Source: Candidatus Beckwithbacteria bacterium (GTDB taxonomy: Bacteria; Patescibacteriota; Microgenomatia; UBA1400; CG1-02-47-37). Taken from it: a DNA stretch of 64,000 bases. The stretch spans positions 9,481 through 73,480 of the forward strand of contig JAPLVF010000013.1 of the NCBI GenBank assembly GCA_026397255.1. Reading direction: 5' to 3'. The translations under genes were made by a program, and so were the position numbers. This document shows, one piece after another, positions 1 through 64,000 of the stretch; position 1 is the stretch's first letter; every line of letters starts with the position of its first letter. The notes beneath the pieces were generated by a model. That model saw nothing but the letters and a program-made list of their open reading frames with translations, ran no database searches and was not told the origin of the DNA.

Positions 1-66
1 TTTCTGATTCTTTCATGATAATACTGATGTTGCCATTTTTTCATATTGTGATAAATTTTTGTTTTA

Positions 67-1629
67 TCATATCTTATAGATCAAAAAATTCCTGTTTCTA
101 TAGACAAGTTGGAAATTAAGGGCGGGATGGTTACTGCTAACGATTAAATATTGGAAGGGGTATTGTTGCTGGATTTTGATGAAATCTGATTCACGAAATT
201 GAGTGGAGCTTTTTAAAGCTTCCATTTTATCTTGCCATAATTTGCTATATTCCCAACTATAAAAAACCGCACCCCCATCTTTGAAGTCACCCACAATACT
301 CCTTTCGGAGAAGTTCCTAAAACCGGAAATGTCCGGGGGAATCAAAAAAACCGCAGTTACCGGCGTATTGACCTTGGCCCATTTTTGCACATCCTGCCAA
401 GTATCATAATGGGCCAGACTAACCAAGGGGTTAGGGTAATAAAGATAGTCAGGCAGATTAACTTTGGGTTTAATTAAGAAAAGCATGACTAATAAATGAC
501 CGGTCAGAACCAAAATAATAAAAAGGGGCAGGTAAGAAAATTTCTTCGGCTTTAATCTAAGCAGTTGGGGTTTAACAATCAGCAGAAAGGGCAGAGACCA
601 GATGGCGGCAAAATGCCAAACAGTAAGATGATCTCCCCAAAAATAAACACCGCTAATAGCCAATAAGGTCAATAGTTTAACGAAAAACGGGCCGGTCGTG
701 ACCAGCCGGCAGCAGGCAGCGCTAAAGGCAATCAAGCTGATAATAAAAATAAAATTTATCGACCGCAAGAGTTGGAGTTGAATTAAATCTGCAACCGGAA
801 TGACGGCGCTAATAATAAAATGAAACAAGAACAACCCGGCACAGATTTTTAAAAATAATTTCATTACATAAGCGTATTTAGAAAAAAGTTTATCATTTAG
901 AACCAGCCAGGATGTACCTAACAATGATAAAAATAAACCAAAATTACCCCAACCGCTCCAACGCCAAAGATGAGGAAAACTATAAGTGCCGCGGGCACGT
1001 AAAGTCTCCAGCCAAGCTTGATTTTGCCCTAAATTTATAAAAGCAAAAAGAGGAAACTTTTTTTGTTTTTTTAGCATTAGCCACAACCACAGCAGGCCGA
1101 CGGGTATGGGAATTGACGGATTAGTGAAGGCCCCTAAAAGAATCAATAATAAACCGGAAATGAATTTCCGACGCAAAATAAAGCTTAAGGCCAGTAAAGA
1201 CAGCGCCAGACTAAGATCTCGGCTGACAAAATAAAAATGATGGGTCATGTAGCCGATTTGGGCGGCCCATTTGGGTAAAATAAATAAAAATACGGCTAAA
1301 AATCCAATCATCGATTGTCGATAGATGGTTTTGGCCAAATAAAAGACAGAGAGATAAAGCAACCATAAGCTTAACAAATAAAGAAGCAGGTGCGTCCAGG
1401 CTAAATTAAGACCGCTAATTTTGCTTAACAATACCGGAACGTAATTAAAAAGAGAATAGCTAGCATGGGGTTGGGAAAAATAATAGTCATTAGGATAAAG
1501 AGAGGGGTTGAGCAGCTTGTTTAAATAAGGCAGGTAGTGATCGTGATCCAAAACGCTAAAATAATAGCCGGTTAATAAGGGGCTGATAAGGGTGAGGACT
1601 GTGACCCAAATAATGTCTTTTGGTTTCAT
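67..1629 (-). CDS. polytopic integral membrane protein, candidate GT-C-type glycosyltransferase
   Basis: 520 aa ORF with many hydrophobic helices. Last gene of a co-directional, translationally coupled operon of glycosylation genes. No recognisable soluble catalytic motif. Confidence 0.55.
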   Translation of the reverse strand: MKPKDIIWVTVLTLISPLLTGYYFSVLDHDHYLPYLNKLLNPSLYPNDYYFSQPHASYSLFNYVPVLLSKISGLNLAWTHLLLYLLSLWLLYLSVFYLAKTIYRQSMIGFLAVFLFILPKWAAQIGYMTHHFYFVSRDLSLALSLLALSFILRRKFISGLLLILLGAFTNPSIPIPVGLLWLWLMLKKQKKFPLFAFINLGQNQAWLETLRARGTYSFPHLWRWSGWGNFGLFLSLLGTSWLVLNDKLFSKYAYVMKLFLKICAGLFLFHFIISAVIPVADLIQLQLLRSINFIFIISLIAFSAACCRLVTTGPFFVKLLTLLAISGVYFWGDHLTVWHFAAIWSLPFLLIVKPQLLRLKPKKFSYLPLFIILVLTGHLLVMLFLIKPKVNLPDYLYYPNPLVSLAHYDTWQDVQKWAKVNTPVTAVFLIPPDISGFRNFSERSIVGDFKDGGAVFYSWEYSKLWQDKMEALKSSTQFRESDFIKIQQQYPFQYLIVSSNHPALNFQLVYRNRNFLIYKI

Positions 1630-2723
1630 AATGATCTAAGTAAACTGATTTCTTTTTTAATGATGGTTTGATTATTAAATCGGTGAAGAACAGTCTGACG
1701 GGCTTGTAAGCTTATGTTTTTCGCTTTTTCTGGCTGATCAATTAAACTTTGAATTCCCTGTGTTAAACCTAAAATAGTATTTTCTACCAATAAACCATCT
1801 TTGTTGTTACTAATAATAAACTGGCTGTAAGGTTTGTCAGCGACCACGCAAGAAAGACCGCAAGCCATCGCCTCGAGCAAAGCCTTGGGGCTGCCTTCAT
1901 GAAGTGAGGCCATGATAAAAATATCACCGGACTGCAAAAGTTTTGCCACTTGATCGTGAGGCAAGGAGGGAATAATTCTCAAATTAACGGATAAATCTTT
2001 AGCCAGAGCCTTTAATTTTTCCTCTAACCTGCCGTTGCCGACAATTGTCAGCCGGATTGGTCGCTGGGTTTTTACCTGACTGACTGCCTTAATAACTGCT
2101 TCAAAGTTTTTCTGATAAACCAACCGGCCGACAGAGATGATTTCCAGATATTTTCCCGGTTTTTTCTTTTGCGGTTTAAAAAGAGCGGTATCCACCCCGT
2201 TGGGAAGCAAAACCAATTTATTTTTAGGGATTATCCGAGAGACTTTATCATACATTTCCGGGTTAGTGACAATAACCCGATCGCTAAATTTCAAGCCAAA
2301 ATATTCCGTCAATTTAATAAACGGAGGGATTAAATGATGATCTTCTTTTTTGGCAAAATAAGTATAATCATAACCGTAAGTACTGACTAAAATGGTCGGC
2401 CATAAAATTTTGGCAATTATTCCCGGCCAAATTCCTAATATTTGTTTAACTCTTAAAACCTGACACGATTTTAATTGCTTAAAGTAAATAAAAGGAATTA
2501 AAAAAGTATAAATAAATCTTGGTAGCCCGGTTTTATTAACAAATAGTTGAATATATTTGGGGAAGGGGTTAGGTTCGTCATCATAGGAAAAAACAAAGGG
2601 CCGGCCAAAGGCCGGTAAATAATATTTTAAATAATTGTTAAACCAATGAATGTCCCGACCGCTTTGACGATAGGTTTTAAAACTGTCTCCCAAGTTTAGT
2701 AGAATCCCCAACTGAGGTTTCAT
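1626..2723 (-). CDS. glycosyltransferase family 4 (GT-B, retaining)
   Basis: C-terminal EX7E-type motif HEGSPKALLEAMACGLSCVV typical of GT4. Start overlaps the upstream stop (ATGA). Confidence 0.8.
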   Translation of the reverse strand: MKPQLGILLNLGDSFKTYRQSGRDIHWFNNYLKYYLPAFGRPFVFSYDDEPNPFPKYIQLFVNKTGLPRFIYTFLIPFIYFKQLKSCQVLRVKQILGIWPGIIAKILWPTILVSTYGYDYTYFAKKEDHHLIPPFIKLTEYFGLKFSDRVIVTNPEMYDKVSRIIPKNKLVLLPNGVDTALFKPQKKKPGKYLEIISVGRLVYQKNFEAVIKAVSQVKTQRPIRLTIVGNGRLEEKLKALAKDLSVNLRIIPSLPHDQVAKLLQSGDIFIMASLHEGSPKALLEAMACGLSCVVADKPYSQFIISNNKDGLLVENTILGLTQGIQSLIDQPEKAKNISLQARQTVLHRFNNQTIIKKEISLLRSL

Positions 2724-2727
2724 AAGC

Positions 2728-3792
2728 TTATTTTAACCGCAAATGGCAACAACCGACACACTGAGTCCGGAATTTTCCCGCCTTAATCTGTTGCCGGAAC
2801 CTTCGGTAAACGGAATTATTCCACAACTTCATAAACGGAGTGTCTAAAACTGAGCCGATTTTTAAGTTAAAACAGGGGTAGACATCGCCGAAAGGAGAAA
2901 TCCTCGCCAAATGAAAGATTTTATTACAATAAAGACGGCTTAAATCGACTTTGCCGGAATAATAATCAACAACTTCTGGTAAAGACAGGCTGGGCGAGAA
3001 ACTTAATCTAACGCCAAGTTTTTCAGCGGTTATCATGGCCAACTGCAAGCTTTTTGCTAATTTTGTTTTGGGAAGTTTTAAAAGTTTCTGACAGTAATCT
3101 ATTTTTAAATGTCGTAAATTTGGATGTAAATCGTAGCCGGAACGATCTAAGGACGGGTCAAGCAGCTGAAAGTTAAGCCAGTCAACTTTTAAGTCTTTGG
3201 CCAATTTAACTGTTTGATCCAAGAGTGGATAGTTTTGCGGTAAAATTAAAGAATTCATTGTAATCGTCGGCGTTGGTTTATTCTGTTGTTGTTTTTCCAG
3301 CTGAATCAGCTTTAAACTATGCAGTGTTTTTTTAAAACTGCCTTTGCCCCGACCTTGGTCATGAATCGCCGCTGTCGGTCCGTCAAGGGAAAACATCAAG
3401 GTATCCAAATCGAAGCTAATCAAAGCTTTAATCTGCTCTTTAGTAGCGGCGGTTAAGTTGGAAATCATGCCGACACGGTGCTTTTTCTTAGCATAAGCAA
3501 CAATGGTTAAAATATCTTTATGAATTAACGGCTCACCACCAGTAAAAGACAAAGCAGTTTGAGCGGGAACCTGATCAATGACTTTTAAAATTTCCAGAGT
3601 TAATAACTGTTTCCGTCGGGTAATTTTTTTCACCACTTCTTCCTGACGCAGATAGCAAAAAGTGCAGTTTAAATTACAGCCATAAAGGATTTCAAAAACC
3701 ACATTGATGGGAAATGGCGACCAACCGTTAGGCCAAAAAGAGAAAAATTGCTCGTAAACCGGGGCTAACTTTCTTTTAATTACTTGGAGCAT
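2728..3792 (-). CDS. radical SAM enzyme with C-terminal SPASM/twitch-like Cys cluster
   Basis: CNLNCTFCY (CxxxCxxC) near the N-terminus. C-terminal cysteines YCNK...YPCF...CVGCCH suggest an auxiliary Fe-S domain. Confidence 0.8.
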   Translation of the reverse strand: MLQVIKRKLAPVYEQFFSFWPNGWSPFPINVVFEILYGCNLNCTFCYLRQEEVVKKITRRKQLLTLEILKVIDQVPAQTALSFTGGEPLIHKDILTIVAYAKKKHRVGMISNLTAATKEQIKALISFDLDTLMFSLDGPTAAIHDQGRGKGSFKKTLHSLKLIQLEKQQQNKPTPTITMNSLILPQNYPLLDQTVKLAKDLKVDWLNFQLLDPSLDRSGYDLHPNLRHLKIDYCQKLLKLPKTKLAKSLQLAMITAEKLGVRLSFSPSLSLPEVVDYYSGKVDLSRLYCNKIFHLARISPFGDVYPCFNLKIGSVLDTPFMKLWNNSVYRRFRQQIKAGKFRTQCVGCCHLRLK

Positions 3793-3881
3793 AAAGATGA
3801 ATATAAGTCTAAATGAGTCTCTAAAATTTGTCCACGCTCAAATGATTAAAGTGTCTCCCGGTGATAAAAATAAACCTAAAT

Positions 3882-4658
3882 TCATAAGGATTTTTTAATA
3901 ACTATTCTAAACCCGGTTGATTCATTAATATTTTGGCCGGCTTTGGCTTTTTTATATAAAGCAATTTTTGAGTATAAGCGCAAAGATAATCCGCCCAATA
4001 AATCAATAAAGCCGATCCAAGGTGAATCATAAGTCACCGCTCTGAGGCTGATAATGTCAAAACCGGCTCTTTTAAGGATATTTTTAGCCTGAGCTAAAGA
4101 ATACTCAATTTTATGGTCCGGGTCGGCAAACGGGTTTAAGCCGACTTTTTTTTGCAGCTGCTTCCAGGAAGTATTGAGATTAGGAATAGCAATAAAAGCC
4201 AAACCCCGGGGCTTTAATAACCGCCGAATTGAGGCTAATAACTGATTTCGTCTAATAATGTGCTCTAAAACATCCAAGCAAAGAATTTTGTCAAATGACT
4301 GGTCTTTAAATTTTAATTTTTGCTCTAAATTAAATTGTCTAAAAACAACATTGGTAATATGCTTATCAGCGGCGGAATTTCTAGCAATGGTGAGTTGTTT
4401 TCGGTCATAATCCAAACCGATAATTTTCCGGCATTTAACGGCAGTCTTTAAAGTGTGCTGACCGTTATGACAGCCAAGGTCCAAAACCACATCCTGCCGG
4501 TTAATATCCGCCAAATACCAGAGCGGCTCGATGTTAATCAAATGTTTTGGGTGAATGGCATATTTACTTTTACCGGTAAGCTGCACCAGTCTCATGGAAA
4601 CAGCGGACAGGACTTTAGTTTTTTTTATTAACCAAACAAAAGGATAAAGTAATTTCAT
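3882..4658 (-). CDS. class I SAM-dependent methyltransferase
   Basis: Motif I VLDLGCHNGQ and motif ILCLDVLEHI of Methyltransf_11/12-like proteins. Confidence 0.7.
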   Translation of the reverse strand: MKLLYPFVWLIKKTKVLSAVSMRLVQLTGKSKYAIHPKHLINIEPLWYLADINRQDVVLDLGCHNGQHTLKTAVKCRKIIGLDYDRKQLTIARNSAADKHITNVVFRQFNLEQKLKFKDQSFDKILCLDVLEHIIRRNQLLASIRRLLKPRGLAFIAIPNLNTSWKQLQKKVGLNPFADPDHKIEYSLAQAKNILKRAGFDIISLRAVTYDSPWIGFIDLLGGLSLRLYSKIALYKKAKAGQNINESTGFRIVIKKSL

Positions 4659-5836
4659 GTTAAGCGGCGATAAAGAGCTAAATACTGGTTAATAATTTGT
4701 TGGCGGTTAAAGCGTGTTTGTAATAATTCTAAACTTTTTTGGGAAAATTGTGTTGTATTTTTCATGGCCTTAACTAATGCCTCTGCCACCTGGTCAGGTT
4801 TTTCCGGATCAACTAAATAACCATTGTCTTTCACCAGCTCCTGGTTACCACCGCGATTGGAGGCGACGATCGGTAAGCCGAAACTTAACGCTTCCAAGCC
4901 GGCGCGGGACAACGGTTCCGGCCAGCGGGAAAGAATCGCAAAGGCACTTGCCTGTTCATATAATTTCAAAGTTTGCTCATGGCTTAACTTGCCTAAATAT
5001 TTACAGTTCTTGGGAAACTCGGACTTAAAACTGGGGTTAATGTTACCGCAAAAAATAAATTGGTATTGAGGTAATTGTTCGGCGGCCTTAATTAAACAAT
5101 CCGTACCTTTGCCAAAAGACAACTTTCCTACTGATAGAATCATCCTTTTATTCTGGCTATAGCCCTGAGTTTGTCGGGGGCCATGGCCCTGAGCTTGTCG
5201 AAGGGGAGGCAAATTGTAAATCCAACTAACTTTTTTTACTCCATTATCCTGGTAGATTTTAGCTAACTGGGGCGAAACCGCAATTACTTGCTGGCAGCGG
5301 TTTAAAAACCACTTCAGTTTATACTGCCATAACTTGGCCAGAACCAGTTTCCACTTGGCCGTTCCGCCGTATCTTGACTGATATTCAGGAATCTCTTTAT
5401 TAATGTAATAGCCAAAACCACATTTTTTTTGCTGTTGGGTAAAGCATAAGGCTAAAGGGCATAAAAACTTAAAGTCGCGCACCGTCGCTACCACCGGCTT
5501 ATGGGTCAGCCAGCCAGCTAAAACTGCTCCGGGTAAAATATACTTACCGTGAACATGAATTAAGTCAATCTTTTTTTGCCTGATAGTTTTAATAATAAAA
5601 TAAGCTGAATAAAACCAGAAAAAAGGATTATTAAACCAAAGCGGCGATAAAATCCGGCCGGGTTTAATTTTTTTAGGAAAGGGGAATTTTAAATCGGGTG
5701 ATCGACCGCCTAAGTCAGGCGACAAAATAACCACTTTAATCCTGCGGCGTAGGCCTTCGGCTAAAGCGTGCAGGCTGTATTCAGCGCCGGAAACAGCATG
5801 CGGATAAGCGTATTCACTTAAAAAAATAATATTCAT
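4655..5836 (-). CDS. glycosyltransferase family 4
   Basis: RWPEPLSRAGLEALSFGLPIVAS GT4 C-terminal motif. ATGA overlap with the neighbouring gene. Confidence 0.8.
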   Translation of the reverse strand: MNIIFLSEYAYPHAVSGAEYSLHALAEGLRRRIKVVILSPDLGGRSPDLKFPFPKKIKPGRILSPLWFNNPFFWFYSAYFIIKTIRQKKIDLIHVHGKYILPGAVLAGWLTHKPVVATVRDFKFLCPLALCFTQQQKKCGFGYYINKEIPEYQSRYGGTAKWKLVLAKLWQYKLKWFLNRCQQVIAVSPQLAKIYQDNGVKKVSWIYNLPPLRQAQGHGPRQTQGYSQNKRMILSVGKLSFGKGTDCLIKAAEQLPQYQFIFCGNINPSFKSEFPKNCKYLGKLSHEQTLKLYEQASAFAILSRWPEPLSRAGLEALSFGLPIVASNRGGNQELVKDNGYLVDPEKPDQVAEALVKAMKNTTQFSQKSLELLQTRFNRQQIINQYLALYRRLT

Positions 5837-6585
5837 TTTAAAAGAGTGATAAAATTTTGTCCGCCTTTAATTCTTCCAGAACCATCAGAAACATTTTTAT
5901 AAGATGTGCCTGTGGCTAAGATTTTAAAGCCAAGTTTGCGGCAAATTTGTTTCATTTTGGAAACACGAATGACTAGGCTGGTTTGATTGACAGGAGCGGT
6001 AGTAATTTCTTTATAGCCTTTAAGGAAAAAGCGGATTTGATCCAGGGGATTTAATTTTGAAAATTTACCAAAATACAATTGAGCCACTCCGCCAACTTTA
6101 AGACAACGACGGGTTTCTTTAAGATAACTAGTTAAATTCTCATAATTTGGCAAGTGTTGAAGGACAATAAATGAATAGATAAAATCAAGACTGTCGGAAG
6201 CAACAGCAATTGAACAACCGGAGGTGGTAAGAAGTTTAAAATTTGTTTTACCCTGAGAGGTTAAAAATTTAATAACGGTGTTTTTTTCTTCATGAATGTC
6301 AATACCAACCACTTGTTTAAAATAACTACAGGCAGCATTAAGAATTCTCCCCCCGCCATAGCCTATTTCTAAAGCAATTTTTTCTTCGGGATTGTTAAGA
6401 TGTCTACAGACCGTTTGAGTGAGAATATGAAAAGTTAAATCCCAATAACCTCTCTTGATTGATTCATTAATATCTTTTGATTTATCAAACCACGCCTGAA
6501 ATGCAGCCATGCCTTTTTTTTTACTGGCTTTAATGGCTTGGCTGTATTTTTTTCTATGCTTAATTAAATCTGAAGACTGACTCAT
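5833..6585 (-). CDS. class I SAM-dependent methyltransferase
   Basis: LEIGYGGGRILN glycine-rich motif I and acidic motif II (FIVLQHL). Confidence 0.65.
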   Translation of the reverse strand: MSQSSDLIKHRKKYSQAIKASKKKGMAAFQAWFDKSKDINESIKRGYWDLTFHILTQTVCRHLNNPEEKIALEIGYGGGRILNAACSYFKQVVGIDIHEEKNTVIKFLTSQGKTNFKLLTTSGCSIAVASDSLDFIYSFIVLQHLPNYENLTSYLKETRRCLKVGGVAQLYFGKFSKLNPLDQIRFFLKGYKEITTAPVNQTSLVIRVSKMKQICRKLGFKILATGTSYKNVSDGSGRIKGGQNFITLLK

Positions 6586-7682
6586 AATTGATTAAATATC
6601 TTTAGCTGAGTTTTAATATTTTTCCTCCAAGTGAATTTATTAATAACATATTTTAAGGCTATTTTGCCCATTTTTTGCCGTAAATCCGGTGATTTAATTA
6701 ATTGAAGTATTTTTTCCACCCAATCATTAACATCCCCTGGTTTAGCTAAAAATCCTGTTTGGCCATCTTGAATAATCTCTCTTATTGAAGAATTATTATT
6801 GCCAATCACCGGGATACCACAGGCGCCGGCTTCAGTCAAAGTCATACCAAAACCTTCTTTTGAAGAAGGTAAAACCAGAATGTCAGCTAAACGGTAAAGT
6901 AATACTTTGTCAGATTCCGGAACAAAACCGGTAAATTTGACTCTATCAGTTAAACCTAAATTCTGAACCTGTAATTTTAATGATTTTTCCAATGGGCCTG
7001 TGCCGGCATAAATTAAAACTGTGTTTTTGTTGCCAATTTTGTCTAAAACTGTTAGTAAAAATGCCGGATTCTTCCGCTGTTTTAACCCACCGACAAATAA
7101 AATCACGAAATTACCTGCCAAATCCCAGTGATCAATAAGTTTTTGGGGTTTTGGACCAGGCTGGAATTCCTTGCCAACGCCATCATAAATTACAGAAATT
7201 TTTTCTTCCGGATAGTTTAATCTTGTAATAATTTCGTTTTTAGTAAAATGGCTAACGGCAATAAGGTGATCAAAATTCCTGATGACGATTTTATCAATTA
7301 AGTGATTAATACCCTCTTCCAGGTGATGATAGGTAGCGATAACCGGTACCTGAGGATAAAGTTTTTTAAAAACGCTGGCAGCCGGACCGACAAAATAAGG
7401 GTTATGGACGCGTAAAATATCAAATTTTTCTGCTTTATAAGTTTTAATTAAATACGGCAGGACAAAAGCAGAAAATACATGGGGCGGAAACATGGGTTTA
7501 ATCGGGGCATATGCTACAGTTAAGTTTTTGTGTTTCAGATATGGCCGGTTTTTGGGCAGTAAGCTGAAAACTTTAACCCCTGCCTGGCAAAGCCGGTTAA
7601 TTACTTCCCGGTCATAAACTTCCCCGCCGGAATTACTTTCCGGACTTAATCCCAGCTCTGGTGAACAAATTTTTAAACCCAT
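6582..7682 (-). CDS. glycosyltransferase family 4
   Basis: SSKEGFGMTLTEAGACGIPVIG GT4 motif. Confidence 0.8.
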   Translation of the reverse strand: MGLKICSPELGLSPESNSGGEVYDREVINRLCQAGVKVFSLLPKNRPYLKHKNLTVAYAPIKPMFPPHVFSAFVLPYLIKTYKAEKFDILRVHNPYFVGPAASVFKKLYPQVPVIATYHHLEEGINHLIDKIVIRNFDHLIAVSHFTKNEIITRLNYPEEKISVIYDGVGKEFQPGPKPQKLIDHWDLAGNFVILFVGGLKQRKNPAFLLTVLDKIGNKNTVLIYAGTGPLEKSLKLQVQNLGLTDRVKFTGFVPESDKVLLYRLADILVLPSSKEGFGMTLTEAGACGIPVIGNNNSSIREIIQDGQTGFLAKPGDVNDWVEKILQLIKSPDLRQKMGKIALKYVINKFTWRKNIKTQLKIFNQL

Positions 7683-7705
7683 TCCCTTATTTTACTGTAC
7701 TTCTC

Positions 7706-8356
7706 TTAATCTTTAAATGTTGCGCTGGCATTACCGTACAAAACCTGGCTCTTATAATTACTCCAAAGCCAGCGGCTAACATATCTTCTCCGGTACGAAG
7801 CAGTAGCGCTAGTCATTTTTCGGTAATTTTTCAGCATCGCTTGCCTGGACCGATCCTGCGCTTGCCGGGCGGTTTGCCCTTTTATTAGAGTAGTAACCAC
7901 TAAGTTTGACGGTACAAGAAATAATTTAGCCATTGAATCAGTCAATGGCCTAGTGCGTTTATCGGAATCATAGCCTAAAATAAATTTTTGGTTATAACCG
8001 ATAAAGGCTTTAGCTCCCTCTTTGATTAATACTTTACCCAAAGTAATCCCGGCATCACAGCTCCGGGCATAAATGATTGTTCCGGCCACTGCCGATTTTT
8101 TGCCGGTTTCCAAAAGCGGTTCAAAATCCTGACCGGTAATGGTTGTGCTATTGCCATGACCGTTCAAAAACAGAATCGCGGGCTGGTTAGATTTAAGACA
8201 ACTGTCAAAATTCTTTTTATTGGCCTTCTTTCCGGCCAAGTCATAAACAGCGAATAATTTTTGTTTGGCGGCTTTGATTACCAAAGTTGACCAATAATAC
8301 AAATAGTTAGTTGCCTCATCATGATTGGATCTTGTTACCAGAAGTGATTTACTCAT
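7706..8356 (-). CDS. hypothetical protein with a possible caspase-fold (clan CD-like) His/Cys dyad
   Basis: Ordered LFLNGHGNS ... IYARSCDAG segments resemble the His then Cys catalytic dyad order of clan CD peptidases. Weak, motif-level only. Confidence 0.4.
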   Translation of the reverse strand: MSKSLLVTRSNHDEATNYLYYWSTLVIKAAKQKLFAVYDLAGKKANKKNFDSCLKSNQPAILFLNGHGNSTTITGQDFEPLLETGKKSAVAGTIIYARSCDAGITLGKVLIKEGAKAFIGYNQKFILGYDSDKRTRPLTDSMAKLFLVPSNLVVTTLIKGQTARQAQDRSRQAMLKNYRKMTSATASYRRRYVSRWLWSNYKSQVLYGNASATFKD

Positions 8357-8561
8357 TTTGGTAAATTGCCCCGGATACCAAATCTTTCAAATATTCGAGC
8401 TCTACCCGCATTATTGTTTTTCCGATTTCATCTTCTTGTTCAATGTGTTTAATTACCGCCTGCTTATTCAGCCTATTTCCGCCAATTGCCATATTAAGAT
8501 TTTCCGGCATTAATTTAGCCCGAGCCAAGGCAATTTTTTTTATTTCATCTTTCGCTCTCAT
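8349..8561 (-). CDS. small hypothetical protein (70 aa)
   Basis: Second gene of the operon. Overlaps both neighbours by 4-8 nt (translational coupling). No Cys, no recognisable domain. Confidence 0.4.
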   Translation of the reverse strand: MRAKDEIKKIALARAKLMPENLNMAIGGNRLNKQAVIKHIEQEDEIGKTIMRVELEYLKDLVSGAIYQNE

Positions 8562-8743
8562 TTGAGAATTTTTAGTTTAGTTAATATTTCTAAAATCTCT
8601 TTTCCGACCGGCGTGTTTTGTTCGACTTCCAAGTGGGCGGCATTCCAGGTTAACGGTTCGTTAGCAATAACAACGACTATTTCGTTTCTGATAGACAAGG
8701 GCAAATTAGCATAGATTTTCAAAAAATCTGTTCTCTTATCCAT
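8558..8743 (-). CDS. small hypothetical protein (61 aa)
   Basis: First gene downstream of a TATAAT-containing promoter-like sequence. No recognisable domain. Confidence 0.4.
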   Translation of the reverse strand: MDKRTDFLKIYANLPLSIRNEIVVVIANEPLTWNAAHLEVEQNTPVGKEILEILTKLKILK

Positions 8744-8744
8744 G

Positions 8745-8764
8745 TAAAAAATTATAGCACAAAA
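8745..8764 (-). promoter_or_regulatory. putative promoter of the long leftward operon
   Basis: On the minus strand, GTGCTATAATTTTTTACATGG with a perfect TATAAT lies just upstream of the ATG at 8743. It sits immediately 3' of a copy of the island boundary motif. Confidence 0.3.
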
Positions 8765-8794
8765 TTTTACTTTACTTCCCGGCTCTTTTCACTT
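8765..8794 (-). repeat. boundary motif copy 1 (plus strand TTTTACTTTACTTCCCGGCTCTTTTCACTT)
   Basis: Identical 30-mer recurs at 10662-10691 and in shortened form at 12894-12918. Each copy sits at the 3' end of a minus-strand gene. Confidence 0.7.
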
Positions 8795-9448
8795 ACTTAC
8801 AGTCACGGTTAAATTCTGGCCGTCAAAGTCAAAACTGAAAGTAATCGGCTGGTCCAGATTGTTAACAATATACAGATTTCCTAAGGGGTTGGGGCTTAAA
8901 ATTCCCACACCGTATTCTTTGGGGACTTCATTAATCTGGGCAAAATTATGGTCAGACGGGCTATGGGCAGTTAAACCGGCATCTTCAGCCGCCCAATACA
9001 TGAGCGAAGCTAAGTGGCAGACGCCGTCGCCGATCAGATGGCCGTCAGACTTAAACCCTTCTGCGCCGTTAAAATGGGCATTAGTGGTTTTAACTACATT
9101 GGCCGAATAATCGGGCAAAGTCTTCTCATGGAAAGCGAATTTTTCACCCGGTTTTAAAGTAAACTGGGTTTTAAACGGCTGGTTAATCCTGTCCCAATCG
9201 ATCTGACTTTTGTCAGTCACCTGATTATCCAGATAGTATAGGGTTAAGAGAATATTATCCTTAAACACTCCGCTCACAAACTCATTATCATATCTGTTTT
9301 CCAGGTTAATACTATGGGATGATAAAACCGCATTGGACGCCCCCAAAATTTGCGGTTGGGCCAAGGCTAAATGAAGCGACAGAATCAGTTCATAAAGCAT
9401 ATTTAAGGGGATATTATACCATATTATAGGATATTTGCCAAACCCCAC
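8789..9448 (-). CDS. VanW-like domain protein
   Basis: GDGVCHLASLMYWAA resembles the GGVCQ[VS]S[TS]LYNA core remembered for VanW/YoaR domains. Confidence 0.5.
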   Translation of the reverse strand: MGFGKYPIIWYNIPLNMLYELILSLHLALAQPQILGASNAVLSSHSINLENRYDNEFVSGVFKDNILLTLYYLDNQVTDKSQIDWDRINQPFKTQFTLKPGEKFAFHEKTLPDYSANVVKTTNAHFNGAEGFKSDGHLIGDGVCHLASLMYWAAEDAGLTAHSPSDHNFAQINEVPKEYGVGILSPNPLGNLYIVNNLDQPITFSFDFDGQNLTVTVSK

Positions 9449-9468
9449 AGAATGGTTTAATCTAAAAT

Positions 9469-10080
9469 ATGACCGGAAAACTAATTGGGTTGTTTTTATT
9501 GGTACTGGGGCTAACTATAGGAGGAATATTTGCTTTCAGGCCAAAAGAAGTTAAACCAAATTTTAGTCTAAAAGTCGAAAACGGGGTGATGGGAGTTTTC
9601 CACGGCCAAGAAGTGATGCCGCCGGCAATTGACTTGGCTGCGGTTGAGCCGGAGACTCAGGTTCTGGGCGACGCCGACCCAAATGCAGAAAAACATATTT
9701 ACATTGATTTAAGTACCCAAACCCTAACCGCCTATCAGGGAGACAGTTTGTTTATGCAGGTTTTGGTTTCCACCGGAAAATGGGGCCGGACGCCGACCGG
9801 TGAATTTACGATCTGGTCCAAATTCCGGGCGACCCGCATGTCCGGCGGCTCAGGGAGCGACTATTACGACCTACCCAATGTCCCCTACGTGATGTTTTTT
9901 TCCGGCTCCGGGGTTGCCGCCGCCAAGGGCTTTTCCATGCATGGTACTTATTGGCATAATAATTTTGGCCACCCAATGAGCCATGGTTGTGTCAATATGA
10001 GGACCGTTGACGCCCAAAAACTATTTAATTGGGCCGGTATTAATGAAAAAATAACGATCTATGGTCAAGCCCCAGGCTAA
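9469..10080 (+). CDS. L,D-transpeptidase (YkuD domain) with N-terminal membrane anchor
   Basis: Catalytic segment HGTYWHNNFGHPMSHGCVNM with the invariant His...SHGC(V/I) Cys motif of L,D-transpeptidases. Hydrophobic N-terminus. Confidence 0.85.
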   Translation: MTGKLIGLFLLVLGLTIGGIFAFRPKEVKPNFSLKVENGVMGVFHGQEVMPPAIDLAAVEPETQVLGDADPNAEKHIYIDLSTQTLTAYQGDSLFMQVLVSTGKWGRTPTGEFTIWSKFRATRMSGGSGSDYYDLPNVPYVMFFSGSGVAAAKGFSMHGTYWHNNFGHPMSHGCVNMRTVDAQKLFNWAGINEKITIYGQAPG

Positions 10081-10660
10081 ATCATCACTGTTAATCATTA
10101 TTTGCGTGGCCGTTATCGGCGGGCTCATGTTTTGGCGCCTTAATCCCCAATCAATCCCAATTAAGGTTATTACCGAGCCGAGTCCCGGCCCGGTGCTAAA
10201 TTTATCTGCCAACTCATCAGACGGGAAAATTTACCTGGAGATGAAGCAGAAAAAGGAAGCGAATACAATAACCTGGACCATGACAGCTAAGCAAGGTGAG
10301 GAAACGGCAAAAACAATCTGGTGGCAGACTTTGCCGGCTGATACCACTATCTCTATTCCGCTCAACTCTGTCTCCCCGGATAATAAATATATGTTTTTAA
10401 AGCAAACCGGGCCCGATAAAACCCGCTATATAGTGTTAACCACCAGCGGCAAGCCGCTGGGTTCAGGATCGCAAACAGTGGAATTTGCCGAGTTGTTCGA
10501 GCTAAAGCACCCGGAATATATTATTACCGAGGTGACAGGCTGGGGCGGAACCAACTTAATTGTGTTTAATACTGACAAAATCGCGGGCGTAATTGGCCCA
10601 TCTTTTTGGTTTGACTTGTCCGGCAAATCGTTTATTCAGCTCTCCCACCGCTTTGATTAG
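10061..10660 (+). CDS. hypothetical membrane-anchored exported protein
   Basis: N-terminal TM helix. Overlaps the L,D-transpeptidase 3' end by 20 nt and is likely co-transcribed. Confidence 0.5.
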   Translation: MVKPQAKSSLLIIICVAVIGGLMFWRLNPQSIPIKVITEPSPGPVLNLSANSSDGKIYLEMKQKKEANTITWTMTAKQGEETAKTIWWQTLPADTTISIPLNSVSPDNKYMFLKQTGPDKTRYIVLTTSGKPLGSGSQTVEFAELFELKHPEYIITEVTGWGGTNLIVFNTDKIAGVIGPSFWFDLSGKSFIQLSHRFD

Positions 10661-10661
10661 T

Positions 10662-10691
10662 TTTTACTTTACTTCCCGGCTCTTTTCACTT
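10662..10691 (-). repeat. boundary motif copy 2
   Basis: Exact 30-mer TTTTACTTTACTTCCCGGCTCTTTTCACTT in the 38 bp gap between convergent genes. Confidence 0.7.
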
Positions 10692-10698
10692 GTTCTCT

Positions 10699-11307
10699 TT
10701 AATTTTCAAATATCATTTTCTTGTAAATTTTCCGGGTAGTCTCGACATCTTTTTCGCAGTACTCACAGATTTCTTTAATCCGGCCAGCTTGATAAGCCTT
10801 AGCCACGTCTTTACCTTCGATTTCCCCTTCTTTAGGGCTGGGAATGCCTAAAACCTTAGACAGCGCGTGCAAAGAAATTTTACTTTGCAGATTCCATTTG
10901 CTCCACTCGCACATAATGTCAAAGATGGGAAAGTTACGGTAGCGGGCAAAGTTTAAGTCTTTGCTGGGCTTAACGCCTAAAATAACCGATCTTTGGTAAA
11001 TAAACCTTAAATCAAAGTCCATCAGATTAAAGCCAATAAATAAATCCGCATTTTTGGCAATAGCCCAAAAATCCGTCAGCATTTTCTTTTCGTCTCCGGA
11101 AAGAGTTTTCACCGCTTCGTCATTAACGGCATAAGAAATGCAGGCGATGCGGCCGTAAGACCCGTCCAGTCCGGTGCTTTCGACAAACTCTTCAAAAGTT
11201 CTTGGGGTATATTTACTTCTTCTTTTCCTCTTATAAATATCTTTGAGGATCTCCCTCATTTCTTCCCCTGACGGCAAAGTTTCAATATCTAAGTAGAGTT
11301 TAGTCAT
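10699..11307 (-). CDS. DnaQ-like 3'-5' exonuclease, PolB-exonuclease-domain-related
   Basis: Exo I YLDIET, Exo II-like GFNLMDFDL and Exo III-like YCEKDVETT motifs in a ~200 aa protein. Confidence 0.6.
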   Translation of the reverse strand: MTKLYLDIETLPSGEEMREILKDIYKRKRRSKYTPRTFEEFVESTGLDGSYGRIACISYAVNDEAVKTLSGDEKKMLTDFWAIAKNADLFIGFNLMDFDLRFIYQRSVILGVKPSKDLNFARYRNFPIFDIMCEWSKWNLQSKISLHALSKVLGIPSPKEGEIEGKDVAKAYQAGRIKEICEYCEKDVETTRKIYKKMIFEN

Positions 11308-11374
11308 ATTTAAATTTTACTACTAATTATTACCTTTAGTTGATCTTTAAACCACTATTCTATATATTCAAGTC

Positions 11375-11986
11375 ATGAAATATGATGAGATGTTTAATAA
11401 AGTAAGGAATTTGGAATTTGATACAGAAATGTCTGTTTGTAAATCTCATGATACGGAACTTTATTTGCTTAGACCATCTGTTCTCTCCAAGAGATTTTCC
11501 ACATATAACGTAAAAAAGAATTTTCAAATATGGCTTAGAACTGTTGCAAGAAATTTTAGACCTAATCATCTTAGGGTTTTTATTGATTTAAACTTAAGGG
11601 TAAGAAGCAGACCAGATTTAAAGGAAAAAATGTTAGTTGCCTTTGATGACATTTTCTACGGTAAAGATCCTAACGAGGTAATTCAGGGTTTGAAAAAAGA
11701 AAAATTTGAACATTTTTTGAACCCAATTGAAATAATTGCTAATTTGTCACAACTTTTCATAATTGAGCAGGCTTACTCATACAACAAAGAAAGCAATTTT
11801 GACCCTCCTACGCTTTTTTACCAAGGATGGATAAGGCAAGTTTTAGATGATATTAAAGAAATTGATAATTTGTGTATGAGTATTTCTAGGGGTCAACCTG
11901 CAGCAGCAAAATATACATCGAAAGAAAATAAAAAAAGTAATAAATTCCAGGCTAAATTAAGGCCCTTGTGGTATATTGAGGCATAG
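11375..11986 (+). CDS. hypothetical protein, candidate restriction endonuclease partner
   Basis: AT-rich ORF convergent with, and overlapping by 35 bp, the DPPY DNA methyltransferase. Possible PD-(D/E)xK-like FDD...E.K segment. No direct homology recognised. Confidence 0.35.
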   Translation: MKYDEMFNKVRNLEFDTEMSVCKSHDTELYLLRPSVLSKRFSTYNVKKNFQIWLRTVARNFRPNHLRVFIDLNLRVRSRPDLKEKMLVAFDDIFYGKDPNEVIQGLKKEKFEHFLNPIEIIANLSQLFIIEQAYSYNKESNFDPPTLFYQGWIRQVLDDIKEIDNLCMSISRGQPAAAKYTSKENKKSNKFQAKLRPLWYIEA

Positions 11987-12812
11987 AATAGTTTTCTTTC
12001 ACTAATCTAAGCTGTTTTTTCTCAAGATTGGATTTTAGCTCTTCAAATCTTTGTATTGATAAATCTAAATACTGTTTTTCAGTGTCAATTCCAATAAATT
12101 TTCTTCCATATAAATAAGCGGCTAACCCCGTAGTGGAACTGCCGGTAAAAGGATCAAGGATTAAATCACCCTTTCTAGTACTGGCTAAAACTATTCTTTT
12201 AAGCAAGTCTATAGGTTTTTGAGTCGGATGTTTTCCAAATTTTTTCTCAATCGGTTTAGGCGTATTAATTGACCAAACTGATCTCATTTGCAAGTTCGCT
12301 TTTTTTAATTGGTCTTCCGGCCAATTACCATCTTTCATCAATTTATAGTTAAAGATGTGTTTACCTTCTTTGTCTTTTCTGGCCCAAATTAGGGTTTCGT
12401 GGCTAGCGGTAAAAAAACGGCAGCTTAAATTTGGAGAGGCATTCGGCTTAAACCAAGCAATATCGTTTAATATGTGAAATTTATTAATTTCTAAGGCCAG
12501 ACCGCATTGATAAATGGAGTGATAAGTTCCACTTACCCAAATAGTTCCATTGGGTTTTAAAATCTTTTTACATAGCTTTAACCATTCTCTATGAAATTCA
12601 AAATTTTTCTTTGTTCCATTACTTAAATCCCAGTCTCCTTTTTTTACACTAACCATTTTCCCGTTTTGGCAGGTGAAACTGCCGCTGGAAAGAAAATAAG
12701 GCGGGTCGGCAAAAATCATATCCACGGAATTCTCCGGAAACTGACTCAAGAGTTTTAAAGAATTACCCAAGTAAAGCTCAAAGTTTAGTTTTTCGTAGTA
12801 AGGTTTTAACAT
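11952..12812 (-). CDS. DNA methyltransferase, N6-adenine/N4-cytosine, beta-class
   Basis: Motif IV IFADPPYFL precedes motif I ILDPFTGSSTTGLAA, the order typical of beta-class amino-MTases (N4/N6 methylase domain). Confidence 0.85.
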   Translation of the reverse strand: MLKPYYEKLNFELYLGNSLKLLSQFPENSVDMIFADPPYFLSSGSFTCQNGKMVSVKKGDWDLSNGTKKNFEFHREWLKLCKKILKPNGTIWVSGTYHSIYQCGLALEINKFHILNDIAWFKPNASPNLSCRFFTASHETLIWARKDKEGKHIFNYKLMKDGNWPEDQLKKANLQMRSVWSINTPKPIEKKFGKHPTQKPIDLLKRIVLASTRKGDLILDPFTGSSTTGLAAYLYGRKFIGIDTEKQYLDLSIQRFEELKSNLEKKQLRLVKENYSMPQYTTRALI

Positions 12813-12893
12813 ATCTTTATGGGATCGGGTTTTATTTGTATATCTTCATTAAGAACCCTTTGGCAAATTTTGTCAACAACTACGTACTTATTA

Positions 12894-12918
12894 TTTTACT
12901 TCCCTATTCTTTTCACTT
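12894..12918 (-). repeat. boundary motif copy 3 (degenerate: TTTTACTTCCCTATTCTTTTCACTT)
   Basis: Shares TTTTACTTCCC and TCTTTTCACTT with copies 1 and 2. Lies between the ImmA stop and the MTase start. Confidence 0.6.
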
Positions 12919-12926
12919 ATGATGGC

Positions 12927-13421
12927 TTAATTCCAATTAGCTAATTTATCGTATAGCTTGGTTTCTTTTAATCTCCACATCATCATATCTTTACTTACCC
13001 AGTAATTTTTTGCTAATTCACTCCAAGATAAAGAGATAAGCCGTTCCGCTTTTATCAATTGTAAAGGCACTAATAATTCGGCGGCAAATTTATTAGCGGC
13101 CACCTCATCGGGATTTTTATTTGAAAAGTCTATTGTTCTGAAACCAGAATTATGCCCCATTAAAATATGCCCCAATTCATGAGCGATCGTATACCTTATC
13201 CTTGTTTCAGGTTTTTTATTATTATATATAATCTGAGTCGTTCCAACACTAAAACCATCCTCATCACCTAAATCTTTGCCTTGAACGGAAATTTTAAAGT
13301 CTACTTGTTTTAAAATTAAGTTTAGTCGAATTGGGGGAATTTTTTGAACACTTTGCTTAATAAGATTTCTGGCAAGTTTTAAAGCAAATCCATTGTCATT
13401 TGGTTCATCTTGAAAATTCAT
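12927..13421 (-). CDS. ImmA/IrrE-family zinc metallopeptidase
   Basis: HELGHILMGH HEXXH motif in a ~160 aa protein immediately downstream of, and overlapping, an XRE HTH gene (COG2856-type arrangement). Confidence 0.8.
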   Translation of the reverse strand: MNFQDEPNDNGFALKLARNLIKQSVQKIPPIRLNLILKQVDFKISVQGKDLGDEDGFSVGTTQIIYNNKKPETRIRYTIAHELGHILMGHNSGFRTIDFSNKNPDEVAANKFAAELLVPLQLIKAERLISLSWSELAKNYWVSKDMMMWRLKETKLYDKLANWN

Positions 13422-13737
13422 CTTTTGAAAGCCTTATGGCTTCATTAATGGCTTTATTAAATTTTGGGTTTTTAAGGGCCTTTTTCGAAGCACGGAAAGA
13501 AATATGAATTGATGGAACGCTAAAACCTTCAATTAATTCTTTCAGACTAACCTGTAATTCTCTAGCAATCTTGGATAACGTTCCAAGATTATTGATTTCT
13601 CTCTCGCCACTTTCATAAAGAGCGATTAATGAGGTAGAAAGTCCAAGTTTATTCCCCAACTCCTGTTGTGACGCCCCGACAGCTTCCCTTGCTTCTTTTA
13701 TGTTTTTCCCAATTTTTTTGAAATTTAACTCCATCAT
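13405..13737 (-). CDS. HTH XRE-family transcriptional regulator
   Basis: IKEAREAVGASQQELGNKLGLSTSLIALYESGER helix-turn-helix segment. Confidence 0.85.
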   Translation of the reverse strand: MMELNFKKIGKNIKEAREAVGASQQELGNKLGLSTSLIALYESGEREINNLGTLSKIARELQVSLKELIEGFSVPSIHISFRASKKALKNPKFNKAINEAIRLSKDEFSR

Positions 13738-13759
13738 GCTAGAGTTTAAACCAAAGTTG

Positions 13760-13815
13760 AAAATTTGTCAAATCTGCTTGTTGACTTTGTAAATATTTTT
13801 GTTACAATACAGACA
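13760..13815. promoter_or_regulatory. divergent promoter/operator region between the XRE gene and the payload genes
   Basis: TTGACT -35, 16 nt spacer, TACAAT -10 on the plus strand. The -35 is overlapped by an inverted repeat TTGTCAA-N9-TTGAC. Confidence 0.4.
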
Positions 13816-13841
13816 TAGTTACTAATTATTTTAATTTAATT

Positions 13842-14207
13842 ATGGGTAAAAGTTCAGAATCTAGACGTAAAAATGAACCGGTCGTTAAATCTCGGGGGTC
13901 AACGGGAAGTTATGCCGCCAGTGGTGGTAATAATTCTATTAAACAAGACTGTCTGTTTAGTCTAAAATTTGAGCAAAAAGTCCCTACTCTCATGACTGTA
14001 ATAGTTGGTCAATACGCTGTTTTGTTGCCGGATAATTCCAATCTTTACCTAAACGTGATTATTGACGGTCAAAGTGCCGGAAGATATTCAGGTAAAATGA
14101 GCAAAAAAGTAATTAAGTGTATTAGCGAGGGCTTTGTTTACGAAGGTAAGGTCATCTCTATTAAGGATAGCTCCCTGGCAGTAATCGAAGTTAAGGGCCG
14201 TGGATGA
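13842..14207 (+). CDS. hypothetical protein (121 aa)
   Basis: First gene divergent from XRE/ImmA. Stop overlaps the next start (ATGGATGA). Confidence 0.55.
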   Translation: MGKSSESRRKNEPVVKSRGSTGSYAASGGNNSIKQDCLFSLKFEQKVPTLMTVIVGQYAVLLPDNSNLYLNVIIDGQSAGRYSGKMSKKVIKCISEGFVYEGKVISIKDSSLAVIEVKGRG

Positions 14208-15186
14208 AAAAATTACAGATCAGTTAGAATTTTGGGGTCTCAATGGTTTATCAACAGCGCGCATATCCGGTTGTCCAGTCGTTGATTATTTAGATGATTG
14301 CGACAGCGCTTGTTATCCAACAAAACCTTCAAAGTACGAAGCGCTGACGTGTGGCAGCAAAAAAGGGGCTCAATTTTTGGGAGACGCAAGGGGGGCGACA
14401 TTAAACAACATTAAAGCGTTGAGGGTAAAAATTCCAAAACTGCCAATTTTCATCCCGGAATTACAACATGGTAGCAAGTACTTAGTTAATAATACTAAAT
14501 TAGATTGGGTGGCAGTCAAAATTGACGAAGTTGTGTCAAAACATGATTTAAAAGTTGCCGCTGATATTCGTAAAAGAATAGGAATCGATTCAAAAACAAA
14601 AGTACTATTACTTGGTTACGGATCCGACCGGTTTTTAGAGAATTTATGGACAAACAGGAAGAAAATCTTTCCTCAAATCGCCAGCTTGAAAGCGGATCTT
14701 TACACGGCCATTGACTATTCAGTTTTTCTCGTTCACCCACACCTCGAGAGAGTTCTTAACGTTAAAAGAAGTTTGGTGACTTTTGATATTTTACAAAGGC
14801 TAGGAGTTCCGGTCGTGCCGCATATTTATTGGAGCGGGGAAAAAGACATGAAAAGATGGGCGTTCTGGCTGAACCAAAATTCTGGAGTAAATTTAGTGTC
14901 CATGTATTTAGGTTGGATTAGAAAAAGCGAATGGGTGAAAATATTTTCAGAGCTTAAGTGTCTAAATAAATCGCTTGAGAGAAAAATAAATTACTTGATA
15001 AGCGGGCCGGGCAATTTAACAGAAATAAAACCGTTAAAAGAAATTCTCGGAAACGTAATTTTAACAGACGCAGAATGTGCCTTGAATGCGGCACATCATA
15101 AATTAAGTCAAAATAAATTAAAAGTTACTTACTATCCATTCAAGGAAAATTTAGATTACCATACAGAATTAGTAAAAGCCGCATAA
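14200..15186 (+). CDS. hypothetical protein (328 aa)
   Basis: Translationally coupled to the 121 aa ORF. No motif I can assign with confidence. Confidence 0.55.
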   Translation: MDEKITDQLEFWGLNGLSTARISGCPVVDYLDDCDSACYPTKPSKYEALTCGSKKGAQFLGDARGATLNNIKALRVKIPKLPIFIPELQHGSKYLVNNTKLDWVAVKIDEVVSKHDLKVAADIRKRIGIDSKTKVLLLGYGSDRFLENLWTNRKKIFPQIASLKADLYTAIDYSVFLVHPHLERVLNVKRSLVTFDILQRLGVPVVPHIYWSGEKDMKRWAFWLNQNSGVNLVSMYLGWIRKSEWVKIFSELKCLNKSLERKINYLISGPGNLTEIKPLKEILGNVILTDAECALNAAHHKLSQNKLKVTYYPFKENLDYHTELVKAA

Positions 15187-15201
15187 GGGGTGAGCAACCT
15201 G

Positions 15202-15267
15202 TGATAAGATAAATTTATGAAAAAAGTGATGGTGACGGGGAGCGGAGGGTTCATTGGAAGACAGCTG
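15202..15267 (+). pseudogene. duplicated epimerase promoter/5' end, copy A (MKKVMVTGSGGFIGRQL then stop)
   Basis: TGATAAGATAAATTTATGAAAAAAGTGATGGTGACGGGGAG... nearly identical to the true epimerase start at 17987-18045. Reading frame terminates after 17 codons. Confidence 0.7.
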
Positions 15268-15280
15268 TAGGACGGAAGCA

Positions 15281-15735
15281 CTATTTATAACTAGCAGGAC
15301 AGTTTTTTGCCTTGGTAAAACCGGCTTTACGGGCTTCGGCTTCGGTGCAGAACCAACTATCGCCGTTGTGCAATTGAACATCAACCTTGTTGTAGTAACC
15401 GCAGCCAGGAAAATAATAGGTCATTTCGCCGCTGTTCTGACTGATATCAGCAGAATTTAGTTTAATGTTGCCTTTTATTTGACAATCCGAATTTTCCGGG
15501 TTAAACCTTTGAGTGCAGAGTTCGCTAAAGACCCCCAGTTTGGCCGCCCTGGCTTTTTTGGTGGCCGGCAATTAAAGCCGCCTTATTCCCGCCATATTGA
15601 CTATGAACTTCCGACCAACCAGATGCCAGCATGTTTTCATCGACAGAACCGTCTTCAGTATAAACAAGAGAGATTAATCGGCTAGAATCGCGATAAACGA
15701 CCTTGAGATAAATGTCTTTATTTGGATTTTTTGGC
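15281..15735 (-). pseudogene. thermonuclease (SNase-like) remnant with Cys-rich C-terminal domain, frameshifted and N-terminally truncated
   Basis: Upstream frame encodes LISLVYTEDGSVDENMLASGWSEV, like the SNase C-terminal half. The 96 aa ORF in another frame encodes CQIKGNI...YYFPGCGYY...WFCTEAEARKAGF. A T6 run lies at the frame junction. Confidence 0.5.
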
Positions 15736-15777
15736 TCTTGCGGCAGGCATTACTTAATTGTAACTCAAGTGCAGAAA

Positions 15778-15808
15778 TCAAGTTGTGTTAAGATAAGGAG
15801 TGTTGATG
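15778..15808 (+). repeat. partial copy A' of the epimerase upstream sequence
   Basis: ATCAAGTTGTGTTAAGATAAGGAGTGTTGATGAA versus ATCAGTTGTGTGATAAGATAAGTTTATGAA at 17971-18000. Confidence 0.5.
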
Positions 15809-15812
15809 AAGG

Positions 15813-16277
15813 TTATTTTCTCTTACTTAATGACTTAACGATTAAATTTTGAGCCACAGCCGGATCTATGTGATCGGCTTTAATGAAAAGAATTTGGCGT
15901 TCAGGAAGATATTTCTCAGGCAAAAACCGCCAAATCATAGCAGGATCAATTTTAAACTCTGCTTTGGTATCAATAGGGATAATCGAATCGCCTTGCTGCG
16001 AAAGCCCGAGATCGCCTAATATAGTGTGAAATCCTAAACTCAGGTCATTGATTAATGAACGCCAGTTTTCCCGCTCTTGAAACGTAACCGGACTAACCAG
16101 AAAATAATATCCGGGGCGGGCTTTTATTTTCTGAGCGTCTTCAGGTTTACTCAGATCACAAAAACTAATTTGTTTTTCGCCAATTGCACCAATTTCCATA
16201 ATTGAAAGAACGGTGGTTACTCGCGAGGTTTTTCTGCCTGGATGGAATAATTTATCCCAAGTTTCTTTAAAAGACAT
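15813..16277 (-). CDS. hypothetical protein (154 aa)
   Basis: Second gene of a two-gene unit bounded by epimerase-5' repeat copies. No recognisable domain. Confidence 0.55.
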   Translation of the reverse strand: MSFKETWDKLFHPGRKTSRVTTVLSIMEIGAIGEKQISFCDLSKPEDAQKIKARPGYYFLVSPVTFQERENWRSLINDLSLGFHTILGDLGLSQQGDSIIPIDTKAEFKIDPAMIWRFLPEKYLPERQILFIKADHIDPAVAQNLIVKSLSKRK

Positions 16278-16298
16278 AGATTTCGGGCAGACGGGGAA

Positions 16299-17090
16299 TT
16301 ATACCAGGTTGGGGAAGAGAAAGCCTTTGATATCTAAAAAGTCAATTTTTTTATCCTTGACAAAAATCCTGTCTTTACCACTGATATCAATTTGCCTGGG
16401 AACATAAATTAAGCCGTTAATTTCCCTTAAATCATCCGGTAATACTTGTTTCTTTCGGGAAAAAGCTGAAAGTTTATCGGTAAAATCCTTCAGCGGACTC
16501 ATCCTTTGTCGATGTAAAGCATAACTCGATTCTTTTGGTTTAACAAACAACTTTAAGATGCTTAATTTTGTTTGCTTATTTTGCTTCTCTACTAATGCCT
16601 CTAAGCGAGCTTGAGTATCATCCTTTTCCAACATTGGATTGGCGCCGCTTAAAATTAATAAACCTTCGTTATCCCCAATCACTGTTTTAACGCCGGTAAA
16701 AAATTTCCTTAATTTGAGAACGGCTTGTTTCATTGAATGAAATCTGCCTTCTCTAAATTCAATCGGCTGGTGAAGGCCAACAGCATTACCATGGTTATCT
16801 TTGGCCAACATCAGGGCGCAAAAACTGGCACCATGTATAAAAATTACGGCCGGATCTGTTTCAGTGGAAATAATATTCTCAGAATCTTTGATTTTTTCAA
16901 ATCCGGGCGTGGTTTCATAGACAGTCGGATCTGCCGAGCGAACCTTAAAGCCACTTTTAGGCAAAGATTGCTGTAAATTTTCCGGAGAGGCGTAAGCAAT
17001 TGTGGTATCAAATTTTTTTAGGACATCAAGTATAGGAGAAGGTTCAAGCGTTTGGGGTAAACCCCGGTTAATTTCAAAAAAATCCTGCAT
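16299..17090 (-). CDS. hypothetical protein (263 aa)
   Basis: First gene of the two-gene unit. No recognisable domain. Confidence 0.55.
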   Translation of the reverse strand: MQDFFEINRGLPQTLEPSPILDVLKKFDTTIAYASPENLQQSLPKSGFKVRSADPTVYETTPGFEKIKDSENIISTETDPAVIFIHGASFCALMLAKDNHGNAVGLHQPIEFREGRFHSMKQAVLKLRKFFTGVKTVIGDNEGLLILSGANPMLEKDDTQARLEALVEKQNKQTKLSILKLFVKPKESSYALHRQRMSPLKDFTDKLSAFSRKKQVLPDDLREINGLIYVPRQIDISGKDRIFVKDKKIDFLDIKGFLFPNLV

Positions 17091-17100
17091 ATTTATTATA

Positions 17101-17157
17101 TGATAAGATAAGTTTATGAAAAAAGCGATGGTGACGGGGAGCTCGGGGTTTATCTAA
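17101..17157 (+). pseudogene. duplicated epimerase promoter/5' end, copy B (MKKAMVTGSSGFI then stop)
   Basis: 53 nt almost identical to 17981-18033, then divergence and a TAA stop. Confidence 0.7.
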
Positions 17158-17243
17158 AGACACCTGATAGAAAGACTGAAAAAGGAAAAGTTTAAGAAAT
17201 TTGTCAATAGCCGCTTGACAACGTGCTATAATGAAATTACATA

Positions 17244-17311
17244 GACCCTGTTTCTGAATTGTCACCGTAAGGTGCGCGTTCTCAACTAACGTTGAGATAG
17301 GAACCAGGGTC
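17244..17311. other. structured RNA-like element (long closing stem with two internal hairpins, one with a GNRA loop)
   Basis: GACCCTGTTTCT pairs with AGGAACCAGGGTC, enclosing CACC-GTAA-GGTG and TCTCAAC-TAAC-GTTGAGA hairpins. Lies 3 nt beyond the DUF3800 stop on the minus strand. Confidence 0.3.
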
Positions 17312-17314
17312 GCT

Positions 17315-17938
17315 TTATTTAAACGGCCAAATATCTTCAATTCTTCTTGACCTTTTAAGCATAGTTAAATAATCAGAATCTTTTTTTGTAAAGTCAGAGA
17401 ACACTGCCCCAGCTACCATATCAGCCAGTTGAATCAGCGTGTTTTGTCTTGAATCCACAAACTTTAAATCTTTAAAGATTTTACTGTTCTTATTGTCTAA
17501 ACGCCTGGATAAATAAACTCTTAACTGATTCCTTAGGGTTCTCTCTCCTCTTTTATCAACTTTCAATTTTGCGTTTTTTATTGATCCGCCGCTTTGTTTC
17601 AAAACCTGCATGATTACATAGTTATAAAAATCTTCTTTATTGCTTCTTAATCTTTGGCTGCGAATTAATGCTTTGTTAACCATAATGGCTCTAACCCTAA
17701 ACTTAAATGATCTGATAGCGTTGAAAAAGGCTTTGCGAAATTTTCTGTTGGTTTTATTGAACTTAAATTCGTATTTATCTTGTAATTTCAGTTTTCTCCT
17801 TAGTTCTTTAATTGCCACCGAGGTCTTTTCTGCTTCCAGGTTGTCATTGAAAATAACTAAGGCCAACACAAAAATATCGCTTGAGCCTTTTTGGAGCTTA
17901 AAACCTGGATCTCCGGATTCGTCAATAAAAACTATCAT
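17315..17938 (-). CDS. DUF3800 family protein
   Basis: N-terminal MIVFIDESGDPGF matches the conserved iY/F-IDESG start remembered for DUF3800 proteins. Confidence 0.65.
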   Translation of the reverse strand: MIVFIDESGDPGFKLQKGSSDIFVLALVIFNDNLEAEKTSVAIKELRRKLKLQDKYEFKFNKTNRKFRKAFFNAIRSFKFRVRAIMVNKALIRSQRLRSNKEDFYNYVIMQVLKQSGGSIKNAKLKVDKRGERTLRNQLRVYLSRRLDNKNSKIFKDLKFVDSRQNTLIQLADMVAGAVFSDFTKKDSDYLTMLKRSRRIEDIWPFK

Positions 17939-17995
17939 TAAATTATTTTATCACCTAAGGCCTGAAAAATATCAGTTGTGTGATAAGATAAGTTT

Positions 17996-18856
17996 ATGAA
18001 AAAAGCGATGGTGACGGGGAGTTCGGGGTTTATTGGGAGAAAACTGATCAAGAGATTACAAAAAGACGGGGTGGAGGTAGTGGGGTTTTCTAGAAAAGAG
18101 GGGAAAAATATCACCAAAAAGGAAGATTTTGCGGGGTTGGGAAAGGTGGACACGGTGTTTCATCTGGCGGCAGTGTCGGGGTATAAGGACTGTGCGGAAA
18201 ACACCGGTTTGGCGTATGAGGTGAATGTGGGCGGAACAACTAATGTTTTAGAATATTGCCGGAAAAGCAAGGCAAAATTAATTTTTCCCAGCACGTATGT
18301 TTATGACCAGCCTTATTCAGAGGTGAAAACGGAAACGAGTGCGACGAAGCCGACGACGCATTATTCTTTCACGAAATTCTTAGGCGAAGAACTCTGTCGT
18401 TTTTACACGCGGGTATTTAAAGTGAACAGTTTGATTTTACGAACAGCCAATGTGTTCGGATTTGGCCAAGAAGACAAGTATTTGGTGCCGATTATCTTTA
18501 ATAATATTCTGGCAGGCCGAGAGTTTGAGCTGACCAAGCCGGAAATTGAACGGAGTTTTATTTATATTGCTGATTTGGTGGAGGCTTATGTCCGTCTGGC
18601 AGAAGCGAATAGCGAAAGCGGAGAAACATATAATATCGGACCGGAGAAGCCAACAACTTTGCAGGAATTGGTGCAGGCGATGGAGAAGGTAACCGGAAAG
18701 AAAGCCCGGGTAAAATATTCCGGCCAAGAGCGGCCAAATGAAGTGAATTTAAACCGGGTGGATACAGGTAAGATGAAAGCAAAACTTAACTGGCAGCCGG
18801 AAATCAGTTTAGAGCAGGGATTAAAACAATATCTGGAAAAACTTCATGAAGTTTAA
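17996..18856 (+). CDS. NAD-dependent epimerase/dehydratase (extended SDR)
   Basis: GSSGFIGRKL Rossmann motif and YxxxK (YSFTK). This is the intact copy of the repeated 5' end. Confidence 0.85.
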   Translation: MKKAMVTGSSGFIGRKLIKRLQKDGVEVVGFSRKEGKNITKKEDFAGLGKVDTVFHLAAVSGYKDCAENTGLAYEVNVGGTTNVLEYCRKSKAKLIFPSTYVYDQPYSEVKTETSATKPTTHYSFTKFLGEELCRFYTRVFKVNSLILRTANVFGFGQEDKYLVPIIFNNILAGREFELTKPEIERSFIYIADLVEAYVRLAEANSESGETYNIGPEKPTTLQELVQAMEKVTGKKARVKYSGQERPNEVNLNRVDTGKMKAKLNWQPEISLEQGLKQYLEKLHEV

Positions 18857-19607
18857 AAAAACAGCATTGTCCGGTTACTATACTGACCAATATTTTAAAT
18901 CCCGGGTAAACAAGCAAAAAACTTTACGCCAAGCAGACCCGGCAATTTTCCAAAAGGTCGCTCAATTTATCAACTTAACCGGCCCGGTTGGCGATATTGG
19001 CTCTGGGGCAGGAAATTTTCTTAAAGCCTGCGAGACAAGAGGCATTAAAGCAATTGGAATTGAGGGCTGCAAAGCCGCCGTGCTCTGGGCCAATAAAAAT
19101 TCTAATAACAAAACTATCCGGCATGATTTAACTAAAAAACTGCCTTTTAAAGACAATTTTTTCCAGCTGGTGCAAAGCAATTCAGTCGTGGAACACTTAA
19201 AACCAGCCGCGGCCGACCAGGTGATCGCTGAAGCTTACCGAATTCTTAGGCCGCAGGGCCTTTTTGTTTGCAGCTGCCCGAATTATTTTGACTGGGCAGA
19301 AAGATTCCCGGAACATATTAACCTCTATACGCCGACAAGATTAAGGCAAGCGCTGAAAAAGCATAAATTCCAAATAGTTTATGAGCATTTCAGCTTCAAT
19401 TTGTCATTACTCACTCCCTGGGAGAGATTTAAAGAGAATGTGCCGACCGGAAAGTGGCGCCTGATGACGAAAAAAAACTCAAGGTTAATTAATTTAATTT
19501 TGGCGCCAATCTGGCTGCCGGTAAGACTCATTAATAAATATATTTTAAACTGGGAAACATTAGATATTGTGGCAGGAGAATGTTATTTTATCGGCCGGAA
19601 AAATTAA
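18846..19607 (+). CDS. class I SAM-dependent methyltransferase
   Basis: DIGSGAGNFL motif I. Overlaps the epimerase stop. Confidence 0.65.
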   Translation: MKFKKTALSGYYTDQYFKSRVNKQKTLRQADPAIFQKVAQFINLTGPVGDIGSGAGNFLKACETRGIKAIGIEGCKAAVLWANKNSNNKTIRHDLTKKLPFKDNFFQLVQSNSVVEHLKPAAADQVIAEAYRILRPQGLFVCSCPNYFDWAERFPEHINLYTPTRLRQALKKHKFQIVYEHFSFNLSLLTPWERFKENVPTGKWRLMTKKNSRLINLILAPIWLPVRLINKYILNWETLDIVAGECYFIGRKN

Positions 19608-20974
19608 AAGAATTCCAAAGATGCGGCAATCTGTAAACAAATGTCTTTATATTGGTTGCGGACGTCCTGGGCGGTGCCATTCCAGGTAAGGTTAAGAATA
19701 TAATCGTTGTGGTCAATAAAGATGGAAAAGATGTCATTCCCCTCGCCCAGACTGCTGAAAAACAGACCGGCGGAGTTAGCGATCACTAACTGACGGGATT
19801 CACGGCCCTGATCGGTTAAGGCCGTAACTGCCGGAAAATTGGCTAAAGCGTAGTTACCTTTCTTGGCGGCAGTCGCAATAAAAATGACGTGGGGAGCAGA
19901 CAATTTGTCTTCAGCAACATTACTGAAAGTAACGACTCCCGGATTCTGGTTTTGATTAATGACGGACCAATCAAAGGGGTGGCGGAGTTTATAACGAAAA
20001 GTTTCATTGGAATAATATTTCCAGTTGGTATAAGTGGGTTTAGTCACGGCTGAAGTAGTCGCAACAGGCGAAGCAATTCCGGCGGCTGACGGAGAAGCTG
20101 AAGGTTCGTTGATTACTGGCTGAGGAGCAGCTGATTGACAGCCGCTGAAAACCAGCAGGCTGAAAATTAAACAGCCGGACCAGAAAAACTGACGATACAC
20201 AGCTTTTTTTATACCAACTGGGACTAAAAAAGACAAGAGGGGTTTTATCAGCTTCCAAACCTCGCTTTTGGGATAATGGTATTTGGTTAAAGCTAACCAA
20301 CGGGCTTTTAAGGCTAATTTTTCCTGGGTTTTTAAATTTTTTAAAGAAATGGCCGAAGCAGTATTCACCCGGTAATAAAGCAGAGGTTCGGATAGGTTGG
20401 CGGTCTGGTATTTGGCAACAATTCTTAAAGCTAATTCATAATCCTGAGCAAAAGGGAAGGTGTCGTCATAACCATCCAGGTCAAAAATAATTTCCCGCCG
20501 GACCAGCCAGGTGGGGTGAATAAAGGGACAGTATTTAAGAATATTGGCCCGGATATGCTGATGATCCTGAGGATTTGTCTTGAGGCCAACTTGTTTACCC
20601 TGACTATCAATTAAATAAGCGGCTGTGCCTAACAAGACGATGTCCGAATGGCTGGTCATATACTGCAGCTGTTTGGCCAGACGGGTCGGGAAACTGATGT
20701 CGTCGGCGTCCATGCGGCTAATCAGCGGGGTTTTGACCTGCCTTAAGGCTTTATTTAAGGATTTAGTTAAACCAAGGTGGTGCTGATTGGTAATGATTTT
20801 GATGCGATTGTCTTTTTTGGCAAATTTAGCCAAAATCCGGGGAGATTCATCACTGGAACAGTCGTCAACAATATAAAAAACAAAGTCGGAAAAAGTTTGA
20901 GATAAAATACTAGTGATGGCTTGGGCTAAAGTGGTTTCGTTGTTATAAACGGTCATCAAGACGCTTAACTGCAT
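19604..20974 (-). CDS. glycosyltransferase family 2 with TM segment and C-terminal extracytoplasmic domain
   Basis: N-terminal LSVLMTVYNNE...VDDCSSDES...RMDADD GT2 (DxD) core. Later hydrophobic segment with SGCQS and a Pro/Ser-rich linker. Confidence 0.8.
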   Translation of the reverse strand: MQLSVLMTVYNNETTLAQAITSILSQTFSDFVFYIVDDCSSDESPRILAKFAKKDNRIKIITNQHHLGLTKSLNKALRQVKTPLISRMDADDISFPTRLAKQLQYMTSHSDIVLLGTAAYLIDSQGKQVGLKTNPQDHQHIRANILKYCPFIHPTWLVRREIIFDLDGYDDTFPFAQDYELALRIVAKYQTANLSEPLLYYRVNTASAISLKNLKTQEKLALKARWLALTKYHYPKSEVWKLIKPLLSFLVPVGIKKAVYRQFFWSGCLIFSLLVFSGCQSAAPQPVINEPSASPSAAGIASPVATTSAVTKPTYTNWKYYSNETFRYKLRHPFDWSVINQNQNPGVVTFSNVAEDKLSAPHVIFIATAAKKGNYALANFPAVTALTDQGRESRQLVIANSAGLFFSSLGEGNDIFSIFIDHNDYILNLTWNGTAQDVRNQYKDICLQIAASLEFF

Positions 20975-20998
20975 ATATATTCATAGTATACTATCCTC

Positions 20999-21880
20999 AT
21001 GAAAGCGTTTATAACCGGCATTTCCGGGTTTTCCGGCTCCCATCTTAAACAACTATTGGAAAAAGAAAAAATTCAGGTCAGCGGCTTGTATAGTGATTTA
21101 AGGGGTAAAACCGGCTTAAAAAAAATTGTTGAAAAAGTTAAGCCTGATTGGGTGTTTCATTTAGCCAGCCCGGTAATAAGAAGCAAGCAAATGATTGATG
21201 AGGGTTTGGCGAAAAATCTGGAAGTGGATTTATTCGGGACAGTGAATTTAATCGAAGCCCTGGCCGAATTAAAAACCATGCCGAAACTGCTGATTACCGG
21301 TACGGCGGCGGAGTATGACCCGGAAATTAAGGCGGCGAGGCAAGAAACCGATGCCTTAATCCCCAATTCCAGCTACGGCTTGAGTAAAATGACCCAGGAG
21401 TTAGTCAGCCGGAAGTTATGCCAAAGCTATGACATCCCTTTGATTTACGCCCGGTCGTTTTTATTAATCGGGCCGGGCCAGAAACCGGGCTTTGTGATTA
21501 ACGACTGGTGCCGGCAATTAGCACAAAGTCAAAAAAAGTTAATCACCGGCAATTTAAGCATCAGGCGGGATTTTACGGATGTGCGTGACGGAGTCGCGGC
21601 CTACTTATTACTCATGAAAAAAGGCAAGCCGGGAGAAGTTTATAATGTTTGTTCGGGCCAAAGCCGGGAATTAAAAGAAGTTATTCTGGCATTAAAACAG
21701 GTGGTGAAAAATGATTTTATCGTTGATGAAGATAAAAATAGATTTAAGAATAATGATCCACTGGAATTATTCGGCGATAATACGAAATTAAAGGCTTTGG
21801 GGTGGAAACAGAAATTTTCTTTGGAAGATAGTTTGAGAGAGACACTGGATTATTGGTCCAGTAAGGTCCGACCTTTTTGA
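20999..21880 (+). CDS. NAD-dependent epimerase/dehydratase family (GDP-sugar reductase/epimerase-like)
   Basis: MKAFITGISGFSGSHL N-terminus and YGLSK catalytic YxxxK. Confidence 0.8.
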   Translation: MKAFITGISGFSGSHLKQLLEKEKIQVSGLYSDLRGKTGLKKIVEKVKPDWVFHLASPVIRSKQMIDEGLAKNLEVDLFGTVNLIEALAELKTMPKLLITGTAAEYDPEIKAARQETDALIPNSSYGLSKMTQELVSRKLCQSYDIPLIYARSFLLIGPGQKPGFVINDWCRQLAQSQKKLITGNLSIRRDFTDVRDGVAAYLLLMKKGKPGEVYNVCSGQSRELKEVILALKQVVKNDFIVDEDKNRFKNNDPLELFGDNTKLKALGWKQKFSLEDSLRETLDYWSSKVRPF

Positions 21881-21938
21881 AATCTAAGATCCGTTAAGGT
21901 CGGACCTTAGAAAATCAAGGAGTCACCTTCTACATTCC

Positions 21939-21974
21939 AAAAAGGTCAGACCTTGTAAGGTCTGACCTTTTTAA
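21939..21974. terminator. bidirectional intrinsic terminator
   Basis: AAAAAGGTCAGACC-TTGTAA-GGTCTGACCTTTTT is a perfect 14 bp stem flanked by A5 and T5, between convergent genes. It overlaps the last codons of the GT4 gene. Confidence 0.7.
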
Positions 21975-22962
21975 ACGCTTGATAGTAGCGGGAAGCGGTT
22001 TTGGACCAGGAATAATTTTTCGAAACTAACTGATAACCATTTTCACCCATCACAGCTAAAGACGGGTTTTGCAGAGCTAACTTCATGGTACGGGCTAAGG
22101 CTGGAGCGTCTCCGGCAGGAACTAAGTAACCGTTAGCCTGATTAACAAATTTAGCGACACTGCCGACTTGAGTGGCAATTACCGGCAACTGATGCGCCCA
22201 GGCCTCAAATAAAATCAAGGGGTGGCCTTCGGCTAAAGACGGCAAAACCAGACAGTGGGCCCGGAATAATTCTTTGTCTAAATCCGCTTGGCTCAACACT
22301 TTAAAACCAGGACCAAATAAGTGCAGTTTTGTTTGGGGAAACTGTTTTTGCACGAGTGAAAAAGCTTCTTGTAAAACCGGAATCCCCTTCCGCGGCTCGT
22401 TGCGGGCGACGGTTAAAAAAGTAAAATTACCCCACTTCGCCCCCACTTCGCCAGAGGCTACGCGGGGCAAGCTGACTCCGTTGGGGATAAATTTGGCATC
22501 TTTTAAGGTCAGGTCGTCGGTTATAACCAAATTATATTTGAATTTTTGGGTGATTAATCTTTCTAACCACTGGAGGCGGCTGCCGAAACCAATCGCCACT
22601 AAAACCACCGGAGTTTTTTTCACTAATTTAATTAATTGAAGGGTAATTGCCGGCAGCCAGGTAGAAGCGAGGAAAATATCCGGCTTGAACTTTAAACAAT
22701 AAAAGAAAGACTGAATTATAAACCAAAAACGACCAAGAGGATTAAAAAAAGGCAAAGCTGGTCCGAGGCGGATAATTTTCAAACGATTATTAAAATAAGT
22801 TTCGTTGTTAGCAAAAATTTTACCCTCGTAACGCAAGGTCCGGGTGACAACGGTAATTTGGCAATGATGGTCTTTAACCAAACGGCTGGTTAATTCCCAA
22901 AATAACTTCTGGCCGCCGCCGATAAGCGGCTGCCAGGCATCGCAAATAAAAACAAGGTTCAT
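21946..22962 (-). CDS. glycosyltransferase family 4
   Basis: SLAEGHPLILFEAWAHQLPVIATQVG motif. Confidence 0.8.
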   Translation of the reverse strand: MNLVFICDAWQPLIGGGQKLFWELTSRLVKDHHCQITVVTRTLRYEGKIFANNETYFNNRLKIIRLGPALPFFNPLGRFWFIIQSFFYCLKFKPDIFLASTWLPAITLQLIKLVKKTPVVLVAIGFGSRLQWLERLITQKFKYNLVITDDLTLKDAKFIPNGVSLPRVASGEVGAKWGNFTFLTVARNEPRKGIPVLQEAFSLVQKQFPQTKLHLFGPGFKVLSQADLDKELFRAHCLVLPSLAEGHPLILFEAWAHQLPVIATQVGSVAKFVNQANGYLVPAGDAPALARTMKLALQNPSLAVMGENGYQLVSKNYSWSKTASRYYQAFKKVRPYKV

Positions 22963-22963
22963 G

Positions 22964-23659
22964 TTAATCGTTGACTAAGCGATATTTGATAATCGTAAAC
23001 ACCAAGTCCAGGCCGTCGCGAAAACGGATTTTCTTTCCCTGAAGACGGGTGCGCGGGTGGAAACTCACGGGAACTTCAGCAATTTTAAAACCTAATTTTA
23101 AGGCTTTGACCGTAAACTCGGCGTCAAACTCAAACTGAACAGAACGGAGGTTAATTTTGGTTAAAACCTCTTTGGTAAAGGCTTTATAGGCAGTATTAAT
23201 ATCGCTGACCCAGTGGCCGAAAAGAAGCCCGGTTAAGGTGCTGGTAATCTTGGTCGCCAACCAACTTTTAAAAGGGATTTTGGTTTGGGAATTTAGAATT
23301 CTTGAACCGTAAACAATTTTGGCTTGGTTGCTAAGGATCGGCTCTAAAAGCAGGTGAAATTCCTGCGGATCAAGCTCCAGATCAGCATCCTGAATAATCA
23401 CAATGTCGCCGGTAGACTGTTTTAAACCTAAGCGGATAGCCGCCCCCTTACCTAAATTAATCGGCAGTGATAAAACTTTAAGGTTCGGAATTTTTTGAAG
23501 TTTGGCGTTGATTTGCTGACGGCTATCATCAGTGGAGCCATCATCAACCACAATAATTTCTTTGGTAATATTTTTAAGTTTTACCGCCCTAACTTTTTCA
23601 ATTAAAGCGGCAATTGTCGCCTGTTCGTTGTAAACCGGAATGATTACGGACAATTTCAT
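22964..23659 (-). CDS. GT2 polyprenol-phosphate sugar synthase (DPM1/GtrB/ArnC-like)
   Basis: MKLSVIIPVYNE...VDDGSTDDS...IQDADLE in a ~230 aa soluble GT2. Confidence 0.8.
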   Translation of the reverse strand: MKLSVIIPVYNEQATIAALIEKVRAVKLKNITKEIIVVDDGSTDDSRQQINAKLQKIPNLKVLSLPINLGKGAAIRLGLKQSTGDIVIIQDADLELDPQEFHLLLEPILSNQAKIVYGSRILNSQTKIPFKSWLATKITSTLTGLLFGHWVSDINTAYKAFTKEVLTKINLRSVQFEFDAEFTVKALKLGFKIAEVPVSFHPRTRLQGKKIRFRDGLDLVFTIIKYRLVND

Positions 23660-24741
23660 AACTGTTTACTTATTACAGACAAATAAACTTTCTTGGTTTC
23701 ATTGTAAATTTTTTGCCAAGTGTAGTGATTAGATAACTTTAAGGCTTCCAGTTGTTTTTGACGATAAAGTTCTTTGTCAGTTAAAAGACGTTCAATTTGC
23801 TTAGCCAAATCACTTTCGTTCCCCGGCTTAAAGAAAAGCGTCCCCTGGCCAAAATTGGTAATTTCCTGATTAACCGGAATACTGGCTAAAACGCAGGGTA
23901 GGCCGCAGGCCATGGCTTCAATCGTCGCCAAACCAAAGCCTTCCACAACCGACGGCAGGCAAAAAATCCGGGAGCGGGACAATGTATCAATTAGTTCATG
24001 ACGGGAGAGATAGTCAACAATTTTGGCTTTATCTGTTAAACGGAATTCCTGAATAAGTTTAAGTAAATGTTTCTTTTGCGGGCCGCGGCCGATGATCAAT
24101 AAACGTAACGGCAGATTATCCAATAAAGACATTGCCTTAATTAAAACATCAATCCGTTTGGTTTTAACCAAACGCGCCAGGCAAATAATTGTGGTTTTAG
24201 TAAACTTTTCCGGGGAAGAAGTGAAGCTAAACTCTTTCGGGTCAATGCCGCCGTGAACGACAACTAAATGATCAGTTTTAACTTTGGCTTTTAACAGCTT
24301 GGTTTTGGTGGAATCGCTTAGGGCAATCACCCCGTCCCAGGACAGTTTTAAATAAAGTTTTTCCATCAGCCAGCCGGTGATGCCGACAAACCAACCAAAA
24401 TCCAGCCAGTTTTTTCCTAAAACATCCGGCACCCAGATTATTACCGGCTTGGTTTTAAGCCGAGCCGCCAAAAACGCCGGCAAGTAAGTGACGACATTGG
24501 AAGCTTCGACTAAATCAAATTTGGTAAACAGGGCTTTAATTAAAGATCTAAATAAATAACCGGTCCGGCTGAACACGGATAAAGGCGTAGCCGGCACCTG
24601 CCGGGAAGAAGAAGCAATCACTTTAACTAAAAAATCTTTTTTAGCCTGTTTAATGATGTAGTATGCCCGGGCCTCAACTCCACCGGTAAATATCAATTCG
24701 TCGTTTTTAGGGAAAAACTCGGTTAAAAACAACAATTTCAT
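23656..24741 (-). CDS. glycosyltransferase family 4
   Basis: VVEGFGLATIEAMACGLPCVLA motif. Confidence 0.75.
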   Translation of the reverse strand: MKLLFLTEFFPKNDELIFTGGVEARAYYIIKQAKKDFLVKVIASSSRQVPATPLSVFSRTGYLFRSLIKALFTKFDLVEASNVVTYLPAFLAARLKTKPVIIWVPDVLGKNWLDFGWFVGITGWLMEKLYLKLSWDGVIALSDSTKTKLLKAKVKTDHLVVVHGGIDPKEFSFTSSPEKFTKTTIICLARLVKTKRIDVLIKAMSLLDNLPLRLLIIGRGPQKKHLLKLIQEFRLTDKAKIVDYLSRHELIDTLSRSRIFCLPSVVEGFGLATIEAMACGLPCVLASIPVNQEITNFGQGTLFFKPGNESDLAKQIERLLTDKELYRQKQLEALKLSNHYTWQKIYNETKKVYLSVISKQL

Positions 24742-25076
24742 TTCTTTTTTTCCTGATTCAAGGCAATCATCCGGACCAGTTTAGTCAAATCGTGGCGCAG
24801 GTTTTCCAGCAAAACATTAGTCCGAAAAATAAGATAAAACAGTAAAATAATGGAGGCATAAATAACGGCGTCACTGCCCCGGTTAATACCTAATTGCTTA
24901 GCAACAATCGAGGTTAATTCCGGTTCAAAGACGCCCAGTAAAGCCACAATAAACAAACCAAACCAAAAACTGCCGCTAGCTAAAGTTAAACTGCCGTCTT
25001 TTAATCTTAAGAAAACCCGGGAAGCGGCAAAAAGCAGAAAAACACTGAAAATAATCTGAACCGGCAAAAAGGACAT
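24738..25076 (-). CDS. DUF2304-like small membrane protein (GT2-associated)
   Basis: 112 aa, two hydrophobic helices, then RGSDAVIYASIILLFYLIFR and a charged tail. Sits directly upstream of a DPM1-like GT2, as is typical for DUF2304. Confidence 0.5.
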   Translation of the reverse strand: MSFLPVQIIFSVFLLFAASRVFLRLKDGSLTLASGSFWFGLFIVALLGVFEPELTSIVAKQLGINRGSDAVIYASIILLFYLIFRTNVLLENLRHDLTKLVRMIALNQEKKK

Positions 25077-25080
25077 AAGT

Positions 25081-25767
25081 TTACCTTAATAATCTTAGCA
25101 CCAGGCGGAACAAAATGGCAAATACATTACCGGGCTTGACGCCTTTACTCAATGAATAATCAGTATAAATAACTTTTATCGGCACTTCGGTAAATTTCAG
25201 CTGATGGTATTTGATTTCCCGGAAAAATTCGTTGCTGACTTCCATCCGTTCGGTCTTTAATTCAATTAATTGAATCGCTTTCTTATTAAAGCCGCGAAAC
25301 CCGGATAAAGAATCCGTAGTGCTAACGCCGAAAAAAACTTTGGTTAATAAATTAAAGGCCTGATTGTTAATTTTTCTTAAAAACGGCATTTTGCCGATTT
25401 GACTTAGAAGACGGCTGCCGATAACCACATCGGCCTGGTGATTCAGTAGTGGATTTAATAGTTTAATTAAATCAGCCGGGTCGTGCTGGCCGTCCGAATC
25501 CATGGTGATGGCAAAGTCCGCGTTAATTTTTTCGGCATAGTTAAGACCGGTGGCTAAAGACGCACCTAAACCCCGGTTAATCACGTGAGTTAAAACCGTG
25601 ACGCCGGCAGTCTTGGCGACTGGAGCGGTTTTATCGGTCGAACCATCATTAACCACGCAAATTTCTGATTCGAGCGGAAAGGCAACCACGGTTTTTTTCA
25701 CTTCCCGTAAAACCTGATCAAGAACCTTGGCTTCATTTAAGGCAGGCAGAATAATTAAAAGTTTCAT
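25081..25767 (-). CDS. GT2 polyprenol-phosphate sugar synthase (DPM1-like)
   Basis: LLIILPALNE...VNDGSTDKT...TMDSDGQHDP. Confidence 0.8.
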   Translation of the reverse strand: MKLLIILPALNEAKVLDQVLREVKKTVVAFPLESEICVVNDGSTDKTAPVAKTAGVTVLTHVINRGLGASLATGLNYAEKINADFAITMDSDGQHDPADLIKLLNPLLNHQADVVIGSRLLSQIGKMPFLRKINNQAFNLLTKVFFGVSTTDSLSGFRGFNKKAIQLIELKTERMEVSNEFFREIKYHQLKFTEVPIKVIYTDYSLSKGVKPGNVFAILFRLVLRLLR

Positions 25768-26645
25768 AAACTTAATAAACCATCGGCTAATTTTACTTTT
25801 GGCTGCCAGTGAAGATTTTTGACGGCTAAATGGTTTGCCAAAACACTCCGGACAATATCCCGGCCGCGGGCCGGAACCAATTTGGCTTTCAGCTTAGTTT
25901 TACCATTCCCGCATAACTTTAATAATTGATTAATGGTCGTTTCCTGACCGGTGCTGATATTAAAAATCCCCGATTGGGAAAACGATAAAGCCCGAATCAT
26001 GGCGGTAACGACATCGGATACATGAATAAAATCCCGTGTCTGTTGACCATTGCCGTAGATTAGCGGCGTGATCCCACGTTGAATTTGATTTAAGAAAATT
26101 GGGACAACCCCGCCTTCGGCCGAACTGTTCTGAAACGGACCGTAAACATTAGCCAAACGGAAAATCACTGTCGGGAAAAATTTTTTAAATTGACGGCAAT
26201 AAAGCTCACCGGTCAACTTAGATAAACCATAAAGAGAAATTGGTTTTAACGCGGAAGTTTCCTGAATCGGAAAGTTCCGGACTTCACCATAAACCGCGGC
26301 TGAAGAAGTAAATATTAATTGTTTGACTTGAGCGGCTTTGGCCGCCTCTAAAACATTATAGGTACCGATAATATTATTATGGATAATTTTGTCCAGCGTG
26401 CCGCTGACGCGGCTTTCCGCAGCCAAATGATAAATTACTGCCGGTTTAATTTTTTGAATCGTGTCAACCAGTTTTGAATCAGCAATATCCTGCCGGATGA
26501 CGCTAATAGAACCGGGCAAGCGGTTAGAGCTGGGAGAAGAAAAATTATCAATTACAAAAATTTGATAATTTAAATTAGTTAACTTTTTCACCAGATGAGA
26601 GCCGATAAACCCCAAACCGCCGGTGACGATAATTTTTCTGGTCAT
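25764..26645 (-). CDS. NAD-dependent epimerase/dehydratase (GalE-like)
   Basis: VTGGLGFIGSHLV and YGLSK motifs. Confidence 0.8.
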   Translation of the reverse strand: MTRKIIVTGGLGFIGSHLVKKLTNLNYQIFVIDNFSSPSSNRLPGSISVIRQDIADSKLVDTIQKIKPAVIYHLAAESRVSGTLDKIIHNNIIGTYNVLEAAKAAQVKQLIFTSSAAVYGEVRNFPIQETSALKPISLYGLSKLTGELYCRQFKKFFPTVIFRLANVYGPFQNSSAEGGVVPIFLNQIQRGITPLIYGNGQQTRDFIHVSDVVTAMIRALSFSQSGIFNISTGQETTINQLLKLCGNGKTKLKAKLVPARGRDIVRSVLANHLAVKNLHWQPKVKLADGLLSL

Positions 26646-27784
26646 GATATCCAGTACCCCCGGGAAAACCTAATAAACGCCCAGCTTAACAGCAGAACTG
26701 AGGCTATCAACCAAAGTATTTTCACTAATTTAGACTTAGTTGCCGCCACGAAATAAAACAAAGGGAAGGCGGTTAAGACATAACGCGGCATTGAGGCAAA
26801 ACTGCCGGTCAAAGTCGGCAGCAAATAGGCAGGAATAAGAAACAACAGATAACTTGTCCGGAATTTTTTCAATAAAGCAGAGATAATTAAAACCAGAAAA
26901 ATCAGGGAAATTAAAAATTCAAAAACCAGAACCGGGTAAATCTCATTTTGCGGACTGACCCCGAAAAACATTTTTAGGTAGCGAAAAATAACCTGATAAA
27001 TCATGACAAAAGTGTCTACCTGGCGGCCGGAACCAAAGCCCGGCTGCGCCGTGACAAAAATTAAGAAATTATGGAAACGGTGCTGTAAATAAGCCAAGTA
27101 CAAAAGTAAGCCGGAAGCGCTTAAAAAAGAGATTTTGAATAATGCCAGGAGATGATTTTTTTTATTTACCTGATAATACTCCCACAAAATCAGCGGCAGC
27201 AAAAAAATGCCGACCAAGCGGGTAGCCGAGGCCAGACCGGCAATTATGGCGGCAGGGATAAACCGCCGGGTCCGGGCTGAATAAAGGCAAAGAGCGACTA
27301 AAAAAAGGAACAAAGATTCAGTATAGACGCTGAAAAAGAAAAAGCTGGCCGGAAACAATAGCAATAGTAACAACGACCAACGGAGAGTTTTGACGGAATA
27401 ATCCAAGCGGCCCAGCTTAATAAAATAATAAATAAAACCAATCAGGCTTAAATGGGAAATAATCAGGCCGGAAAGCAAGTGGTTATGGGTAAGCAGGCTT
27501 AAAAATTTAATTAAATTTGGGTAGAGCGGAAAAAAGACCTGGGTTAAACCATAAAGATAACCTTCCTGGGCAATACTAAGGTAATGGACGCCGTCAAAAT
27601 TACCCCACAACCACAGCCAATCCGGCCCCTTGGGCTGCAAAAAAAGGTCCCAGTAAGGAAAACTACCCTTAAAGGGAACAAATTTTATCGCCAAACCGGC
27701 CACTAATTGTAAAAACAGACGGACGATTAAGGCTAAACCTAAAGCCTGGACAAATAATTTATTGTTGGTTAAGAATTTTTTCAT
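26642..27784 (-). CDS. polytopic membrane protein, candidate GT-C glycosyltransferase
   Basis: About 10 predicted TM helices. FDGVHYLSIAQEGY loop motif with conserved acidic/aromatic residues. Confidence 0.5.
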   Translation of the reverse strand: MKKFLTNNKLFVQALGLALIVRLFLQLVAGLAIKFVPFKGSFPYWDLFLQPKGPDWLWLWGNFDGVHYLSIAQEGYLYGLTQVFFPLYPNLIKFLSLLTHNHLLSGLIISHLSLIGFIYYFIKLGRLDYSVKTLRWSLLLLLLFPASFFFFSVYTESLFLFLVALCLYSARTRRFIPAAIIAGLASATRLVGIFLLPLILWEYYQVNKKNHLLALFKISFLSASGLLLYLAYLQHRFHNFLIFVTAQPGFGSGRQVDTFVMIYQVIFRYLKMFFGVSPQNEIYPVLVFEFLISLIFLVLIISALLKKFRTSYLLFLIPAYLLPTLTGSFASMPRYVLTAFPLFYFVAATKSKLVKILWLIASVLLLSWAFIRFSRGYWIS

Positions 27785-28784
27785 AAACTTTTAAGGTGGC
27801 GTGAGCAGTTGCAGCCCAAGAGAATTTAGCTGATTGAGTTAATCCTAACTGACGGTATTTTTCCCGTAAAGCGGAGTTTAGCCAAAAATTATTTAAGGCT
27901 TCGGCTAATTCAGATGGATTGGCAGGATTAATTAAAATTGCCGCCGAACCGCTGATCTCCGCCAAAGATGTGTCTTTAGAAGTAATTACCGGACAACCAC
28001 AGGCCATGGCTTCCAAAACCGGCAGGCCAAAGCCTTCGGCCAAACTGGGCTGACAATAAACTGTGGCTAAATTATAAACTGACACTAACTCATCTGTTTT
28101 AACAAAACCCAGGGTAATAATCTTATGGGGATTGGCTTTGGCTAATTCCTGAAATCTTACCAAGGCTTGGTTTTCCGGGTGATGCTTAGCAAAATCATGA
28201 CTGACAGCCTGTTGGCCGACTACCACTAAGGGAAAATTTAATTTAAGGCAAGTTTTGGCTAAAAATGGTAAATTTTTATTGAAATTAACATCACCAACAT
28301 AAAGAATAAATTTTCCCGGCAACCCAAAATTGTTGCTTGGTTTTATCGGCTTAAAAACCGGGTCGGGAGCTAAATAAACCACATTAACTTTGTCAGCGGA
28401 AATGCCGGTAAATTTGACAATGTCTTTTTTAGAAATTTGAGAGTCAGTGACAATTGCCGAGGCTGATCGTAATTGATTTTTTTGGATTAACCATCTGAGC
28501 TTGCCTTTAATTCCCGGTGGGAACTGGTCTGGAAATTTTAAGGGAGTTAAGTCATGAACCGTAATGACATAAGGGAAACGATTAATCAAAGGCAGGCTGA
28601 AATGGAAGGGATTAAAGCCCGGATAATGAACTAAATCAGCCAGCGAAGGCGCCTTTTTCTCAAATTTAATTAATTGAAGTGAAGGGATTTTTTCCAGTCC
28701 GGCGATTAAACGACGGGTATAAAAACCAATGCCCCGGAAGGAACTGGCAGAATTAAAACAACTGATATCAATGCCGATTTTCAT
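27759..28784 (-). CDS. glycosyltransferase family 4
   Basis: SLAEGFGLPVLEAMACGCPVITS motif. Confidence 0.8.
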   Translation of the reverse strand: MKIGIDISCFNSASSFRGIGFYTRRLIAGLEKIPSLQLIKFEKKAPSLADLVHYPGFNPFHFSLPLINRFPYVITVHDLTPLKFPDQFPPGIKGKLRWLIQKNQLRSASAIVTDSQISKKDIVKFTGISADKVNVVYLAPDPVFKPIKPSNNFGLPGKFILYVGDVNFNKNLPFLAKTCLKLNFPLVVVGQQAVSHDFAKHHPENQALVRFQELAKANPHKIITLGFVKTDELVSVYNLATVYCQPSLAEGFGLPVLEAMACGCPVITSKDTSLAEISGSAAILINPANPSELAEALNNFWLNSALREKYRQLGLTQSAKFSWAATAHATLKVYEKILNQQ

Positions 28785-29601
28785 GATTAAGCTCCCAAAA
28801 TTTAAGATAAATTACCGGAAAACGCAAAGCCGACATTAAAGAAAAAATAAAACCGGGCAGGCCATCGACAAAACCTTTATGGCGAAAGTAGGTAGAAAAA
28901 AACCAAACCTTAGGTTTAATAATAAAATACTGAAAACACAGCCAAAGGCTTGGTTTAAAATTCTCTTGTTTAAGTTTAGCGGCAGCCAAAGAGGTGTAGC
29001 GATTAAAGCGGGTGAGATAACGACTAAAATGGCGGTCAGAGTAATGAATGATAGGATTGGTAAGATAACCGACCGGACCGTCAATGATAATCTGCTCATG
29101 AACAGTTTCACAGGGAAAACTCCCCTTACCGTTAAGAAAAAGACGGATAATATAATCAGGATATTGGCCGCCTTTAGTTAAAAACCTGGTCAGAAAAAAA
29201 TTTTTTCTGGGAAGATAATAGCCATTAAATTGAGGGTGTGGTTGGTTGATTATTTTTTTAATTTCCCGAGCCAATTCCGGACTGACTCTTTCATCGGCAT
29301 CCAGCTGTAAAATCCATTTACCGCTAGCTTTATCCACTGCCAACTGTTTATTAATATGAAAAATCGGCTTATTGGTCACCTGAAAAACTTTGGCGGAAAA
29401 AGTTTTAGCAATCTCTCTGGTTTTATCCTGTGAACTACCGTCAACAATAATAATTTCGTCAGCTAAAGTTTTAACTGATAATAAGCAGTCTTTAATATTA
29501 GCCGCCTCGTTATAGGTGGCTAAAACTACACTAAGCGATATTTGCATAATAAGTAAAACGCCTGCAGGCCGTCTACCCAGGTAATTTTTTTTCCTTCGCA
29601 A
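28768..29601 (-). CDS. glycosyltransferase family 2
   Basis: LSVVLATYNEAANI...VDGSSQDKT...LQLDADE. Confidence 0.75.
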   Translation of the reverse strand: MRRKKNYLGRRPAGVLLIMQISLSVVLATYNEAANIKDCLLSVKTLADEIIIVDGSSQDKTREIAKTFSAKVFQVTNKPIFHINKQLAVDKASGKWILQLDADERVSPELAREIKKIINQPHPQFNGYYLPRKNFFLTRFLTKGGQYPDYIIRLFLNGKGSFPCETVHEQIIIDGPVGYLTNPIIHYSDRHFSRYLTRFNRYTSLAAAKLKQENFKPSLWLCFQYFIIKPKVWFFSTYFRHKGFVDGLPGFIFSLMSALRFPVIYLKFWELNHENRH

Positions 29602-30197
29602 AATTCGCGGCCGGAATAAGAAATCGGCACTTCGTAAATTCGGATTCCCTGTTTTAAAATTTTACTGGTAACTTCCGGCTCAAAACCGAAACGGTTCTCT
29701 TTCAAATCCAGGGAAAGTAATAGTTTTTTAGGAAACAATTTATAGCCGACTTCCATGTCAGAAATAGTGGTGTTGTAAAAAAGATTTGTCAGAAAAGATA
29801 AAAATCTGTTTCCGGCTAAGTGCCAAAAAAGCATATTCCGATGCGGCCCCAAAAACCTAGAGCCATAAACAACTGCCGCCTGGTTATTTAAAACCGGGGT
29901 AAGTAATAACTTAATATCCTCCGGATCATATTCCAAGTCCGCATCCTGGATTAAGACATAGTCGCCGGTGACTTGTTTAAGGCCGGCCCGAATCGCTGCC
30001 CCTTTACCTTGATTTTTGGATAAATTAATCGTTTTAATTCCGGAAATTCCGGCAATAATTTTTTTGGTCGTATCAGTCGAACCATCGTTAACGACAATAA
30101 TTTCCGGGGAAATTTTGGTTAATTTCTTAACCTTAGTAATAATCTGACGAATTGTCCCGGCTTCGTTAAAACTGGGAATAATAACTGATAATTTCAT
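29526..30197 (-). CDS. GT2 polyprenol-phosphate sugar synthase (DPM1-like)
   Basis: MKLSVIIPSFNEAGTI...NDGSTDTT...IQDADLEYDP. Confidence 0.8.
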   Translation of the reverse strand: MKLSVIIPSFNEAGTIRQIITKVKKLTKISPEIIVVNDGSTDTTKKIIAGISGIKTINLSKNQGKGAAIRAGLKQVTGDYVLIQDADLEYDPEDIKLLLTPVLNNQAAVVYGSRFLGPHRNMLFWHLAGNRFLSFLTNLFYNTTISDMEVGYKLFPKKLLLSLDLKENRFGFEPEVTSKILKQGIRIYEVPISYSGREFCEGKKITWVDGLQAFYLLCKYRLV

Positions 30198-30730
30198 AGA
30201 CGCTGTAAATCGGGTTTAGTGGCCGAATATAACCACTGTTTGCCGTCACTGCCGGCAAACTGCATTTGTTGGGTGGAAGGATAATAAGCTTTAAAAATTA
30301 AGTCTGTCTGATGATTTAGCTTTAATCTGATAAGCTGGATTAATTCCCCGCGCCCGTCGATAACGTAAAAAGTCGGCTCCGGCGCTTTGTCCTGATAACC
30401 GATTAAGTTCTTGTCCGAGTCAAAAAACTGAAGGGTTAAATCAGACAACCGTCCGTTAGGATCAATTTCCACCCGGGCCGGAATGGTTTTGTCTTTTAAC
30501 TTAAACTGGCAAAAATCCCGGCAGTCAACCTTAATCAATAAAGGATCAATTGAGGCAAGCGGTGTTCCTAATTCCGACGCCTCATATTTTAAACTAGTAA
30601 AAGCGTGAACAAACCGGCTAAGACTAATCCGCCGGTAGCCAGAATCGACAAAAACCTGATAAAATACAAGCAGTAGAAGCCAAAGCAAGGAAAGACAAAG
30701 AAATAACCAATGGCCAACAAGTTTATTCAT
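30194..30730 (-). CDS. hypothetical membrane-anchored protein
   Basis: N-terminal TM helix then a soluble domain. No recognised motif. Confidence 0.45.
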   Translation of the reverse strand: MNKLVGHWLFLCLSLLWLLLLVFYQVFVDSGYRRISLSRFVHAFTSLKYEASELGTPLASIDPLLIKVDCRDFCQFKLKDKTIPARVEIDPNGRLSDLTLQFFDSDKNLIGYQDKAPEPTFYVIDGRGELIQLIRLKLNHQTDLIFKAYYPSTQQMQFAGSDGKQWLYSATKPDLQRL

Positions 30731-32086
30731 AAAATTATCCGATCCAAGAGAATTATATCATTAATTATCGTTTGGGCCCTGATAATTTTAGGGGTAACTT
30801 TAAGGGGATTTAAGGCCGATATTTATCCAACCGATAACAACGACGACGGCTTGTTTTATGCTTGGGCCGGAATTTCTTTCTGGGATAACCCACTTAGACC
30901 GATCACCCATTCAATTTTTGACAATAACAATCCGGCGCTTGTCTGGCGGTCACAATTTAGAGATTTTATTCCGTTAGAAAGATTTGGTCTGAAGCTGGTT
31001 GAGCCTTGGCTGGACCATCCGCCGTTAGGCGCGGCAATTATCGGCCTGCCGGCCCGATTATTGGGCTACCGGGGCTTTGAACCGATTCCCCAGATGATTG
31101 TCCGCTTGCCGGCCTTAATTGCCAGCATCTTTACTTTATTTTTAACTTATCTTTTAGGGAAAAAACTATTCGGGGAAAAAGTCGGACGATTGTCATTATT
31201 ATTTCTCGCTACCGTTCCTTATTATGTCATCAGTCAGCGGCAATCCTTCTTAGAAAATATTTTAACGCCGGTGGTTTTAGCCGCCTTAATTTTCTTACAC
31301 GAAAGCAAACTATTACCAGCGCTAATTTTGGCCTTCTTTTGCGGCTGGATTAAAGTGCCGGGTTTTGCCGTCCCTCTGATGATCGCTGTCTGGCTACTGC
31401 AGAAAAAACAACTAAAAGCGGCGATGGCTTTTGTCGGAACAGGAATTTTATCCGTAGTCACTTATCTTATTTACGGTTTTGCGGCCGACAGAAATGCGTT
31501 TTTATTTATTTTGACCAATCAAGCTGACCGAGGCGCTTTTGTTAATTCAGTCTTTGATGCAATTACTAAGCCTCATTTTTACGGCGGGTTTAACGACGGC
31601 TGGTATGTTTTAGGCTTTATCTTCAGTTTTTTAATGCTGACAAAATTTAAAAAAGAATCTTTTAAGTTTTTTAATTGGTTTTTAAGTATGTGGCTGTTGC
31701 TGCTTTTTTTAATTGCCGGCCGCTATAATAATTCGCCCTGGTACTGGTTTCCTTTGATTCCTTTTTTCTCCATTTCCTTAGGTTATTTTGCTAATCTTCT
31801 CTTAAAAAAACACCATTTGTTTTTGGTTTTACCTTTTTGGCTCTTAGGTTTAACCGGTTTTGATTTGTTAAAAATTAACCTCAACCCGAATTATTTGCGT
31901 TTGGCAACGATATTTTTCTTTATTCCATTTGGACTGAATTTAAAAAAAATTACTGTTTGGCTGACGCGATTATTGCTAATTGCTTTGGTTTGCCTAAATA
32001 TTTATGTAATCTTACGTTACCCGACGATTCACTGCCGGGAAGAAGAGTGCCTGGCGCCGACAAAAATAATTCTAAATTATGAATAA
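30710..32086 (+). CDS. polytopic membrane protein, candidate GT-C
   Basis: 458 aa with multiple TM helices. First loop contains DNNDDGLFYAWAG, an acidic cluster. Confidence 0.5.
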   Translation: MANKFIHKIIRSKRIISLIIVWALIILGVTLRGFKADIYPTDNNDDGLFYAWAGISFWDNPLRPITHSIFDNNNPALVWRSQFRDFIPLERFGLKLVEPWLDHPPLGAAIIGLPARLLGYRGFEPIPQMIVRLPALIASIFTLFLTYLLGKKLFGEKVGRLSLLFLATVPYYVISQRQSFLENILTPVVLAALIFLHESKLLPALILAFFCGWIKVPGFAVPLMIAVWLLQKKQLKAAMAFVGTGILSVVTYLIYGFAADRNAFLFILTNQADRGAFVNSVFDAITKPHFYGGFNDGWYVLGFIFSFLMLTKFKKESFKFFNWFLSMWLLLLFLIAGRYNNSPWYWFPLIPFFSISLGYFANLLLKKHHLFLVLPFWLLGLTGFDLLKINLNPNYLRLATIFFFIPFGLNLKKITVWLTRLLLIALVCLNIYVILRYPTIHCREEECLAPTKIILNYE

Positions 32087-33557
32087 GCAAAGAATTTTTC
32101 ATTTGGTGGTTTTGGGAATAGTTATGCTGGTGTCTTTCCGGATTGCCCAAGCAAGAAGCCTATCAATGCATTTCGTGGATGAAGAAGATCATATGACGAT
32201 TGGTCGACTGACCAACAGAGGATTCAAACTTTACCAGGATATCCAGTCAAACCATCAACCGATTGTCTATTTTACTTCGGCTAAACTGCAACAATTACTT
32301 AATCCGCCGAATATTTTTATGCTGGTCCGCCGCCACCGGCAGGCAATGTTTGTTTACGGAGCAATCTGGAGTTTACTGATTGTCTGGCGTTTTAAAACCG
32401 TCGGTTTAATTTTCGTAATCTTTTTTGAATTTTTAAAGTATTATCTCTTCGGCAATCTTTGGTTAATGGAGGCGTTTGCCGCATATCCGGCAGTGTATTT
32501 ATTCGGAACAATGCTGCAGGTTTGGTTTAAAAATCAAAATATTAAAAAATCCGAACTTGTCTTTTTAGGCATATGTTCGTTTTTAGTTTTGTTTAATTTG
32601 GTGCCTTTGTGGCCATGCTTAGCTTTTATGTGGCTGCTCTTTTTATTAAAAATTAAAAAGAAAATTTTTTGGATGGTAGCGGCATTATTAACATCAACGC
32701 TAATTTTTTTCACACTGTCCCGGTATTCCGTCGCTGATTGGTTTATCAGAACAGTCTATAACAACTTTGTTTATGCCGTCCCGACCATGTCACCATTGCA
32801 TGGACCCGGTGACTGGTTAAAAATGATTTTTTTCCCGTTTTTGGCCTACTTTACCCCCAACTCTTTGCAGGCGCAATTTATTAGTTTATTTTTCAGCGTC
32901 TATCTGTTGGCCGTGGTCTTTAAACGAAAATTGTTAATAATTTACCCCTTACTGCTTCTGGCTAATAACCGGGTACTATCGCCCGGCACGGTTTATTATG
33001 AAGGTTTTCATTTACTCCCCTGGCTGGGATTAATGATTTTTACTTTCAGTTTCTGCTTAAAAACAATTAAATTTAAATTTTGGCCGGTTTGGTTAATTTG
33101 GGCGATGATTTTACTGACTAATAAAAACATGGCCTATTTTTGGAAAACTGACCCAAATTATGAATACTATGTAAATTATTCCACTTTTGACGATTTAAAT
33201 TTTGCCATAAAAATAATCAACCAGGAAGGCCAAAAAATGGCGGTTTCTGTTTTAACTAATGAGGTTTTAGTCCAATGGAAAACTTTAACCAGCCCAGCGA
33301 CTAAACAAGTGGTTAGTTACGCCTGGGAGCGGAAAATTCCGGCATTAAAAGAAGAGTATAGTCGGGTTTTTAATATCAATAATCCTAATCCGCCGGAATT
33401 TATTTACGGCGAAATGGAACGTGAGTTAGTTCAAGCTAAATACCATTCTCTTTCCCGGGACGGAAAATCGACGGGATTATTTATCAGAAAAGATATTTAT
33501 GGAAAAATTACTCCTGAGCAATGGGAAGCGTTAGCGACCAGAAGATTTAGTCGCTGA
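32079..33557 (+). CDS. polytopic membrane protein with C-terminal soluble domain
   Basis: 492 aa, about 12 TM helices then a ~120 aa hydrophilic tail. Confidence 0.5.
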   Translation: MNKQRIFHLVVLGIVMLVSFRIAQARSLSMHFVDEEDHMTIGRLTNRGFKLYQDIQSNHQPIVYFTSAKLQQLLNPPNIFMLVRRHRQAMFVYGAIWSLLIVWRFKTVGLIFVIFFEFLKYYLFGNLWLMEAFAAYPAVYLFGTMLQVWFKNQNIKKSELVFLGICSFLVLFNLVPLWPCLAFMWLLFLLKIKKKIFWMVAALLTSTLIFFTLSRYSVADWFIRTVYNNFVYAVPTMSPLHGPGDWLKMIFFPFLAYFTPNSLQAQFISLFFSVYLLAVVFKRKLLIIYPLLLLANNRVLSPGTVYYEGFHLLPWLGLMIFTFSFCLKTIKFKFWPVWLIWAMILLTNKNMAYFWKTDPNYEYYVNYSTFDDLNFAIKIINQEGQKMAVSVLTNEVLVQWKTLTSPATKQVVSYAWERKIPALKEEYSRVFNINNPNPPEFIYGEMERELVQAKYHSLSRDGKSTGLFIRKDIYGKITPEQWEALATRRFSR

Positions 33558-34905
33558 TGGTGACATTGGCAAACTGATAGGCATTAGTCAGGCCGGCGGT
33601 ATCCGGAGGAGTCCAGAGTGCAGTCTGCTGAAATAAGACCGGATCAATCTTTAAATATATTAACGGGTAAAGATAGGTAGAATCATGAACTCCGGATAAA
33701 TTTATTGGCTCAGAATCTTCAGAATTTTTAGTTAATTTTAATAAATTTTCTTTTAAGCCAATCGGCAGACTGGAGGTAACTTTAACAGGATAAACTTGGA
33801 GATATTGATAGCCGGCATAAGCAACATTAATAAAATAGATTACAGCAATTATGGGTAAGAATTTTTTAATTTTAGTTAGTCCGACAGAAGCTAAAATTAA
33901 GATAATCGGCAATAAAAATAATGCCCGGGTGGAATGAGGCGCATCAATCGTTATTGCCGAGGTTAGGGGGGCTAACAGCAACCAGCTGATAAATAATAAT
34001 TTAGGCTTGGTTAATTTAAGCAAGCCGATAACCGCTAAAATAATTTCGATGGCGTAGAAATTGCCCACTCCGGGAATTTGATGCCACGGATGATTGTCTC
34101 CTTTAAAAATTAAAAATTGAGGGGAAAAAGTGTTTAAATAATTCCTGGCAGTTATTTTACCGAAATAAATATATTTATTGAAAAATAATTTGGTTTTCAG
34201 AGGATTTTGTTGATATTGAATTGTCCGCTCGCGATTATAGGTGTCGATTAAATAAGGATCGGAAAAAACCGTAATTGCCTGCTTTTGCTGGGAAACCCGC
34301 CAGATACCGGCAAAAACTCCTAGGAAACAACAAATAAACAAAACAGAGGCAATTATTCCCGGACGGTAACGCCAAAAGAAAACCAGGGAAAACAAGGGGA
34401 TAAAAATTAATGCCGAAGAATAAGCCAGACAGGCTAACAGCCAAAAGAAAAAGCCAAGGGTTTTTTTCTTTAATAACAGCCAAAGACCGACGAGAAATAA
34501 GGCCAAAGCTAAGTTTGCCTCAAAAGCAATCCGGGAATAAAAAACTGCCCAGGGATTTAATGCCAAAAAGAAACTGGCCCATATATTTTTTGAGATAAAG
34601 TAAATAGCGATAACACTAATTACTCCGGAAAGAGCTGACCAGAAACGGATGGAAAAATCATTAAGGCCGAAAAGTTTAACCGGTAAAACCGTGGCATAGA
34701 TATATAAAGGCATTTTATAATCACCGATAGATTTAAAAGCTAGCGGCCAAGAGACACCATGTTCGTCTTTCCCGGTTTTTAAAATCGAGTAGGCATTATA
34801 ACCAATGGCGGCTTCATCACGGTTTAATGCCGGCGGCAAACTATCCAAGCCGGCAAACCGGATTAAGGCAGCCATTAAAACTATTACTAAAAAGAATTTA
34901 GACAA
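33547..34905 (-). CDS. PMT/ArnT-like GT-C glycosyltransferase (GT39/GT83-like, PMT_2)
   Basis: First-loop motif NRDEAAIGYNAYSILKTGKDEHGVSWPLAFKSIGDYKMPLYIY. A DE dyad in loop 1 as in PMT/ArnT families. Confidence 0.65.
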   Translation of the reverse strand: MSKFFLVIVLMAALIRFAGLDSLPPALNRDEAAIGYNAYSILKTGKDEHGVSWPLAFKSIGDYKMPLYIYATVLPVKLFGLNDFSIRFWSALSGVISVIAIYFISKNIWASFFLALNPWAVFYSRIAFEANLALALFLVGLWLLLKKKTLGFFFWLLACLAYSSALIFIPLFSLVFFWRYRPGIIASVLFICCFLGVFAGIWRVSQQKQAITVFSDPYLIDTYNRERTIQYQQNPLKTKLFFNKYIYFGKITARNYLNTFSPQFLIFKGDNHPWHQIPGVGNFYAIEIILAVIGLLKLTKPKLLFISWLLLAPLTSAITIDAPHSTRALFLLPIILILASVGLTKIKKFLPIIAVIYFINVAYAGYQYLQVYPVKVTSSLPIGLKENLLKLTKNSEDSEPINLSGVHDSTYLYPLIYLKIDPVLFQQTALWTPPDTAGLTNAYQFANVTISD

Positions 34906-36209
34906 ATAGCCTCCTGAGGACAGACTGACGGCAGATAATAATAAAATTTTTGATTGGCTGGGAATAAACTTAAATCATTTAAATAGAAAGCAAAATATAA
35001 TTCCGGCTGGTATAACCGATTGCTAATATAAACCGGCTGAACCGGCAGTCTGTCTTTAAATTGCAGGGCTGCTTGTTTATACGGCAAAATCCAGGCAGCG
35101 GCTGACCGACCGGGATAATGAATAAAATAGTCATGTAAATAAAAAGATAAATTTAAAATTAAAGCCAGGCTAAAAATAATGCTAATAATGGTCTTAAACC
35201 GGCTCCAGCCTAAGCCAATCAGCCAGGCTAAAGGAATCATCAGATAAATTGCCCGGGAAGCATGCGGAGTTTCGTTTACTAAGGCGGCGATTGTCGGGCT
35301 TAATAATAACCAAGCCAATATCAGCCAAACTTCTTTCCGACGGTAATTTAATAAAGCCACGAGGCCGCTGACCAATAAAATTCCCTGTACCAGTAGCAGT
35401 TCACCGCCAAAGCCGGAATGATGGCGAAGATTGGGGTCGCCGCTGACTAATAAGAACTGCGGATCAAAATAAGATGAGTAATTAAGCAGAAATTTTTTAA
35501 TTCTTTCCGGCTTTCTTTCAGTTGAAGTAATTAAATTATCATTGGAAAGACGGTACTGCTGACTGGCCGCATAATAAGGCGATTTAATTAAAATAATCAG
35601 GCTGACAATAATTAAGAGCAAGCCTAAAAAAAACTGTGTTAATTTAGTCCGGCTGTAAAGCAAAAAAGCCAAGACAAACAAAACCGGGGCTAAAATTCTC
35701 AAACTAAAATAGGTGTAAATGCCTAAAATAACGGCAAGGCTGGATAAAAATACCCTTTTTTTGATAATTAAATAAACGGCTAAGACTAACCAAAATAAAG
35801 ACAGGTGCGATTCCATGCCGATGCGGCTGAAATGAATGCTCCAGGGCATAATTAAAAAGCTCACCGCTACATATGGACCAAGCCATTTAAATAACAGCCA
35901 GGCGATTCCCAATGAGGCTAATAGCGACGGCAGTCGGATGGTTAACTCGGAAATATTAATGACTTTACCCAAAATCGTTACCAGCCAAATATAAACCGGG
36001 GCCTTGTAGTCGCCGTAAGAAATAAAAATCGGCTGAAGCCAGGAATGACCGTTAAGGTCTTTACCTGTTTGCAACAACGAACGGGCATCTAAGCCAATGG
36101 CAACTTCATCCCAATAAAGGCTGACAGGAATTTTCCCAAACTGATAAAAACGGGCAAACAATCCCAGAAGCCCTAATCCAAATAAAAGAACTAACAGACC
36201 TTTTTTCAT
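34887..36209 (-). CDS. PMT/ArnT-like GT-C glycosyltransferase
   Basis: WDEVAIGLDARSLLQTGKDLNGHSWLQPIFISYGDYKAPVYIW is the paralogous motif. Confidence 0.65.
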   Translation of the reverse strand: MKKGLLVLLFGLGLLGLFARFYQFGKIPVSLYWDEVAIGLDARSLLQTGKDLNGHSWLQPIFISYGDYKAPVYIWLVTILGKVINISELTIRLPSLLASLGIAWLLFKWLGPYVAVSFLIMPWSIHFSRIGMESHLSLFWLVLAVYLIIKKRVFLSSLAVILGIYTYFSLRILAPVLFVLAFLLYSRTKLTQFFLGLLLIIVSLIILIKSPYYAASQQYRLSNDNLITSTERKPERIKKFLLNYSSYFDPQFLLVSGDPNLRHHSGFGGELLLVQGILLVSGLVALLNYRRKEVWLILAWLLLSPTIAALVNETPHASRAIYLMIPLAWLIGLGWSRFKTIISIIFSLALILNLSFYLHDYFIHYPGRSAAAWILPYKQAALQFKDRLPVQPVYISNRLYQPELYFAFYLNDLSLFPANQKFYYYLPSVCPQEAICLNSF

Positions 36210-36227
36210 TTATACTATTATTATAGT

Positions 36228-37643
36228 ATGTTAATATTTTTATTGCTTTTTGCTTTGGCGACCCGCCTGCCTCACATTTGGGGCTATAACATCCCTTTTA
36301 GTTATGACCACGGCCGGGATGCCTTGGCGGTTTTAGATTTGATAAAAAACTTTTCTTTAAAATTCATCGGGCCGTGGACCAGCATTCAGGGGGTCTTTTT
36401 CGGACCGGGCTGGTATTATTTGCTGGCTCCGCTGTATTGGCTGCTAAACGGGAATCCTTTAGCCGGACCGCTGACCATGCAGATAATCGGCCTAGTAATT
36501 ATTTGGCTGGCTTATAAACAATTCGGCATTTATGAAGCGGTTATTTTCGCCTCGGCGCCGATTTTTACCATGATCAGCGTCAGCGCTGCCAATCCTTTTC
36601 CAATGGCTTTAATCGGACTACTGATACTTATTTGCTTAAAAACCCCCAGCCGGCACCCAATAAGTTTAGGCTTATTAGTCGGTTTAGGCTTTCATTTTTC
36701 TTCAGCCTTGGCAATTTTTTATTTACTGATAATTCCGTTAATTTTATTATTCAGAAAAATTAAGTTAAATCTAATAAAATTAATGATCGGGTTGATTATT
36801 CCTTTTATCCCGCAAATACTGTTTGAAATTAAATATAATTTTTTAGAAGTTAGGTCACTAATCAGTTATTTTGCCGCCGGGGAAAGCCAGCATATTAATC
36901 CGGGGAAAATAGAAATTGTGACTAAGTCTGTTTTCCATGAATTAAGTCTGGCAGTGTTACCGGATGGCAGTTGGTTAAAATATTTAGCTTTGGGATTACT
37001 GATAACCGGAATAGTTTATTTAATTGCCAAAAGAAAAATTAATACTTTCTGGCCGGATATTGTTTTATTTATTTTAATTCCCACCATTGGTTTTTGGTGG
37101 CTTCATTACAATGTCTGGTATGTCTACGGTTTGTTACCGGTGGCGGTCGTGGCTATCGGCCGGATTTTACACTCAGTACCAAAAATTATTACTTATAGTT
37201 ATTTAGGGTTGTTAATTATCGGCGGTGTTAAAATTCCTGTGCGTCAAATCGGGAATGGCTTTTTACCGATTAAGCTTCAGGTTTTAAATTACATCTATGA
37301 TCAGGCTCAAGGTAAATTGTTCAGTTCCTACCAGTACTTACCCAATATTTACGACTATCCTTACCAGTATTTGTATTTCTGGCAGGCATTTAAGGGCAAA
37401 CCCTTACCGGTGGAATTTGCTTATAAGCCGGGAGAGATAAGTTATGTGAGCGAAAAGCCAAAATTACTAAAATTATTTCCTAAAAATAATCAACCACCTG
37501 ATATTATTTTTTTGATAATCGAAAGGCCGGAAAATATCTGGCACTACCCATTCCAATCATGGCTTAATAACATTAAATATTCAGAAATTATCAGTAAAAA
37601 AGAGTTCGGCCCGGAACTGGAAGTTTGGCAGGTAAAGCCCTGA
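36228..37643 (+). CDS. polytopic membrane protein, ArnT-like DxGR loop motif
   Basis: YDHGRDALAVLDL...GPWTSIQGVFFGPGWYY. Paralog of the 48831-50333 gene. Confidence 0.5.
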   Translation: MLIFLLLFALATRLPHIWGYNIPFSYDHGRDALAVLDLIKNFSLKFIGPWTSIQGVFFGPGWYYLLAPLYWLLNGNPLAGPLTMQIIGLVIIWLAYKQFGIYEAVIFASAPIFTMISVSAANPFPMALIGLLILICLKTPSRHPISLGLLVGLGFHFSSALAIFYLLIIPLILLFRKIKLNLIKLMIGLIIPFIPQILFEIKYNFLEVRSLISYFAAGESQHINPGKIEIVTKSVFHELSLAVLPDGSWLKYLALGLLITGIVYLIAKRKINTFWPDIVLFILIPTIGFWWLHYNVWYVYGLLPVAVVAIGRILHSVPKIITYSYLGLLIIGGVKIPVRQIGNGFLPIKLQVLNYIYDQAQGKLFSSYQYLPNIYDYPYQYLYFWQAFKGKPLPVEFAYKPGEISYVSEKPKLLKLFPKNNQPPDIIFLIIERPENIWHYPFQSWLNNIKYSEIISKKEFGPELEVWQVKP

Positions 37644-39044
37644 CTATTTTATCCTTTTCAAAAGCACCCCGGCGTAACTTAAATATAGTTTTTTATAATT
37701 ATTGTCGTTTAATAAACTGTTTTTTAAACTCTCCATGTCTTCATAGGTCATTGGATAGAAACTTTCAGTAAAGGTTAAAACTATATAATCAGCTTCTTGA
37801 TAGTTATTCGGAAATTTATAAATTTGATTCCGATTAATTAAGTGGGCCAGCAGGGGAACTTGGGCAGAGACTGAAGCATTTTCCGGAATTAATTGCATCA
37901 TTTTATAGTAATCATCATTTCGCGGCGGTAAAACATAAAAAGATCTTTTAAAAATTAAAGCAAGCGGAGGAGCGGGATAATAAGGATCAAGACCGGGCCG
38001 GTTAGTATAAAACGTTCCCACGATGGCCATCAATATTGACAGATAAATTAAAGGCTTGAATTTGATTTTTTGTAAAACCTGAACTGCGCTAAAGGCCAAT
38101 ATCGGCGTCAAGGTGGCAGCATAATGTCTTTGGAGGCTATATCTGACCGCATCATTGGCAAAATGCCTTAAAAAGGTAAACGGAGCCATCAGCCAATATA
38201 AAGGTGAAAAAAAAGGCAAAAATCCAAAAGAGAATGAAGTCAGTAAGATATTTCTCAGCTTAACTAGCGGATAAATAAAATCCTTTAAAAATTCTAGGGG
38301 TGAAGTTAAAAAAGTTTTAATAATCATATTAGGAGTGCCTTTTGTTCCGAAAGAGTTGCGGGCAAAGACAGCTTCACCGTTAAATAGGGGAAGAAAAAAA
38401 TTGTAAATTAAGTAATAGTAGGTAATGGATATAATTGCCGTGATTAAACTAACTTTTCTTTCTTTTTTAATAAAAAATCCATAAAGACTTAAGCCAAATA
38501 AATAAATTGCCACATCCTCCCGACTAAATAAAGCCAAAATAAAAGTCGGCCAATAATATTTCCATTTTTTGGTTTCGAAAAAGTAAATTGCCAGGCCAAG
38601 AAAAGTGGCAGAAATAGTAGCAGAATGATAATCAGAAGAAATCGCTGATTGGATGCCGATAAAATATAAATATAAAAAAGAAATACATAACGGAATGAAT
38701 TTGCCTTTTATTTTTCTGGTTGAGTATAAATAAACCGGAATTACACCTAAAACAACAATTATCTGTTGAAAGATTATCAAAACTCTCGCGTCAGGCCAGA
38801 GTCGATAAAAAGGAGCGAATAATAAAAGAATCGGGTCAAAATGGTCGTTAAAACTAAGGCTTTGGAGTACTGAACTATAGGGTGCTTCCAATCTTGAAAG
38901 GTGCCAAACCGGTTGAGCAGAATGCGCCAAATCCTCACCAGTTTCAAAACGGTTATATTTTTGAATGCCAATTGTTAAATAGGCAACTAAAAAAAATCCA
39001 ACTAAAAACACCCAAAGTTTATTATGTTTATAAACTTTTTTCAT
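37644..39044 (-). CDS. DUF2079-like polytopic membrane protein
   Basis: N-terminal TM then FETGEDLAHSAQPVWHLSRLEAP segment as in DUF2079 proteins. Confidence 0.5.
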   Translation of the reverse strand: MKKVYKHNKLWVFLVGFFLVAYLTIGIQKYNRFETGEDLAHSAQPVWHLSRLEAPYSSVLQSLSFNDHFDPILLLFAPFYRLWPDARVLIIFQQIIVVLGVIPVYLYSTRKIKGKFIPLCISFLYLYFIGIQSAISSDYHSATISATFLGLAIYFFETKKWKYYWPTFILALFSREDVAIYLFGLSLYGFFIKKERKVSLITAIISITYYYLIYNFFLPLFNGEAVFARNSFGTKGTPNMIIKTFLTSPLEFLKDFIYPLVKLRNILLTSFSFGFLPFFSPLYWLMAPFTFLRHFANDAVRYSLQRHYAATLTPILAFSAVQVLQKIKFKPLIYLSILMAIVGTFYTNRPGLDPYYPAPPLALIFKRSFYVLPPRNDDYYKMMQLIPENASVSAQVPLLAHLINRNQIYKFPNNYQEADYIVLTFTESFYPMTYEDMESLKNSLLNDNNYKKLYLSYAGVLLKRIK

Positions 39045-41361
39045 ATCTGTATTTTATCTTAAAATAGATCGCCAGTAAGATTAAACTTAAACTAATCAGA
39101 GAAATCTTAGCTCCAAGATAGAAAGATTGTGGCTGAAAATTAAAAATTACCCGGCTATTATCTTCGTTGATGACTACCGAGCGAAAGATATTTTCATACG
39201 GACTAATAGCGGCTGGTTGATTATTAACCGTCGCCGTCCAGCCGGGATAATAAGTATCATAGACGACCAATCTACCCTTATTCTTGACCTGAAGTTCCAG
39301 CTTATTGGGATCTTTTTGAATAATCGATGGTGTATCAATAATTTTTTGCTGATTATCTAGTAAAACAGCCCGAGGGAGGGCTTTATCATTTTGGTAAATT
39401 GAAACATCCCCATCGCTAAAAACTAACTGATTCTTAGGTAAACCCAAATCCCGATTGGTAACAAAATACTTAACGGCTAATTGTTTAAAAATATCATCAT
39501 CAAGGCTGATCCTGCCAAAATCGATTTTACTCAAAGCCAAATCGCTCCGTCTTTGAGAAATAAAAGGGTTGAATTGTACCATCTCTTCATAAAGAGGGTT
39601 TATTGCGGAATTCTTTTGAAACAAATCATTGTATCTTTTAATCACAAACGAGGTGTAGCCATTAACCGTCGCTAAACCGTAAAAGGCGCTGAAGTTGGGT
39701 GGAATCAACCTCAACTCGTCCGAAAGTTTTTTACCAATTGCCGCCGCGGATAATCGCTGATTTTCCTTAGTAAAGGGCGACTGTAAATCTAACATACCGT
39801 AGAAATCGTTTAGGCCGCTGTAAGGTACCGCTTCGGAAGAAGAAAGAAAACGGCTATCGCCTAAATTATCAGCCAAATAAGCCGCAACCGGATTAGTTTG
39901 GGTAAAATACTTATAATCAATAGTGTAAAGATTGCTGCGAGTAAAAAAGAATAAGTCAATTACTGTCATAATAATAATGATTCTCTTCCGTTTGAACCAA
40001 AACGTTAAACTGCCGAATAACCCGATAATAAGAAAGTTTTTTAGGATAAAATCGGCAATTACCCAATCAACCGAAAGATTATGAAAAGTGGAAAGAGATT
40101 TATGTATTAGGTCCGCAGTTTTAAGAAGAATAAAATGCGGCAAGGCGTGGTTAATAAAAACTGCCAATAAGGCGACAGCAGAAACAACGGTGACTGAAAA
40201 AAAGCCAAAAAACAGCCATCCTTTTTTTGGCTTAAATTTAAAAAAATCAAAGCTGTAGCCTGCCAAAAGCGACATAAAAAAAGTGTACAACGACAGAAAA
40301 ACCATCGGATTACGGAAAAGCCTGAAAATAGGGATATAAGTGGTAAAAATCTTAAAAAAAGGCAAATACGTTCCAAAAGAAATAATCAAAGCCGTTACCG
40401 CGATAATTAAAAAACTTAAAGTAATTTTCCCCCGTAAAATTTTTTTTAGATTTAAAACCACCAACAGTAAAGGCAGAAAACCAATATAACCGATTGTGGT
40501 TGTATCCATCGTTCCCCAGCCGCTGCCCTGATTTTTAATACCCCAGAAATGAGCGAAAAAAAACCGGACTAAAGAAATGGGGTTAAGCGAATAGTTTTGG
40601 AAAATTGATAAATCTTTATAAGCTTCCTGCCTGGTTGTATAAGGAATTAATTCTAGTGCTGGAATAAGGGAAATACTGGAAAAAAGCAGGGCTAAAAGCA
40701 CAACTGCCATCAAAATTACCAGACGGGTAAAAATTTCTTTTCTGGTCCGGGATAAAAAGATAATCACCGGAGAAACCAATAATTCAATAAAAACATACTG
40801 GACGTGACCGGCGAAAATCTGTAAAGATAAAGCCAAGCTGCTCAAAATTATCCCGGAAATTTTTTTAACCTCAAAGGCCCTAAAAAGGCTGTAAAAGAAA
40901 AGCGGAAACAAAGCAATAACGAAAAATCTTTGCGGATCAGCCGTATAATTAACCAAAATCCCGGAAAAAGAATAAACAATGCTGATAAAAAACGAGGCTG
41001 GCGAAGAAAGTTTCAACAGTCGCCCTAATCGGTACATAAAAAATCCCGCCAGAAAAAAATGACCAACTAACAACCAACTGACACTTCTGATTGATGTCTC
41101 TAAAAATAAAATAAAAGCGGGTAGATAATAGTTGCTCAGAGTCATGTCGGCAAAAAAAGGGTAACCGGAATAAACATGAGGATTCCACAAAGGGAAAATT
41201 CCCTTTCTGAAGTTATCAAAAAAGAATTTTCTAAACGGCAGAAAAATGGAAACAGTATCACCATAATAAAAAACCTGATTTTGAAAAATTACCGGGAAAA
41301 AATATAAAACAATTAACAAGCCTATCAGAAAATATTGAGAAAAAATTATCCGTTTGACCAT
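39028..41361 (-). CDS. YfhO-family GT-C membrane protein (~780 aa)
   Basis: YYGDTVSIFLPFRKFFFDNFRKGIFPLWNPHVYSGYPFFAD matches the YfhO N-terminal region. Start set at the internal Met to avoid a 56 bp overlap (longest ORF reaches 41418). Confidence 0.6.
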   Translation of the reverse strand: MVKRIIFSQYFLIGLLIVLYFFPVIFQNQVFYYGDTVSIFLPFRKFFFDNFRKGIFPLWNPHVYSGYPFFADMTLSNYYLPAFILFLETSIRSVSWLLVGHFFLAGFFMYRLGRLLKLSSPASFFISIVYSFSGILVNYTADPQRFFVIALFPLFFYSLFRAFEVKKISGIILSSLALSLQIFAGHVQYVFIELLVSPVIIFLSRTRKEIFTRLVILMAVVLLALLFSSISLIPALELIPYTTRQEAYKDLSIFQNYSLNPISLVRFFFAHFWGIKNQGSGWGTMDTTTIGYIGFLPLLLVVLNLKKILRGKITLSFLIIAVTALIISFGTYLPFFKIFTTYIPIFRLFRNPMVFLSLYTFFMSLLAGYSFDFFKFKPKKGWLFFGFFSVTVVSAVALLAVFINHALPHFILLKTADLIHKSLSTFHNLSVDWVIADFILKNFLIIGLFGSLTFWFKRKRIIIIMTVIDLFFFTRSNLYTIDYKYFTQTNPVAAYLADNLGDSRFLSSSEAVPYSGLNDFYGMLDLQSPFTKENQRLSAAAIGKKLSDELRLIPPNFSAFYGLATVNGYTSFVIKRYNDLFQKNSAINPLYEEMVQFNPFISQRRSDLALSKIDFGRISLDDDIFKQLAVKYFVTNRDLGLPKNQLVFSDGDVSIYQNDKALPRAVLLDNQQKIIDTPSIIQKDPNKLELQVKNKGRLVVYDTYYPGWTATVNNQPAAISPYENIFRSVVINEDNSRVIFNFQPQSFYLGAKISLISLSLILLAIYFKIKYRYEKSL

Positions 41362-41362
41362 A

Positions 41363-43015
41363 TTATTGAATGAGATTTTCTTTCTCAAATAAGACAAATG
41401 CCGGCTGGCCGTCGTCAAATAAAATCATATCCTTAAACTGAGTAAAGCCAATTTTTGGTCTGTCTTCTTCAATAGCAATATTGCAAACGTATAAGACTTT
41501 ATCTTCCGCGATTTTAGTGGGACATCTTTCGCCGATAAAATATAAATTGTCAACTTTATTAATTGTGGAGAAGCCGAATTTATCCGGAGCGGTAATTGAT
41601 TCATTGGCTTGGGCTTGCCATTTAACCGGATCATATTGATTGTAAAACAGAAAATAAATATAAGCCGTGCCGCGCGAATCGGTAATCAGAGCTTTGTCGT
41701 AATTGGGCATCATTTCATTGACTCTTTTCACTAATTCTTTATAGCCACCCTGCCACTCATAAGGCTGGTGGATCGGGGCATGAACAAAATAAGCATCAAG
41801 ATAAGAGAAAAAATTAAAGCCAAAAATTAACAATAAAAGAAAACGCAAGTAAGGAAATCGTTTAATCGTTTCACTGGCTCCTAAAGCAATTGCTAAAGAT
41901 AAAGGAATGATCATCAGAATCGCCCTGATGGCGCTGGGAGTTTCAAAAGTAATTGCCGCCGGTAAGGGTGCCAATAATAACCAAACTAAAATCGGCCAAT
42001 GTTTGTTTTTGACTAAAAAATATAAACCGAGAAAAAAGAAAGGTAAAGTAAACCAGAGGGCTTGACCGGTATCCGGTACCCGGTAACGCGGCCGAATCGG
42101 GTCGCCATTAAAAAATAAAAAATTTGAATCAAAATGAGAAGCGTACCGCCGAATAAAATCAACCGTGAACTCAACCGGTTTATTATGAAAGGCCCGGGTC
42201 AACCACAATGGCTGATTTCTGGTTTCTATAAATTTTTGCTGCAAACGCTGGCTAACCCCGGATTGAGCGTTAAAAATACTAATGCCGGCACTTCTGGTTA
42301 AACTGGCTTTTGAAAAATTTAGAATGAGCCAAGGAATAAAAACAATTATTAATGTGTGAATAATTGTTTTCTTTATCGGCAGTTGGCGACGATATTGCCA
42401 AATCAAATAAATCAACCAAACCGGAATAAAAAGTCTGGGGGCGTGGTAGGAAAAAACGGACAAAGTCAGGGCAGTCAGACTGACAATGAGTTGTCCGGCT
42501 TTAGATGATTTAACAAAACGAAAGAAAAATATACTGCCTAAAACAAGCCAAAATAGACCGACATTAGCTTCAAAAGCTGCCCGGGAAAAATGAATATGCC
42601 AAGGCATGGTGGCCAGCACTAAACTGGCAATTAGGGCGAAGGGCGAGGGGTGCCGGGCGAAATTTTTAGCCAAGAAATAAACTAATAAAACCGTCAAGCT
42701 GCCAAATAAAGCCGAAGGAAAACGAACGGCAAACTCAGTTAAACCAAAAATTAAGACTGAAGGAATAGTCAGGTAAAAGTAAACCGGCATTTTACCGTCG
42801 CCAAAGGATTGAAAAATCAAAGGCCAACTTTTACCAAATTCGTCTTTGCCGGTTTTGATTAATGAATAAGCATTATAGCCAAAATCAGCCTCGTCGTTAA
42901 CAAAGCCTGAAGGAACTTTACCTAGTTTATAAAAACGTAAGGCTATCCCTAAGATAAAGATTAACCACAGCCAAAATTTTTCAGATTTGATAAACTGAAG
43001 TTGTTTCATCGCCAT
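41363..43015 (-). CDS. PMT/ArnT-like GT-C glycosyltransferase
   Basis: VNDEADFGYNAYSLIKTGKDEFGKSWPLIFQSFGDGKMPVYFY. Confidence 0.65.
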   Translation of the reverse strand: MAMKQLQFIKSEKFWLWLIFILGIALRFYKLGKVPSGFVNDEADFGYNAYSLIKTGKDEFGKSWPLIFQSFGDGKMPVYFYLTIPSVLIFGLTEFAVRFPSALFGSLTVLLVYFLAKNFARHPSPFALIASLVLATMPWHIHFSRAAFEANVGLFWLVLGSIFFFRFVKSSKAGQLIVSLTALTLSVFSYHAPRLFIPVWLIYLIWQYRRQLPIKKTIIHTLIIVFIPWLILNFSKASLTRSAGISIFNAQSGVSQRLQQKFIETRNQPLWLTRAFHNKPVEFTVDFIRRYASHFDSNFLFFNGDPIRPRYRVPDTGQALWFTLPFFFLGLYFLVKNKHWPILVWLLLAPLPAAITFETPSAIRAILMIIPLSLAIALGASETIKRFPYLRFLLLLIFGFNFFSYLDAYFVHAPIHQPYEWQGGYKELVKRVNEMMPNYDKALITDSRGTAYIYFLFYNQYDPVKWQAQANESITAPDKFGFSTINKVDNLYFIGERCPTKIAEDKVLYVCNIAIEEDRPKIGFTQFKDMILFDDGQPAFVLFEKENLIQ

Positions 43016-44651
43016 AAACTTTAATAAACTGCTGACTATTCCTTATTGTTTCAAGAGTCGCCTTTAAAGGCAAGGCTTCTTTGTCTTTTTGATAAAGCGT
43101 TAACATTTCTTGTTCGTGAATAATAATCAGTTTTACCTGTAAAACTTTAAGTTGACTAATTGCTTCTTCAATGGGTAACGTTCGCAGAATCGAAATCGTC
43201 TTAGTCCATTCCGGTGGTTCAAAACCAGAATAACCGTTAATGAAAACGTGACGGGCGGGGAGCAAAAATGAATGATAATAGAGCCGTTCGATTTCTAAAT
43301 CGTGTAAAGGCATCACCCAAGTCTGAATCGGCAGTTCTAAAACAATGCTGGGCTGCTGAGAAAGCAGCCAGGGATAAACCGGAGGAATCTGGGTAAGAGT
43401 CGGGACTGATTTGACGAACAGCGGCAAACGAATTTCCGTTACTATTAAGATGATAATTAACAAAGAGAATAATTTTACCCACATTGGTTTTATTTTTTTA
43501 AAAACGCCTGCCAGCCAAAGTCCGATTAAAAGCGATAAGCCTAATAAAGCTAAATGGGACCAACGTTGGGGCACACGCATGCTTTTAAAACCCGGAATCA
43601 AGTAGTAACTCAGCCAGTAAGGCAAAGGTAAAGGCAGACTTAATTTTTGTTTAATGATTTGGAAATACGGACCAAAACTCATAACTAACCCGGTTAAAAA
43701 AACCAAAAAAGTGGTTTTAGTTTTAGTTGAGCGGAAAGCAGTCATTAAACTTAAGGCACCTAAAATTGAAACCACTGCCCCAAGATAAGCAGGCCAAGGG
43801 TGTTTGACAATAATTGCTTGCGCCAAAGTTTCCAGGCGTGAAGAATGTGTCGGATAGAAATATTCCAAAAAATAAGCCGAGCCGGCGAAGACATCTTTTA
43901 AAGATCGGCCAGCTTGCCAAGTCCGGGCGACCCGCAAATAGGGCTGAAAAACCAAAAATAAGACAACAAATGCCAGCAGAAAGTATTGCCCCAAGAGTAA
44001 AAAATGGGCCCGCTTAATCTGCCGTTTAATAAAAGCGATAAGGGTAAAAATACTCAAGGTAAAAATAAAAACATAACCAAGAAAAATCGTATTTAAAATT
44101 TGGCACAAGAAACAGCTTGTCACTAAAAGAGCGTATCGATGAGAAGGCTGACGGAAAAATTTTATTAAAAAATAAATTCCCAGAGGAATCCAGTACATGG
44201 TTAAAACCTGAAGATGTTCAATGGTGTCAATCTGACCAATCGAAAAAGCAAATAACGCTCCACTTATTAAACTTGCCCACCAATGTTTAGTTAACAAATA
44301 AACAACTAAGTAAACGCTAAAACCATTAAGAACAAAACTTAAAAACAGATTAAAACTGTAGGCTAAAAACGGTTGATGAAATATTTTAACGAAAGGCAGG
44401 GCTAAAATGGCGCTGGTCAGCAATGGGTCAGAAAATGCCAAAGTGTCTTTCAGCGGATAAAAAAAAGGAACTTGGAAAATTGTTCCGGGTTTAGTAGTTA
44501 AGGCTTGAATATCCCAGTTCATTAAATAACTTAAAAGGAATTCTTCTCTACCGGCAGCCGTTAAAGCGGCGGGATGTAAAACCAAGGGCCAAGTTATTAA
44601 AACCGTTAAGACAATAAAAATTAACAAACTCCAACCATGCTTAAATTTCAT
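42981..44651 (-). CDS. polytopic membrane protein, candidate GT-C
   Basis: 556 aa, about 13 TM helices, in the middle of the GT-C array. No soluble-enzyme motif. Confidence 0.5.
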   Translation of the reverse strand: MKFKHGWSLLIFIVLTVLITWPLVLHPAALTAAGREEFLLSYLMNWDIQALTTKPGTIFQVPFFYPLKDTLAFSDPLLTSAILALPFVKIFHQPFLAYSFNLFLSFVLNGFSVYLVVYLLTKHWWASLISGALFAFSIGQIDTIEHLQVLTMYWIPLGIYFLIKFFRQPSHRYALLVTSCFLCQILNTIFLGYVFIFTLSIFTLIAFIKRQIKRAHFLLLGQYFLLAFVVLFLVFQPYLRVARTWQAGRSLKDVFAGSAYFLEYFYPTHSSRLETLAQAIIVKHPWPAYLGAVVSILGALSLMTAFRSTKTKTTFLVFLTGLVMSFGPYFQIIKQKLSLPLPLPYWLSYYLIPGFKSMRVPQRWSHLALLGLSLLIGLWLAGVFKKIKPMWVKLFSLLIIILIVTEIRLPLFVKSVPTLTQIPPVYPWLLSQQPSIVLELPIQTWVMPLHDLEIERLYYHSFLLPARHVFINGYSGFEPPEWTKTISILRTLPIEEAISQLKVLQVKLIIIHEQEMLTLYQKDKEALPLKATLETIRNSQQFIKVYGDETTSVYQI

Positions 44652-46173
44652 AAAATTTAAAAATAACCTGACCGTTAAAATCGTCGATTTCCTTTACCAG
44701 TCTGGCTTTTGCGGGAGAGGCCTCTTGCGCAGCGGTCACCACCAGACTCTTCGCGGCAGGTTCGCCTTCGGGCAAAGAAAAGTTAATTTTCCCAAATTCC
44801 AAATATTCCCCCTGATCTTTTTTTACTTTTGTATTAGCCGCCTGAACTAACTGCGGATCAGTTTTAGTATAAAACCAGTAATAGATTGACGGCCGGCCCA
44901 GGCTGCGGGTGATGTAAATATGATCATATTTACCCTCATTATCAGCCACATACCCAACCATTTCCTGATAACCATACTGCCACTCTCCTGCCCATTGCCG
45001 CGGATAGATTTGATAATAGGCCTTTAAATAACGACCGGTCTCTAATATTAAAATTAAGATTGCACCGTAAATTAATAGTTTTCTGGAATTAATTAATCCG
45101 CGGGCGGTAAAAATCGTTAAAGGCACAAGCAGAGCCAAGCTTCTTAAAGCGTGCGGTGCGGCTAAAGTTAAAGCGGCCGGAACCGGCGCTAAAAACAACC
45201 AAGACAGCAGTACTAAATCTTCTGTTGTCCGTTTTTTGAGGCTCAACAATACCCCATAAAGCAAAAACGGGAGCTGGATCAGATACAATCCGCCGACTGT
45301 TTGAATCGAATGCCGCGGATTGGCATCACCGGAAATAAATAAATAGTTAAAATTAAAGTGGCTAAAATAATTGGTTAAGAAAATCCGGCCATACTGCCAG
45401 TAACGGTGGTGAATAATTCTGGGAAGCAGACCCCCGCCGTCGGCGGCAATTAATTGATTGGACTTAATAATTGGTTCAAGGGTAGAAAAAGCGCTGGTTT
45501 CATTAAAACGCTGACGGATTTGGGGAGAATTTAGTTTAACAGCAAGCGGCAGGGCTAATAAAATTACCAAAACTCCGGTGAAGAAAACTTTTTTTTGGCG
45601 AAAAATAAAAAATAGAACAATTAATAAGAGCGGCACAAAAATCCGATCGGCATGATAGGAATACAGACAAGCAGCAAAACTAATCGCTCCAGCAAGTATT
45701 TTATTTTTCAATAATAACCACACCCCTAAGACAACCAAAAATAAACCTAAATTGGCTTCAAAGCCGGCGCGGGAAAACTGCAAATGCCACGGCGAAACTG
45801 CTAAAAGTAAAGCGACCAGTAAACCCACCCGCCGATCTTTAACTAAGAAATAGACTAATAAAACTGTCAGTGTGCCGAATAAGGCCGAGGGAAAACGGAC
45901 CGCAAAAGTATTTAAACCAAAAACAGCAATCGAGGGAACGGTCGCATAAAAATAAAGACTGGGTTTGTAATCGCCAAAAGATTCAAAAGCCACCAAAGGC
46001 CAGGCATTACCATGAAAATCTTTGCCGGTTTTAAGAACTGAATAGGCATCATAGCCGATAGCGGCTTCTTCCCAATAAGGAGAGGGTGGATTAGACCCAA
46101 GATGATAAAATCTTAAAATTGCCGCCAGAATTAAAACGGCAACTATTTGTTTGACAGTTTTGTTGACAACCAT
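44641..46173 (-). CDS. PMT/ArnT-like GT-C glycosyltransferase
   Basis: YWEEAAIGYDAYSVLKTGKDFHGNAWPLVAFESFGDYKPSLYFY. Confidence 0.65.
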   Translation of the reverse strand: MVVNKTVKQIVAVLILAAILRFYHLGSNPPSPYWEEAAIGYDAYSVLKTGKDFHGNAWPLVAFESFGDYKPSLYFYATVPSIAVFGLNTFAVRFPSALFGTLTVLLVYFLVKDRRVGLLVALLLAVSPWHLQFSRAGFEANLGLFLVVLGVWLLLKNKILAGAISFAACLYSYHADRIFVPLLLIVLFFIFRQKKVFFTGVLVILLALPLAVKLNSPQIRQRFNETSAFSTLEPIIKSNQLIAADGGGLLPRIIHHRYWQYGRIFLTNYFSHFNFNYLFISGDANPRHSIQTVGGLYLIQLPFLLYGVLLSLKKRTTEDLVLLSWLFLAPVPAALTLAAPHALRSLALLVPLTIFTARGLINSRKLLIYGAILILILETGRYLKAYYQIYPRQWAGEWQYGYQEMVGYVADNEGKYDHIYITRSLGRPSIYYWFYTKTDPQLVQAANTKVKKDQGEYLEFGKINFSLPEGEPAAKSLVVTAAQEASPAKARLVKEIDDFNGQVIFKFYEI

Positions 46174-47297
46174 AATAAACCGGCCATGGGCAGGTAGCGC
46201 AAAAATAAGTAACTAAAGAATTTTAACGGCAAAGGAGAAATAATCATTAATCCCTCATTTGGTTTAATCCAAGGGGTCGTATCCACAATCAATAAAATCA
46301 AACTAAGCATCATAAAAGCTAACTGTTGTTTGATTGATTTAAACGGAAATAAAACTATTAAAGGAATCAGCCATAAATGGAACGGTTGGGAAAAAATTTT
46401 GGCGGTAAAGAAAATCGTCAGGAAAAAAATTAAGCTGATTTTGATGCTGCCGGCATAAGTATTAAGTTTATTTTTTCTGGCATAAAGTAAGACTAATAAG
46501 ATAGAGAGAGGAAAGATTACCGAGACTGCTTTTTCCGCCGCTTGGGAAACCGGTCCCTGTAACTCAAAATCCGGCGGCTGGTCGCGCCGGACTTCACTAT
46601 GAGTGAAATAATTAACCGTCTCGACGACAAAACCGGGAAAAGAAGCATACTTAATCCCCCGTTCATTGTTGTAAACAAACATCACCCCCAAAGAAGAACG
46701 AAAAATTAAAAGCGGTAAACCCCAAACTAAAATAAACCCCAATATTATCATTTTCCAGTCTTTTTTTAAGAAAATCAGTGCCAGCGGCGCGGTTAGTAAT
46801 TTAAGTGCGGTTGACAACCAAAATAAAATCCAAAAGAGTAACCGTTTAGTCATAAAAATTATTGCCAAAGCTAAACTAGCCGTAAATACCCAGTCAATCC
46901 CTTCGTAAAAAAAGTCTTTGGCAATCATCGGCGCAATCAGATAAAAACCTATACTTAAGTATTTTGACAAAGGTTTTGTTTTAAGTTTCTGAATCGTTTT
47001 AAGAATAAAGAAAAATAAAACCGTATCGAAAAGAAAAATCTGCCAACGGTAATTTTGATAATAATGACCGATGTTTAAACGGTTTAAAATCTGAGGCACA
47101 TAAAGTAAAGGAATTGTCGCCGGCGGATATTCATAAAGATGCTTGAAGTAAGGAATAATGCCGCTTTGCCACATTTCCGCATAGCGGCGGTAGTCATGAA
47201 AAACATCGGAGTAAAATGGCGGCGGAAATTTTAAAATATAAAGCCGGCTTAAAAAGAAAAGGATAAATGCCAAGATTAATAAACGATTTTGTTTCAT
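46143..47297 (-). CDS. polytopic membrane protein, DUF2029/GT87-like candidate
   Basis: SDVFHDYRRYAEMWQSGIIPYFKHLYEYPPATIPLLYVP loop with a YPP motif. Weak assignment. Confidence 0.4.
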   Translation of the reverse strand: MKQNRLLILAFILFFLSRLYILKFPPPFYSDVFHDYRRYAEMWQSGIIPYFKHLYEYPPATIPLLYVPQILNRLNIGHYYQNYRWQIFLFDTVLFFFILKTIQKLKTKPLSKYLSIGFYLIAPMIAKDFFYEGIDWVFTASLALAIIFMTKRLLFWILFWLSTALKLLTAPLALIFLKKDWKMIILGFILVWGLPLLIFRSSLGVMFVYNNERGIKYASFPGFVVETVNYFTHSEVRRDQPPDFELQGPVSQAAEKAVSVIFPLSILLVLLYARKNKLNTYAGSIKISLIFFLTIFFTAKIFSQPFHLWLIPLIVLFPFKSIKQQLAFMMLSLILLIVDTTPWIKPNEGLMIISPLPLKFFSYLFLRYLPMAGLLWLSTKLSNK

Positions 47298-48850
47298 AAT
47301 GGCGTTTTAACAATCCGGAAGGCCGGTTGACCATCAGGGAAATTAATTACTTTAATTATACCAACGGCATCAGCGGGAATTTCCTCAGGAGAACCGATAA
47401 TTAAAACGTTGCTTTTCTGGCTATCCTCTGGCCAATTAATGTTGCGAAAAAGATATTTGCTCATCGCTCCCCAGAAAACACTGGCGGCCTTTCTGTCTTG
47501 ATAGAAATAGGTAAAAATATACGGTTGTCCATAAGTGCTGGTAATAATAATTTTATTAACCTGATTTTCTTGCTGGCGGGCAAAATCTGCTGCTAACTGA
47601 TAGCCATATTGCCAAACCGGAGCAGAATAAACCGGATAAACGACAAAATAGTGATAAAGAAAATAAGCTAGATTAACGATAAATAAAATAACCACTAAGG
47701 TTCTTAATTGGGATTTTAACAAACGTAAAAAATAAACTAAACCAATAGCGGTAATGATAATTAATGCCGGTAAAACATTGTCAGAACGAAGCGGGTGAGG
47801 TACATCCCGACCAATCATGGCCGGAATCGGGCCGACAATTAACCACCAAAAAAGTAATTTTGACCAAGTTGCGGATCTTTTTTTCAGCAAATAAATTAAT
47901 CCCATCAGTAAAAACGGCGCTTCAATTAATAACAGCGGGCCGACTGTTTTAAGTTGTAACTGAGGCATAAGGCTGCTGCCGGAAAAAAGATAGGCGGGAG
48001 AGTAATGAATAATATAGTTTTTAAAGGCTTGGTTAATTAAGGAAAATTTCAACGGTAACGGTTGATCTTTTTCGTAAAAAATCGAAGTACTCTCAAACCG
48101 ATTGGCCCCTTTTTGGAAAACTATTTCCTTAATTAAGGGGATAAGTAACAATAATCCCAGGGTGACTGAACCAATCAGCCAATAACTATTTTTTTTGACA
48201 AAAATCTGCCGCCGGAAAATAAAAATTATTCCCAATAAAAATACCGGCACAAAAATTTTGGGACTGTGATAAGTATAGAAAGACAATACAAAACTTAAAA
48301 CAGAAAACAGGTAATATTTAGGTTTGGTTAAAGACTTTAAAAACAGATAAGTTCCCGATAAAACAAACATTAAGGCTAAATTAGCTTCAAAGGCCGGCCG
48401 GGATAAAATTACCTGCCAGGGAGTAATCGCCATCAGTAAAGCTGCTAATGGTGCGGTGTACGGTGTACGGAGTCCGGAGTTTAACAATAATGCATTAGTA
48501 ATCAAGTAAATCAAATAAACACTGGCAATGCCGGCGAGAACGGAAACCAGGCGGACAGAAATAGGGTTAGCTCCCAATAAACCAACAAAGGGGGCGGTTA
48601 AATAAATATAGACCGGCGCTTTATAATCACCGAAAGATTTAAAACTCCAGGGTAAATGAGTACCATATTCGTCCAGCCGCGTCTCCCAAATAGTTTTAGC
48701 ATTCCAGCCAATCGCCGCTTCATCCCAGTTTAAAGAGGCTGGATCAGAGCCTAAATGATAAAACCGCAGAACCCCGGCTAATAAAATTATCAGCAGCAAT
48801 AAAAAATTACGCTTGAATAAAAATCTCATATTAAAATTGGTATTTTTCAA
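47294..48850 (-). CDS. PMT/ArnT-like GT-C glycosyltransferase
   Basis: NWDEAAIGWNAKTIWETRLDEYGTHLPWSFKSFGDYKAPVYIY. Confidence 0.65.
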   Translation of the reverse strand: MKNTNFNMRFLFKRNFLLLLIILLAGVLRFYHLGSDPASLNWDEAAIGWNAKTIWETRLDEYGTHLPWSFKSFGDYKAPVYIYLTAPFVGLLGANPISVRLVSVLAGIASVYLIYLITNALLLNSGLRTPYTAPLAALLMAITPWQVILSRPAFEANLALMFVLSGTYLFLKSLTKPKYYLFSVLSFVLSFYTYHSPKIFVPVFLLGIIFIFRRQIFVKKNSYWLIGSVTLGLLLLIPLIKEIVFQKGANRFESTSIFYEKDQPLPLKFSLINQAFKNYIIHYSPAYLFSGSSLMPQLQLKTVGPLLLIEAPFLLMGLIYLLKKRSATWSKLLFWWLIVGPIPAMIGRDVPHPLRSDNVLPALIIITAIGLVYFLRLLKSQLRTLVVILFIVNLAYFLYHYFVVYPVYSAPVWQYGYQLAADFARQQENQVNKIIITSTYGQPYIFTYFYQDRKAASVFWGAMSKYLFRNINWPEDSQKSNVLIIGSPEEIPADAVGIIKVINFPDGQPAFRIVKTPL

Positions 48851-50333
48851 CTATGATTATGCCGAAATTAGTTTTATCAATTAATTTTTTCCCTTCAGTA
48901 AGAGGGCGATACCAATCTAAAAACCAAGGCTTGAGTTCAGCTTGATTATTTTTCATCCAGGTATCCGGCTCATAAATCACAAAATATTCCTGGGTAAATT
49001 CAGTGAAGCGCAAGTTTTTAATACCTTGTTTTTGCGCTTCCCTTTTTAATAAATATTCATAAGTGGCCGGGCGGCCATCCGGAGGCCTTGCCCAGATTGC
49101 CTGACCGTTATAATTTTTCAAAACATAGTTAACCGTTTTATTAAGCTGCATTAATGAATATCCGAGACTGTTTGGAAACAAAAATGTATCCGCCTGAGAA
49201 ACATTGGAAAAAATTATTATTGATAAAACAGCAACTTTTAAAACACGGCCGTGTTTAATAAACTTTGTTAAAGAAACCAATGAATAACTGGCAAGAAGAA
49301 GCAAGGGTAAGAATTGAGAAACTATATAATAGTCGAAAAAGAAGCCAAAATTTCCGGTATAAAAAAGATAGCAAACGATCGGGAATAATAACCATAATAA
49401 CAATAAAATTATTCCTTTTCTATCTTTGACTGAAACTTTTTTAAAGAAGTAAACAGGCAGAAAAATTATACCTAATAATAAGGCTGAGCTGACAAGAGGA
49501 AAAAACATTTTGTTTAAAATACTCGGAGTTAAAGAGTTAATAAACCATTGATTAAAAAAACCCGGCCGGGAGTGCCAAACAACTGCAAGGCTGGTTTTAT
49601 TAACGTCACTGATAAAGTTTCCCAGCAAAGACTTTGAGAGAAGATGCTCATGACGAAAATTGAAAAGTAGCTGCGGGAAAAAGGTGCTTAAAAATAACCC
49701 CAGACCTAAGAATAAATTAATCAATCCGATTTTCTTCCAAGACGGCAGCAAATAAAGAAAAATCGCTAAGGTTAAAAAGAAAGCATTGGCTAACTGCGTT
49801 TGAAGACTGAGACCCATAACTAAACCTAAAAGCGGAAAGTATTTCTTGTTGTCTTGTTTGATTTTGTAGGCTAACCAAAACATTAATAAAGAAATAAACA
49901 TCAGCGGGGAGGGATTTGACAACATTCTGGAAAAGTAAATGCCCTGACTGGAAAAACATAATAAAGCGGCAGCGAGTAAACCAACTTTTTTACCAAATAG
50001 GTCTTTCCCCAGTAAATAAATTAAATAAATACTTAATGTTCCCAATAAAACCATTTCTGTTGCCGGCCAAACAGGATTCCCCTGTCCTAAAAAATAAAAA
50101 GGTAAAATTAAATAATAAAAAAACGGCCCGAGAAAGACTCCTTCAATACCGGTAGTCGGGCCAATTAGTACGGGTTTATGATTTTTAATTATTGACTCAA
50201 CTACCAGAGCATCACGACCTTGATCGTAACCAAAATGAAGATTTAGATGTAAATTCCAAATCCGCAAAAGAAAACCAATACTTAACAAAAATATTAAAAT
50301 TGAATTTTTCTTTACGAAAATCTTAAAAGGCAT
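48831..50333 (-). CDS. polytopic membrane protein, paralog of the 36228-37643 gene
   Basis: GYDQGRDALVVESIIKNHKPVLIGPTTGIEGVFLGPFFYY parallels YDHGRDALAVLDL...GPWTSIQGVFFGPGWYY. Confidence 0.5.
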   Translation of the reverse strand: MPFKIFVKKNSILIFLLSIGFLLRIWNLHLNLHFGYDQGRDALVVESIIKNHKPVLIGPTTGIEGVFLGPFFYYLILPFYFLGQGNPVWPATEMVLLGTLSIYLIYLLGKDLFGKKVGLLAAALLCFSSQGIYFSRMLSNPSPLMFISLLMFWLAYKIKQDNKKYFPLLGLVMGLSLQTQLANAFFLTLAIFLYLLPSWKKIGLINLFLGLGLFLSTFFPQLLFNFRHEHLLSKSLLGNFISDVNKTSLAVVWHSRPGFFNQWFINSLTPSILNKMFFPLVSSALLLGIIFLPVYFFKKVSVKDRKGIILLLLWLLFPIVCYLFYTGNFGFFFDYYIVSQFLPLLLLASYSLVSLTKFIKHGRVLKVAVLSIIIFSNVSQADTFLFPNSLGYSLMQLNKTVNYVLKNYNGQAIWARPPDGRPATYEYLLKREAQKQGIKNLRFTEFTQEYFVIYEPDTWMKNNQAELKPWFLDWYRPLTEGKKLIDKTNFGIIIVEKYQF

Positions 50334-50337
50334 AATA

Positions 50338-51081
50338 CTAATTATATCTTCCTAAAGAAGATACCAATTTAAAACAAATAAAAACAGGCTCAAAAAAATC
50401 TGTCCAGGAAAGTTTAGACACACCTGCCCGGCGGTCTTTAAAAACAATCGGAATTTCTTTAACTTTATAACCATTTTTTAAAACCCGAAAGACCGCTTCC
50501 ATAGAAATAGCCAGGCCTTTTCGGGAAAAAAGGCTAGCTGGGTTAATTGATTCCAGGGCTTTTCTCTTATATGCCTTAAAACCTGAACCCATGTCTGTTA
50601 AATGAATTCCCAAAATGAAGCGGAAAATAATTCCGGAAAGCCGACTAATTAAGGTGCGGAAAGGAGAACGATTGACCTCACTTCCACCTGGTAAAAACCG
50701 AGAACCCAAAACTACATCGATTTCTGGTTTTGATAGCTGCCGAAGCATTAGAGGAATATATTGCGGATCATGAGAAAAATCCGCATCCATTTCTATAATG
50801 GCATCTGCCTTTTGTTTTAAACAATACCTGAAGGCATCTTTGCCGGCCAAAGCCCGGCCACGCGGCGGTTGGCGGTGTAAAACACTAATTTCCTTGGGAA
50901 ATTTGACGGTTAATTTATCGGCAATTTCTCCGGTTCTGTCAGTGGAATTATCATCGATAATCGCAATATGTAAATTGGGAATTTTAAGCTGAAGAATAGT
51001 GGCAACTAAATCGGCAAGATTCCCTTCTTCATTATGGCAGGGTAAAAACAACCAAATGTTTTTAAAAAGAAATTTTGCCAT
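50338..51081 (-). CDS. GT2 polyprenol-phosphate sugar synthase (DPM1-like)
   Basis: WLFLPCHNEEGNL...IDDNSTDRT...EMDADFSHDP. Confidence 0.8.
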   Translation of the reverse strand: MAKFLFKNIWLFLPCHNEEGNLADLVATILQLKIPNLHIAIIDDNSTDRTGEIADKLTVKFPKEISVLHRQPPRGRALAGKDAFRYCLKQKADAIIEMDADFSHDPQYIPLMLRQLSKPEIDVVLGSRFLPGGSEVNRSPFRTLISRLSGIIFRFILGIHLTDMGSGFKAYKRKALESINPASLFSRKGLAISMEAVFRVLKNGYKVKEIPIVFKDRRAGVSKLSWTDFFEPVFICFKLVSSLGRYN

Positions 51082-51781
51082 TTTGATAGTCCTTGGTAAC
51101 TTGCGTTAATCTTTCCGGCGTACCCATATCCTTAGAATAACAGTCGGAATAATAGGCGTAAAGTCTTTGACCGCGGGCTAACAAACCGGGAATTAACTGC
51201 TCTTCTAAAGAAAATTCAGTTTTTCCGGGAATAAAGTCCAAAACTTGCGGTGTAAAGATATGAGTGCCGGTTTTAGCCAGCGGCTTAAATTTATCTCCCT
51301 GGTGGGGCCGGAAAAAACGTTTAATCAAAAAATTGTGATCAGACTCAACCAAATCTGAGTCAAACGGATGATCGGTCGGGTGCACTAAAAAAGTTCCCAA
51401 ACCCGCCTTTAACTGATGAAATTTAGCCATAGCGGTTAAATCAACATTGGTCATGACGTCACCGTTAAGAACAAAAAAACTGTCGTTTTTCAATAATTTT
51501 TCCGCCAGTTTTAAGGCACCGGCGCCGCCCATGATTTGGTTAATTTCACGCGAGTAATTAATGTGAACACCAAACTTATTTCCATCTTGAAAATAATCAG
51601 TAATGACTTTTGGAAAATAATGAAGATTAATAATAATGTCTTTAAAGCCGTGAAAAGAACAAAGATTAATTAAGTGTTCGAGAATTGGTTTGTCTCCGAT
51701 TTTAACCATTACCTTGGGCTGATGGTTAGTTAAGGGTTTTAATCTGGTCCCCAAGCCGGCGGCTAAAATAAAAACTTTCAT
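51062..51781 (-). CDS. sugar-1-phosphate nucleotidyltransferase, HddC/GmhD-like
   Basis: MKVFILAAGLGTRLKPLT nucleotidyltransferase signature. Placed immediately after the heptose kinase/phosphatase and isomerase genes. Confidence 0.7.
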   Translation of the reverse strand: MKVFILAAGLGTRLKPLTNHQPKVMVKIGDKPILEHLINLCSFHGFKDIIINLHYFPKVITDYFQDGNKFGVHINYSREINQIMGGAGALKLAEKLLKNDSFFVLNGDVMTNVDLTAMAKFHQLKAGLGTFLVHPTDHPFDSDLVESDHNFLIKRFFRPHQGDKFKPLAKTGTHIFTPQVLDFIPGKTEFSLEEQLIPGLLARGQRLYAYYSDCYSKDMGTPERLTQVTKDYQNGKISF

Positions 51782-53394
51782 TTATGTTTGAGAATAAACT
51801 TCACCGCCGCCAATAAATCCTGACAAGTTTCATCGGGGTGGCCGGGATAAAGAGGATCCTTGCCGGCATGACCGGTTTTAACTAAAATTGTAAAAACATT
51901 TTCTTTTTTACCCATGAGAATATCCCGGCCATTATCGCCGACCACATAAGATTTGTTTAAATCTAAATTAAACATTTCTGAAGCTCTGACAATCATACCC
52001 GAATCCGGCTTTCTCCAGGAGCATTGGCTGATGTAGTCGGGATTAAAGGCCGTCGGATGATGAGGGCAGTAAAAGAGGGCATCAATATAAGCGCTTTTTT
52101 CCCCGAGTTTTTCCAGCATATAACGATGCAGTTTCTGGACTTGGTCCTCATCACATAATCCCCGGGCAACAACAGAGGCGTTATGGTAAACAATCACCGG
52201 AATATCAGCCATGTTTAATAACTTAATTGCCTGGATTGAACCGGGAATAAACTCAAAATCTTTTAATTGGTAAAGTAAATGAGTTTCCTTATTAATCACT
52301 CCATCGCGATCCAAAAAAACAGCCCAATTTTTCTTGGGGGTAAATTTTTCTCTGATGAGAACCGGATGAAAATTATTTTCATGCTCAATTTTGGTGACCT
52401 GTAAACCTACTTCATCAAGATTAAAATTAATTATTTGAACCCCTTCGGCTTCCAGAGCGCTGATTAACTGCTTCTGTTTTTCCGGCGGGCAGAAAAAAAA
52501 CATATGACCTTCACCGCCGGCGCCCATCACCTTGCCGCCGAGCGCCCCCTGTTGGCGGGCCAAATCATAAAGAGAGTCTAACCGGTTATTGGTCGCCGCC
52601 GGGTTGGAACGTTTTTTATTCTGCCAAGACTTATTTAAAATCCCACCCAGTTTCAGCCATTTTTTCTGGAGCAAAAAACGGTGAAATTCCGCAGTGGCTG
52701 ATTTTAGGTCTAATAAGGCTTTAATTTTATTTTTTTCGGACATGCCTTTTTTCAGCTGTTTTTGCATTTCGCTGGAATGACGGGAACCGCCGGTAAAACA
52801 AAGCACTAACCAACGGTTTAGCTCGAGTTTGACTTGAGCGTTTAAGTTAATTCCCTTAACCGAAAAATTATTGTTTTTCCCGAAAGTCATCAGATTGACG
52901 CCCCCGAAAACAGCGGCAAGCTGATCTTGCTTGCCGGAAATCCATTTCAGCTCTTTTGTTTCCATTTCCCAGGCAAGAAGGGCAATTTCCTTTTTAGTTA
53001 AATTTAAAGCTAGCCATTGGTTAAAAGCACCGATAATGGCTACGGCAGCCGCTCCGGAGCTGCCTAAGCCGGCCGAATGGTTGCCCTCAAAACGGTCATA
53101 AAGATTAAAGCCGGTCGGGAGATGCTTTTTAAAATTATTTAAAATCGCATAAACTAAATCAAACTTTTTATCCTCGCCGTAACCGGGGAAAGGCTTATCA
53201 AGACTAAGTTGGCGGACTTCGCCTAAATTCTCAATAAAAATATTCCGGTCTTCCCGGGGAACTAAGGTTACCCGATGATACAAAGAAATCGCCAGGCTAA
53301 TCACTTCCCCGCCATATTGGGAAGCAAAGGGATCAACATCGGTCCCTCCCCCGATTAGACCAATCCGGGTAGGGGCCTGGGAGATAATTTTCAT
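51778..53394 (-). CDS. bifunctional D-glycero-D-manno-heptose 7-phosphate kinase (HddA-like GHMP) / D,D-heptose 1,7-bisphosphate phosphatase (GmhB)
   Basis: N-terminal half has the GHMP motif HSAGLGSSGAAAVAI. C-terminal half has VFLDRDGVIN plus CPHHP...C.WRKP zinc loop and VGD, the GmhB (HAD IIIA) signatures. Confidence 0.75.
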   Translation of the reverse strand: MKIISQAPTRIGLIGGGTDVDPFASQYGGEVISLAISLYHRVTLVPREDRNIFIENLGEVRQLSLDKPFPGYGEDKKFDLVYAILNNFKKHLPTGFNLYDRFEGNHSAGLGSSGAAAVAIIGAFNQWLALNLTKKEIALLAWEMETKELKWISGKQDQLAAVFGGVNLMTFGKNNNFSVKGINLNAQVKLELNRWLVLCFTGGSRHSSEMQKQLKKGMSEKNKIKALLDLKSATAEFHRFLLQKKWLKLGGILNKSWQNKKRSNPAATNNRLDSLYDLARQQGALGGKVMGAGGEGHMFFFCPPEKQKQLISALEAEGVQIINFNLDEVGLQVTKIEHENNFHPVLIREKFTPKKNWAVFLDRDGVINKETHLLYQLKDFEFIPGSIQAIKLLNMADIPVIVYHNASVVARGLCDEDQVQKLHRYMLEKLGEKSAYIDALFYCPHHPTAFNPDYISQCSWRKPDSGMIVRASEMFNLDLNKSYVVGDNGRDILMGKKENVFTILVKTGHAGKDPLYPGHPDETCQDLLAAVKFILKHK

Positions 53395-53996
53395 AAATTT
53401 ATTTTGGGAAAAATGGCCTGTTCAACTAAATCACAAATTATATGTAAAGCCAAAAGCTGGCCTTCTTGAATCCGCGGTGTATCCGAAGAAGGAATTTTGA
53501 CAGCGGCATCGAGCAATGGTAAGGCAATTTTGGTTTTATCACTGACTAAGCCAATTGTTTTTAGGCCGATTTTTCTGGCTGATTCCAGGGCCAAACCTAA
53601 GTTTCTCGAGTGAAAATTAGCCTCATTCAGGGAAACATCGCTGGTAGTAATAATGATTAAAACATCACCTTTTTTCCCTAAGGCTTCAACTTGTTTAGAA
53701 AAAACATAGCTAAAACCAAAGTCATTGCTGATTGAAGTTAAGTTGGAGGTATCGGTGGTCAAGGCGATTGCCGCTAAAGGACTTCTGTCCAAACGGAATT
53801 TATTAATCATTTCCGCGGCAATGTGCTGCGCCTGGGAAGCACTGCCGCCATTACCGCAAAGCAATACTTTCCCGGCTTGCTTAAATGTTTTGATAATCAT
53901 CTGCGCCGCTTGTAAAATGCCTGCTTGACAATTTTTAATCATGGCGGCGGAGACAACTGAAGCGGTTTGCAACTGATCAATTATTATTTTTGTCAT
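53391..53996 (-). CDS. gmhA: phosphoheptose isomerase (SIS domain)
   Basis: LLCGNGGSASQAQHIAAEM matches the GmhA signature GNGGSA.DAQHFAAE. Confidence 0.8.
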   Translation of the reverse strand: MTKIIIDQLQTASVVSAAMIKNCQAGILQAAQMIIKTFKQAGKVLLCGNGGSASQAQHIAAEMINKFRLDRSPLAAIALTTDTSNLTSISNDFGFSYVFSKQVEALGKKGDVLIIITTSDVSLNEANFHSRNLGLALESARKIGLKTIGLVSDKTKIALPLLDAAVKIPSSDTPRIQEGQLLALHIICDLVEQAIFPKINL

Positions 53997-53999
53997 AAT

Positions 54000-54875
54000 T
54001 TATATTTTACCAAAAGGTTGGACCTTTTTGAATGATAACCACAAATAGATGGCTTGGAAAAAAGCAAGAATAAATAAGCCATGAGTTCTAATTGAGGTAA
54101 ATATAAAATGGTATGGCAGCCAGAGGAAATGCTCCAAAAGCCGGCGGCCGTGAATGTTTTTCCAAACAAATAAAATCTGGTTACGTAAAGCCATCAACTC
54201 CATTTTTCTTTTGCCAAAGACACTGACATTAGTCGTTTCGTGATGGTGATAAACTACGGCTTTCGGTTCAAATAAAATTTTCCAGTGGAATTTTTCTCTG
54301 GCTGTCCAGGATAAATCAATATCTTCCCAATAGGCCGGTTTGTATAAAGGATCCATACCACCAATCTGTAAATATTTTTTGCGGTCAAAGGCGCTCGAGC
54401 CACCGGTGGCCCAGCAGTTAGTTACCTTCCTTTTCAAATTCCCGATGGGGACGGCTGAATGGACCAAAAATCCGCGCTGAAATCGGCATTGGTTCCGGCC
54501 GGAAAATGCCTCTTTATTCTCATGACTTTGAATTTCCAAACAGGAAACGGCAAAAACACTATCGTCACGGAAATGAGCCAGCAACGGCGCCAGAAAATTT
54601 GGTTTCGGAGCGACATCAGAGTTTAGCAATACCACAACGTCACCATGAGCGGCTTTAACGCCATTATTACAGGAAACGGCAAAACGCTGATTGATTTTAT
54701 TAACCACCACTTTTACCTGAGGAAAATTTTGTTTTAGAAAATCTCTCGTGTCGTCCGGAGAAGCGTCGTCAACGACAATAATTTCTGCACCCGGGCAAGC
54801 CTTAATCACTAGCGGTAAGTATTTGATTAAGGGTAGTTTTTTCCAGTTGGGAATAACGACGGAAACTGTTTTCAT
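54000..54875 (-). CDS. glycosyltransferase family 2
   Basis: VSVVIPNWKK...IIVVDDASPDDT, a GT2 N-terminal fold. Confidence 0.75.
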   Translation of the reverse strand: MKTVSVVIPNWKKLPLIKYLPLVIKACPGAEIIVVDDASPDDTRDFLKQNFPQVKVVVNKINQRFAVSCNNGVKAAHGDVVVLLNSDVAPKPNFLAPLLAHFRDDSVFAVSCLEIQSHENKEAFSGRNQCRFQRGFLVHSAVPIGNLKRKVTNCWATGGSSAFDRKKYLQIGGMDPLYKPAYWEDIDLSWTAREKFHWKILFEPKAVVYHHHETTNVSVFGKRKMELMALRNQILFVWKNIHGRRLLEHFLWLPYHFIFTSIRTHGLFILAFFQAIYLWLSFKKVQPFGKI

Positions 54876-55969
54876 AAGTTAAAAATTTTCCTGGTGGTTT
54901 GGCAAAACTTGATTAAAGAAAAATCTTTGGCCCGTTTTTGGGCTTGAGTCGATAATTTCTGCCATAGTTTTTGATCGTCAATCAATTCCCCGGTTTGCTG
55001 AATCAACTGCGGTTGTGTCTGCCAGAGAAGGCCGTCGACCGCGTGGTTAACGATTTCCGTTTGCCCGCCTTTTTTAATTACCACCGGTACGGCAGCGGCG
55101 GCCATGGCTTCAATCGTCGAGATGCCGAAATGCTCCGCCGCCTGCGGATTGGTTTGTTCATCAATCCTATAGCCGGTCGCGTGCCAATAGATTTTTGCTT
55201 GGCCGTAAGCCTGAAGCAAGGAATCAAAACTGGTCTTTGACGGTAAATCAATCGGATAACCCTGAGCCAAACTTTTAACGCGGTTAAAATAATTAAGATT
55301 GTCCTTACCTTTATCAACCGGGCCGATTAGTTTCAGGCGCCAACCAACTAAACCCTGATCGCACATTTTCCGGAAAGTTTTAACCAAAAAATCCTGGCGT
55401 TTGCAGTGTTTGTTAAGCGATGGTGAAAACCAGCGGCCGACGCTAACGATCAGATTCTGTTTTGGCTGCGGTACAAAAATTTCGGTATCAACCGCCCCCC
55501 AGTGAACAAAATTAATTTTAATTTTCCAGATTCGCTCCAGTGCCTGTTTACAAAAAAATGAGTGGGTGGTTTTGACCTGCCAGGTGTTTAATTTTAACCG
55601 CTGTATTAAACCGGGCGGCCGGTTAAAGGGAATCATAAAGTGAGCGATGTTTCTTTTGGCTCCGGAGACAAAAAAACTAGCATCGGTCATGTAGTAAAAA
55701 ACATCATAACCACCGGTAAATTGCCACCGTCCCCAAGCGGAACTACCCGGACCGAACGGCCCGGGAATAACATTTAAACCATCAAGCTTTAAGTGAAAAT
55801 TGTCAGTAAATTTTTGTTTCAAGCCGGAAATCAGTTTGATTTTATTCCGGGGAATAATTAAATCCACCCGGTGCTTTGGCAATAAACATTCAGCCACGGT
55901 TAATAAATAGCGTTCGCCGCCGCCGATGTTATCTGCCAAAAATGGACTATATAAACCGATCCGGCTCAT
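54872..55969 (-). CDS. glycosyltransferase family 4
   Basis: EHFGISTIEAMAAAAVPVVIKKGG motif. Confidence 0.7.
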   Translation of the reverse strand: MSRIGLYSPFLADNIGGGERYLLTVAECLLPKHRVDLIIPRNKIKLISGLKQKFTDNFHLKLDGLNVIPGPFGPGSSAWGRWQFTGGYDVFYYMTDASFFVSGAKRNIAHFMIPFNRPPGLIQRLKLNTWQVKTTHSFFCKQALERIWKIKINFVHWGAVDTEIFVPQPKQNLIVSVGRWFSPSLNKHCKRQDFLVKTFRKMCDQGLVGWRLKLIGPVDKGKDNLNYFNRVKSLAQGYPIDLPSKTSFDSLLQAYGQAKIYWHATGYRIDEQTNPQAAEHFGISTIEAMAAAAVPVVIKKGGQTEIVNHAVDGLLWQTQPQLIQQTGELIDDQKLWQKLSTQAQKRAKDFSLIKFCQTTRKIFNL

Positions 55970-56751
55970 TTTGGTTTTCTGGCAACGCAGACCACACAGG
56001 CGCTGTATAGCCAGTTTAAATGGAATAAATTATAAAATCTTTTAAGCCTCTGGCCAAAAATGGTCAAACGGAAATCCGGATTGTTAATCTCTTGTCTTAA
56101 ACCAGGCCAATCAAGCCACAAGCCGATGCTTTTTTGGGGATTAAGGTCATCTTTAGGGAAAAACTTCGCTTCAACAAAACCGGCCTGCGTCATAAACTTT
56201 TTAAGTTCGTCTTTAGTGTAATGATATTCGTAAAATTCTCGGGCAAATTTTGCTGGCTTTCTTGGTTTTATAAAGCGTAACCAGCGGCGCGATCGTCTAA
56301 TCAGGTTATCAAACGGCACTTCGACAATTGCCAGGCCGCCAGGCTTTAGCACCCGAAAAGCTGCAACCAGGACTGCTTGCGGCCCGTCAATAAAATGTTC
56401 GACTACGCCCAAAGAAAGGTAAACAGCAAAACTATTTGGCTTAAACGGCAGCTGACGGACATCGCCCAACTTAATCCGGGCCGCCGGATAATAACCGGTA
56501 AGTTTTTTTAAAGCTAAAAGGTTGTTGTCGACACCGACAATATTATAGCCTCTTTTGCCAAAATAAATTATCCACTTGCCGGCGCAGCAGCCGGCCTCAA
56601 TGATGGCTGGTTTTTTAGTTAAATACTTTCTAAAAATCGGTAAGAGACCATCGCTTTGACACAATTCCATTTCCCGTTGGTAATTGGTTTTTTGCCAATA
56701 AGAATCCCATTGGGTGGCACTGGTTTTGGGAACAAAGACTTTATCGGCCAT
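55966..56751 (-). CDS. class I SAM-dependent methyltransferase
   Basis: IIEAGCCAGKW motif I and VLKPGG. Start set at the internal MADKVFV Met because the longest ORF (to 56889) overlaps the upstream GT2 by 149 bp. Confidence 0.65.
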   Translation of the reverse strand: MADKVFVPKTSATQWDSYWQKTNYQREMELCQSDGLLPIFRKYLTKKPAIIEAGCCAGKWIIYFGKRGYNIVGVDNNLLALKKLTGYYPAARIKLGDVRQLPFKPNSFAVYLSLGVVEHFIDGPQAVLVAAFRVLKPGGLAIVEVPFDNLIRRSRRWLRFIKPRKPAKFAREFYEYHYTKDELKKFMTQAGFVEAKFFPKDDLNPQKSIGLWLDWPGLRQEINNPDFRLTIFGQRLKRFYNLFHLNWLYSACVVCVARKPK

Positions 56752-57526
56752 CGAGTTTTTGATATTTTTTCGCCATGGACTCCGACTGCTGTTTTTCCCA
56801 AAGTTTGGCGTAAGTGATAAACGTATCAAAGGTTTGGTACAAAACGGTAATAAACCCCTCCATGCCTTCAAATAAGCCGCCTTTGGCAATTCCCCGCTGC
56901 CAAAACTGCCTCATTGGCGCAGTCAGTGAATGCCACCAGCGGCAGCGGAAAGTGTGTGCCTCCGCCATCAGCTCGGCCACATGATCGGTGTAGTCAATAG
57001 TTTTCCTAAGATTCCAGTTTATCCCCCGGTGGGTCAGGTGAATAAACGGTTGATTAAGACGGCCTGTTTCCCCAGTCAGCTGCGGATACTCGTGGATCCG
57101 GCCCACCCATTTTTTAAATTTGGTTTTATTAATCAGCCGGGTCTGCCAATCGGGATACCAACCGCCTTTTTTCAGCCACTTACCCAAAATAAAGTTTTTC
57201 CGCTTAACTTGAAAGCCCGCCTCCGGCGATGAGGCAGACAAATGATTGATTTCCTGTTTTAATTCCTCGGTCATCCGCTCGTCGGCGTCCAAATAAAACA
57301 TCCAGTCATTTAAAACCTTTTGCGCTCCTAAAGTCCGTTGCCGGCTAAAACCCAACCAGGGCTGGTTAAAAATCCGGCAGCCGAATTTTTTGGCAATCTC
57401 CAAAGTTTTATCAGTACTCCCGGCATCAACCACCACAATTTCTTTGGCCCAACCGCTGACTGATTCCAGACATTTAGCAATAAAGTCCTGATTATTCTGG
57501 GTTAAGATAATGACGCTGACTTTCAT
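56741..57526 (-). CDS. glycosyltransferase family 2
   Basis: MKVSVIILTQNN...VDAGSTDKT...YLDADE. Confidence 0.75.
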   Translation of the reverse strand: MKVSVIILTQNNQDFIAKCLESVSGWAKEIVVVDAGSTDKTLEIAKKFGCRIFNQPWLGFSRQRTLGAQKVLNDWMFYLDADERMTEELKQEINHLSASSPEAGFQVKRKNFILGKWLKKGGWYPDWQTRLINKTKFKKWVGRIHEYPQLTGETGRLNQPFIHLTHRGINWNLRKTIDYTDHVAELMAEAHTFRCRWWHSLTAPMRQFWQRGIAKGGLFEGMEGFITVLYQTFDTFITYAKLWEKQQSESMAKKYQKLDGR

Positions 57527-58431
57527 AGAACGCTACCTTTCCCTAAACGGTGTAAATAAAAATCAAGGACGCCTTTTTTTTCACCGGGCCGGCCGTTTAA
57601 TAATTGTTTAAGACTTTGCCTAAGAAGGGCAAATTTTGTCCTTAAGCTGGCGTACTTAAAGCCGAACACCAGTCGATTCCGGGTAATGTAATAGTCGTGT
57701 AACTGTGAACCGGAGCCGGAACTGCCGGAGCTTTTGTGCCAAATCCGGCTTTGAGGGACAAATACTTGCCTGAAACCGGCAAGTTGCGCCCGGTGGGAAA
57801 AATCGGCATCCTCCCAATAAAGAAAGTAGGCCGGGTCGAGCAAGCCGATCTTAACAAACACCTCTTTTTTGATTAAGACACAGCAAAAATTAACAAAGTC
57901 GACTATTTTAGCTTGGTTATACTGGCCGGTATCGACTTTATCAACACCCAAATGACGGCCGAAAACTTCGTTCCAGTCAAATCGGCCGCCGGCATACCAA
58001 ATTACTTTCCCCAGCTCATCCGGCTGATAACGGTCTTTATGATACTCATAACCTTTGGCAAAGTAGACTTTGGATACGGCTAAGTCTGCTCCGCCTTGGG
58101 CGGCTTTAAATAACTGAACCAGAAATTGCCGGTCAACAATAATATCGTTATTGATCAGTAAAAAGTATTTTGCCCCCCATTTTAGGCCGCGCTGGATACC
58201 AAGGTTATTGCCGTCGGCAAAGCCGGTGTTCTGTAAGGCAGTAATCAATTTAACGTCTTTATATTTTTTCAAGGCTTTTTTTAAGGAACCGTCGGGCACC
58301 GGACTGTTATCGACCACCACAATCAGTTGCTTAACGCTTTTGGGAAGAACCGCTTGCCTGAGCGAGTCGATCGTTTCCAAAGTCATCTGGGGATTCTGGT
58401 ATTCCAAAATCACCGTGCAAAGTTTAGTCAT
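57523..58431 (-). CDS. glycosyltransferase family 2
   Basis: LCTVILEYQNPQMT...VVVDNSP GT2-like N-terminus, and a DxD-type segment WEDADFSHRAQ. Confidence 0.7.
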   Translation of the reverse strand: MTKLCTVILEYQNPQMTLETIDSLRQAVLPKSVKQLIVVVDNSPVPDGSLKKALKKYKDVKLITALQNTGFADGNNLGIQRGLKWGAKYFLLINNDIIVDRQFLVQLFKAAQGGADLAVSKVYFAKGYEYHKDRYQPDELGKVIWYAGGRFDWNEVFGRHLGVDKVDTGQYNQAKIVDFVNFCCVLIKKEVFVKIGLLDPAYFLYWEDADFSHRAQLAGFRQVFVPQSRIWHKSSGSSGSGSQLHDYYITRNRLVFGFKYASLRTKFALLRQSLKQLLNGRPGEKKGVLDFYLHRLGKGSVL

Positions 58432-59885
58432 GAATGCTTAATTATACTCCACAGCCAGTTAATATCGACGTTTAAGCGTCTCCTGTCAAAAGCAAATAAA
58501 AAGACTAAATAAATCAAGCCGCCAGAAATTCCCACCAGGAATAAACTGATTAAATTAGTGGCCAAAAAGCTTAGCTTAAACGCCAGCAGTCCGGCTATGG
58601 CGCTGGCTAAAAATGCCGGCCAAGAATGGCGGATTACTTCAACTTTGACGATTTTTCTGATGTAGTACCAAGTCAGCGGTAAAGAAACGTACAACACAAT
58701 CACCGAGCCGATCATCGCTCCGTTAAAACCAAAAAGATAAACCAAGGGAATACTGGCGCCCCAATTAACCAAAGTATAAATAATTAACAGTTTGACGGCG
58801 ATTTTGGTTCTGCCTAAAGCCCAGAAAGCATCCATAAAGGTATTGGTAATGCCGACGATAATAATCCCCAAAAGATGGATGTAAAATGCCGGCAGGGCCG
58901 GCAGCCACTTGTCAGTAAAAATAATCGTCACAATCGGCCGGGCCAAAGCCGCCAGTAAAAAGCTGGTCGGAAATAAAAATAAATTGGTAAAGCGGATGGT
59001 TTTTTCGATGGCTTTTTTTAACACTTCTTTGTTTCCCTGAATCCGTGAATAAGTGGGAAAAGTCACCCGGAAAATATCACTCATAAAAAGAATCGGCAGT
59101 TTGCTAAAAGTGAGCGCCCAGTTTAAGTAGCCGACAGCCGCCGCGCCGGAAACAGCGCCGACGAAAATCGGCATGACGGCATCTTTAATCGTGGCAATAA
59201 AACCGTTCAAGTTGTAAGGAATACCAAAACTAACCAAACGCCTGGCAATCGCTTTATCCCAGGCAAAACTGATCCGCCAAGGTGACAGCCAGAATAAAAC
59301 GATTGCCCCCAAAAAACTTCTGACCAATAAGGCCAAAATAAAACTCCAAACACCTAAACCCATATAAGCCAGAGTGACGGCAATGATTTGAAACGAGATG
59401 ACTTCGACTACTTCCGGCCAGATTAAGCGTTTAAATTGGAGTTTGCGTTCCAAGAGGATCGAGGGAATGGTTTTTAGGGAAGTCAAAAACAAGGACAGGG
59501 AAAACACCCGAAATAACCAAATTCCCTGCATCCCCAGCTGGTATTTATTGGCAAAAAACGGCGCCGTCAACCAAATTAAAGCAGTCACCGTCACTACCAG
59601 AATTTGCTGTAAAGTAAAAGTAACACTTAAGTCTTTCGGGCTTAACTTGTCTTTTTTTTGAATCAAGGCCGCACCCAAGCCCACGTCCGAGAAAAAACCA
59701 AAAAAAGTAATGATAAAACTGACGATGGCAAAAATGCCGAAAATCTCCGGCATTAAAAGCCGGGCCAAAATAATGCTGCCCAAATAGCTGATTGCTTTAA
59801 GCAAAAATTTTCTGATGGTCAGGACCATCACCCCGGAAACGGCGCGCTGACTGATTTCGTCTAAATTAAGGTCTGGTTCGAACAT
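58428..59885 (-). CDS. Wzx-like oligosaccharide flippase (MOP superfamily polysaccharide biosynthesis protein)
   Basis: 485 aa, about 12-14 TM helices. Its architecture and position at the head of a GT2/GT4 run are typical of Wzx. Confidence 0.65.
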   Translation of the reverse strand: MFEPDLNLDEISQRAVSGVMVLTIRKFLLKAISYLGSIILARLLMPEIFGIFAIVSFIITFFGFFSDVGLGAALIQKKDKLSPKDLSVTFTLQQILVVTVTALIWLTAPFFANKYQLGMQGIWLFRVFSLSLFLTSLKTIPSILLERKLQFKRLIWPEVVEVISFQIIAVTLAYMGLGVWSFILALLVRSFLGAIVLFWLSPWRISFAWDKAIARRLVSFGIPYNLNGFIATIKDAVMPIFVGAVSGAAAVGYLNWALTFSKLPILFMSDIFRVTFPTYSRIQGNKEVLKKAIEKTIRFTNLFLFPTSFLLAALARPIVTIIFTDKWLPALPAFYIHLLGIIIVGITNTFMDAFWALGRTKIAVKLLIIYTLVNWGASIPLVYLFGFNGAMIGSVIVLYVSLPLTWYYIRKIVKVEVIRHSWPAFLASAIAGLLAFKLSFLATNLISLFLVGISGGLIYLVFLFAFDRRRLNVDINWLWSIIKHS

Positions 59886-61317
59886 AAAAAATGAGTCCTA
59901 TCCAACTTAATAAACTGATTATATCTGACCAGAACTGGAGGGGTGTTTTAGTTAGTTTAATTTCTGCTCCGGCGCCGGCGATCAGCCCGGTTTCTGCATC
60001 CAATTGGGCAGCAACCCATTGACCAGCCGTTTTCACTTGCCAACCGGGGAAGTAGAACTGATTGAAAGGACCATTAATATCCCGTGGCTGGGTTGGTTTT
60101 TTAGCGGTTTTAGGTAAATAATCGGCTAAAATGTCGCTCATTTGCAAAGCAATCAACTGCCGGTCGGTATAGTAATAGTCATTAACCGGAGAGAATTTTT
60201 CCGGCCGGAAATACTGCCAATTTAAGGCGATAATTAAGACAATCAACACCAGCGCGGCAAATTTATTTTTAATCCAGTAAAACAGGGAGCCGGAGAAAAA
60301 CGCCACAAAAGTCGCGGCAAAAGCTAACAGCCGCCACGGGAATTGGGCCAGGGCCAAAATCGGCAGCCGATCCCAAATAAACTGGCTATGAAACGTCATC
60401 ATAAAAACTGCCAGGCCCAAACCGACAAAAACGTAAAGCAAGCGGCGCCACAGAAACACGGCCGGTAAAATTAACAATAGCTGCGGCCAACCCAGCTGAA
60501 AAGAAATATTGTCTTCCAAACCAAAGATCGAGCCGCCATACCCCCAGGATCTCTCCCATAATTGCCTGAGATAAATAAAATGCAAAGAATAATGCGAATA
60601 ACCGCCGGTCAGGCTGTTAACCACAGTTAAATCTTTTTCAAAAAAGGCCGGGATAATGAACCAGGCGGTTAAAACCAGGGTCAAACCAGAGACTATCAGC
60701 CAGCGGCGCCAGTATTTTAAATTAAACAGGAAATACAGCCCAAAAAAACCTAAAGAAAATAAGGCAATAACATTGTGAGATAAAAATATTGCCGACCAAG
60801 CTAACGACGCCAGCACGACTTTTTTCTTTTGGCTAGCATAAAAAAATAAAGGGATAAAGGTCATGGCCGTTAATTCTGCCAGCGAACCGCGGACATAAAA
60901 CTGAACTGCCCGGTAGGGCAGATAAACAAAAGCGGCGGCGCTAACCAGACCACCCAGTTTTCCCCACCGGTCTTTGGCCCAAAGATACATAAAATAAAAC
61001 CCCAATAGATAATTCAAGGCAAAAACAGCTTTAATCGCCCAAACTGCCGGCAGTTTAATTAAATAAAGTAATTCGGCTAAATAGTATGGTAAAGGGCCGT
61101 AAAAATGAAATAAAGGCATGCCGTAACCCCAACCGAAATCGATCGCCCAGCGGGACGGAAATTGGCCGGCTTTTAAAGCTAAGTCCAGTTCGACCAAGCG
61201 GGCCACGTGGGTAAAATCGTGCATCTGGAAAAAATCAGAACGGAATAACGGCCAAAGAGTCGGTAAAACCAAGATCAAGCCGATGAATAAAAGCCAATGA
61301 TTTTTAATGAACTTCAT
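59866..61317 (-). CDS. polytopic membrane protein, candidate GT-C (archaeal-type membrane-protein family with FxMHD loop)
   Basis: LFRSDFFQMHDFTHVARLVELDLALKAGQFPSRWAIDFGWGYGMPLFHFYGPLPYY first loop. Confidence 0.45.
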   Translation of the reverse strand: MKFIKNHWLLFIGLILVLPTLWPLFRSDFFQMHDFTHVARLVELDLALKAGQFPSRWAIDFGWGYGMPLFHFYGPLPYYLAELLYLIKLPAVWAIKAVFALNYLLGFYFMYLWAKDRWGKLGGLVSAAAFVYLPYRAVQFYVRGSLAELTAMTFIPLFFYASQKKKVVLASLAWSAIFLSHNVIALFSLGFFGLYFLFNLKYWRRWLIVSGLTLVLTAWFIIPAFFEKDLTVVNSLTGGYSHYSLHFIYLRQLWERSWGYGGSIFGLEDNISFQLGWPQLLLILPAVFLWRRLLYVFVGLGLAVFMMTFHSQFIWDRLPILALAQFPWRLLAFAATFVAFFSGSLFYWIKNKFAALVLIVLIIALNWQYFRPEKFSPVNDYYYTDRQLIALQMSDILADYLPKTAKKPTQPRDINGPFNQFYFPGWQVKTAGQWVAAQLDAETGLIAGAGAEIKLTKTPLQFWSDIISLLSWIGLIFYVRTRP

Positions 61318-62722
61318 AGAACATTAGTTTCTCTCCCCCTGGTCTTGGATATTCACTAATTAATTTCAGTCTTTGAATATCACTTAGATTATATCGGTGG
61401 AAATTAACTACAAGATAAACTTTTTTCCCGGCAGCTAAAGCTTGCTCCATTCCCGGACTGACGGTTTTACTAGGGAAACCGACCCCTAAAATCTGAACAT
61501 TGGAAGAGTGATTAAAATATATTTCCAAACCGTTAGGCAAGGTGCCGAAAGAACCTTCGGTGGCGACAACGACAGATTGATCTTTAGGCAGATTATTTAA
61601 ATAGTTTCTGATTTCTTTCAAACCATAACCCGATGACCATTCTTCTAAATATTGCCCTCTTTCCCAAGGATCAAGCGGCGCTTTAATCGGATTAGTTAAT
61701 AATAACCAATCAAATCTTAACCAGTAAAAAAGAAATAGAATTCCTAACAGCCAAACAAATTTATTAAATTTAGTAATTCCCCAACTGCAGATAATTAAAA
61801 GAAACGGAACAATCGGCAGCAAATAACGGGGGTAAATAATTTTGCCGATACTAATTTGGACTAAAACCGGAAGCAGCGACCAAACAAATAGGATAACGGT
61901 TATTTTTGTTTTATTTTTGATCGCCAAAAGCAGACTAATAATTATCAAAACAAGGGCTGGCCAGGAGAAATAACTCACCAGCCAGGAGAAAAAAACCTGA
62001 GCCGTCGGTAAAAAATATTGAAATAAGTGCTGAAGAATCTCCTGACGGCTGCGTAAATAATCAGCGCTGCGGGAACTGATTAAAGGAAAGGAACCGGACA
62101 AACGGAGACAGTTGTATAAACCGAGAGAAATCAGAATAGCAAGGATACCCGGTTTAATAAACGATTTGATTTTTTTAAACGGGAAAAGCAGGACTAAAGC
62201 AACGTTGAGAAGCAAAAATAATAAACCGGAGGGTTTGGTTAATAAAACCATCCCGGCCAATAAACCCAAAATTGCTCCTAGTTTGAGCGAAGGCCGGTTA
62301 AATAACTGATAAGTAACATAAAACGACCAAAGCGTTAAAGCCGTTAATAAACTATCGGTCAGACTGATTCGGTCGTAAAAAAGCAAAAAGGGGCTAATAA
62401 TTACCAGAAGACTGCTGATGACGGCGATTTTAAGGGAAAACAATTTTTTGGCTAAAAAATAAACGCCCAGTAAAGTGGCTAAACCGGAAGCAACGGACAG
62501 TAAACGGCCGGCGAGCAACGGATCTTTAATAACCCACAAAAGCGGCGCCAACAGCCACATAAATAAAGGGGTTTTGCCGTCGGAAAGCGGAACAAAAAGA
62601 TGTCCTTGATTAATCAGCTGTGTCCACCGGATATAAATTGCCTCGTCGGCAAAGATGGGCAAAAGCGTTAAATTAACCAGCCGGCTAATCAAGAAAACAA
62701 CAATCAGGATTCCTAAAGCCAT
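61304..62722 (-). CDS. ArnT/PMT_2-like GT-C glycosyltransferase
   Basis: PIFADEAIYIRWTQLINQGHLFVPLSDGKTPLFMW, the ArnT-like DE(A/G)xY loop motif. Confidence 0.6.
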   Translation of the reverse strand: MALGILIVVFLISRLVNLTLLPIFADEAIYIRWTQLINQGHLFVPLSDGKTPLFMWLLAPLLWVIKDPLLAGRLLSVASGLATLLGVYFLAKKLFSLKIAVISSLLVIISPFLLFYDRISLTDSLLTALTLWSFYVTYQLFNRPSLKLGAILGLLAGMVLLTKPSGLLFLLLNVALVLLFPFKKIKSFIKPGILAILISLGLYNCLRLSGSFPLISSRSADYLRSRQEILQHLFQYFLPTAQVFFSWLVSYFSWPALVLIIISLLLAIKNKTKITVILFVWSLLPVLVQISIGKIIYPRYLLPIVPFLLIICSWGITKFNKFVWLLGILFLFYWLRFDWLLLTNPIKAPLDPWERGQYLEEWSSGYGLKEIRNYLNNLPKDQSVVVATEGSFGTLPNGLEIYFNHSSNVQILGVGFPSKTVSPGMEQALAAGKKVYLVVNFHRYNLSDIQRLKLISEYPRPGGEKLMFYEVH

Positions 62723-62726
62723 TCTC

Positions 62727-63827
62727 TTATTTTACCATTTTCCGCTTGATGAATGGGGTAAAAAAGATTGAGCCAAGCCAAATCAGGTTTCTGAGTAAAT
62801 ATACCGGCGGATCCCAGTGGCCGAAATAAAGATAAGGAGCGTAGCGCAGGAGCGCACCGATGGTCAAAGCCGTAAAAATACTGATTACCCATTTGGATTT
62901 AGCGAGAACTGCAAAAGAAAAAGCCCAAATCAAATACCAGGAATGAAGCTGACCCGGCCGCGTCAGCATCACCCCGAGCAAGATTACAGAAAAAAGTGTT
63001 GGTAAATCAATCCGTTTTGCCTTCAAGGAGAGAACCTGTAGGTAATAAAACGGCAGCAGTAAAATCGTGACGTATTTTATCGAAGCGGAAAAAATTAACA
63101 ATATAATTGATTTAAACTTGTTTGAGTTTAAGAAAAACCAGTAGCTTAACAAGGCCGAAAACATCATCACGACGTCATTATGTCCGACGATTAAAGTTTC
63201 GATTAAGACTAAGGGGCAGAAAGCAAATAAACTCCAACGCCATGGCTCATGAGGAAAAAGCCGATTGACTAATTTCTTTAAAATCCATAACTGCCCGAGC
63301 CAAAACAAAGCAACAAATAATTTCATTGTCCAAAAAGTCAAAGTAAAATTGTGGCTAAACCAAACTAGACCCGGCAAGAGGGAAATCCCCGTCCAGCCAT
63401 AGGCATAAGGCGCCGGCGTCTGAACGTTGTGCATGAAGCGAAGCAGCGGATCAAAGGCAAATTCAATCGCAGTTTTAATATGAGGGTTAACATGATAAAT
63501 AATCACCATTTTGGCATTAAAAAGATAATTGAAAACATCATAGGAAAAAAGCGGATAGGCTAAAACGCCAGAAAGAGTTAAAAATATTAAAACATTCCAC
63601 TCCGGAGTGGAATGTTTTTTACGAATATAATTAAGATAAATAATAATTAACAATAGGCTTAAAACTAAAAAAATTACCGTGTTTAAAGGCCGTTGATAAA
63701 ATCCTAAATGTTGTATCCAAATCCTAATCGGGTTCCACCAAGAAAAATTATAAAGCGTTAAATTTAAATCCTGCTGGCTGAAAGAAAACAAGCAAAGCAA
63801 TATCCAAACAAACAAAAATTTAATCAT
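62727..63827 (-). CDS. polytopic membrane protein
   Basis: 366 aa, about 10 TM helices. Start overlaps the stop of the partial GT2 upstream by 8 nt. Confidence 0.5.
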   Translation of the reverse strand: MIKFLFVWILLCLFSFSQQDLNLTLYNFSWWNPIRIWIQHLGFYQRPLNTVIFLVLSLLLIIIYLNYIRKKHSTPEWNVLIFLTLSGVLAYPLFSYDVFNYLFNAKMVIIYHVNPHIKTAIEFAFDPLLRFMHNVQTPAPYAYGWTGISLLPGLVWFSHNFTLTFWTMKLFVALFWLGQLWILKKLVNRLFPHEPWRWSLFAFCPLVLIETLIVGHNDVVMMFSALLSYWFFLNSNKFKSIILLIFSASIKYVTILLLPFYYLQVLSLKAKRIDLPTLFSVILLGVMLTRPGQLHSWYLIWAFSFAVLAKSKWVISIFTALTIGALLRYAPYLYFGHWDPPVYLLRNLIWLGSIFFTPFIKRKMVK

Positions 63828-64000
63828 ATAATCTAATTTTTAAGACATGCCAAAACATTCTGATCGAATCACGGAAAGGACTGACTCTGGTAGTGGCGGC
63901 GTGTGTCCAAACAATCGGGACTTCGGCAATTTTAATACCACTTTTCCCGGCCAAATATAAAAGTTCGACATCAAAAGCACCGGTGAAAGCATATTTTTCC
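63820..64000 (-). CDS. partial (C-terminal 60 aa) GT2 polyprenol-phosphate sugar synthase, truncated by the window edge
   Basis: Minus-strand translation EKYAFTGAFDVELLYLAGKSGIKIAEVPIVWTHAATTRVSPFRDSIRMFWHVLKI resembles the C-terminal region of DPM1/GtrB-like enzymes. Confidence 0.5.
   Translation of the reverse strand, partial: EKYAFTGAFDVELLYLAGKSGIKIAEVPIVWTHAATTRVSPFRDSIRMFWHVLKIRLYD

Follow-up and report, generated by a model that had tools for sequence, protein, structure and literature searches.

The 8.7-kb array of minus-strand genes is best explained as two functionally independent units, a protease cassette (genes A, B and C) and a glycan module, that share an orientation by chance; we put the probability of this explanation at roughly 0.7. 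Our best guess for the cassette is a predicted cytoplasmic protease with two stoichiometric partner proteins. This first unit (7706-8765) would be autonomous, with its own promoter and with A, B and C translationally coupled. C would be an active cytoplasmic endopeptidase, and A and B, produced in constant proportion to C, would be its partners, whether as an inhibitor or regulator pair, as specificity subunits or as dedicated substrates. Together the three proteins might form a self-contained proteolytic switch. The second unit (67-7682) would be a strain-variable glycan assembly system consisting of three GT4 glycosyltransferases, two methyltransferases, a radical-SAM enzyme (rSAM) and a polytopic membrane protein. 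The cassette is an uncharacterised three-gene set that is widespread in ultra-small bacteria and archaea.

Table 1. Features of the array and its upstream neighbour (positions in the window)
Feature	Positions	Strand	Description
VanW-like gene	8789-9400	-	45 nt upstream of A
Cassette promoter (putative)	8751-8765	-	extended -10; TG 8759-8758, TATAAT 8756-8751
Gene A	8558-8743	-	61 aa; Cys-free small folded protein
Gene B	8349-8561	-	70 aa; Cys-free small protein; start overlaps A stop (ATGA)
Gene C	7706-8356	-	216 aa; stand-alone clan-CD (caspase/gingipain/CHAT fold) cysteine peptidase, predicted cytoplasmic
GT4a	6582-7682	-	first glycan-module gene; Glycos_transf_1 6.9e-45, Glyco_transf_4 2.8e-22
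MTa	5833-6585	-	class-I SAM methyltransferase; Methyltransf_11 2.5e-13
GT4b	4655-5836	-	Glycos_transf_1 7.1e-25, Glyco_transf_4 2.3e-20
MTb	3882-4658	-	class-I SAM methyltransferase; Methyltransf_31 2.4e-21
rSAM	2728-3792	-	radical-SAM enzyme, truncated SPASM (twitch-like) C-terminal domain; Radical_SAM 6.5e-20, SPASM 4.1e-9
GT4c	1626-2723	-	Glycos_transf_1 2.5e-33
Membrane protein	67-1629	-	520 aa, polytopic; C-terminal DUF6798 6.2e-12; hydrophobic sequence

According to the ORF listing, ten consecutive genes run on the minus strand from 8743 to 67 of the window (the whole 64,000-nucleotide stretch analysed); an earlier note on this DNA spoke of nine, although its own list also holds ten. From A to the membrane protein the junctions are overlaps of 4 and 8 nt, a gap of 23, three overlaps of 4, gaps of 89 and 4 and a final overlap of 4. 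The tight same-strand layout described earlier, with overlaps of 4-8 nt or gaps of at most 89 nt, is thus borne out, and the domain calls (three GT4, two class-I SAM methyltransferases, Radical_SAM plus SPASM) all hold in Pfam and NCBIfam. Such packing is normal across the window, where, for instance, the genes at 37.6-63.8 kb all lie on the minus strand in a single long series with overlaps. Since it is so common, packing by itself is no evidence of a functional operon. Nonetheless, the C-GT4a spacing is close (23 nt here; 23 nt or an overlap at the related loci L001 and L002) and no terminator-like site lies between these two genes, and therefore read-through from C into GT4a seems likely in this genome. 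Several Microgenomates-type relatives also have glycan genes near the trio, and the trio may have some loose connection in function with glycan or surface biology. Upstream of A, the VanW-like gene has the best promoter match of the region (9441-9413, 11/12 positions) in the promoter scan. The window also contains ImmA/IrrE and HTH genes, and such genes lie next to the trio at locus L008.

In both CPR bacteria and DPANN archaea the three genes are inherited together with their order unchanged, in neighbourhoods unrelated to one another. The related loci whose upstream sequence is readable number 46, belong to these two groups and all have the order A-B-C, with the genes overlapping or a few nucleotides apart. 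The contexts extend from a ribosomal-protein operon (L003, L013, L014, L018) through restriction, toxin-antitoxin and Fic-type surroundings, and even the most frequent neighbouring gene family is present at no more than 7 of about 47 loci. GT4 or rSAM genes are found near the trio only in L001 and L002; the other 44 of the 46 loci have neither nearby. Homology to the nearest relative, L008 (88% at the DNA level), spans 7699-8765 only, that is, the trio and its promoter. Both there and in L009 the gene after C is convergent. In other words, the small ORFs, whose conservation the earlier note had proposed to check, are indeed conserved, but with the protease gene and not with the rSAM gene whose partners they had been taken to be.

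The promoter that had been placed at about 8750 on the strength of its TATAAT also stands. The hexamer ends 7 nt ahead of the ATG of A, which implies a leaderless or very short-leader mRNA, and the homology to L008 reaches 8765 and stops there. Of the bacterial loci, 16/29 have a -10-like hexamer 4-14 nt ahead of the start codon of A, compared with 50/250 background ORFs (p=1e-4), and 11 of these 16 hexamers carry the TG extension. Archaeal loci have a TATA-like box 24-38 nt upstream of A in 11/13 cases, compared with 38/107 in the background (p=0.0016). A generic promoter scan of the whole region was at chance level (28 found, 24.5 expected). The comparative data, with motifs enriched in both domains, support a predicted promoter of the cassette's own.

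As stated in the earlier note, neither small ORF encodes a Cys. A is conserved over its full length, with 40-80% identity across phyla and 10/61 residues invariant. Its predicted structure (pLDDT 95.3) is a compact folded domain, not a disordered one, and comprises helix 3-12, a beta-hairpin (22-26/29-32) and helices 33-41 and 45-56. Neither A nor B matches a Pfam family, and A has no significant fold match in the PDB. An HMM finds B at every related locus (E-values 5e-10 to 3e-36), with the conserved core LVLARLxxMP...ISIGS...DEIGKxIxExQLxFLR. It is possibly a distant paralogue of A, judging from an hhalign comparison of the two (P 0.0013-0.0019 over 28-29 columns); it also matches the start of sigma-E region 4 weakly (hhalign Prob 57%).

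C adopts the caspase/gingipain/CHAT fold of clan CD, and its His/Cys pair is invariant, so the label "caspase-like" given to it earlier was apt. The pair is contained in the invariant motifs NGHG (His67) and YARSC (Cys100); R9 and D140 are also invariant, and D13 is nearly so. C has no Pfam match, and a PDB sequence-profile search with the C family found neither a clan-CD nor a CPR-C4 chain. Among the nearest structural relatives of C are CHAT proteases that act in defence (SAVED-CHAT, Craspase). This resemblance is consistent with A-B-C being a toxin-antitoxin or abortive-defence conflict module that spreads horizontally, with C as a toxic protease effector and A and B neutralising or sensing. 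The compactness of a self-promoted three-gene unit in highly variable neighbourhoods points the same way, as do defence-type neighbours (Type_ISP_C restriction, SocA_Panacea antitoxin-like, AAA_21, Fic-like, ImmA/IrrE plus HTH). The family also occurs in both archaea and bacteria; in a rough NJ tree the archaeal sequences fall among bacterial ones, and there are isolated copies in one Bacteroidota and one Omnitrophota genome. One archaeal virus has a C-like gene with a small, B-like ORF in front of it. However, PADLOC models match none of the three proteins, the family was not found in IMG/VR, and a match occurs in just 1 of 50,697 phage records. The strong conservation of A and C is unusual for fast-evolving conflict genes, and the insertions inside the ribosomal-protein operon of several lineages are as compatible with constitutive housekeeping expression as with selfish insertion. 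On balance, we consider a conflict module rather unlikely.

Another alternative, also separate from the glycan genes, is that A, B or both serve C as dedicated substrates (pro-proteins), cleaved at a conserved exposed site to give an active fragment. Such a site might lie just after Asn13 of A: in its YAN-LP loop, between helix 1 and the hairpin, N13-L14-P15 and R19 are invariant. The invariant Arg9 of C lies at the end of strand 1, presumably where caspases and legumain (Asp/Asn specificity) carry their S1 Arg. However, the S1 assignment of Arg9 is based on sequence position only, the near-invariant D13 would argue for the opposite specificity, and B has no equivalent conserved Asn. Moreover, a structural role, in helix caps or the core, could account for every invariant residue of A. 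The substrate explanation is an improbable one.

The most fitting interpretation of genes 67-7682 is a variable glycan module on the margin of a large glycan island. This island makes up the remainder of the window, with GT2, GT4, PMT_2, EpsG, YfhO, GHMP-HAD and Wzx genes across 19 to 64 kb. L002 and L051-L054 share the order GT4a-GT4b-rSAM-GT4c; in L001 a methyltransferase, the MTb orthologue (65% identity), fills the slot that rSAM occupies in L002. GT4a has orthologues in L001, L002 and L053, all three with MTa missing from the matching slot, and in L009 a 1.5-kb convergent gene separates GT4a from C. GT4b and GT4c flank rSAM in every relative, GT4b directly upstream (L002, L051, L052, L053) and GT4c directly downstream (L002, L052, L053, L054). 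From its context, the 520-aa membrane protein would be a glycan polymerase, a ligase or a membrane glycosyltransferase. A 26%-identical rSAM homologue sits amid GT2 genes, a sugar epimerase and a B12-rSAM. These flanking GT4 genes, the homologue's neighbourhood and the island support the earlier suggestion of a cell-surface glycan module with radical-SAM sugar chemistry.

The rSAM protein itself has CX3CX2C at C39/C43/C46 and, towards its end, C289-X17-C307 ... C345-X2-C348-C349, a pattern kept in 5/5 orthologues; the chain stops after these last Cys. The five conserved C-terminal Cys follow the BtrN-like CX17C...CX2C pattern, and the full seven-Cys SPASM motif is absent. The single PDB match of the C-terminal domain is BtrN residues 166-226 (E 0.05), with C289 and C307 opposite the cluster ligands C169 and C187 of BtrN. 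The best scores of the whole protein are mixed between peptide-modifying and cofactor- or sugar-modifying enzymes: SkfB (1.9e-7) is the best PDB match and BlsE (1.1e-6) the second, and the StsB model (7.3e-26) and the W-cofactor maturase model are both below cutoff. No NCBIfam family, RiPP maturase models included, reaches cutoff, and no RRE/PqqD-like N-terminal domain is present. From these sequence features and its glycosyltransferase neighbours, rSAM would carry a single auxiliary cluster and tailor a sugar (a nucleotide-sugar or lipid-linked glycan), not a peptide. The RiPP layout seen earlier, with A and B as precursors, C as leader protease and rSAM, methyltransferases and GT4s yielding a methylated or glycosylated peptide, draws on the small ORFs preceding protease, methyltransferases, rSAM/SPASM and glycosyltransferases in one packed co-oriented array, on the same arrangement in L002 and on sub-threshold matches of the GT4 proteins to NCBIfam TIGR04157 (a GT family associated with a radical-SAM peptide system), but it is highly improbable and appears largely refuted by the comparative data: most trio loci have no rSAM or GT4 nearby, C is followed by a convergent gene in the closest relative, L001 has the trio and GT4s without rSAM, A is a conserved folded domain without the shape of a leader plus variable core, both small proteins are free of Cys, and rSAM has a truncated SPASM, no RRE and no RiPP maturase model at cutoff.

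The rSAM protein has the radical-SAM core in common with RiPP maturases with SPASM (SkfB, AlbA, StsB, CteB, PapB). These, however, have a peptide-binding (RRE) N-terminal domain of ~100 aa that rSAM lacks; its CX3CX2C starts at residue 39, aligning to about residue 100 in SkfB, StsB, AlbA and CteB. Radical-SAM RiPP maturases with SPASM have two auxiliary clusters with 7-8 Cys, whereas the C-terminal part of rSAM has five Cys, and no precursor gene accompanies it. The twitch sugar-modifying enzymes that it matches are BtrN (2-deoxy-scyllo-inosamine dehydrogenase) and BlsE (cytosylglucuronate decarboxylase), although the similarity to BtrN is weak and the fifth Cys, C349, is an extra one conserved in rSAM. 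As for C, gingipains (MEROPS C25, clan CD; RgpB and Kgp of Porphyromonas gingivalis) are secreted multi-domain proteins with a covalent prodomain and more than 400 aa of catalytic plus Ig-like domains. C, in contrast, is a single-domain, predicted cytoplasmic protein with 13-14% identity to them and no Pfam C25 match, and is always accompanied by two separate small proteins. CHAT proteases (SAVED-CHAT, Craspase TPR-CHAT/Csx29, anti-sigma DdvA) are fused to SAVED, TPR or transmembrane sensor domains and are associated with CRISPR or CBASS loci; C lacks any additional domain, has no such neighbours and matches no PADLOC model. Separase-securin and clan-CD zymogen prodomains offer a possible mechanistic analogy to the trio without any sequence relationship, and securin is intrinsically disordered, unlike A with its predicted compact fold. 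CPR-C4, like C, is a conserved, formerly hypothetical cysteine protease of the Candidate Phyla Radiation, but the two are unrelated: the fold of CPR-C4 is vasohibin/transglutaminase-like, its triad is Cys61-His93-Leu115, in which Cys comes before His, and its gene is transcribed alone (PMC9108980).

The minus-strand array that runs from 8743 to 67 is best read as two units lying side by side, the three-gene cassette A-B-C and a glycan module at 67-7682, and we put the probability of this architecture at about 0.7. The earlier note had described a single 8.7-kb operon. Its gene list agrees with the ORF list, although its count of nine does not, since the genes listed are ten (see the table). 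Its calls of three GT4 glycosyltransferases, two methyltransferases and one Radical_SAM/SPASM protein were confirmed with Pfam and NCBIfam, and the TATAAT promoter it had pointed to is indeed present as an extended -10 element, TG-c-TATAAT, at 8759-8751, 7 nt ahead of the start codon of A. Within the array, neighbouring genes either overlap by 4 or 8 nt or are separated by 4, 23 or 89 nt. However, co-oriented genes overlapping by 4 nt are the norm throughout the window and therefore packing alone is little evidence. When 1-9600 was scanned for generic promoters and terminators, the results were at chance level.

Genes of the minus-strand array, listed from 8743 to 67
Gene	Position	Strand	Basis
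A, 61 aa	8558-8743	minus	ORF list
B, 70 aa	8349-8561	minus	ORF list
C, 216 aa	7706-8356	minus	ORF list
GT4a	6582-7682	minus	ORF list; Glycos_transf_1 + Glyco_transf_4
MTa, class-I SAM methyltransferase	5833-6585	minus	ORF list; Pfam/NCBIfam
GT4b	4655-5836	minus	ORF list; Glycos_transf_1 + Glyco_transf_4
MTb, class-I SAM methyltransferase	3882-4658	minus	ORF list; Pfam/NCBIfam
rSAM	2728-3792	minus	ORF list; Radical_SAM + SPASM
GT4c	1626-2723	minus	ORF list; Glycos_transf_1
520-aa membrane protein	67-1629	minus	ORF list; DUF6798

Relatives of the cassette argue for separating the two units. When C was used as the query of a homology search, 128 proteins of about 214 aa were retrieved, none of them annotated and most belonging to Patescibacteria. 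In each of the six relatives checked on their contigs, a 61-66 aa gene and a 67-95 aa gene precede C and the three are tightly coupled, while the neighbourhoods of these six loci are unrelated to each other: glycan genes (L001, L002), a ribosomal-protein operon, between L5 and S8 (L003), a PMT_2 gene on one side and a PolB-exo-like exonuclease on the other (L004), and restriction or toxin-antitoxin-like genes (L005, L007). Scanning one genome per species added 43 further loci; as the patterns used were strict, this number is a floor and not an estimate of prevalence. These loci come from CPR bacteria (Beckwith-, Gottesman-, Uhr-, Nomura-, Kuenen- and Berkelbacteria, Paceibacterota), from DPANN archaea (Woese-, Pace-, Nano- and Micrarchaeota) and from one Bacteroidota (Nemorincola) and one Omnitrophota genome. 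With HMMs built from seven sequences each (E-values mostly 1e-10 to 1e-37), A followed by B was found directly upstream of C in all 46 loci that have upstream sequence. In other words, the three genes are strictly co-inherited, in fixed order and with translational coupling. When the other operon proteins of the window were compared with all these loci by BLAST, relatives of the GT4, MT and rSAM genes adjoined the trio only in L001 and L002, and an rSAM gene was found near it only in L002 and the window. Thus, the gene order that the earlier note proposed to look for in related genomes is kept for A-B-C and not for the array as a whole, and the expected co-occurrence of a RiPP precursor with its maturase is contradicted, as A and B travel with C and not with rSAM. 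Clustering of neighbouring ORFs over the trio loci produced no family present in more than seven of them. Both families are large: a profile search gave 1753 clusters at 90% identity for A, and a full HMMER search gave 2406 representatives at 50% identity for C, essentially all of about 215 aa.

Some of these loci deserve separate mention. The position inside the ribosomal-protein operon, between rplE (L5) and rpsN/rpsH, recurs in several Paceibacterota/Nomurabacteria-type genomes (L003:9565-11877, also L013, L014 and L018), with an additional 210-aa gene in L003. We considered whether A might replace ribosomal protein S14 between L5 and S8, and rejected this, as a 61-aa Zn-type S14 ORF, missed by the gene caller, is present at L003:11692-11877. 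A Nanoarchaeota contig (L042:1244-1543) has a single ORF of 100 aa in which a match to the N-terminal helix of A (KFLKTYANLPE) is followed by a match to all of B; this may be a fusion of A and B, or else an A gene that has become degraded. Trios 40-70% identical to the CPR ones were also seen on eight contigs labelled 'uncultured Gammaproteobacteria/Pseudomonadales' (L010, L011, L012, L019, L022, L025, L032, L036). All of these are from binchicken and co-assembly TPA MAGs, their C proteins group with CPR in the tree, and the taxonomy of the records is probably wrong.

The limits of the cassette can be seen in its closest relative, a contig of a Beckwithbacteria MAG (L008), where DNA identity is 88% over 7699-8765 and homology then ends. 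This interval extends from 7 nt past the stop of C through A and 22 nt of promoter. Both in L008 and in L009, C is followed by a convergent gene for a 508-aa membrane protein, and in L009 GT4a is found only 1.5 kb further on. L008 and L009 are contigs of the same MAG (JAZDKF01), so that it has two copies of C, each about 90% identical to that of the window, which may represent two loci or a strain mixture; the L009 copy is split into ORFs of 82 and 75 aa, either as a pseudogene or through an assembly error. The cassette also seems to bring its own promoter. Among 29 distinct bacterial loci, 16 show a -10-like hexamer ending 4-14 nt ahead of the start codon of A (11 of them with the TG extension), compared to 50 of 250 background ORFs (Fisher p=1e-4), and a TATA-like box lies 24-38 nt upstream of A in 11 of 13 archaeal loci, compared to 38 of 107 in the background (p=0.0016), both p-values being rough because the background ORF starts are mechanical calls. 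In both domains, the pattern agrees with a cassette that has a promoter of its own and an mRNA with no leader or a very short one. The VanW-like gene located on the same strand 45 nt upstream of A has the best sigma-70-like match of the region. As a mechanically called 219-aa GTG ORF (8789-9448) it includes its own best promoter match (9441-9413), and its true start is probably the ATG that gives 203 aa (8789-9400), as called on an identical Logan contig (L057). A gene for an L,D-transpeptidase (YkuD) diverges from it at 9469.

None of A, B and C has a match in Pfam or NCBIfam. For the window's C protein this holds in Pfam down to E<=0.1, and PF01364 (Peptidase_C25) is matched by only two of 49 family members (best 7.2e-7). 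A profile search of PDB sequences with the C family found no gingipain and nothing else relevant. By sequence, C is a demonstrable member of neither family C25 nor the CHAT family. The earlier note had called this protein caspase-like, and the structural model (pLDDT 96.9, 49-sequence alignment) agrees with it, displaying the alpha/beta/alpha sandwich shared by caspases, gingipains, legumain and separase. Columns R9, N65-G66-H67-G68, Y96, C100, L106-G107, I119-G120-Y121, D140, A143 and N151 are invariant in the 49 sequences. H67, within the NGHG motif, comes right after strand 61-65 and C100 right after strand 94-98. In the model this is the clan-CD arrangement of a dyad with His before Cys; by predicted fold, then, C belongs to the clan-CD peptidases. 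A is likewise modelled as a folded protein (pLDDT 95.3, 61-sequence alignment) consisting of a helix, a beta-hairpin and two further helices, and its conservation extends over the whole length, 10 residues being invariant. No recognisable structural relative was detected for its fold, and a PDB sequence-profile search with A gave nothing significant. B shares a stretch of 28-29 columns with A (hhalign P 0.0013-0.0019), which suggests that the two may be distant paralogues. In the PDB profile search B matched a designed double-psi barrel repeat (E 0.004, over a 20-residue motif) and sigma-E (E 0.6-0.95). Its alignment to the start of sigma-E region 4 (hhalign Prob 57%, P 1e-4, 36 columns) had a target picked after the database match, and the corresponding P for A was 0.064, so that we regard the putative likeness to sigma-E as a weak lead only. 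The small proteins indeed contain no Cys, as had been stated. A signal peptide or hydrophobic segment could be read from none of the three sequences, which makes the module cytoplasmic.

For the cassette, our preferred reading is that C is a cytoplasmic clan-CD endopeptidase, presumably catalytically active, working together with two co-translated partners. A and B would bind C and might serve as a pair of inhibitors or regulators, as specificity subunits, or as substrates. In this case, A-B-C might be an undescribed, self-contained proteolytic switch made of a minimal clan-CD protease and two small partners, specific to CPR and DPANN, exchanged between domains and controlling either a lifestyle process (host interaction, dormancy, cell fate) or the processing of a conserved cellular protein. 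We offer this more specific proposal tentatively.

There is some ground for an alternative view of the cassette as a toxin-antitoxin or defence-type conflict module. Its genomic contexts vary, it has spread across domains, and in a C-protein tree, although only a quick midpoint-rooted NJ one, archaeal sequences are nested among bacterial ones. In that tree the archaeal sequences are paraphyletic and deep-branching, with those of a Nanoarchaeota and a Micrarchaeota (L030, L039) lying inside the bacterial clade beside the Nemorincola (Bacteroidota) and Paceibacterota copies; such nesting suggests that inter-domain transfers may have taken place. An archaeal virus also carries a homologue together with a B-like ORF. 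On the other hand, A, B and C have no match in PADLOC-DB v2 at E<=1 and none in PHROGs, the family is nearly absent from viral collections, and its conservation is unusually strong. Overall, we find a conflict module unlikely. PADLOC did connect rSAM with its pVip (viperin) models, but these matches reflect nothing more than the radical-SAM core that they have in common. The viral homologue, the sole C match among 50,697 phage records, is encoded within 3705-4648 of a Caudoviricetes genome with the host Methanofastidiosa (L056; BK063666.1, sp. vir519). It is 26% identical to C (HMM E 1e-18) and has an additional C-terminal transmembrane tail. Ahead of the gene lies an ORF of 66 aa with a ...EEITAETDFGKHIQEQIQKFL motif similar to the B/A core; together, the two would make up a two-gene form of the cassette.

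It is also conceivable, though improbable, that A or B is a dedicated substrate of C. The invariant loop N13-L14-P15 of A could be viewed in this way, as could R9 of C at the putative position of the S1 Arg, a position which we take to be equivalent to that in caspases and legumain, but D13 is nearly invariant too.

Returning to the two-unit reading, the second unit fits the alternative that the earlier note had itself allowed, namely a glycan module with radical-SAM sugar chemistry. The glycosyltransferase assignments are firm for GT4a (153 bits for Glycos_transf_1 and 80 for Glyco_transf_4) and GT4b (88 and 74 bits), all above gathering scores; in GT4c the C-terminal domain scores 115 bits, and the N-terminal domain falls below the cutoff (25 vs 28.5). 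Orthologues of rSAM with 61-81% identity (L002, L051-L054) are located between GT4b and GT4c wherever the flanks are on the contig, and in L001 the slot is held by an MTb orthologue, an exchange of modules of a sort typical of polysaccharide loci. A metagenome scan with rSAM yielded close relatives and one distant one, and no others. An rSAM/SPASM homologue with 26% identity (L055) is positioned between a sugar epimerase/dehydratase and a GT2 gene and adjoins B12-radical-SAM and more GT2 genes. Furthermore, the 19-64 kb part of the window encodes GT2, GT4, PMT_2, EpsG-like, YfhO-like, GHMP-kinase/HAD and Wzx-type proteins, which places 67-7682 at the margin of an extensive glycan island. The island spans 19604-63827, mostly on the minus strand, and between 33.5 and 50.3 kb it includes about ten genes of 440-560 aa, most of them without a Pfam match, that look like paralogous polytopic membrane proteins.

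The rSAM protein scores 72.4 bits against Radical_SAM (cutoff 29.5) and 37.0 bits against SPASM (cutoff 21.5), and no NCBIfam model reaches its cutoff. Its best PDB match is SkfB (1.9e-7), through the shared core, followed by the sugar decarboxylase BlsE (1.1e-6). The full SPASM motif, with two auxiliary clusters, has seven Cys (CX9-15GX4C...CX2CX5CX3C...C). This motif is found neither in rSAM nor in its orthologues: all six sequences, that of the window included, have exactly five C-terminal Cys (C289-X17-C307 ... C345-X2-C348-C349), corresponding only to the CX12GX4C (C289, C307) and CX2CC (C345, C348, C349) parts, and end five to eight residues after the last one. Their spacing is that of the single auxiliary cluster of BtrN (C169, C187, C232, C235), and residues 166-226 of BtrN are the only PDB sequence matching the C-terminal domain, though only at E 0.05. 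The CX3CX2C motif of rSAM (C39/C43/C46) aligns to residues ~98-110 of the maturases SkfB, StsB, AlbA and CteB; since the rSAM core begins as early as residue 39, the N-terminal peptide-binding domain that these maturases possess is absent. In addition, none of the ten array proteins has a Pfam match to PqqD/RRE. The RiPP operon offered by the earlier note, for all its suggestive layout of small ORFs and a radical-SAM gene, is therefore hardly credible, as the trio generally travels without rSAM, A is predicted to be folded and is conserved over its whole length rather than divided into a leader and a variable or Cys-rich core, and rSAM has five C-terminal Cys and no peptide-binding domain.

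A few other features of the window may be recorded. The only Rfam match is a DUF3800-IX RNA (RF02968, 64 bits) at 17244-17315 (+), directly upstream of a DUF3800 protein gene at 17315-17938 (-). A DNA N6/N4 methyltransferase gene (11952-12812) overlaps, convergently, an unannotated 203-aa ORF (11375-11986), possibly the restriction endonuclease that goes with it, and an ImmA/IrrE-type M78 peptidase gene (12927-13421) adjoins them, the three together spanning 11375-13421. In L008, a similar pair of HTH and ImmA/IrrE genes lies a short way upstream of the trio.

We advise against pursuing the RiPP lead, and in the mining of CPR genomes for radical-SAM peptide clusters the array would be a false positive. 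What remains of 67-7682 is a glycan module of an ordinary type, with a twitch-like enzyme of mild interest. It adds a candidate sugar-tailoring radical-SAM protein with a putative single auxiliary cluster, from a lineage in which surface glycans are, to our knowledge, essentially unstudied. The cassette is of wider interest, being a three-gene unit that lacks annotation, has thousands of members and is common to both great radiations of ultra-small symbiotic prokaryotes. Its C component would be a minimal protease of the caspase/gingipain fold, missed by current family libraries and accompanied by two obligate small partners, and it could show by what means a clan-CD protease that has no sensor domains fused to it is regulated or directed to its targets. 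At about 1 kb and with three soluble proteins, the cassette is small enough for direct expression and testing. Full-text searches of the literature yielded no account of the trio, nor of any arrangement in which a 216-aa clan-CD domain stands alone and is obligately tied to two small proteins of unrecognised fold. One CPR cysteine protease, CPR-C4, has been published and was considered as a possible identity of C, but the two proteins differ both in fold and in the order of their catalytic residues.

What the first reader, a model, noticed from the sequence alone, without database searches (positions are those of the whole stretch)
2728..3792. Radical SAM/SPASM-type enzyme embedded in a GT4/methyltransferase glycosylation operon
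CxxxCxxC plus a C-terminal Cys cluster (YCNK, YPCF, CVGCCH) indicates an rSAM enzyme with an auxiliary cluster. Such enzymes are usually peptide maturases or rare sugar dehydrogenases (the BtrN twitch family is established). Its position between GT4 and SAM methyltransferase genes is not a standard capsule/O-antigen arrangement.
Basis: partly seen in the sequence, partly recalled or inferred. Interest (0 to 1): 0.5.

Follow-up and report, generated by a model that had tools for sequence, protein, structure and literature searches.

The report
Twitch radical SAM enzyme in glycan operon
The gene encodes a radical SAM enzyme with one extra iron-sulfur cluster site of the BtrN "twitch" type. It always sits between the same two glycosyltransferase genes in tiny symbiotic bacteria and archaea, so it probably edits a sugar during cell-surface glycan assembly, but its reaction is unknown.

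Summary
Window 2728-3792 (minus strand) encodes a 354-aa radical SAM protein with CNLNCTFC (C39/C43/C46), a GGE motif and five C-terminal cysteines.

It is a twitch protein, not a full SPASM protein. It has CX12GX4C (C289...C307) followed by CxxCC (C345/C348/C349), and it stops five residues later. The SPASM CX2CX5CX3C block is absent in all 141 single-domain relatives checked.

The protein belongs to a large family with no curated model: at least 1,348 clusters at 50% identity. Its orthologs (36% identity or more) form a fixed GT4a-rSAM-GT4b module in Patescibacteria and DPANN archaea, 15 of 15 loci downstream and 11 of 11 upstream. More distant relatives also sit among sugar-modification genes.

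The most likely role is radical hydrogen abstraction from a sugar in a glycan intermediate. The exact reaction is not determined: oxidation, epimerisation and decarboxylation all remain possible. I rate this a new variant of a known kind, of moderate interest.

The parts
2728..3792 (-). Radical SAM / twitch-domain enzyme, 354 aa
3739..3792 (-). N-terminal amphipathic helix (residues 1-18, MLQVIKRKLAPVYEQFFS). I infer it is a peripheral membrane anchor.
   Evidence: Helix 2-17 in the AF2 model. It has the highest hydrophobic moment in the protein, 0.45-0.51 against a mean of 0.23 +/- 0.11. The membrane role is inference only.
3655..3678 (-). CxxxCxxC motif (C39, C43, C46), the ligands of the SAM-binding [4Fe-4S] cluster
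   Evidence: Translation. Invariant in 60 diverse relatives.
3532..3540 (-). GGE motif (G85 G86 E87), which binds the SAM methionine moiety
   Evidence: Invariant in alignments A1 and A3. The role of the motif in BlsE is described in PMC3715490.
2731..2940 (-). Twitch domain (residues 285-354): C289, beta-hairpin, C307, helices, then C345-x2-C348-C349 and the C-terminus
   Evidence: The only PDB hit of the domain profile is BtrN (E = 2e-6), with Cys-to-Cys alignment. Predicted strands 295-298 and 303-305 and helix 327-337. The motif CX9-15GX4C-X30-50-CxxC is present in 138 of 141 relatives, and CX2CX5CX3C in none.
2746..2760 (-). C-terminal CVGCC (C345, C348, C349). C345 and C348 align with the last two BtrN ligands. 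C349 is an extra, nearly universal cysteine.
   Evidence: CxxCC is present in 130 of 138 relatives.
1626..2723 (-). GT4b: GT4 glycosyltransferase that starts 4 nt after the rSAM stop codon, an obligate downstream partner
   Evidence: Pfam Glycos_transf_1 E = 2.5e-33. An ortholog lies directly downstream in 15 of 15 distinct loci. It is 35% identical end to end with the Aenigmatarchaeota ortholog, E = 9e-71.
4655..5836 (-). GT4a: GT4 glycosyltransferase, the conserved upstream partner, with an invariant Cys triad (C126, C131, C139)
   Evidence: Pfam hits. An ortholog lies upstream in 11 of 11 loci with enough flank. E = 3e-44 against the archaeal ortholog. Cys triad shown.
3882..4658 (-). Class I SAM methyltransferase (MT1), inserted between GT4a and the rSAM gene only in this genome
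   Evidence: Pfam Methyltransf_31/11/25. In all other loci GT4a abuts the rSAM gene.
5833..6585 (-). Class I SAM methyltransferase (MT2)
   Evidence: Pfam Methyltransf_11 E = 2.5e-13. Its start and stop codons overlap those of its neighbours.
6582..7682 (-). GT4c: the first GT4 of the operon, conserved upstream of GT4a in the Patescibacteria loci
   Evidence: Pfam Glycos_transf_1 E = 6.9e-45. Orthologs of 47-67% identity in L001, L003-L005, L010 and L022.
67..1629 (-). Polytopic membrane protein (520 aa, about 10 hydrophobic segments, DUF6798) whose start overlaps the GT4b stop
   Evidence: Pfam DUF6798 E = 6e-12. Hydrophobic segments. A large gene with no Pfam hit occupies the same position in L001 and L003-L005.

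Best explanation
The gene encodes a twitch-type radical SAM enzyme. Shown or predicted from sequence: C39/C43/C46 would hold the SAM-cleaving [4Fe-4S] cluster in a six-stranded partial TIM barrel. C289, C307, C345 and C348 would fully ligate one auxiliary [4Fe-4S] cluster, as in BtrN. Shown by comparative genomics: the gene is the middle member of a fixed three-gene module, GT4a-rSAM-GT4b, inside a surface-glycan assembly cluster. Inferred mechanism: GT4a adds a sugar to a membrane-bound, probably polyprenyl-linked, intermediate. The enzyme docks at the membrane through its amphipathic N-terminal helix. Its 5'-deoxyadenosyl radical then abstracts a hydrogen from a ring carbon of that sugar. 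The most likely outcome is that the substrate radical gives an electron to the auxiliary cluster, producing a keto sugar as BtrN does. The keto sugar could then be aminated, reduced or extended by GT4b and methylated by the adjacent methyltransferases. A close second possibility is hydrogen return from a cysteine, giving epimerisation as in NeoN and HygY.

For: Twitch rather than SPASM: the protein ends five residues after CxxCC, and 0 of 141 relatives carry CX2CX5CX3C.

Auxiliary-cluster ligands: the domain profile hits only BtrN in the PDB, E = 2e-6, with C289/C307/C345/C348 opposite the four Cys in BtrN residues 165-239. BtrN's twitch cluster is fully ligated by four Cys and is proposed to oxidise the radical intermediate (PMC6231123; PMC10337720).

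Glycan context: GT4b lies directly downstream in 15 of 15 distinct loci and GT4a upstream in 11 of 11. The module is shared with Aenigmatarchaeota, and the flanking GT4s are orthologous over their full length.

Distant family members lie beside DegT aminotransferases, WbqC, GT2, GT9, SDR epimerases and methyltransferases. One relative is fused to a GT2 domain.

There is no room for a precursor-peptide gene: the operon genes overlap or are 4-89 nt apart.

Several of the characterised structural relatives act on sugars: BlsE, DesII, BtrN, SpeY, AbmM and AprD4.
Against: No substrate, product or cluster content has been measured for any member of the family. Gene order does not prove the order of reactions. 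The enzyme could equally act on a nucleotide sugar before transfer.

SPASM/twitch sequence similarity predicts function poorly (PMC6231123). The last 14 residues, which carry CxxCC, have pLDDT of only 55-64. I could not measure sulfur-to-sulfur distances because the model coordinates are not exposed.

The SDR dehydratases or epimerases present in these clusters could already supply keto sugars for the aminotransferases. The DegT link to a dehydrogenase role is therefore only suggestive.

The nearly invariant fifth cysteine, C349, is not explained by a pure BtrN-like model.
Confidence: 0.6

Rival explanations
1. It is a BlsE-like decarboxylase. The enzyme would remove the C6 carboxylate of a glucuronic or galacturonic acid residue already attached to the glycan, turning a hexuronate into a pentose.
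Against: Identity to BlsE is only 19% and the sequence match covers the core only. I found no UDP-glucose dehydrogenase in the Patescibacteria loci or among the window ORFs I scanned. The C-terminal domain aligns with BtrN, not with BlsE.
Confidence: 0.12
2. It is a peptide or protein maturase. Like sactisynthases, anSME or QhpD, the enzyme would modify a cysteine or another residue of a protein, possibly the invariant Cys triad of the neighbouring GT4a or a glycosylated surface protein.
Against: There is no RiPP recognition element: the protein starts 28 residues before the core. There is no small ORF or intergenic space for a precursor peptide. No peptidase or exporter lies in the module. 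All NCBIfam maturase scores are far below their cut-offs, for example 91 bits against 625. The Cys triad is explained more simply as a structural metal site.
Confidence: 0.08
3. It is a lipid modifier. The enzyme would act on the lipid carrier or the lipid anchor of a glycolipid made by the GT4 enzymes, not on a sugar.
Against: The module occurs in both bacteria and archaea, whose lipids differ. The loci carry Wzx flippases and sugar-nucleotide enzymes typical of polysaccharide pathways. The GT4 scores against glycolipid synthases are far below their cut-offs.
Confidence: 0.1
4. It is a full SPASM enzyme, or a member of a named family such as AhbD/NirJ haem enzymes, the tungsten-cofactor maturase or viperin, that merely sits next to glycan genes.
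For: The best full-length NCBIfam alignments are to W_rSAM_matur (94 bits) and AhbD (84 bits). PADLOC gives partial pVip hits. Pfam labels the C-terminal domain 'SPASM'.
Against: All scores are 4- to 6-fold below the curated cut-offs, for this protein and for 60 relatives. The seven-Cys motif is absent. The pVip hits cover only the core, residues 31-189. Linkage to GT4a and GT4b is invariant.
Confidence: 0.03

Closest known systems
BtrN (2-deoxy-scyllo-inosamine dehydrogenase of butirosin biosynthesis; PDB 4M7T/4M7S)
   Same: It is the only PDB protein whose C-terminal domain matches this family's domain profile (E = 2e-6). Its four twitch cysteines align with C289, C307, C345 and C348. Like this protein, it ends shortly after CxxC and acts on a sugar-like alcohol.
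BlsE (cytosylglucuronate decarboxylase of blasticidin S biosynthesis; PDB 7VOB)
   Different: Identity is 19%. Its C-terminal cysteine motif is CxCxxC, not CX12GX4C...CxxCC. It belongs to a nucleoside-antibiotic pathway.
SkfB (sactisynthase with a twitch domain; PDB 6EFN)
   Different: SkfB has an N-terminal RiPP recognition element and a peptide substrate, and binds a [2Fe-2S] cluster through CX33CXC. Here there is no recognition element and no peptide gene.
NeoN and HygY (radical SAM sugar epimerases of aminoglycoside pathways)
   Same: [quoted passage not shown] HygY is described as a twitch radical SAM epimerase only in a paper title cited there. The extra invariant C349 could play the same role as NeoN Cys249.
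   Different: I could not make a sequence or structure comparison: neither protein appeared among the PDB hits and the HygY paper is not held. The resemblance is a lead from the literature, not a test.
anSME and other seven-Cys SPASM enzymes (PDB 4K36)
   Different: The CX2CX5CX3C block and the final cysteine are absent, so there is no second auxiliary cluster. No sulfatase or peptide partner is present.

Membership tests
Radical SAM superfamily | CxxxCxxC motif that ligates the SAM-binding [4Fe-4S] cluster | tested here: met
   CNLNCTFC at residues 39-46. Invariant in 60 relatives. Pfam PF04055 E = 6.5e-20, 72 bits against a cut-off of 29.5.
Radical SAM superfamily | [quoted passage not shown] | tested here: met
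Radical SAM superfamily | Reductive cleavage of SAM to the 5'-deoxyadenosyl radical | not testable with these tools
   Needs anaerobic biochemistry.
SPASM domain (seven-Cys, two auxiliary clusters) | CX9-15GX4C hairpin motif | tested here: met
   C289-X12-G302-X4-C307. Motif definition from PMC6231123.
SPASM domain (seven-Cys, two auxiliary clusters) | CX2CX5CX3C block plus a final distal Cys, which ligate Aux II and complete Aux I | tested here: not met
   Only CxxCC is present and the protein ends five residues later. None of 141 single-domain relatives has CX2CX5CX3C, and a median of 8 residues follows the motif.
Twitch domain (truncated SPASM, one auxiliary cluster) | One Cys before and one after a beta-hairpin, then a helix followed by C-terminal cysteine(s), with the domain ending there | tested here: met
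   C289, strands 295-298 and 303-305, C307, helix 327-337, then C345/C348. The pattern is present in 138 of 141 relatives. Topology definition from PMC6231123.
Twitch domain (truncated SPASM, one auxiliary cluster) | Actually binds one auxiliary Fe-S cluster | not testable with these tools
   Model coordinates are not exposed and the last 14 residues have pLDDT 55-64. This needs Fe/S analysis, EPR or Mossbauer spectroscopy, or a cofactor-aware structure prediction.
BtrN family (twitch rSAM dehydrogenase) | Four auxiliary-cluster cysteines at equivalent positions | tested here: met
   HMMER alignment places C289/C307/C345/C348 opposite Cys169/187/232/235 of chain 4m7s_A, E = 2e-6, the only PDB hit.
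BtrN family (twitch rSAM dehydrogenase) | Overall sequence homology and the compact BtrN architecture | tested here: not met
BtrN family (twitch rSAM dehydrogenase) | Aminocyclitol pathway context (2-deoxy-scyllo-inosose synthase and other btr/neo genes) | tested here: not met
   No such genes occur in the window or in any related locus. The neighbours are GT4, methyltransferase, Wzx, SDR and DegT genes.
NCBIfam NF033640 (N_Twi_rSAM, twitch domain-containing radical SAM protein) | Score at or above the curated cut-off of 170 bits | tested here: not met
   47.9 bits. The best E-value among 60 relatives is 3.3e-30, still well short of what a score at the cut-off would give.
Named SPASM equivalogs (W_rSAM_matur, AhbD, NirJ, MftC, PqqE, StsB) | Score at or above the curated cut-off | tested here: not met
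   The best score is 94 bits against a cut-off of 380 (W_rSAM_matur). No equivalog is approached by any of 60 relatives.
Prokaryotic viperin (pVip) | Full-length match to pVip models and a nucleotide-kinase or defence context | tested here: not met
   The match is partial, covering residues 31-189 only (68 bits). NCBIfam viperin_w_prok scores 58.8 against a cut-off of 180. A conserved auxiliary-cluster domain is present and the context is glycan genes.

The most novel reading that the evidence does not exclude
GT4a-rSAM-GT4b would be a self-contained glycan-editing cassette, exchanged between ultra-small bacterial (Patescibacteria) and archaeal (DPANN) symbionts. In it, a radical SAM enzyme would chemically rewrite a sugar on a lipid-linked intermediate in the middle of chain assembly, by oxidation, epimerisation or decarboxylation at an unactivated carbon. 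This would be the first radical SAM step in assembly of a cell-surface polysaccharide rather than of an antibiotic. It would also be the founding activity of a family of more than 1,300 sequence clusters marked by a C-terminal CxxCC.
Probability: 0.35. Interest if true: 0.65.

Novelty: new variant of a known kind. Interest (0 to 1): 0.45.

Why it matters
Twitch radical SAM enzymes that act on sugars are known only from antibiotic pathways: BtrN, SpeY, HygY, NeoN and BlsE. This family would extend that chemistry to cell-envelope glycans of CPR bacteria and DPANN archaea. Those organisms depend on cell-to-cell attachment to a host, and their surface chemistry is almost unknown.

The family is large, has no curated model and has a simple sequence signature. 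One biochemical characterisation would therefore annotate well over a thousand protein clusters. The cross-domain conservation of all three genes also gives a clean case of shared or transferred envelope-building modules between episymbionts.

Tried and rejected
- **Full SPASM.** Rejected: the CX2CX5CX3C block is missing in this protein and in all 141 relatives checked.
- **Named families.** I tested AhbD/NirJ, the tungsten-cofactor maturase, MftC, PqqE, sactisynthases, N_Twi_rSAM and viperin. All score far below their cut-offs.
- **Anti-phage defence system** (suggested by weak 'GT4-conflict' Pfam hits). PADLOC gave only partial pVip-core and methyltransferase hits. Rejected.
- **RiPP cluster.** There is no recognition element, no space for a precursor gene, and no protease or exporter.
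- **Operon boundaries.** The promoter and terminator scans did not exceed the shuffled expectation: 28 found against 24.5 expected, and 13 against 10.5. They say nothing about operon boundaries.

Dead ends:
- The afdb50 fold library was not available.
- The HygY paper is not held.
- Looking up the window's own protein returned only a 4.7-kb contig, so I could not read the genes beyond the window start.
- Model coordinates are not exposed, so I could not measure cysteine sulfur distances.
- Four literature searches for a radical SAM enzyme in O-antigen, polysaccharide or Patescibacteria glycan clusters found nothing relevant.

Full report
**Observation.** The quoted motifs are real:
- CNLNCTFC (C39, C43, C46) at 3655-3678.
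- C289-NKIFHLARISPFGDVYP-C307 at 2872-2928.
- CVGCC (C345, C348, C349) at 2746-2760, followed by HLRLK and the stop codon.

Pfam gives Radical_SAM E = 6.5e-20 (residues 35-164) and SPASM PF13186 E = 4.1e-9 (residues 289-348). The identical protein is on record as 'MAG: radical SAM protein [Candidatus Beckwithbacteria bacterium]' on a 359-kb contig. The organism is therefore a member of the Patescibacteria (CPR).

**Twitch, not SPASM.** The SPASM signature is CX9-15GX4C-gap-CX2CX5CX3C-gap-C, which binds two auxiliary clusters. A twitch domain is the truncated form that binds one (PMC6231123). This protein has CX12GX4C and then only CxxCC, five residues before the C-terminus.

This is not a truncation artefact:
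- The downstream gene starts 4 nt later.
- 20 close relatives end at the same place.
- Among the 141 single-domain proteins in the best 150 hits of an exhaustive profile search, 138 match CX9-15GX4C-X30-50-CxxC. Of these, 130 have CxxCC. None has CX2CX5CX3C, and a median of 8 residues follows the motif.

The Pfam 'SPASM' model covers only the part shared by both domain types, so its hit does not discriminate between them.

**Auxiliary-cluster ligands.** A profile of the C-terminal 80 residues, built from 11 family members, was searched against all PDB sequences at E <= 10. It returned only BtrN (4M7S/4M7T, E = 2e-6). C289, C307, C345 and C348 lie opposite the only four cysteines in BtrN residues 165-239, at positions 169, 187, 232 and 235.

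BtrN's twitch domain supplies four cysteines that fully ligate a [4Fe-4S] cluster: one before the beta-hairpin, one after it and two after helix alpha2' (PMC6231123; PMC10337720). The AlphaFold model (21-sequence alignment, pLDDT 88.7, pTM 0.88) predicts the same layout. C289 is followed by strands 295-298 and 303-305, then C307, helix 327-337 and the CxxCC tail.

One caveat applies. The tail has pLDDT 55-64 and the coordinates are not exposed, so the ligand geometry could not be measured.

**Family.** No curated family claims the protein. The best NCBIfam scores are 94 bits against a cut-off of 380 (tungsten-cofactor maturase) and 84 against 500 (AhbD). The generic twitch subfamily NF033640 scores 47.9 against 170. 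The same holds for 60 relatives of 23-60% identity.

The exhaustive search found 1,348 representatives (50% identity clusters) at E <= 1e-30, and the best 150 are essentially end-to-end matches. Invariant positions in 60 diverse members are C39, C43, C46, G85, G86, E87, S135, C289, G302, C307, G313, C345, C348 and C349. Named sources call members only 'radical SAM protein'. They come from Patescibacteria, Saccharimonadales, Elusimicrobiota and Omnitrophota.

**Genomic context.** In the window the genes on the minus strand are translationally chained: GT4c (6582-7682), MT2 (5833-6585), GT4a (4655-5836), MT1 (3882-4658), an 89-nt gap, the rSAM gene, GT4b (1626-2723) and a 520-aa polytopic DUF6798 protein (67-1629).

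I ran tblastn with these proteins against all 69 fetched loci. Wherever the rSAM ortholog is at least 36% identical and the flank is long enough:
- GT4b lies directly downstream in 15 of 15 distinct loci.
- GT4a lies upstream in 11 of 11 loci. The window is the only case with a methyltransferase wedged between GT4a and the rSAM gene.
- Loci with 32% identity or less lack both GT4 orthologs.

The module crosses domains. In a Candidatus Aenigmatarchaeota chromosome (CP070801.1, L011) the rSAM is 37% identical. GT4b is 35% identical end to end (E = 9e-71) and GT4a 28% (E = 3e-44). By contrast, GT4a and GT4b of the window are barely related to each other.

Patescibacteria loci continue with a large membrane protein and two methyltransferases, followed in three of them (L001, L003, L005) by a Wzx flippase and a DegT aminotransferase. 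The DPANN loci continue with SDR, UDP-glucose dehydrogenase and SDR genes.

More distant family members sit beside other sugar-modification genes:
- DegT, WbqC, a hexapeptide acetyltransferase and GT2.
- A methyltransferase and GT2.
- GT9 and paralogous rSAM genes.
- Three paralogs with a B12-rSAM, an SDR, GT2 and a carbamoyltransferase.
- A methyltransferase, DegT, GT2 and WbqC.

One relative is fused to a GT2 domain. The rest of the window is a very large glycosylation island.

**Mechanism.** Shown or predicted from sequence: a SAM-cluster site, a single fully Cys-ligated auxiliary site of BtrN type, and invariant linkage to two specific GT4 enzymes. Inferred: the substrate is a sugar of a glycan intermediate, probably the GT4a product, and GT4b acts after the modification.

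The N-terminal helix (residues 1-18) is the most amphipathic segment of the protein, with a hydrophobic moment of 0.45-0.51 against a mean of 0.23. That fits work at the membrane surface on a lipid-linked intermediate.

In BtrN and anSME, fully ligated auxiliary clusters are thought to accept the electron from the substrate radical, giving net two-electron oxidation. I therefore rank alcohol-to-ketone oxidation first.

Epimerisation ranks second. In NeoN a non-ligand cysteine returns the hydrogen atom (Cys249, PMC10991966). HygY is described as a twitch epimerase with latent dehydrogenase activity in a paper title cited there. The extra cysteine C349 is present in 130 of 138 relatives and is otherwise unexplained.

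BlsE-like decarboxylation ranks third. It is supported by the fold match and by the UDP-glucose dehydrogenase genes next to the DPANN modules.

**Rivals.** A peptide or protein maturase is unlikely. There is no recognition element, no room for a precursor gene, and the scores against maturase families are far below their cut-offs. A lipid-modifying role cannot be excluded, but it fits poorly with a module shared by bacteria and archaea. Membership of named haem, tungsten-cofactor or viperin families is refuted by the cut-offs and the missing motifs.

**Novelty and verdict.** The protein class is known: a twitch radical SAM enzyme, some of which act on sugars. This specific family, its CxxCC signature, its fixed GT4a-rSAM-GT4b module and its distribution in CPR and DPANN organisms appear uncharacterised. 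There is no curated model, and the held literature has no relevant paper.

I rate it a new variant of a known kind, with interest 0.45. It is a solid and tractable target for enzymology rather than a surprise.

Noticed in passing
window 5420-5461 (-), within GT4a 4655-5836: GT4a carries an invariant Cys triad in the motif RD[FY]xxxC-x4-C-x7-8-C (C126, C131, C139 in the window protein). All 10 orthologs from Patescibacteria and DPANN archaea conserve it. It may be a metal site, which is unusual for GT4 enzymes, and it sits next to a radical SAM gene.
   Followed up: partly
window GT4a-rSAM-GT4b against L011 (Aenigmatarchaeota CP070801.1), L006, L028 and L029: The whole three-gene module is shared between CPR bacteria and DPANN archaea at 28-37% identity per gene. 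This suggests cross-domain transfer of an envelope-glycan cassette between ultra-small symbionts.
   Followed up: partly
window 51062-53996 (-): A SIS-domain protein (GmhA-like), a fused GHMP kinase plus HAD phosphatase, and a nucleotidyltransferase lie in a row. This is the gene set expected for an NDP-glycero-manno-heptose pathway in a CPR genome.
   Followed up: no
window about 19600-63800: This is a very large glycosylation island. It holds at least seven PMT_2-type GT-C proteins, plus proteins with hits to DUF2079, YfhO (weak), EpsG (below Pfam's cut-off) and PIG-V (weak). It also holds about ten GT2 and five GT4 genes, four SDR epimerases or dehydratases, a Wzx flippase (58428-59885) and several 440-560-aa proteins with no Pfam hit.
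   Followed up: partly
L009 5714-12249 and L014 3753-8529: Some distant relatives occur as three or four tandem paralogous twitch rSAM genes, in L014 together with a B12-binding rSAM. This suggests multi-step radical tailoring of one glycan.
   Followed up: no
proteins P0086, P0065, P0071 and P0082: Giant proteins of 1,000-1,900 aa contain two to four radical SAM/twitch units. P0086 also carries a GT2 domain and P0082 a B12-binding domain. They may be real fusions or merged gene calls.
   Followed up: partly
window 8789-10080: A VanW-like protein (8789-9448, minus strand; Pfam E = 3.9e-10) lies divergent from a protein with an L,D-transpeptidase-like motif, HGTYWH...SHGCVNM (9469-10080, plus strand). 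These are peptidoglycan-remodelling genes next to the glycan operon. The motif was read from the sequence only.
   Followed up: no
window 11952-12812 (-): A 286-aa protein carries the DPPY motif (FADPPYF) typical of N6-adenine or N4-cytosine DNA methyltransferases. It sits in a short region of lower G+C (0.34 at 12-14 kb) between the two glycan regions.
   Followed up: no

Follow-up and report, generated by a model that had tools for sequence, protein, structure and literature searches.

A glycosylation locus of a Candidatus Beckwithbacteria bacterium (assembly GCA_026397255.1, contig JAPLVF010000013.1, positions 9,481-73,480 of the forward strand; these 64,000 nt are called the window here) contains an insertion hotspot in which at least six modules, named A-F, are stacked between two conserved operons. 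The repeats that separate them, D1 and D2, are copies of promoters and of a gene 5' end, suggesting that the modules are flanked by duplicated target, as in "insertion with long target duplication". At a little above even chance, we favor a recombinase-free hotspot in which modules were inserted with target duplication and joined by host recombination; the recombination mechanism itself we infer from sequence comparison.

The site and its flanks

The first-pass annotation described an accessory island of about 10 kb within glycosylation genes that end at 7682 and restart at 17996. Pfam matches to a GT4 glycosyltransferase and an NAD-epimerase bear out these two positions, and the remainder of the window also encodes glycan machinery (GT4, GT2, PMT-type GT-C, EpsG, YfhO, and a flippase). 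The features that frame the site are:

6582-7682, minus strand: GT4c, a GT4 glycosyltransferase (Pfam Glycos_transf_1, E 7e-45), the last glycosylation gene on the left
7706-8356, minus: p216
8349-8561, minus: p70
8558-8743, minus: p61; p216-p70-p61 form a clade core unit outside the variable island
8751-8759, minus: extended -10 box TGCTATAAT of the p61 operon, read from the sequence; left edge of the hotspot
17969-18856, plus: NAD-epimerase gene with its live D1 promoter, ATG at 17996 (Pfam Epimerase, E 1e-42, and synteny); right edge of the hotspot

Synteny was compared across 17 related loci, using a tblastn map and junction sequences. GT4c is syntenic in L004, L008, L009, L011, L012, and L014. 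p216 was found in L002, L003, and L006-L017 at 63-90% amino acid identity (42% in the distant L017), accompanied by p61; p70 was detected in all p216-carrying relatives except L017, and L004 is without it. None of the three proteins has a Pfam or PDB match. Their genes adjoin GT4c in every close relative, including those in which the site is empty, and only the distant L004 lacks the unit, its GT4c lying directly beside the epimerase gene. This makes the unit an earlier insertion that has become fixed, and leaves 8765-17968 as the variable island (about 9 kb, from the p61 promoter to the epimerase start). Homology to L002, L003, and L016 ends at 8765 (blastn), and the p61 -10 box is also present in the empty-site relatives. 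The left border first proposed was thus off by 1 kb.

The notion of a hotspot itself stands, as the site is empty or otherwise filled in relatives. It consists of a gap of approximately 40 bp between back-to-back extended -10 promoters, from which the p61-p70-p216-GT4 operon runs leftward and the epimerase gene rightward. In three relatives (L008, L014, and L015) the site is empty, with approximately 40-45 bp from the p61 start to the epimerase start. Other cargo occupies the same site in L016 (~150 bp), L011-13 (~600 bp), L007 (~725 bp), L002 (1.1 kb), and L003 and L006 (1.7-1.8 kb); in the last two, an XRE-Panacea gene stands where modules A-C stand in the window. L016 retains 36-nt and 34-nt scraps of the XRE/ImmA pair of L002. 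In no relative did these genes recur at this position without repeats at the boundaries, the pattern expected of ancestral content.

Junction positions vary, falling in the -10 box (L002, L007, and module E of the window), at +8 (L011), or at about +58 (module D). A DUF5674 pair of 669 nt (87% nucleotide identity) sits at one intergenic site in L007 and at another in L011, and in L011 it has no target duplication or flanking repeats. In addition, the identities of p216 and the epimerase are incongruent (87% vs 59% in L015, 69% vs 71.5% in L003), which we count in favor of recombination at the site.

Tetranucleotide distance at 8.5-13.5 kb reaches +2.7 to +3.5 sd, exceeding every window outside the island. 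The GC content of the whole window is 0.397, and 1.5-kb windows outside the island average 0.399 +/- 0.028, with a minimum of 0.341. The segment at 11.3-12.8 kb, singled out early on as AT-rich, has a GC content of 0.330 with 500-nt minima of 0.298-0.31.

The absence of mobility genes was also corroborated. No ORF of at least 60 aa matched an integrase or transposase family in Pfam, and PADLOC, NCBIfam, and PHROGs gave no such match for a selection of ten proteins, p216 and nine encoded in the island. No recombinase was found among ten large ORFs sampled from the window outside the island, and no tRNA gene in the 64 kb. Terminal inverted repeats were not found, the repeats form no hairpins, and the D1 cores lack dyad symmetry.

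Modules and the repeats between them

The left half of the island contains the following features:

8765-8794, minus: D2 copy 1 (D2-1), promoter-like GTGAAA-17-TAAAAT on the minus strand (promoter scan)
8789-10660, mixed: module A (Pfam; GC 0.455), flanked by D2-1 and D2-2
8789-9448, minus: VanW (Pfam), module A
9469-10080, plus: YkuD, L,D-transpeptidase (Pfam), module A
10061-10660, plus: p199, module A; hydrophobic near the N-terminus, possibly a secreted or membrane protein
10662-10691, minus: D2 copy 2 (D2-2), 30/30 identical to copy 1
10699-11307, minus: PolB_exo2/DEDDh, PolB-like exonuclease (Pfam PF10108)
11375-11986, plus: p203, no family match; predicted model with pLDDT 95, no fold match among solved structures
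11952-12812, minus: N6_N4 MTase, CcrM/HinfI-like N6-adenine methyltransferase (PADLOC MTase_II, E 5e-97)
~12889-12918, minus: D2 copy 3 (D2-3), diverged; 23/24 match just upstream of the exonuclease start in L024
12927-15186, mixed: module C (Pfam)
12927-13421, minus: ImmA/M78 (Pfam), module C
13405-13737, minus: XRE (Pfam), module C
13842-14207, plus: p121, module C
14200-15186, plus: p328, DUF4417-like (weak; Pfam), module C

Pfam confirmed the VanW/YkuD, exonuclease, XRE/ImmA, and DUF3800 genes that had been listed for the island. Of the supposed restriction-modification (R-M) pair, the methyltransferase holds, while the restriction half is unproven, as p203 has neither a family match nor a fold relative. 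The p121-DUF4417 pair of module C also occurs in L018 and L019, where in L019 it is adjoined by ImmA and XRE; no repeat pair flanks this module. By its composition, the MTase/p203 segment looks foreign.

The same cannot be said of all content, which had been taken to be foreign cassette cargo. Homologues of the PolB-like exonuclease number >1180 in CPR lineages (60-92% identity), and p263 of module E has a homologue in a transketolase-TspO-GreA operon. Judged by this homology, both belong to conserved lineage families and are not foreign genes. In close relatives, the usual locus of the exonuclease gene is beside xseAB, and in seven of them (L021-25, L032, and L033, one being the MAG of L003) the gene lies in this other locus, with variable modules upstream. 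Homology to L032 spans 10704-11350, covering the gene and 43 nt upstream; on this alignment, the 43 nt are ancestral exonuclease context, and a conserved CPR gene is found here outside its usual locus. The exonuclease gene has diverged from relatives (85-87% nucleotide identity) about as much as the p216 unit has (88%), which suggests a native gene.

The locus upstream of the exonuclease gene is a second hotspot, with the same kind of fossil 5' ends in relatives. In L021-23 and L025, fossils of the exonuclease 5' end (75-87 nt, 85-89% identical) lie upstream of the inserted modules, and L025 keeps a mini-copy of the 5' and 3' ends. D2, for which no copies are expected by chance, matches the sequence upstream of the L024 exonuclease gene (23/24 and 30/33), and D2-1 abuts the p61 -10 box. 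As D2 is absent from the empty site of relatives, the repeat is, for modules A and B, not a duplication of the site's own sequence.

The block of D2-3, MTase, p203, and exonuclease looks like a piece of this second hotspot. It is possible, if rather unlikely, that most of the left half (module C, D2-3, MTase/p203, exonuclease, and perhaps module A) was assembled there and moved here as a block, either by intragenomic rearrangement or on a chromosomal fragment imported from a related cell. The relatives with the exonuclease elsewhere, the L024 match of D2-3, the L032 context, and the similar divergence of exonuclease and p216 unit all point this way. Such a move would, however, leave unexplained the perfect 30-nt repeat that brackets module A and the position of D2-1 against the p61 -10 box, and the MTase/p203 segment would still look foreign.

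The right half contains:

15190-15287, plus: D1 copy 1 (D1-1), fossil epimerase promoter and 17 codons, then a stop
15284-15797, minus: module D (blastn to L003 and L006), comprising an SNase pseudogene with its promoter region and a promoter-only fossil
15284-15722, minus: SNase pseudogene, with a frameshift (two frames by tblastn) and ~93 N-terminal codons missing relative to the intact 238-aa gene of L006 and L003
~15781-15797: promoter-only fossil of the epimerase promoter, a fourth copy, with its break at -5, within module D
15813-17090, minus: module E, p154 (15813-16277) and p263 (16299-17090)
17089-17186, plus: D1 copy 2 (D1-2), fossil epimerase promoter and 13 codons, then a stop
17244-17315, plus: DUF3800-IX RNA (Rfam RF02968; cmscan 64.1 bits, E 2e-12; fold z-score -3.2), with its own TGCTATAAT box ~11 nt upstream
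17315-17938, minus: DUF3800 protein (Pfam E 5e-19; PADLOC PDC-M04A), forming module F with the RNA

The three copies of D1, starting at 15190, 17089, and 17969, again have a chance expectation of 0. Two repeat sets do mark module borders, as was first noticed, and they are not element-borne sites: D1 is the duplicated epimerase promoter with the first codons, and D2 is promoter-like. Over -17..+26, D1-2 and D1-1 match the live copy at 42/43 and 41/43 positions, respectively; identity then drops to 68% and 48% across +27..+70 and is at background level past +70; the break after +26 is the same in both. The distal part of D1-2 resembles the L007 allele. The suspected nuclease remnant proved to be a real pseudogene; its arrangement with the fossil is common to L006, where SNase is intact and the D1-1 fossil is further deleted, while L003 is without this fossil. 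The duplications are of unequal length: ~97 nt, including a 43-nt core, at module F, ~11 nt at E, and 30 nt at A. Possibly they did not all arise by a single process. The predicted fold of p263 is that of a CheD/NTAN1-like Cys-His amidohydrolase, deamidase-like; given this fold and the unmatched fold of p203, neither looks like a recombinase.

How the modules may have arrived

On the epimerase side, the insertions fell within the epimerase promoter or its first codons. Each left the old promoter and 5' end beyond the insert as a fossil, with a promoter/5' copy still standing before the gene, and the outcome is the chain of D1-1, promoter-only copy, and D1-2. On the p61 side, copies of the 30-mer D2 separate modules A and B. 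Under recombinase-free insertion, these events would be insertions with long, variable target duplication, in which incoming DNA, possibly a circular intermediate with 10-100 nt of homology to the target, is joined by Campbell-type or short-homology host recombination, with no element-encoded integrase. Survivors would presumably be enriched for inserts that leave both flanking operons transcribed. Fossils and cargo subsequently decay by deletion, as illustrated by the SNase pseudogene, the short L006 fossil, the absence of this fossil from L003, and the L016 remnant. The newest module probably lies beside the epimerase: F, then E, then D.

We also observed that this order conflicts with the position of A-C in the place of the L006/L003 XRE-Panacea gene, unless there was a second growth point or a replacement.

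Site-specific integration by a recombinase encoded elsewhere or on a helper element, with epimerase -17..+26 as att core and D2 as a second att, seems doubtful to us. The near-identity of the 43-nt core in three D1 copies, the sharp drop after +26 in two independent fossils, and the identity of D2-1 and D2-2 would fit, and integration into a gene 5' end has a precedent in SXT and prfC (PMC2791158). However, no recombinase was seen in the island or the ten ORFs sampled elsewhere, junctions differ between events and lineages, module E has just ~11 nt repeated at its borders, no repeats accompany the move of the DUF5674 unit, and the cores have neither dyad symmetry nor hairpins. The analysis covered these 64 kb of the genome, and a recombinase acting in trans, genes for competence, or another copy of the exonuclease gene could lie beyond them.

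It is very unlikely that the array is an assembly artefact, in which strain variants with one module each were threaded through a common 42-nt core. The source is a MAG, and an independent Logan contig (L020) ends inside the 42-nt core of D1-2, so that the order of module E, core, fossil, module F, core, and epimerase has the MAG assembly alone behind it. That contig, however, reproduces 7676-17130 at 100% identity, the fossil-SNase arrangement recurs in L006 from another sample, and five unrelated contigs carry analogous fossils. Moreover, D1-1 shares no exact run >15 nt with other copies and therefore cannot cause mis-threading. A decayed prophage, ICE, or plasmid that lost its integrase, as the MTase, XRE/ImmA, and DUF3800 families and PHROG matches of the exonuclease might hint, is improbable in the extreme, as the island lacks structural, replication, and conjugation genes and has no match in phage, plasmid, and viral contig collections beyond the MTase, its internal fossils show several separate events, and relatives have different single modules at this site.

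Comparison with known systems

The locus is a clear example of an insertion hotspot without mobility genes, rather than something fundamentally new in kind. "Insertion with long target duplication" was reportedly described by Nobusato and coworkers in 2000. As there, small gene units that lack a transposase and an integrase lie between direct repeats, tens to hundreds of bp long and variable in length, which correspond to a single-copy sequence in a related genome whose site is empty, and the insert is often AT-rich. Furuta, Abe and Kobayashi (2010, PMC2853133) described R-M units that lack mobility genes and whose insertion duplicated 30-420 bp of target, for the most part in species with natural competence. 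Unlike those single R-M events, most modules here are not R-M (DUF3800 with its RNA, SNase, a deamidase-like pair, and cell-wall enzymes), they are stacked serially at one site, the target is a promoter with a gene 5' end, the host is a CPR bacterium, and D2 is not a duplication of the site's own sequence.

Neisseria minimal mobile elements (PMC3787668) and core defence hotspots of P. aeruginosa (PMC10250203) likewise have conserved flanks with incongruent identities, content that varies between close relatives, a richness in defence or selfish genes, and no MGE hallmark genes. The models proposed for them involve replacement by homologous recombination in the flanks, leaving no scars (PMC3787668, PMC10250203). 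The internal scars of our locus, fossil promoters and 5' ends, argue for additive insertions instead.

SXT also inserts into the 5' end of a conserved gene, displaces the old 5' end to the far side, can form tandem arrays, and has identical att-like cores. It supplies the target gene with a replacement 5' end, consisting of a new promoter and first codons. In contrast to the 0.7-2.3 kb modules described here, which carry no integrase and vary in their junctions, SXT is ~100 kb and needs its own tyrosine integrase; IMEX elements borrow Xer. Finally, module F does not differ from the textbook pair of a DUF3800 gene and a nearby DUF3800-associated RNA on the other strand (Weinberg et al. 2017, PMC5737381; RF02968), a likeness that accounts for this one module only.

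Synteny and borders of the variable island

The glycosylation genes break off where the first-pass annotation had placed the break: a GT4 glycosyltransferase gene ends the left block at 7682 (-), an NAD-dependent epimerase gene opens the right block at 17996, and beyond the island the rest of the 64 kb encodes glycan machinery. The window contains no tRNA gene. Weak similarities of 70-72% (42662-42880 with 45835-46056, and 34696-34827 with 48602-48733) occur among large PMT-type membrane glycosyltransferase genes, which are probably paralogues.

Loci of relatives were fetched through the epimerase (genome collection) and by alignment of p216 (metagenomes), and the window proteins were mapped onto them; proteins designated pN have N residues. 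The conserved backbone consists of a GT2 gene and the epimerase gene, followed divergently by p61-p70-p216-GT4c-GT4b-MT-GT4a, where GT4c is the GT4 glycosyltransferase to the left of the island. The site is flanked by the p61-p70-p216 unit and the epimerase in L002, L003, L007, L008, and L011-L016, with GT2 behind the epimerase wherever a relative's contig extends that far. At an empty site, the p61 start is followed by the p61 -10 box; 7 nt separate this box from that of the epimerase, which lies 5 nt before the ATG.

Table. Distance from epimerase start to p61 start, and content of the site
L008, L014, L015: ~40-45 bp; empty
L016: ~150 bp; remnant
L011-L013: ~600 bp; NYN gene
L007: ~725 bp; DUF5674 gene and gene for a 101-aa protein
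L002: 1.1 kb; XRE-like and ImmA-like genes
L003, L006: 1.7-1.8 kb; XRE-SocA_Panacea and SNase genes
Window: 9.2 kb; modules A-F

Because both spacing and content vary among relatives, with the empty state included, the site is a true hotspot between conserved flanks, as had been proposed, and its ancestral state is empty. No relative was found to carry the same genes at the same place without boundary repeats. The earlier idea of an inserted island is thus right in substance, but its left border, set at 7690, has to be moved to 8765: p216, p70, and p61 are present in every close relative, including those with an empty site, so the variable island begins behind them, and homology to L002, L003, and L016 ends exactly at 8765. 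GT4c directly adjoins the epimerase only in the distant locus L004, where p216, p70, and p61 are absent, which suggests that these three genes entered the same divergent promoter at an earlier time and became fixed. The pattern LNGHG...RSCDAG in p216 recalls a His-Cys dyad of the caspase/gingipain type; p216 found no match in Pfam, PHROG, PADLOC, NCBIfam, or PDB.

Identities are incongruent across the hotspot when window positions 17996-18856 and 7706-8356 are compared among loci L002-L016 (L015, 87% for p216 versus 59% for the epimerase; L003, 69% versus 71.5%). From these sequence comparisons, the right-hand glycan genes may have been exchanged independently of the left-hand ones. For transformation with homologous recombination in the flanks, the incongruence is at most indirect evidence; the window does not cover the competence and rec genes.

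Gene content and composition

The gene inventory of the first-pass annotation was confirmed by the ORF list and Pfam scans, except that the restriction half of its restriction-modification (R-M) pair is unproven. The genes to the left of the island and within it are as follows:

7706-8743 (-), left of the island: p216, p70, and p61, no family
Island: VanW and YkuD genes (Pfam)
Island: p199, with a hydrophobic N-terminal stretch, which may be secreted or membrane-bound
Island: PolB-exonuclease-like DEDDh protein
Island: p203, no family
Island: CcrM/HinfI-like N6-adenine methyltransferase (MTase)
Island: ImmA and XRE genes
Island: p121 and a weak DUF4417 protein
15190-15800: gene-poor stretch
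Island: p154 and p263, no family
Island: DUF3800 gene

An ORF at 17074-17340 was rejected as spurious. The R-M pair is left unproven because the model of p203, the partner of the MTase, is confident (pLDDT 95) and has no solved structural relative; no recognisable nuclease was found in p203. PDB sequence searches returned nothing for p263, p154, p203, p199, or the p216 profile, and looking up the exact epimerase sequence yielded no record. The p121-DUF4417 pair recurs in L018 and L019, in the latter beside ImmA/XRE. Module F combines the DUF3800 gene with a DUF3800-IX RNA (64 bits, E 2e-12), matching a known pairing (PMC5737381).

Matches to defence systems in PADLOC were MTase_II, the DUF3800 candidate PDC-M04A, and a weak match for the DEDDh protein. 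XRE/ImmA, the DUF4417 pair, and SNase do no more than suggest a defence role, and VanW/YkuD, p263, and the exonuclease do not count as defence genes.

The composition of the island is mildly atypical. GC content is 0.397 for the window and 0.399 +/- 0.028 (minimum 0.341) for 1.5-kb windows outside the island. The AT-richer segment described earlier was recovered at MTase/p203 (GC 0.330, with 500-nt minima of ~0.30), and module A (VanW, YkuD, p199) has a GC of 0.455. Tetranucleotide distance at 8.5-13.5 kb is +2.7 to +3.5 sd, above every window outside the island.

Duplicated promoters and gene starts at module borders

Module borders had been described as marked by two different repeat sets. 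Duplicated segments do mark the borders, but both sets read as promoters: D1 comprises the promoter and 5' end of the epimerase gene, and D2 (TTTTACTTTACTTCCCGGCTCTTTTCACTT) is a 30-nt promoter-like sequence. Their copies are:

15190-15287: D1-1, fossil
~15781-15797: fourth copy, epimerase promoter only, breaking off 5 nt before the would-be ATG
17089-17186: D1-2, fossil
17969-18066: D1-3, live copy
8765-8794 and 10662-10691: D2, identical at 30/30 positions
~12889-12918: D2-3, diverged copy

D1 contains the extended -10 box (TGTGATAAGAT), the ATG, and the first codons of the epimerase gene and is single-copy, as the epimerase promoter and 5' end, in L008, L014, L015, and L004. In the two internal copies, the reading frame is closed by a stop after 17 and 13 codons. 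From -17 to +26, they are identical to the live copy at 42/43 and 41/43 positions; identity falls to 68% and 48% over +27 to +70 and to background beyond ~-28 and +70. The switch from ~98% to ~68% at +26 would be the expected trace of a crossover within a short identical stretch, and the distal part of D1-2 is closer to the epimerase allele of L007 than to the resident one. Module F is bracketed by the ~97-nt D1 repeat with its 42/43 core, module D (the SNase pseudogene) is flanked by the repeat with the 41/43 core, and module E (p154 and p263) is bracketed by only an ~11-nt repeat of the -10 box (TTAAGATAAG / GATAAGATAAG).

Related loci carry part of the same record. Positions 15200-15722 are collinear with L006, which has a D1-type fossil (its ATG changed to ATA, ~32 nt shorter), an intact 238-aa SNase gene, and the live epimerase; L003 has the SNase gene and lacks the fossil. 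In the window, SNase is a pseudogene in two reading frames, with ~93 N-terminal codons missing. The old epimerase -10 box remains beside p61, with the insert after it, in L002, L016, and L007, as does the epimerase promoter plus ATGAAAAC in L011, and L016 keeps only scraps of 36 and 34 nt of the L002 XRE/ImmA pair. A fossil epimerase ATG in L007 was considered and rejected: comparison with L011 assigns 'CTTAGGTATG' to the DUF5674 module, leaving only the old -10 box.

A contig from an independent Logan assembly (L020) matches window 7676-17130 with 100% identity and ends inside the D1-2 core. It thus reproduces the gene order between p216 and p263; across D1-2/D1-3, the order is that of the MAG assembly alone.

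The DUF5674 unit (669 nt, DUF5674 and 101-aa genes with their own -10 box) occurs at L007 1716-2382 and L011 5708-6376, and also in L012, with 87% nucleotide identity. In L007 it occupies the gap between p61 and the epimerase, and in L011 and L012 it comes just after p216; it has no long flanking repeats and, at the L011/L012 site, no target duplication was found. The p216-GT4c gap is a second insertion point there (L011 5699-8878, L012 4655-7834), holding the DUF5674 pair, a 524-aa protein without a family match, and a RhuM/Fic-like protein; no fossil 5' end of GT4c was found at this site in L011 or L012. The Logan contig begins at the same p216/GT4c junction (7676).

The identical copies of D2 flank module A. 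On the minus strand, a promoter scan reads D2 as sigma-70-like, GTGAAA-17-TAAAAT. Relatives with an empty site lack it there; in L024, it is found upstream of the PolB-like exonuclease gene, where 23/24 positions immediately upstream of the gene match D2-3. For D2-1/D2-2 and for module C (ImmA, XRE, p121, DUF4417), no single consistent history could be reconstructed. Just upstream of the GT4c start, 7689-7717 (-) (GAAGTACAGTAAAAT, then AAGGGA and ATG) is similar to the exonuclease promoter of L024 and to D2 in its distal half; either a promoter type common in the lineage or one more trace of this sequence may account for the likeness.

The exonuclease marks a second hotspot. Its homologues number >1180 across CPR lineages (60-92% identity), and seven close relatives (85-87% nucleotide identity) carry it at another locus, one such contig (L033) coming from the same MAG as L003. 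Variable genes for DndB, XRE-Panacea, HsdS, an SLFN-type helicase, Bro-N, and trypsin lie upstream of it, and SNase, RhuM, and xseA/xseB lie downstream. Here, too, inserted modules are preceded by displaced 5' ends, in this case of the exonuclease gene:

L021 1523-1597, L022 2812-2890, L023 1304-1378: displaced 5' fragments, 75-79 nt
L025 2758-2870: displaced 5' fragment, 87 nt

The modules that follow encode either XRE-SocA_Panacea and a 125-aa protein or Bro-N and a trypsin-like protein. In L025, the first 90 nt of the gene are fused to its last 30 nt, a 5'+3' mini-copy that is the remnant of a former larger or full second copy. A D2-like 13-mer upstream of the fossil in L021/L023 points the other way and falls within the end of a coding sequence; it was dismissed as chance.

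Since 43 nt upstream of the window exonuclease still match the context in L032, and D2-3 is a promoter of the L024 type, the block of D2-3, MTase, p203, and exonuclease looks, by these matches, like a piece of the exonuclease hotspot. Block transfer from that hotspot may have contributed to the left half of the island, although we rate it as less likely than not; it would be compatible with the insertion model set out below. The serial cassette acquisition proposed earlier agrees with additive insertions, but part of the content consists of relocated conserved genes.

Origin of the insertions and comparison with known systems

Insertions at the epimerase were additive, segments of promoter and gene start were duplicated at module borders, and old copies and cargo decayed by deletion; the same signature is present at the exonuclease gene in relatives. 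We infer, as slightly more likely than not, that host recombination joined incoming or looped-out DNA to the target through short homology (Campbell-type), and that selection favoured inserts leaving both flanking operons transcribed. A further-reaching reading, which we regard as doubtful, is an integrase-free, self-perpetuating cassette traffic in Beckwithbacteria-like CPR bacteria. Recombination between the duplicated segments would loop small modules out as circles. Taken up as DNA by other cells, these would integrate again in a few conserved genes (epimerase, PolB-like exonuclease), at the promoter or the first codons; every such event would supply the promoter anew and leave behind a fossil that can be dated.

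Insertion by a single dedicated integrase or site-specific recombinase is improbable. The shared break at +26 keeps this explanation alive, but junction positions and repeat lengths vary and no recombinase was found. In line with the first-pass annotation, Pfam detected no integrase or transposase among island ORFs of at least 60 aa, nor did PADLOC, NCBIfam, or PHROGs for the ten proteins chosen for those searches; the predicted folds of p203 and p263 do not appear recombinase-like.

The locus lacks the defining features of an integrase-borne genomic island (SXT-like or tRNA-island-like; no tyrosine or serine recombinase domain found, no tRNA gene in the window), an integron (no IntI; modules multi-gene, on both strands, with their own promoters; repeats folding no better than shuffled ones, z-scores +0.5 to +1.3), or an IS, transposon, or MITE (no transposase; inverted matches weak, AT-rich, and none at a module end), and it fails the test for a prophage remnant. 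D1 and D2 form no hairpin, attC-like or otherwise, and terminal inverted repeats are missing from all modules, which led us to reject a transposon-like nature. Viral contigs contained no match to p263, the DUF4417 protein, or the D2 pattern, and in phage and plasmid collections a blastn search with 8 kb of the island found weak MTase matches only.

To our knowledge, very little is known about genome plasticity and routes of gene exchange in CPR bacteria. The series of fossil promoters and gene starts, some of it common to relatives, records additive insertions made repeatedly at the promoter and 5' end of one gene. Its recurrence at a second gene in related genomes suggests a process acting across the lineage in CPR bacteria. 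A practical marker for such insertions in metagenomes is the presence of duplicated 5' ends in front of conserved genes. If true, integrase-free cassette traffic would be a general way of building accessory and defence islands that needs no mobile-element genes.

Rather than being an element of a new kind, the locus extends the established ideas of insertion with long target duplication and of core hotspots. Like the minimal mobile elements of Neisseria (PMC3787668) and the core defence hotspots of P. aeruginosa (PMC10250203), it behaves as a recombinase-free hotspot; unlike both, it has kept internal scars. The assembly of recombinase-free hotspots and of defence islands is explicitly called an open question in the P. 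aeruginosa study (PMC10250203). Insertion with long and variable target duplication has been described for R-M units, mostly in competent bacteria (PMC2853133). Its flanking direct repeats of more than 30 bp have counterparts here around modules F, D, and A (30/30), and E has only ~11 nt. The original definition refers to R-M units; only one module here has an MTase, whose partner p203 is no recognisable nuclease, and the others are unrelated to R-M. The insertion by host recombination proposed here would fit this process.
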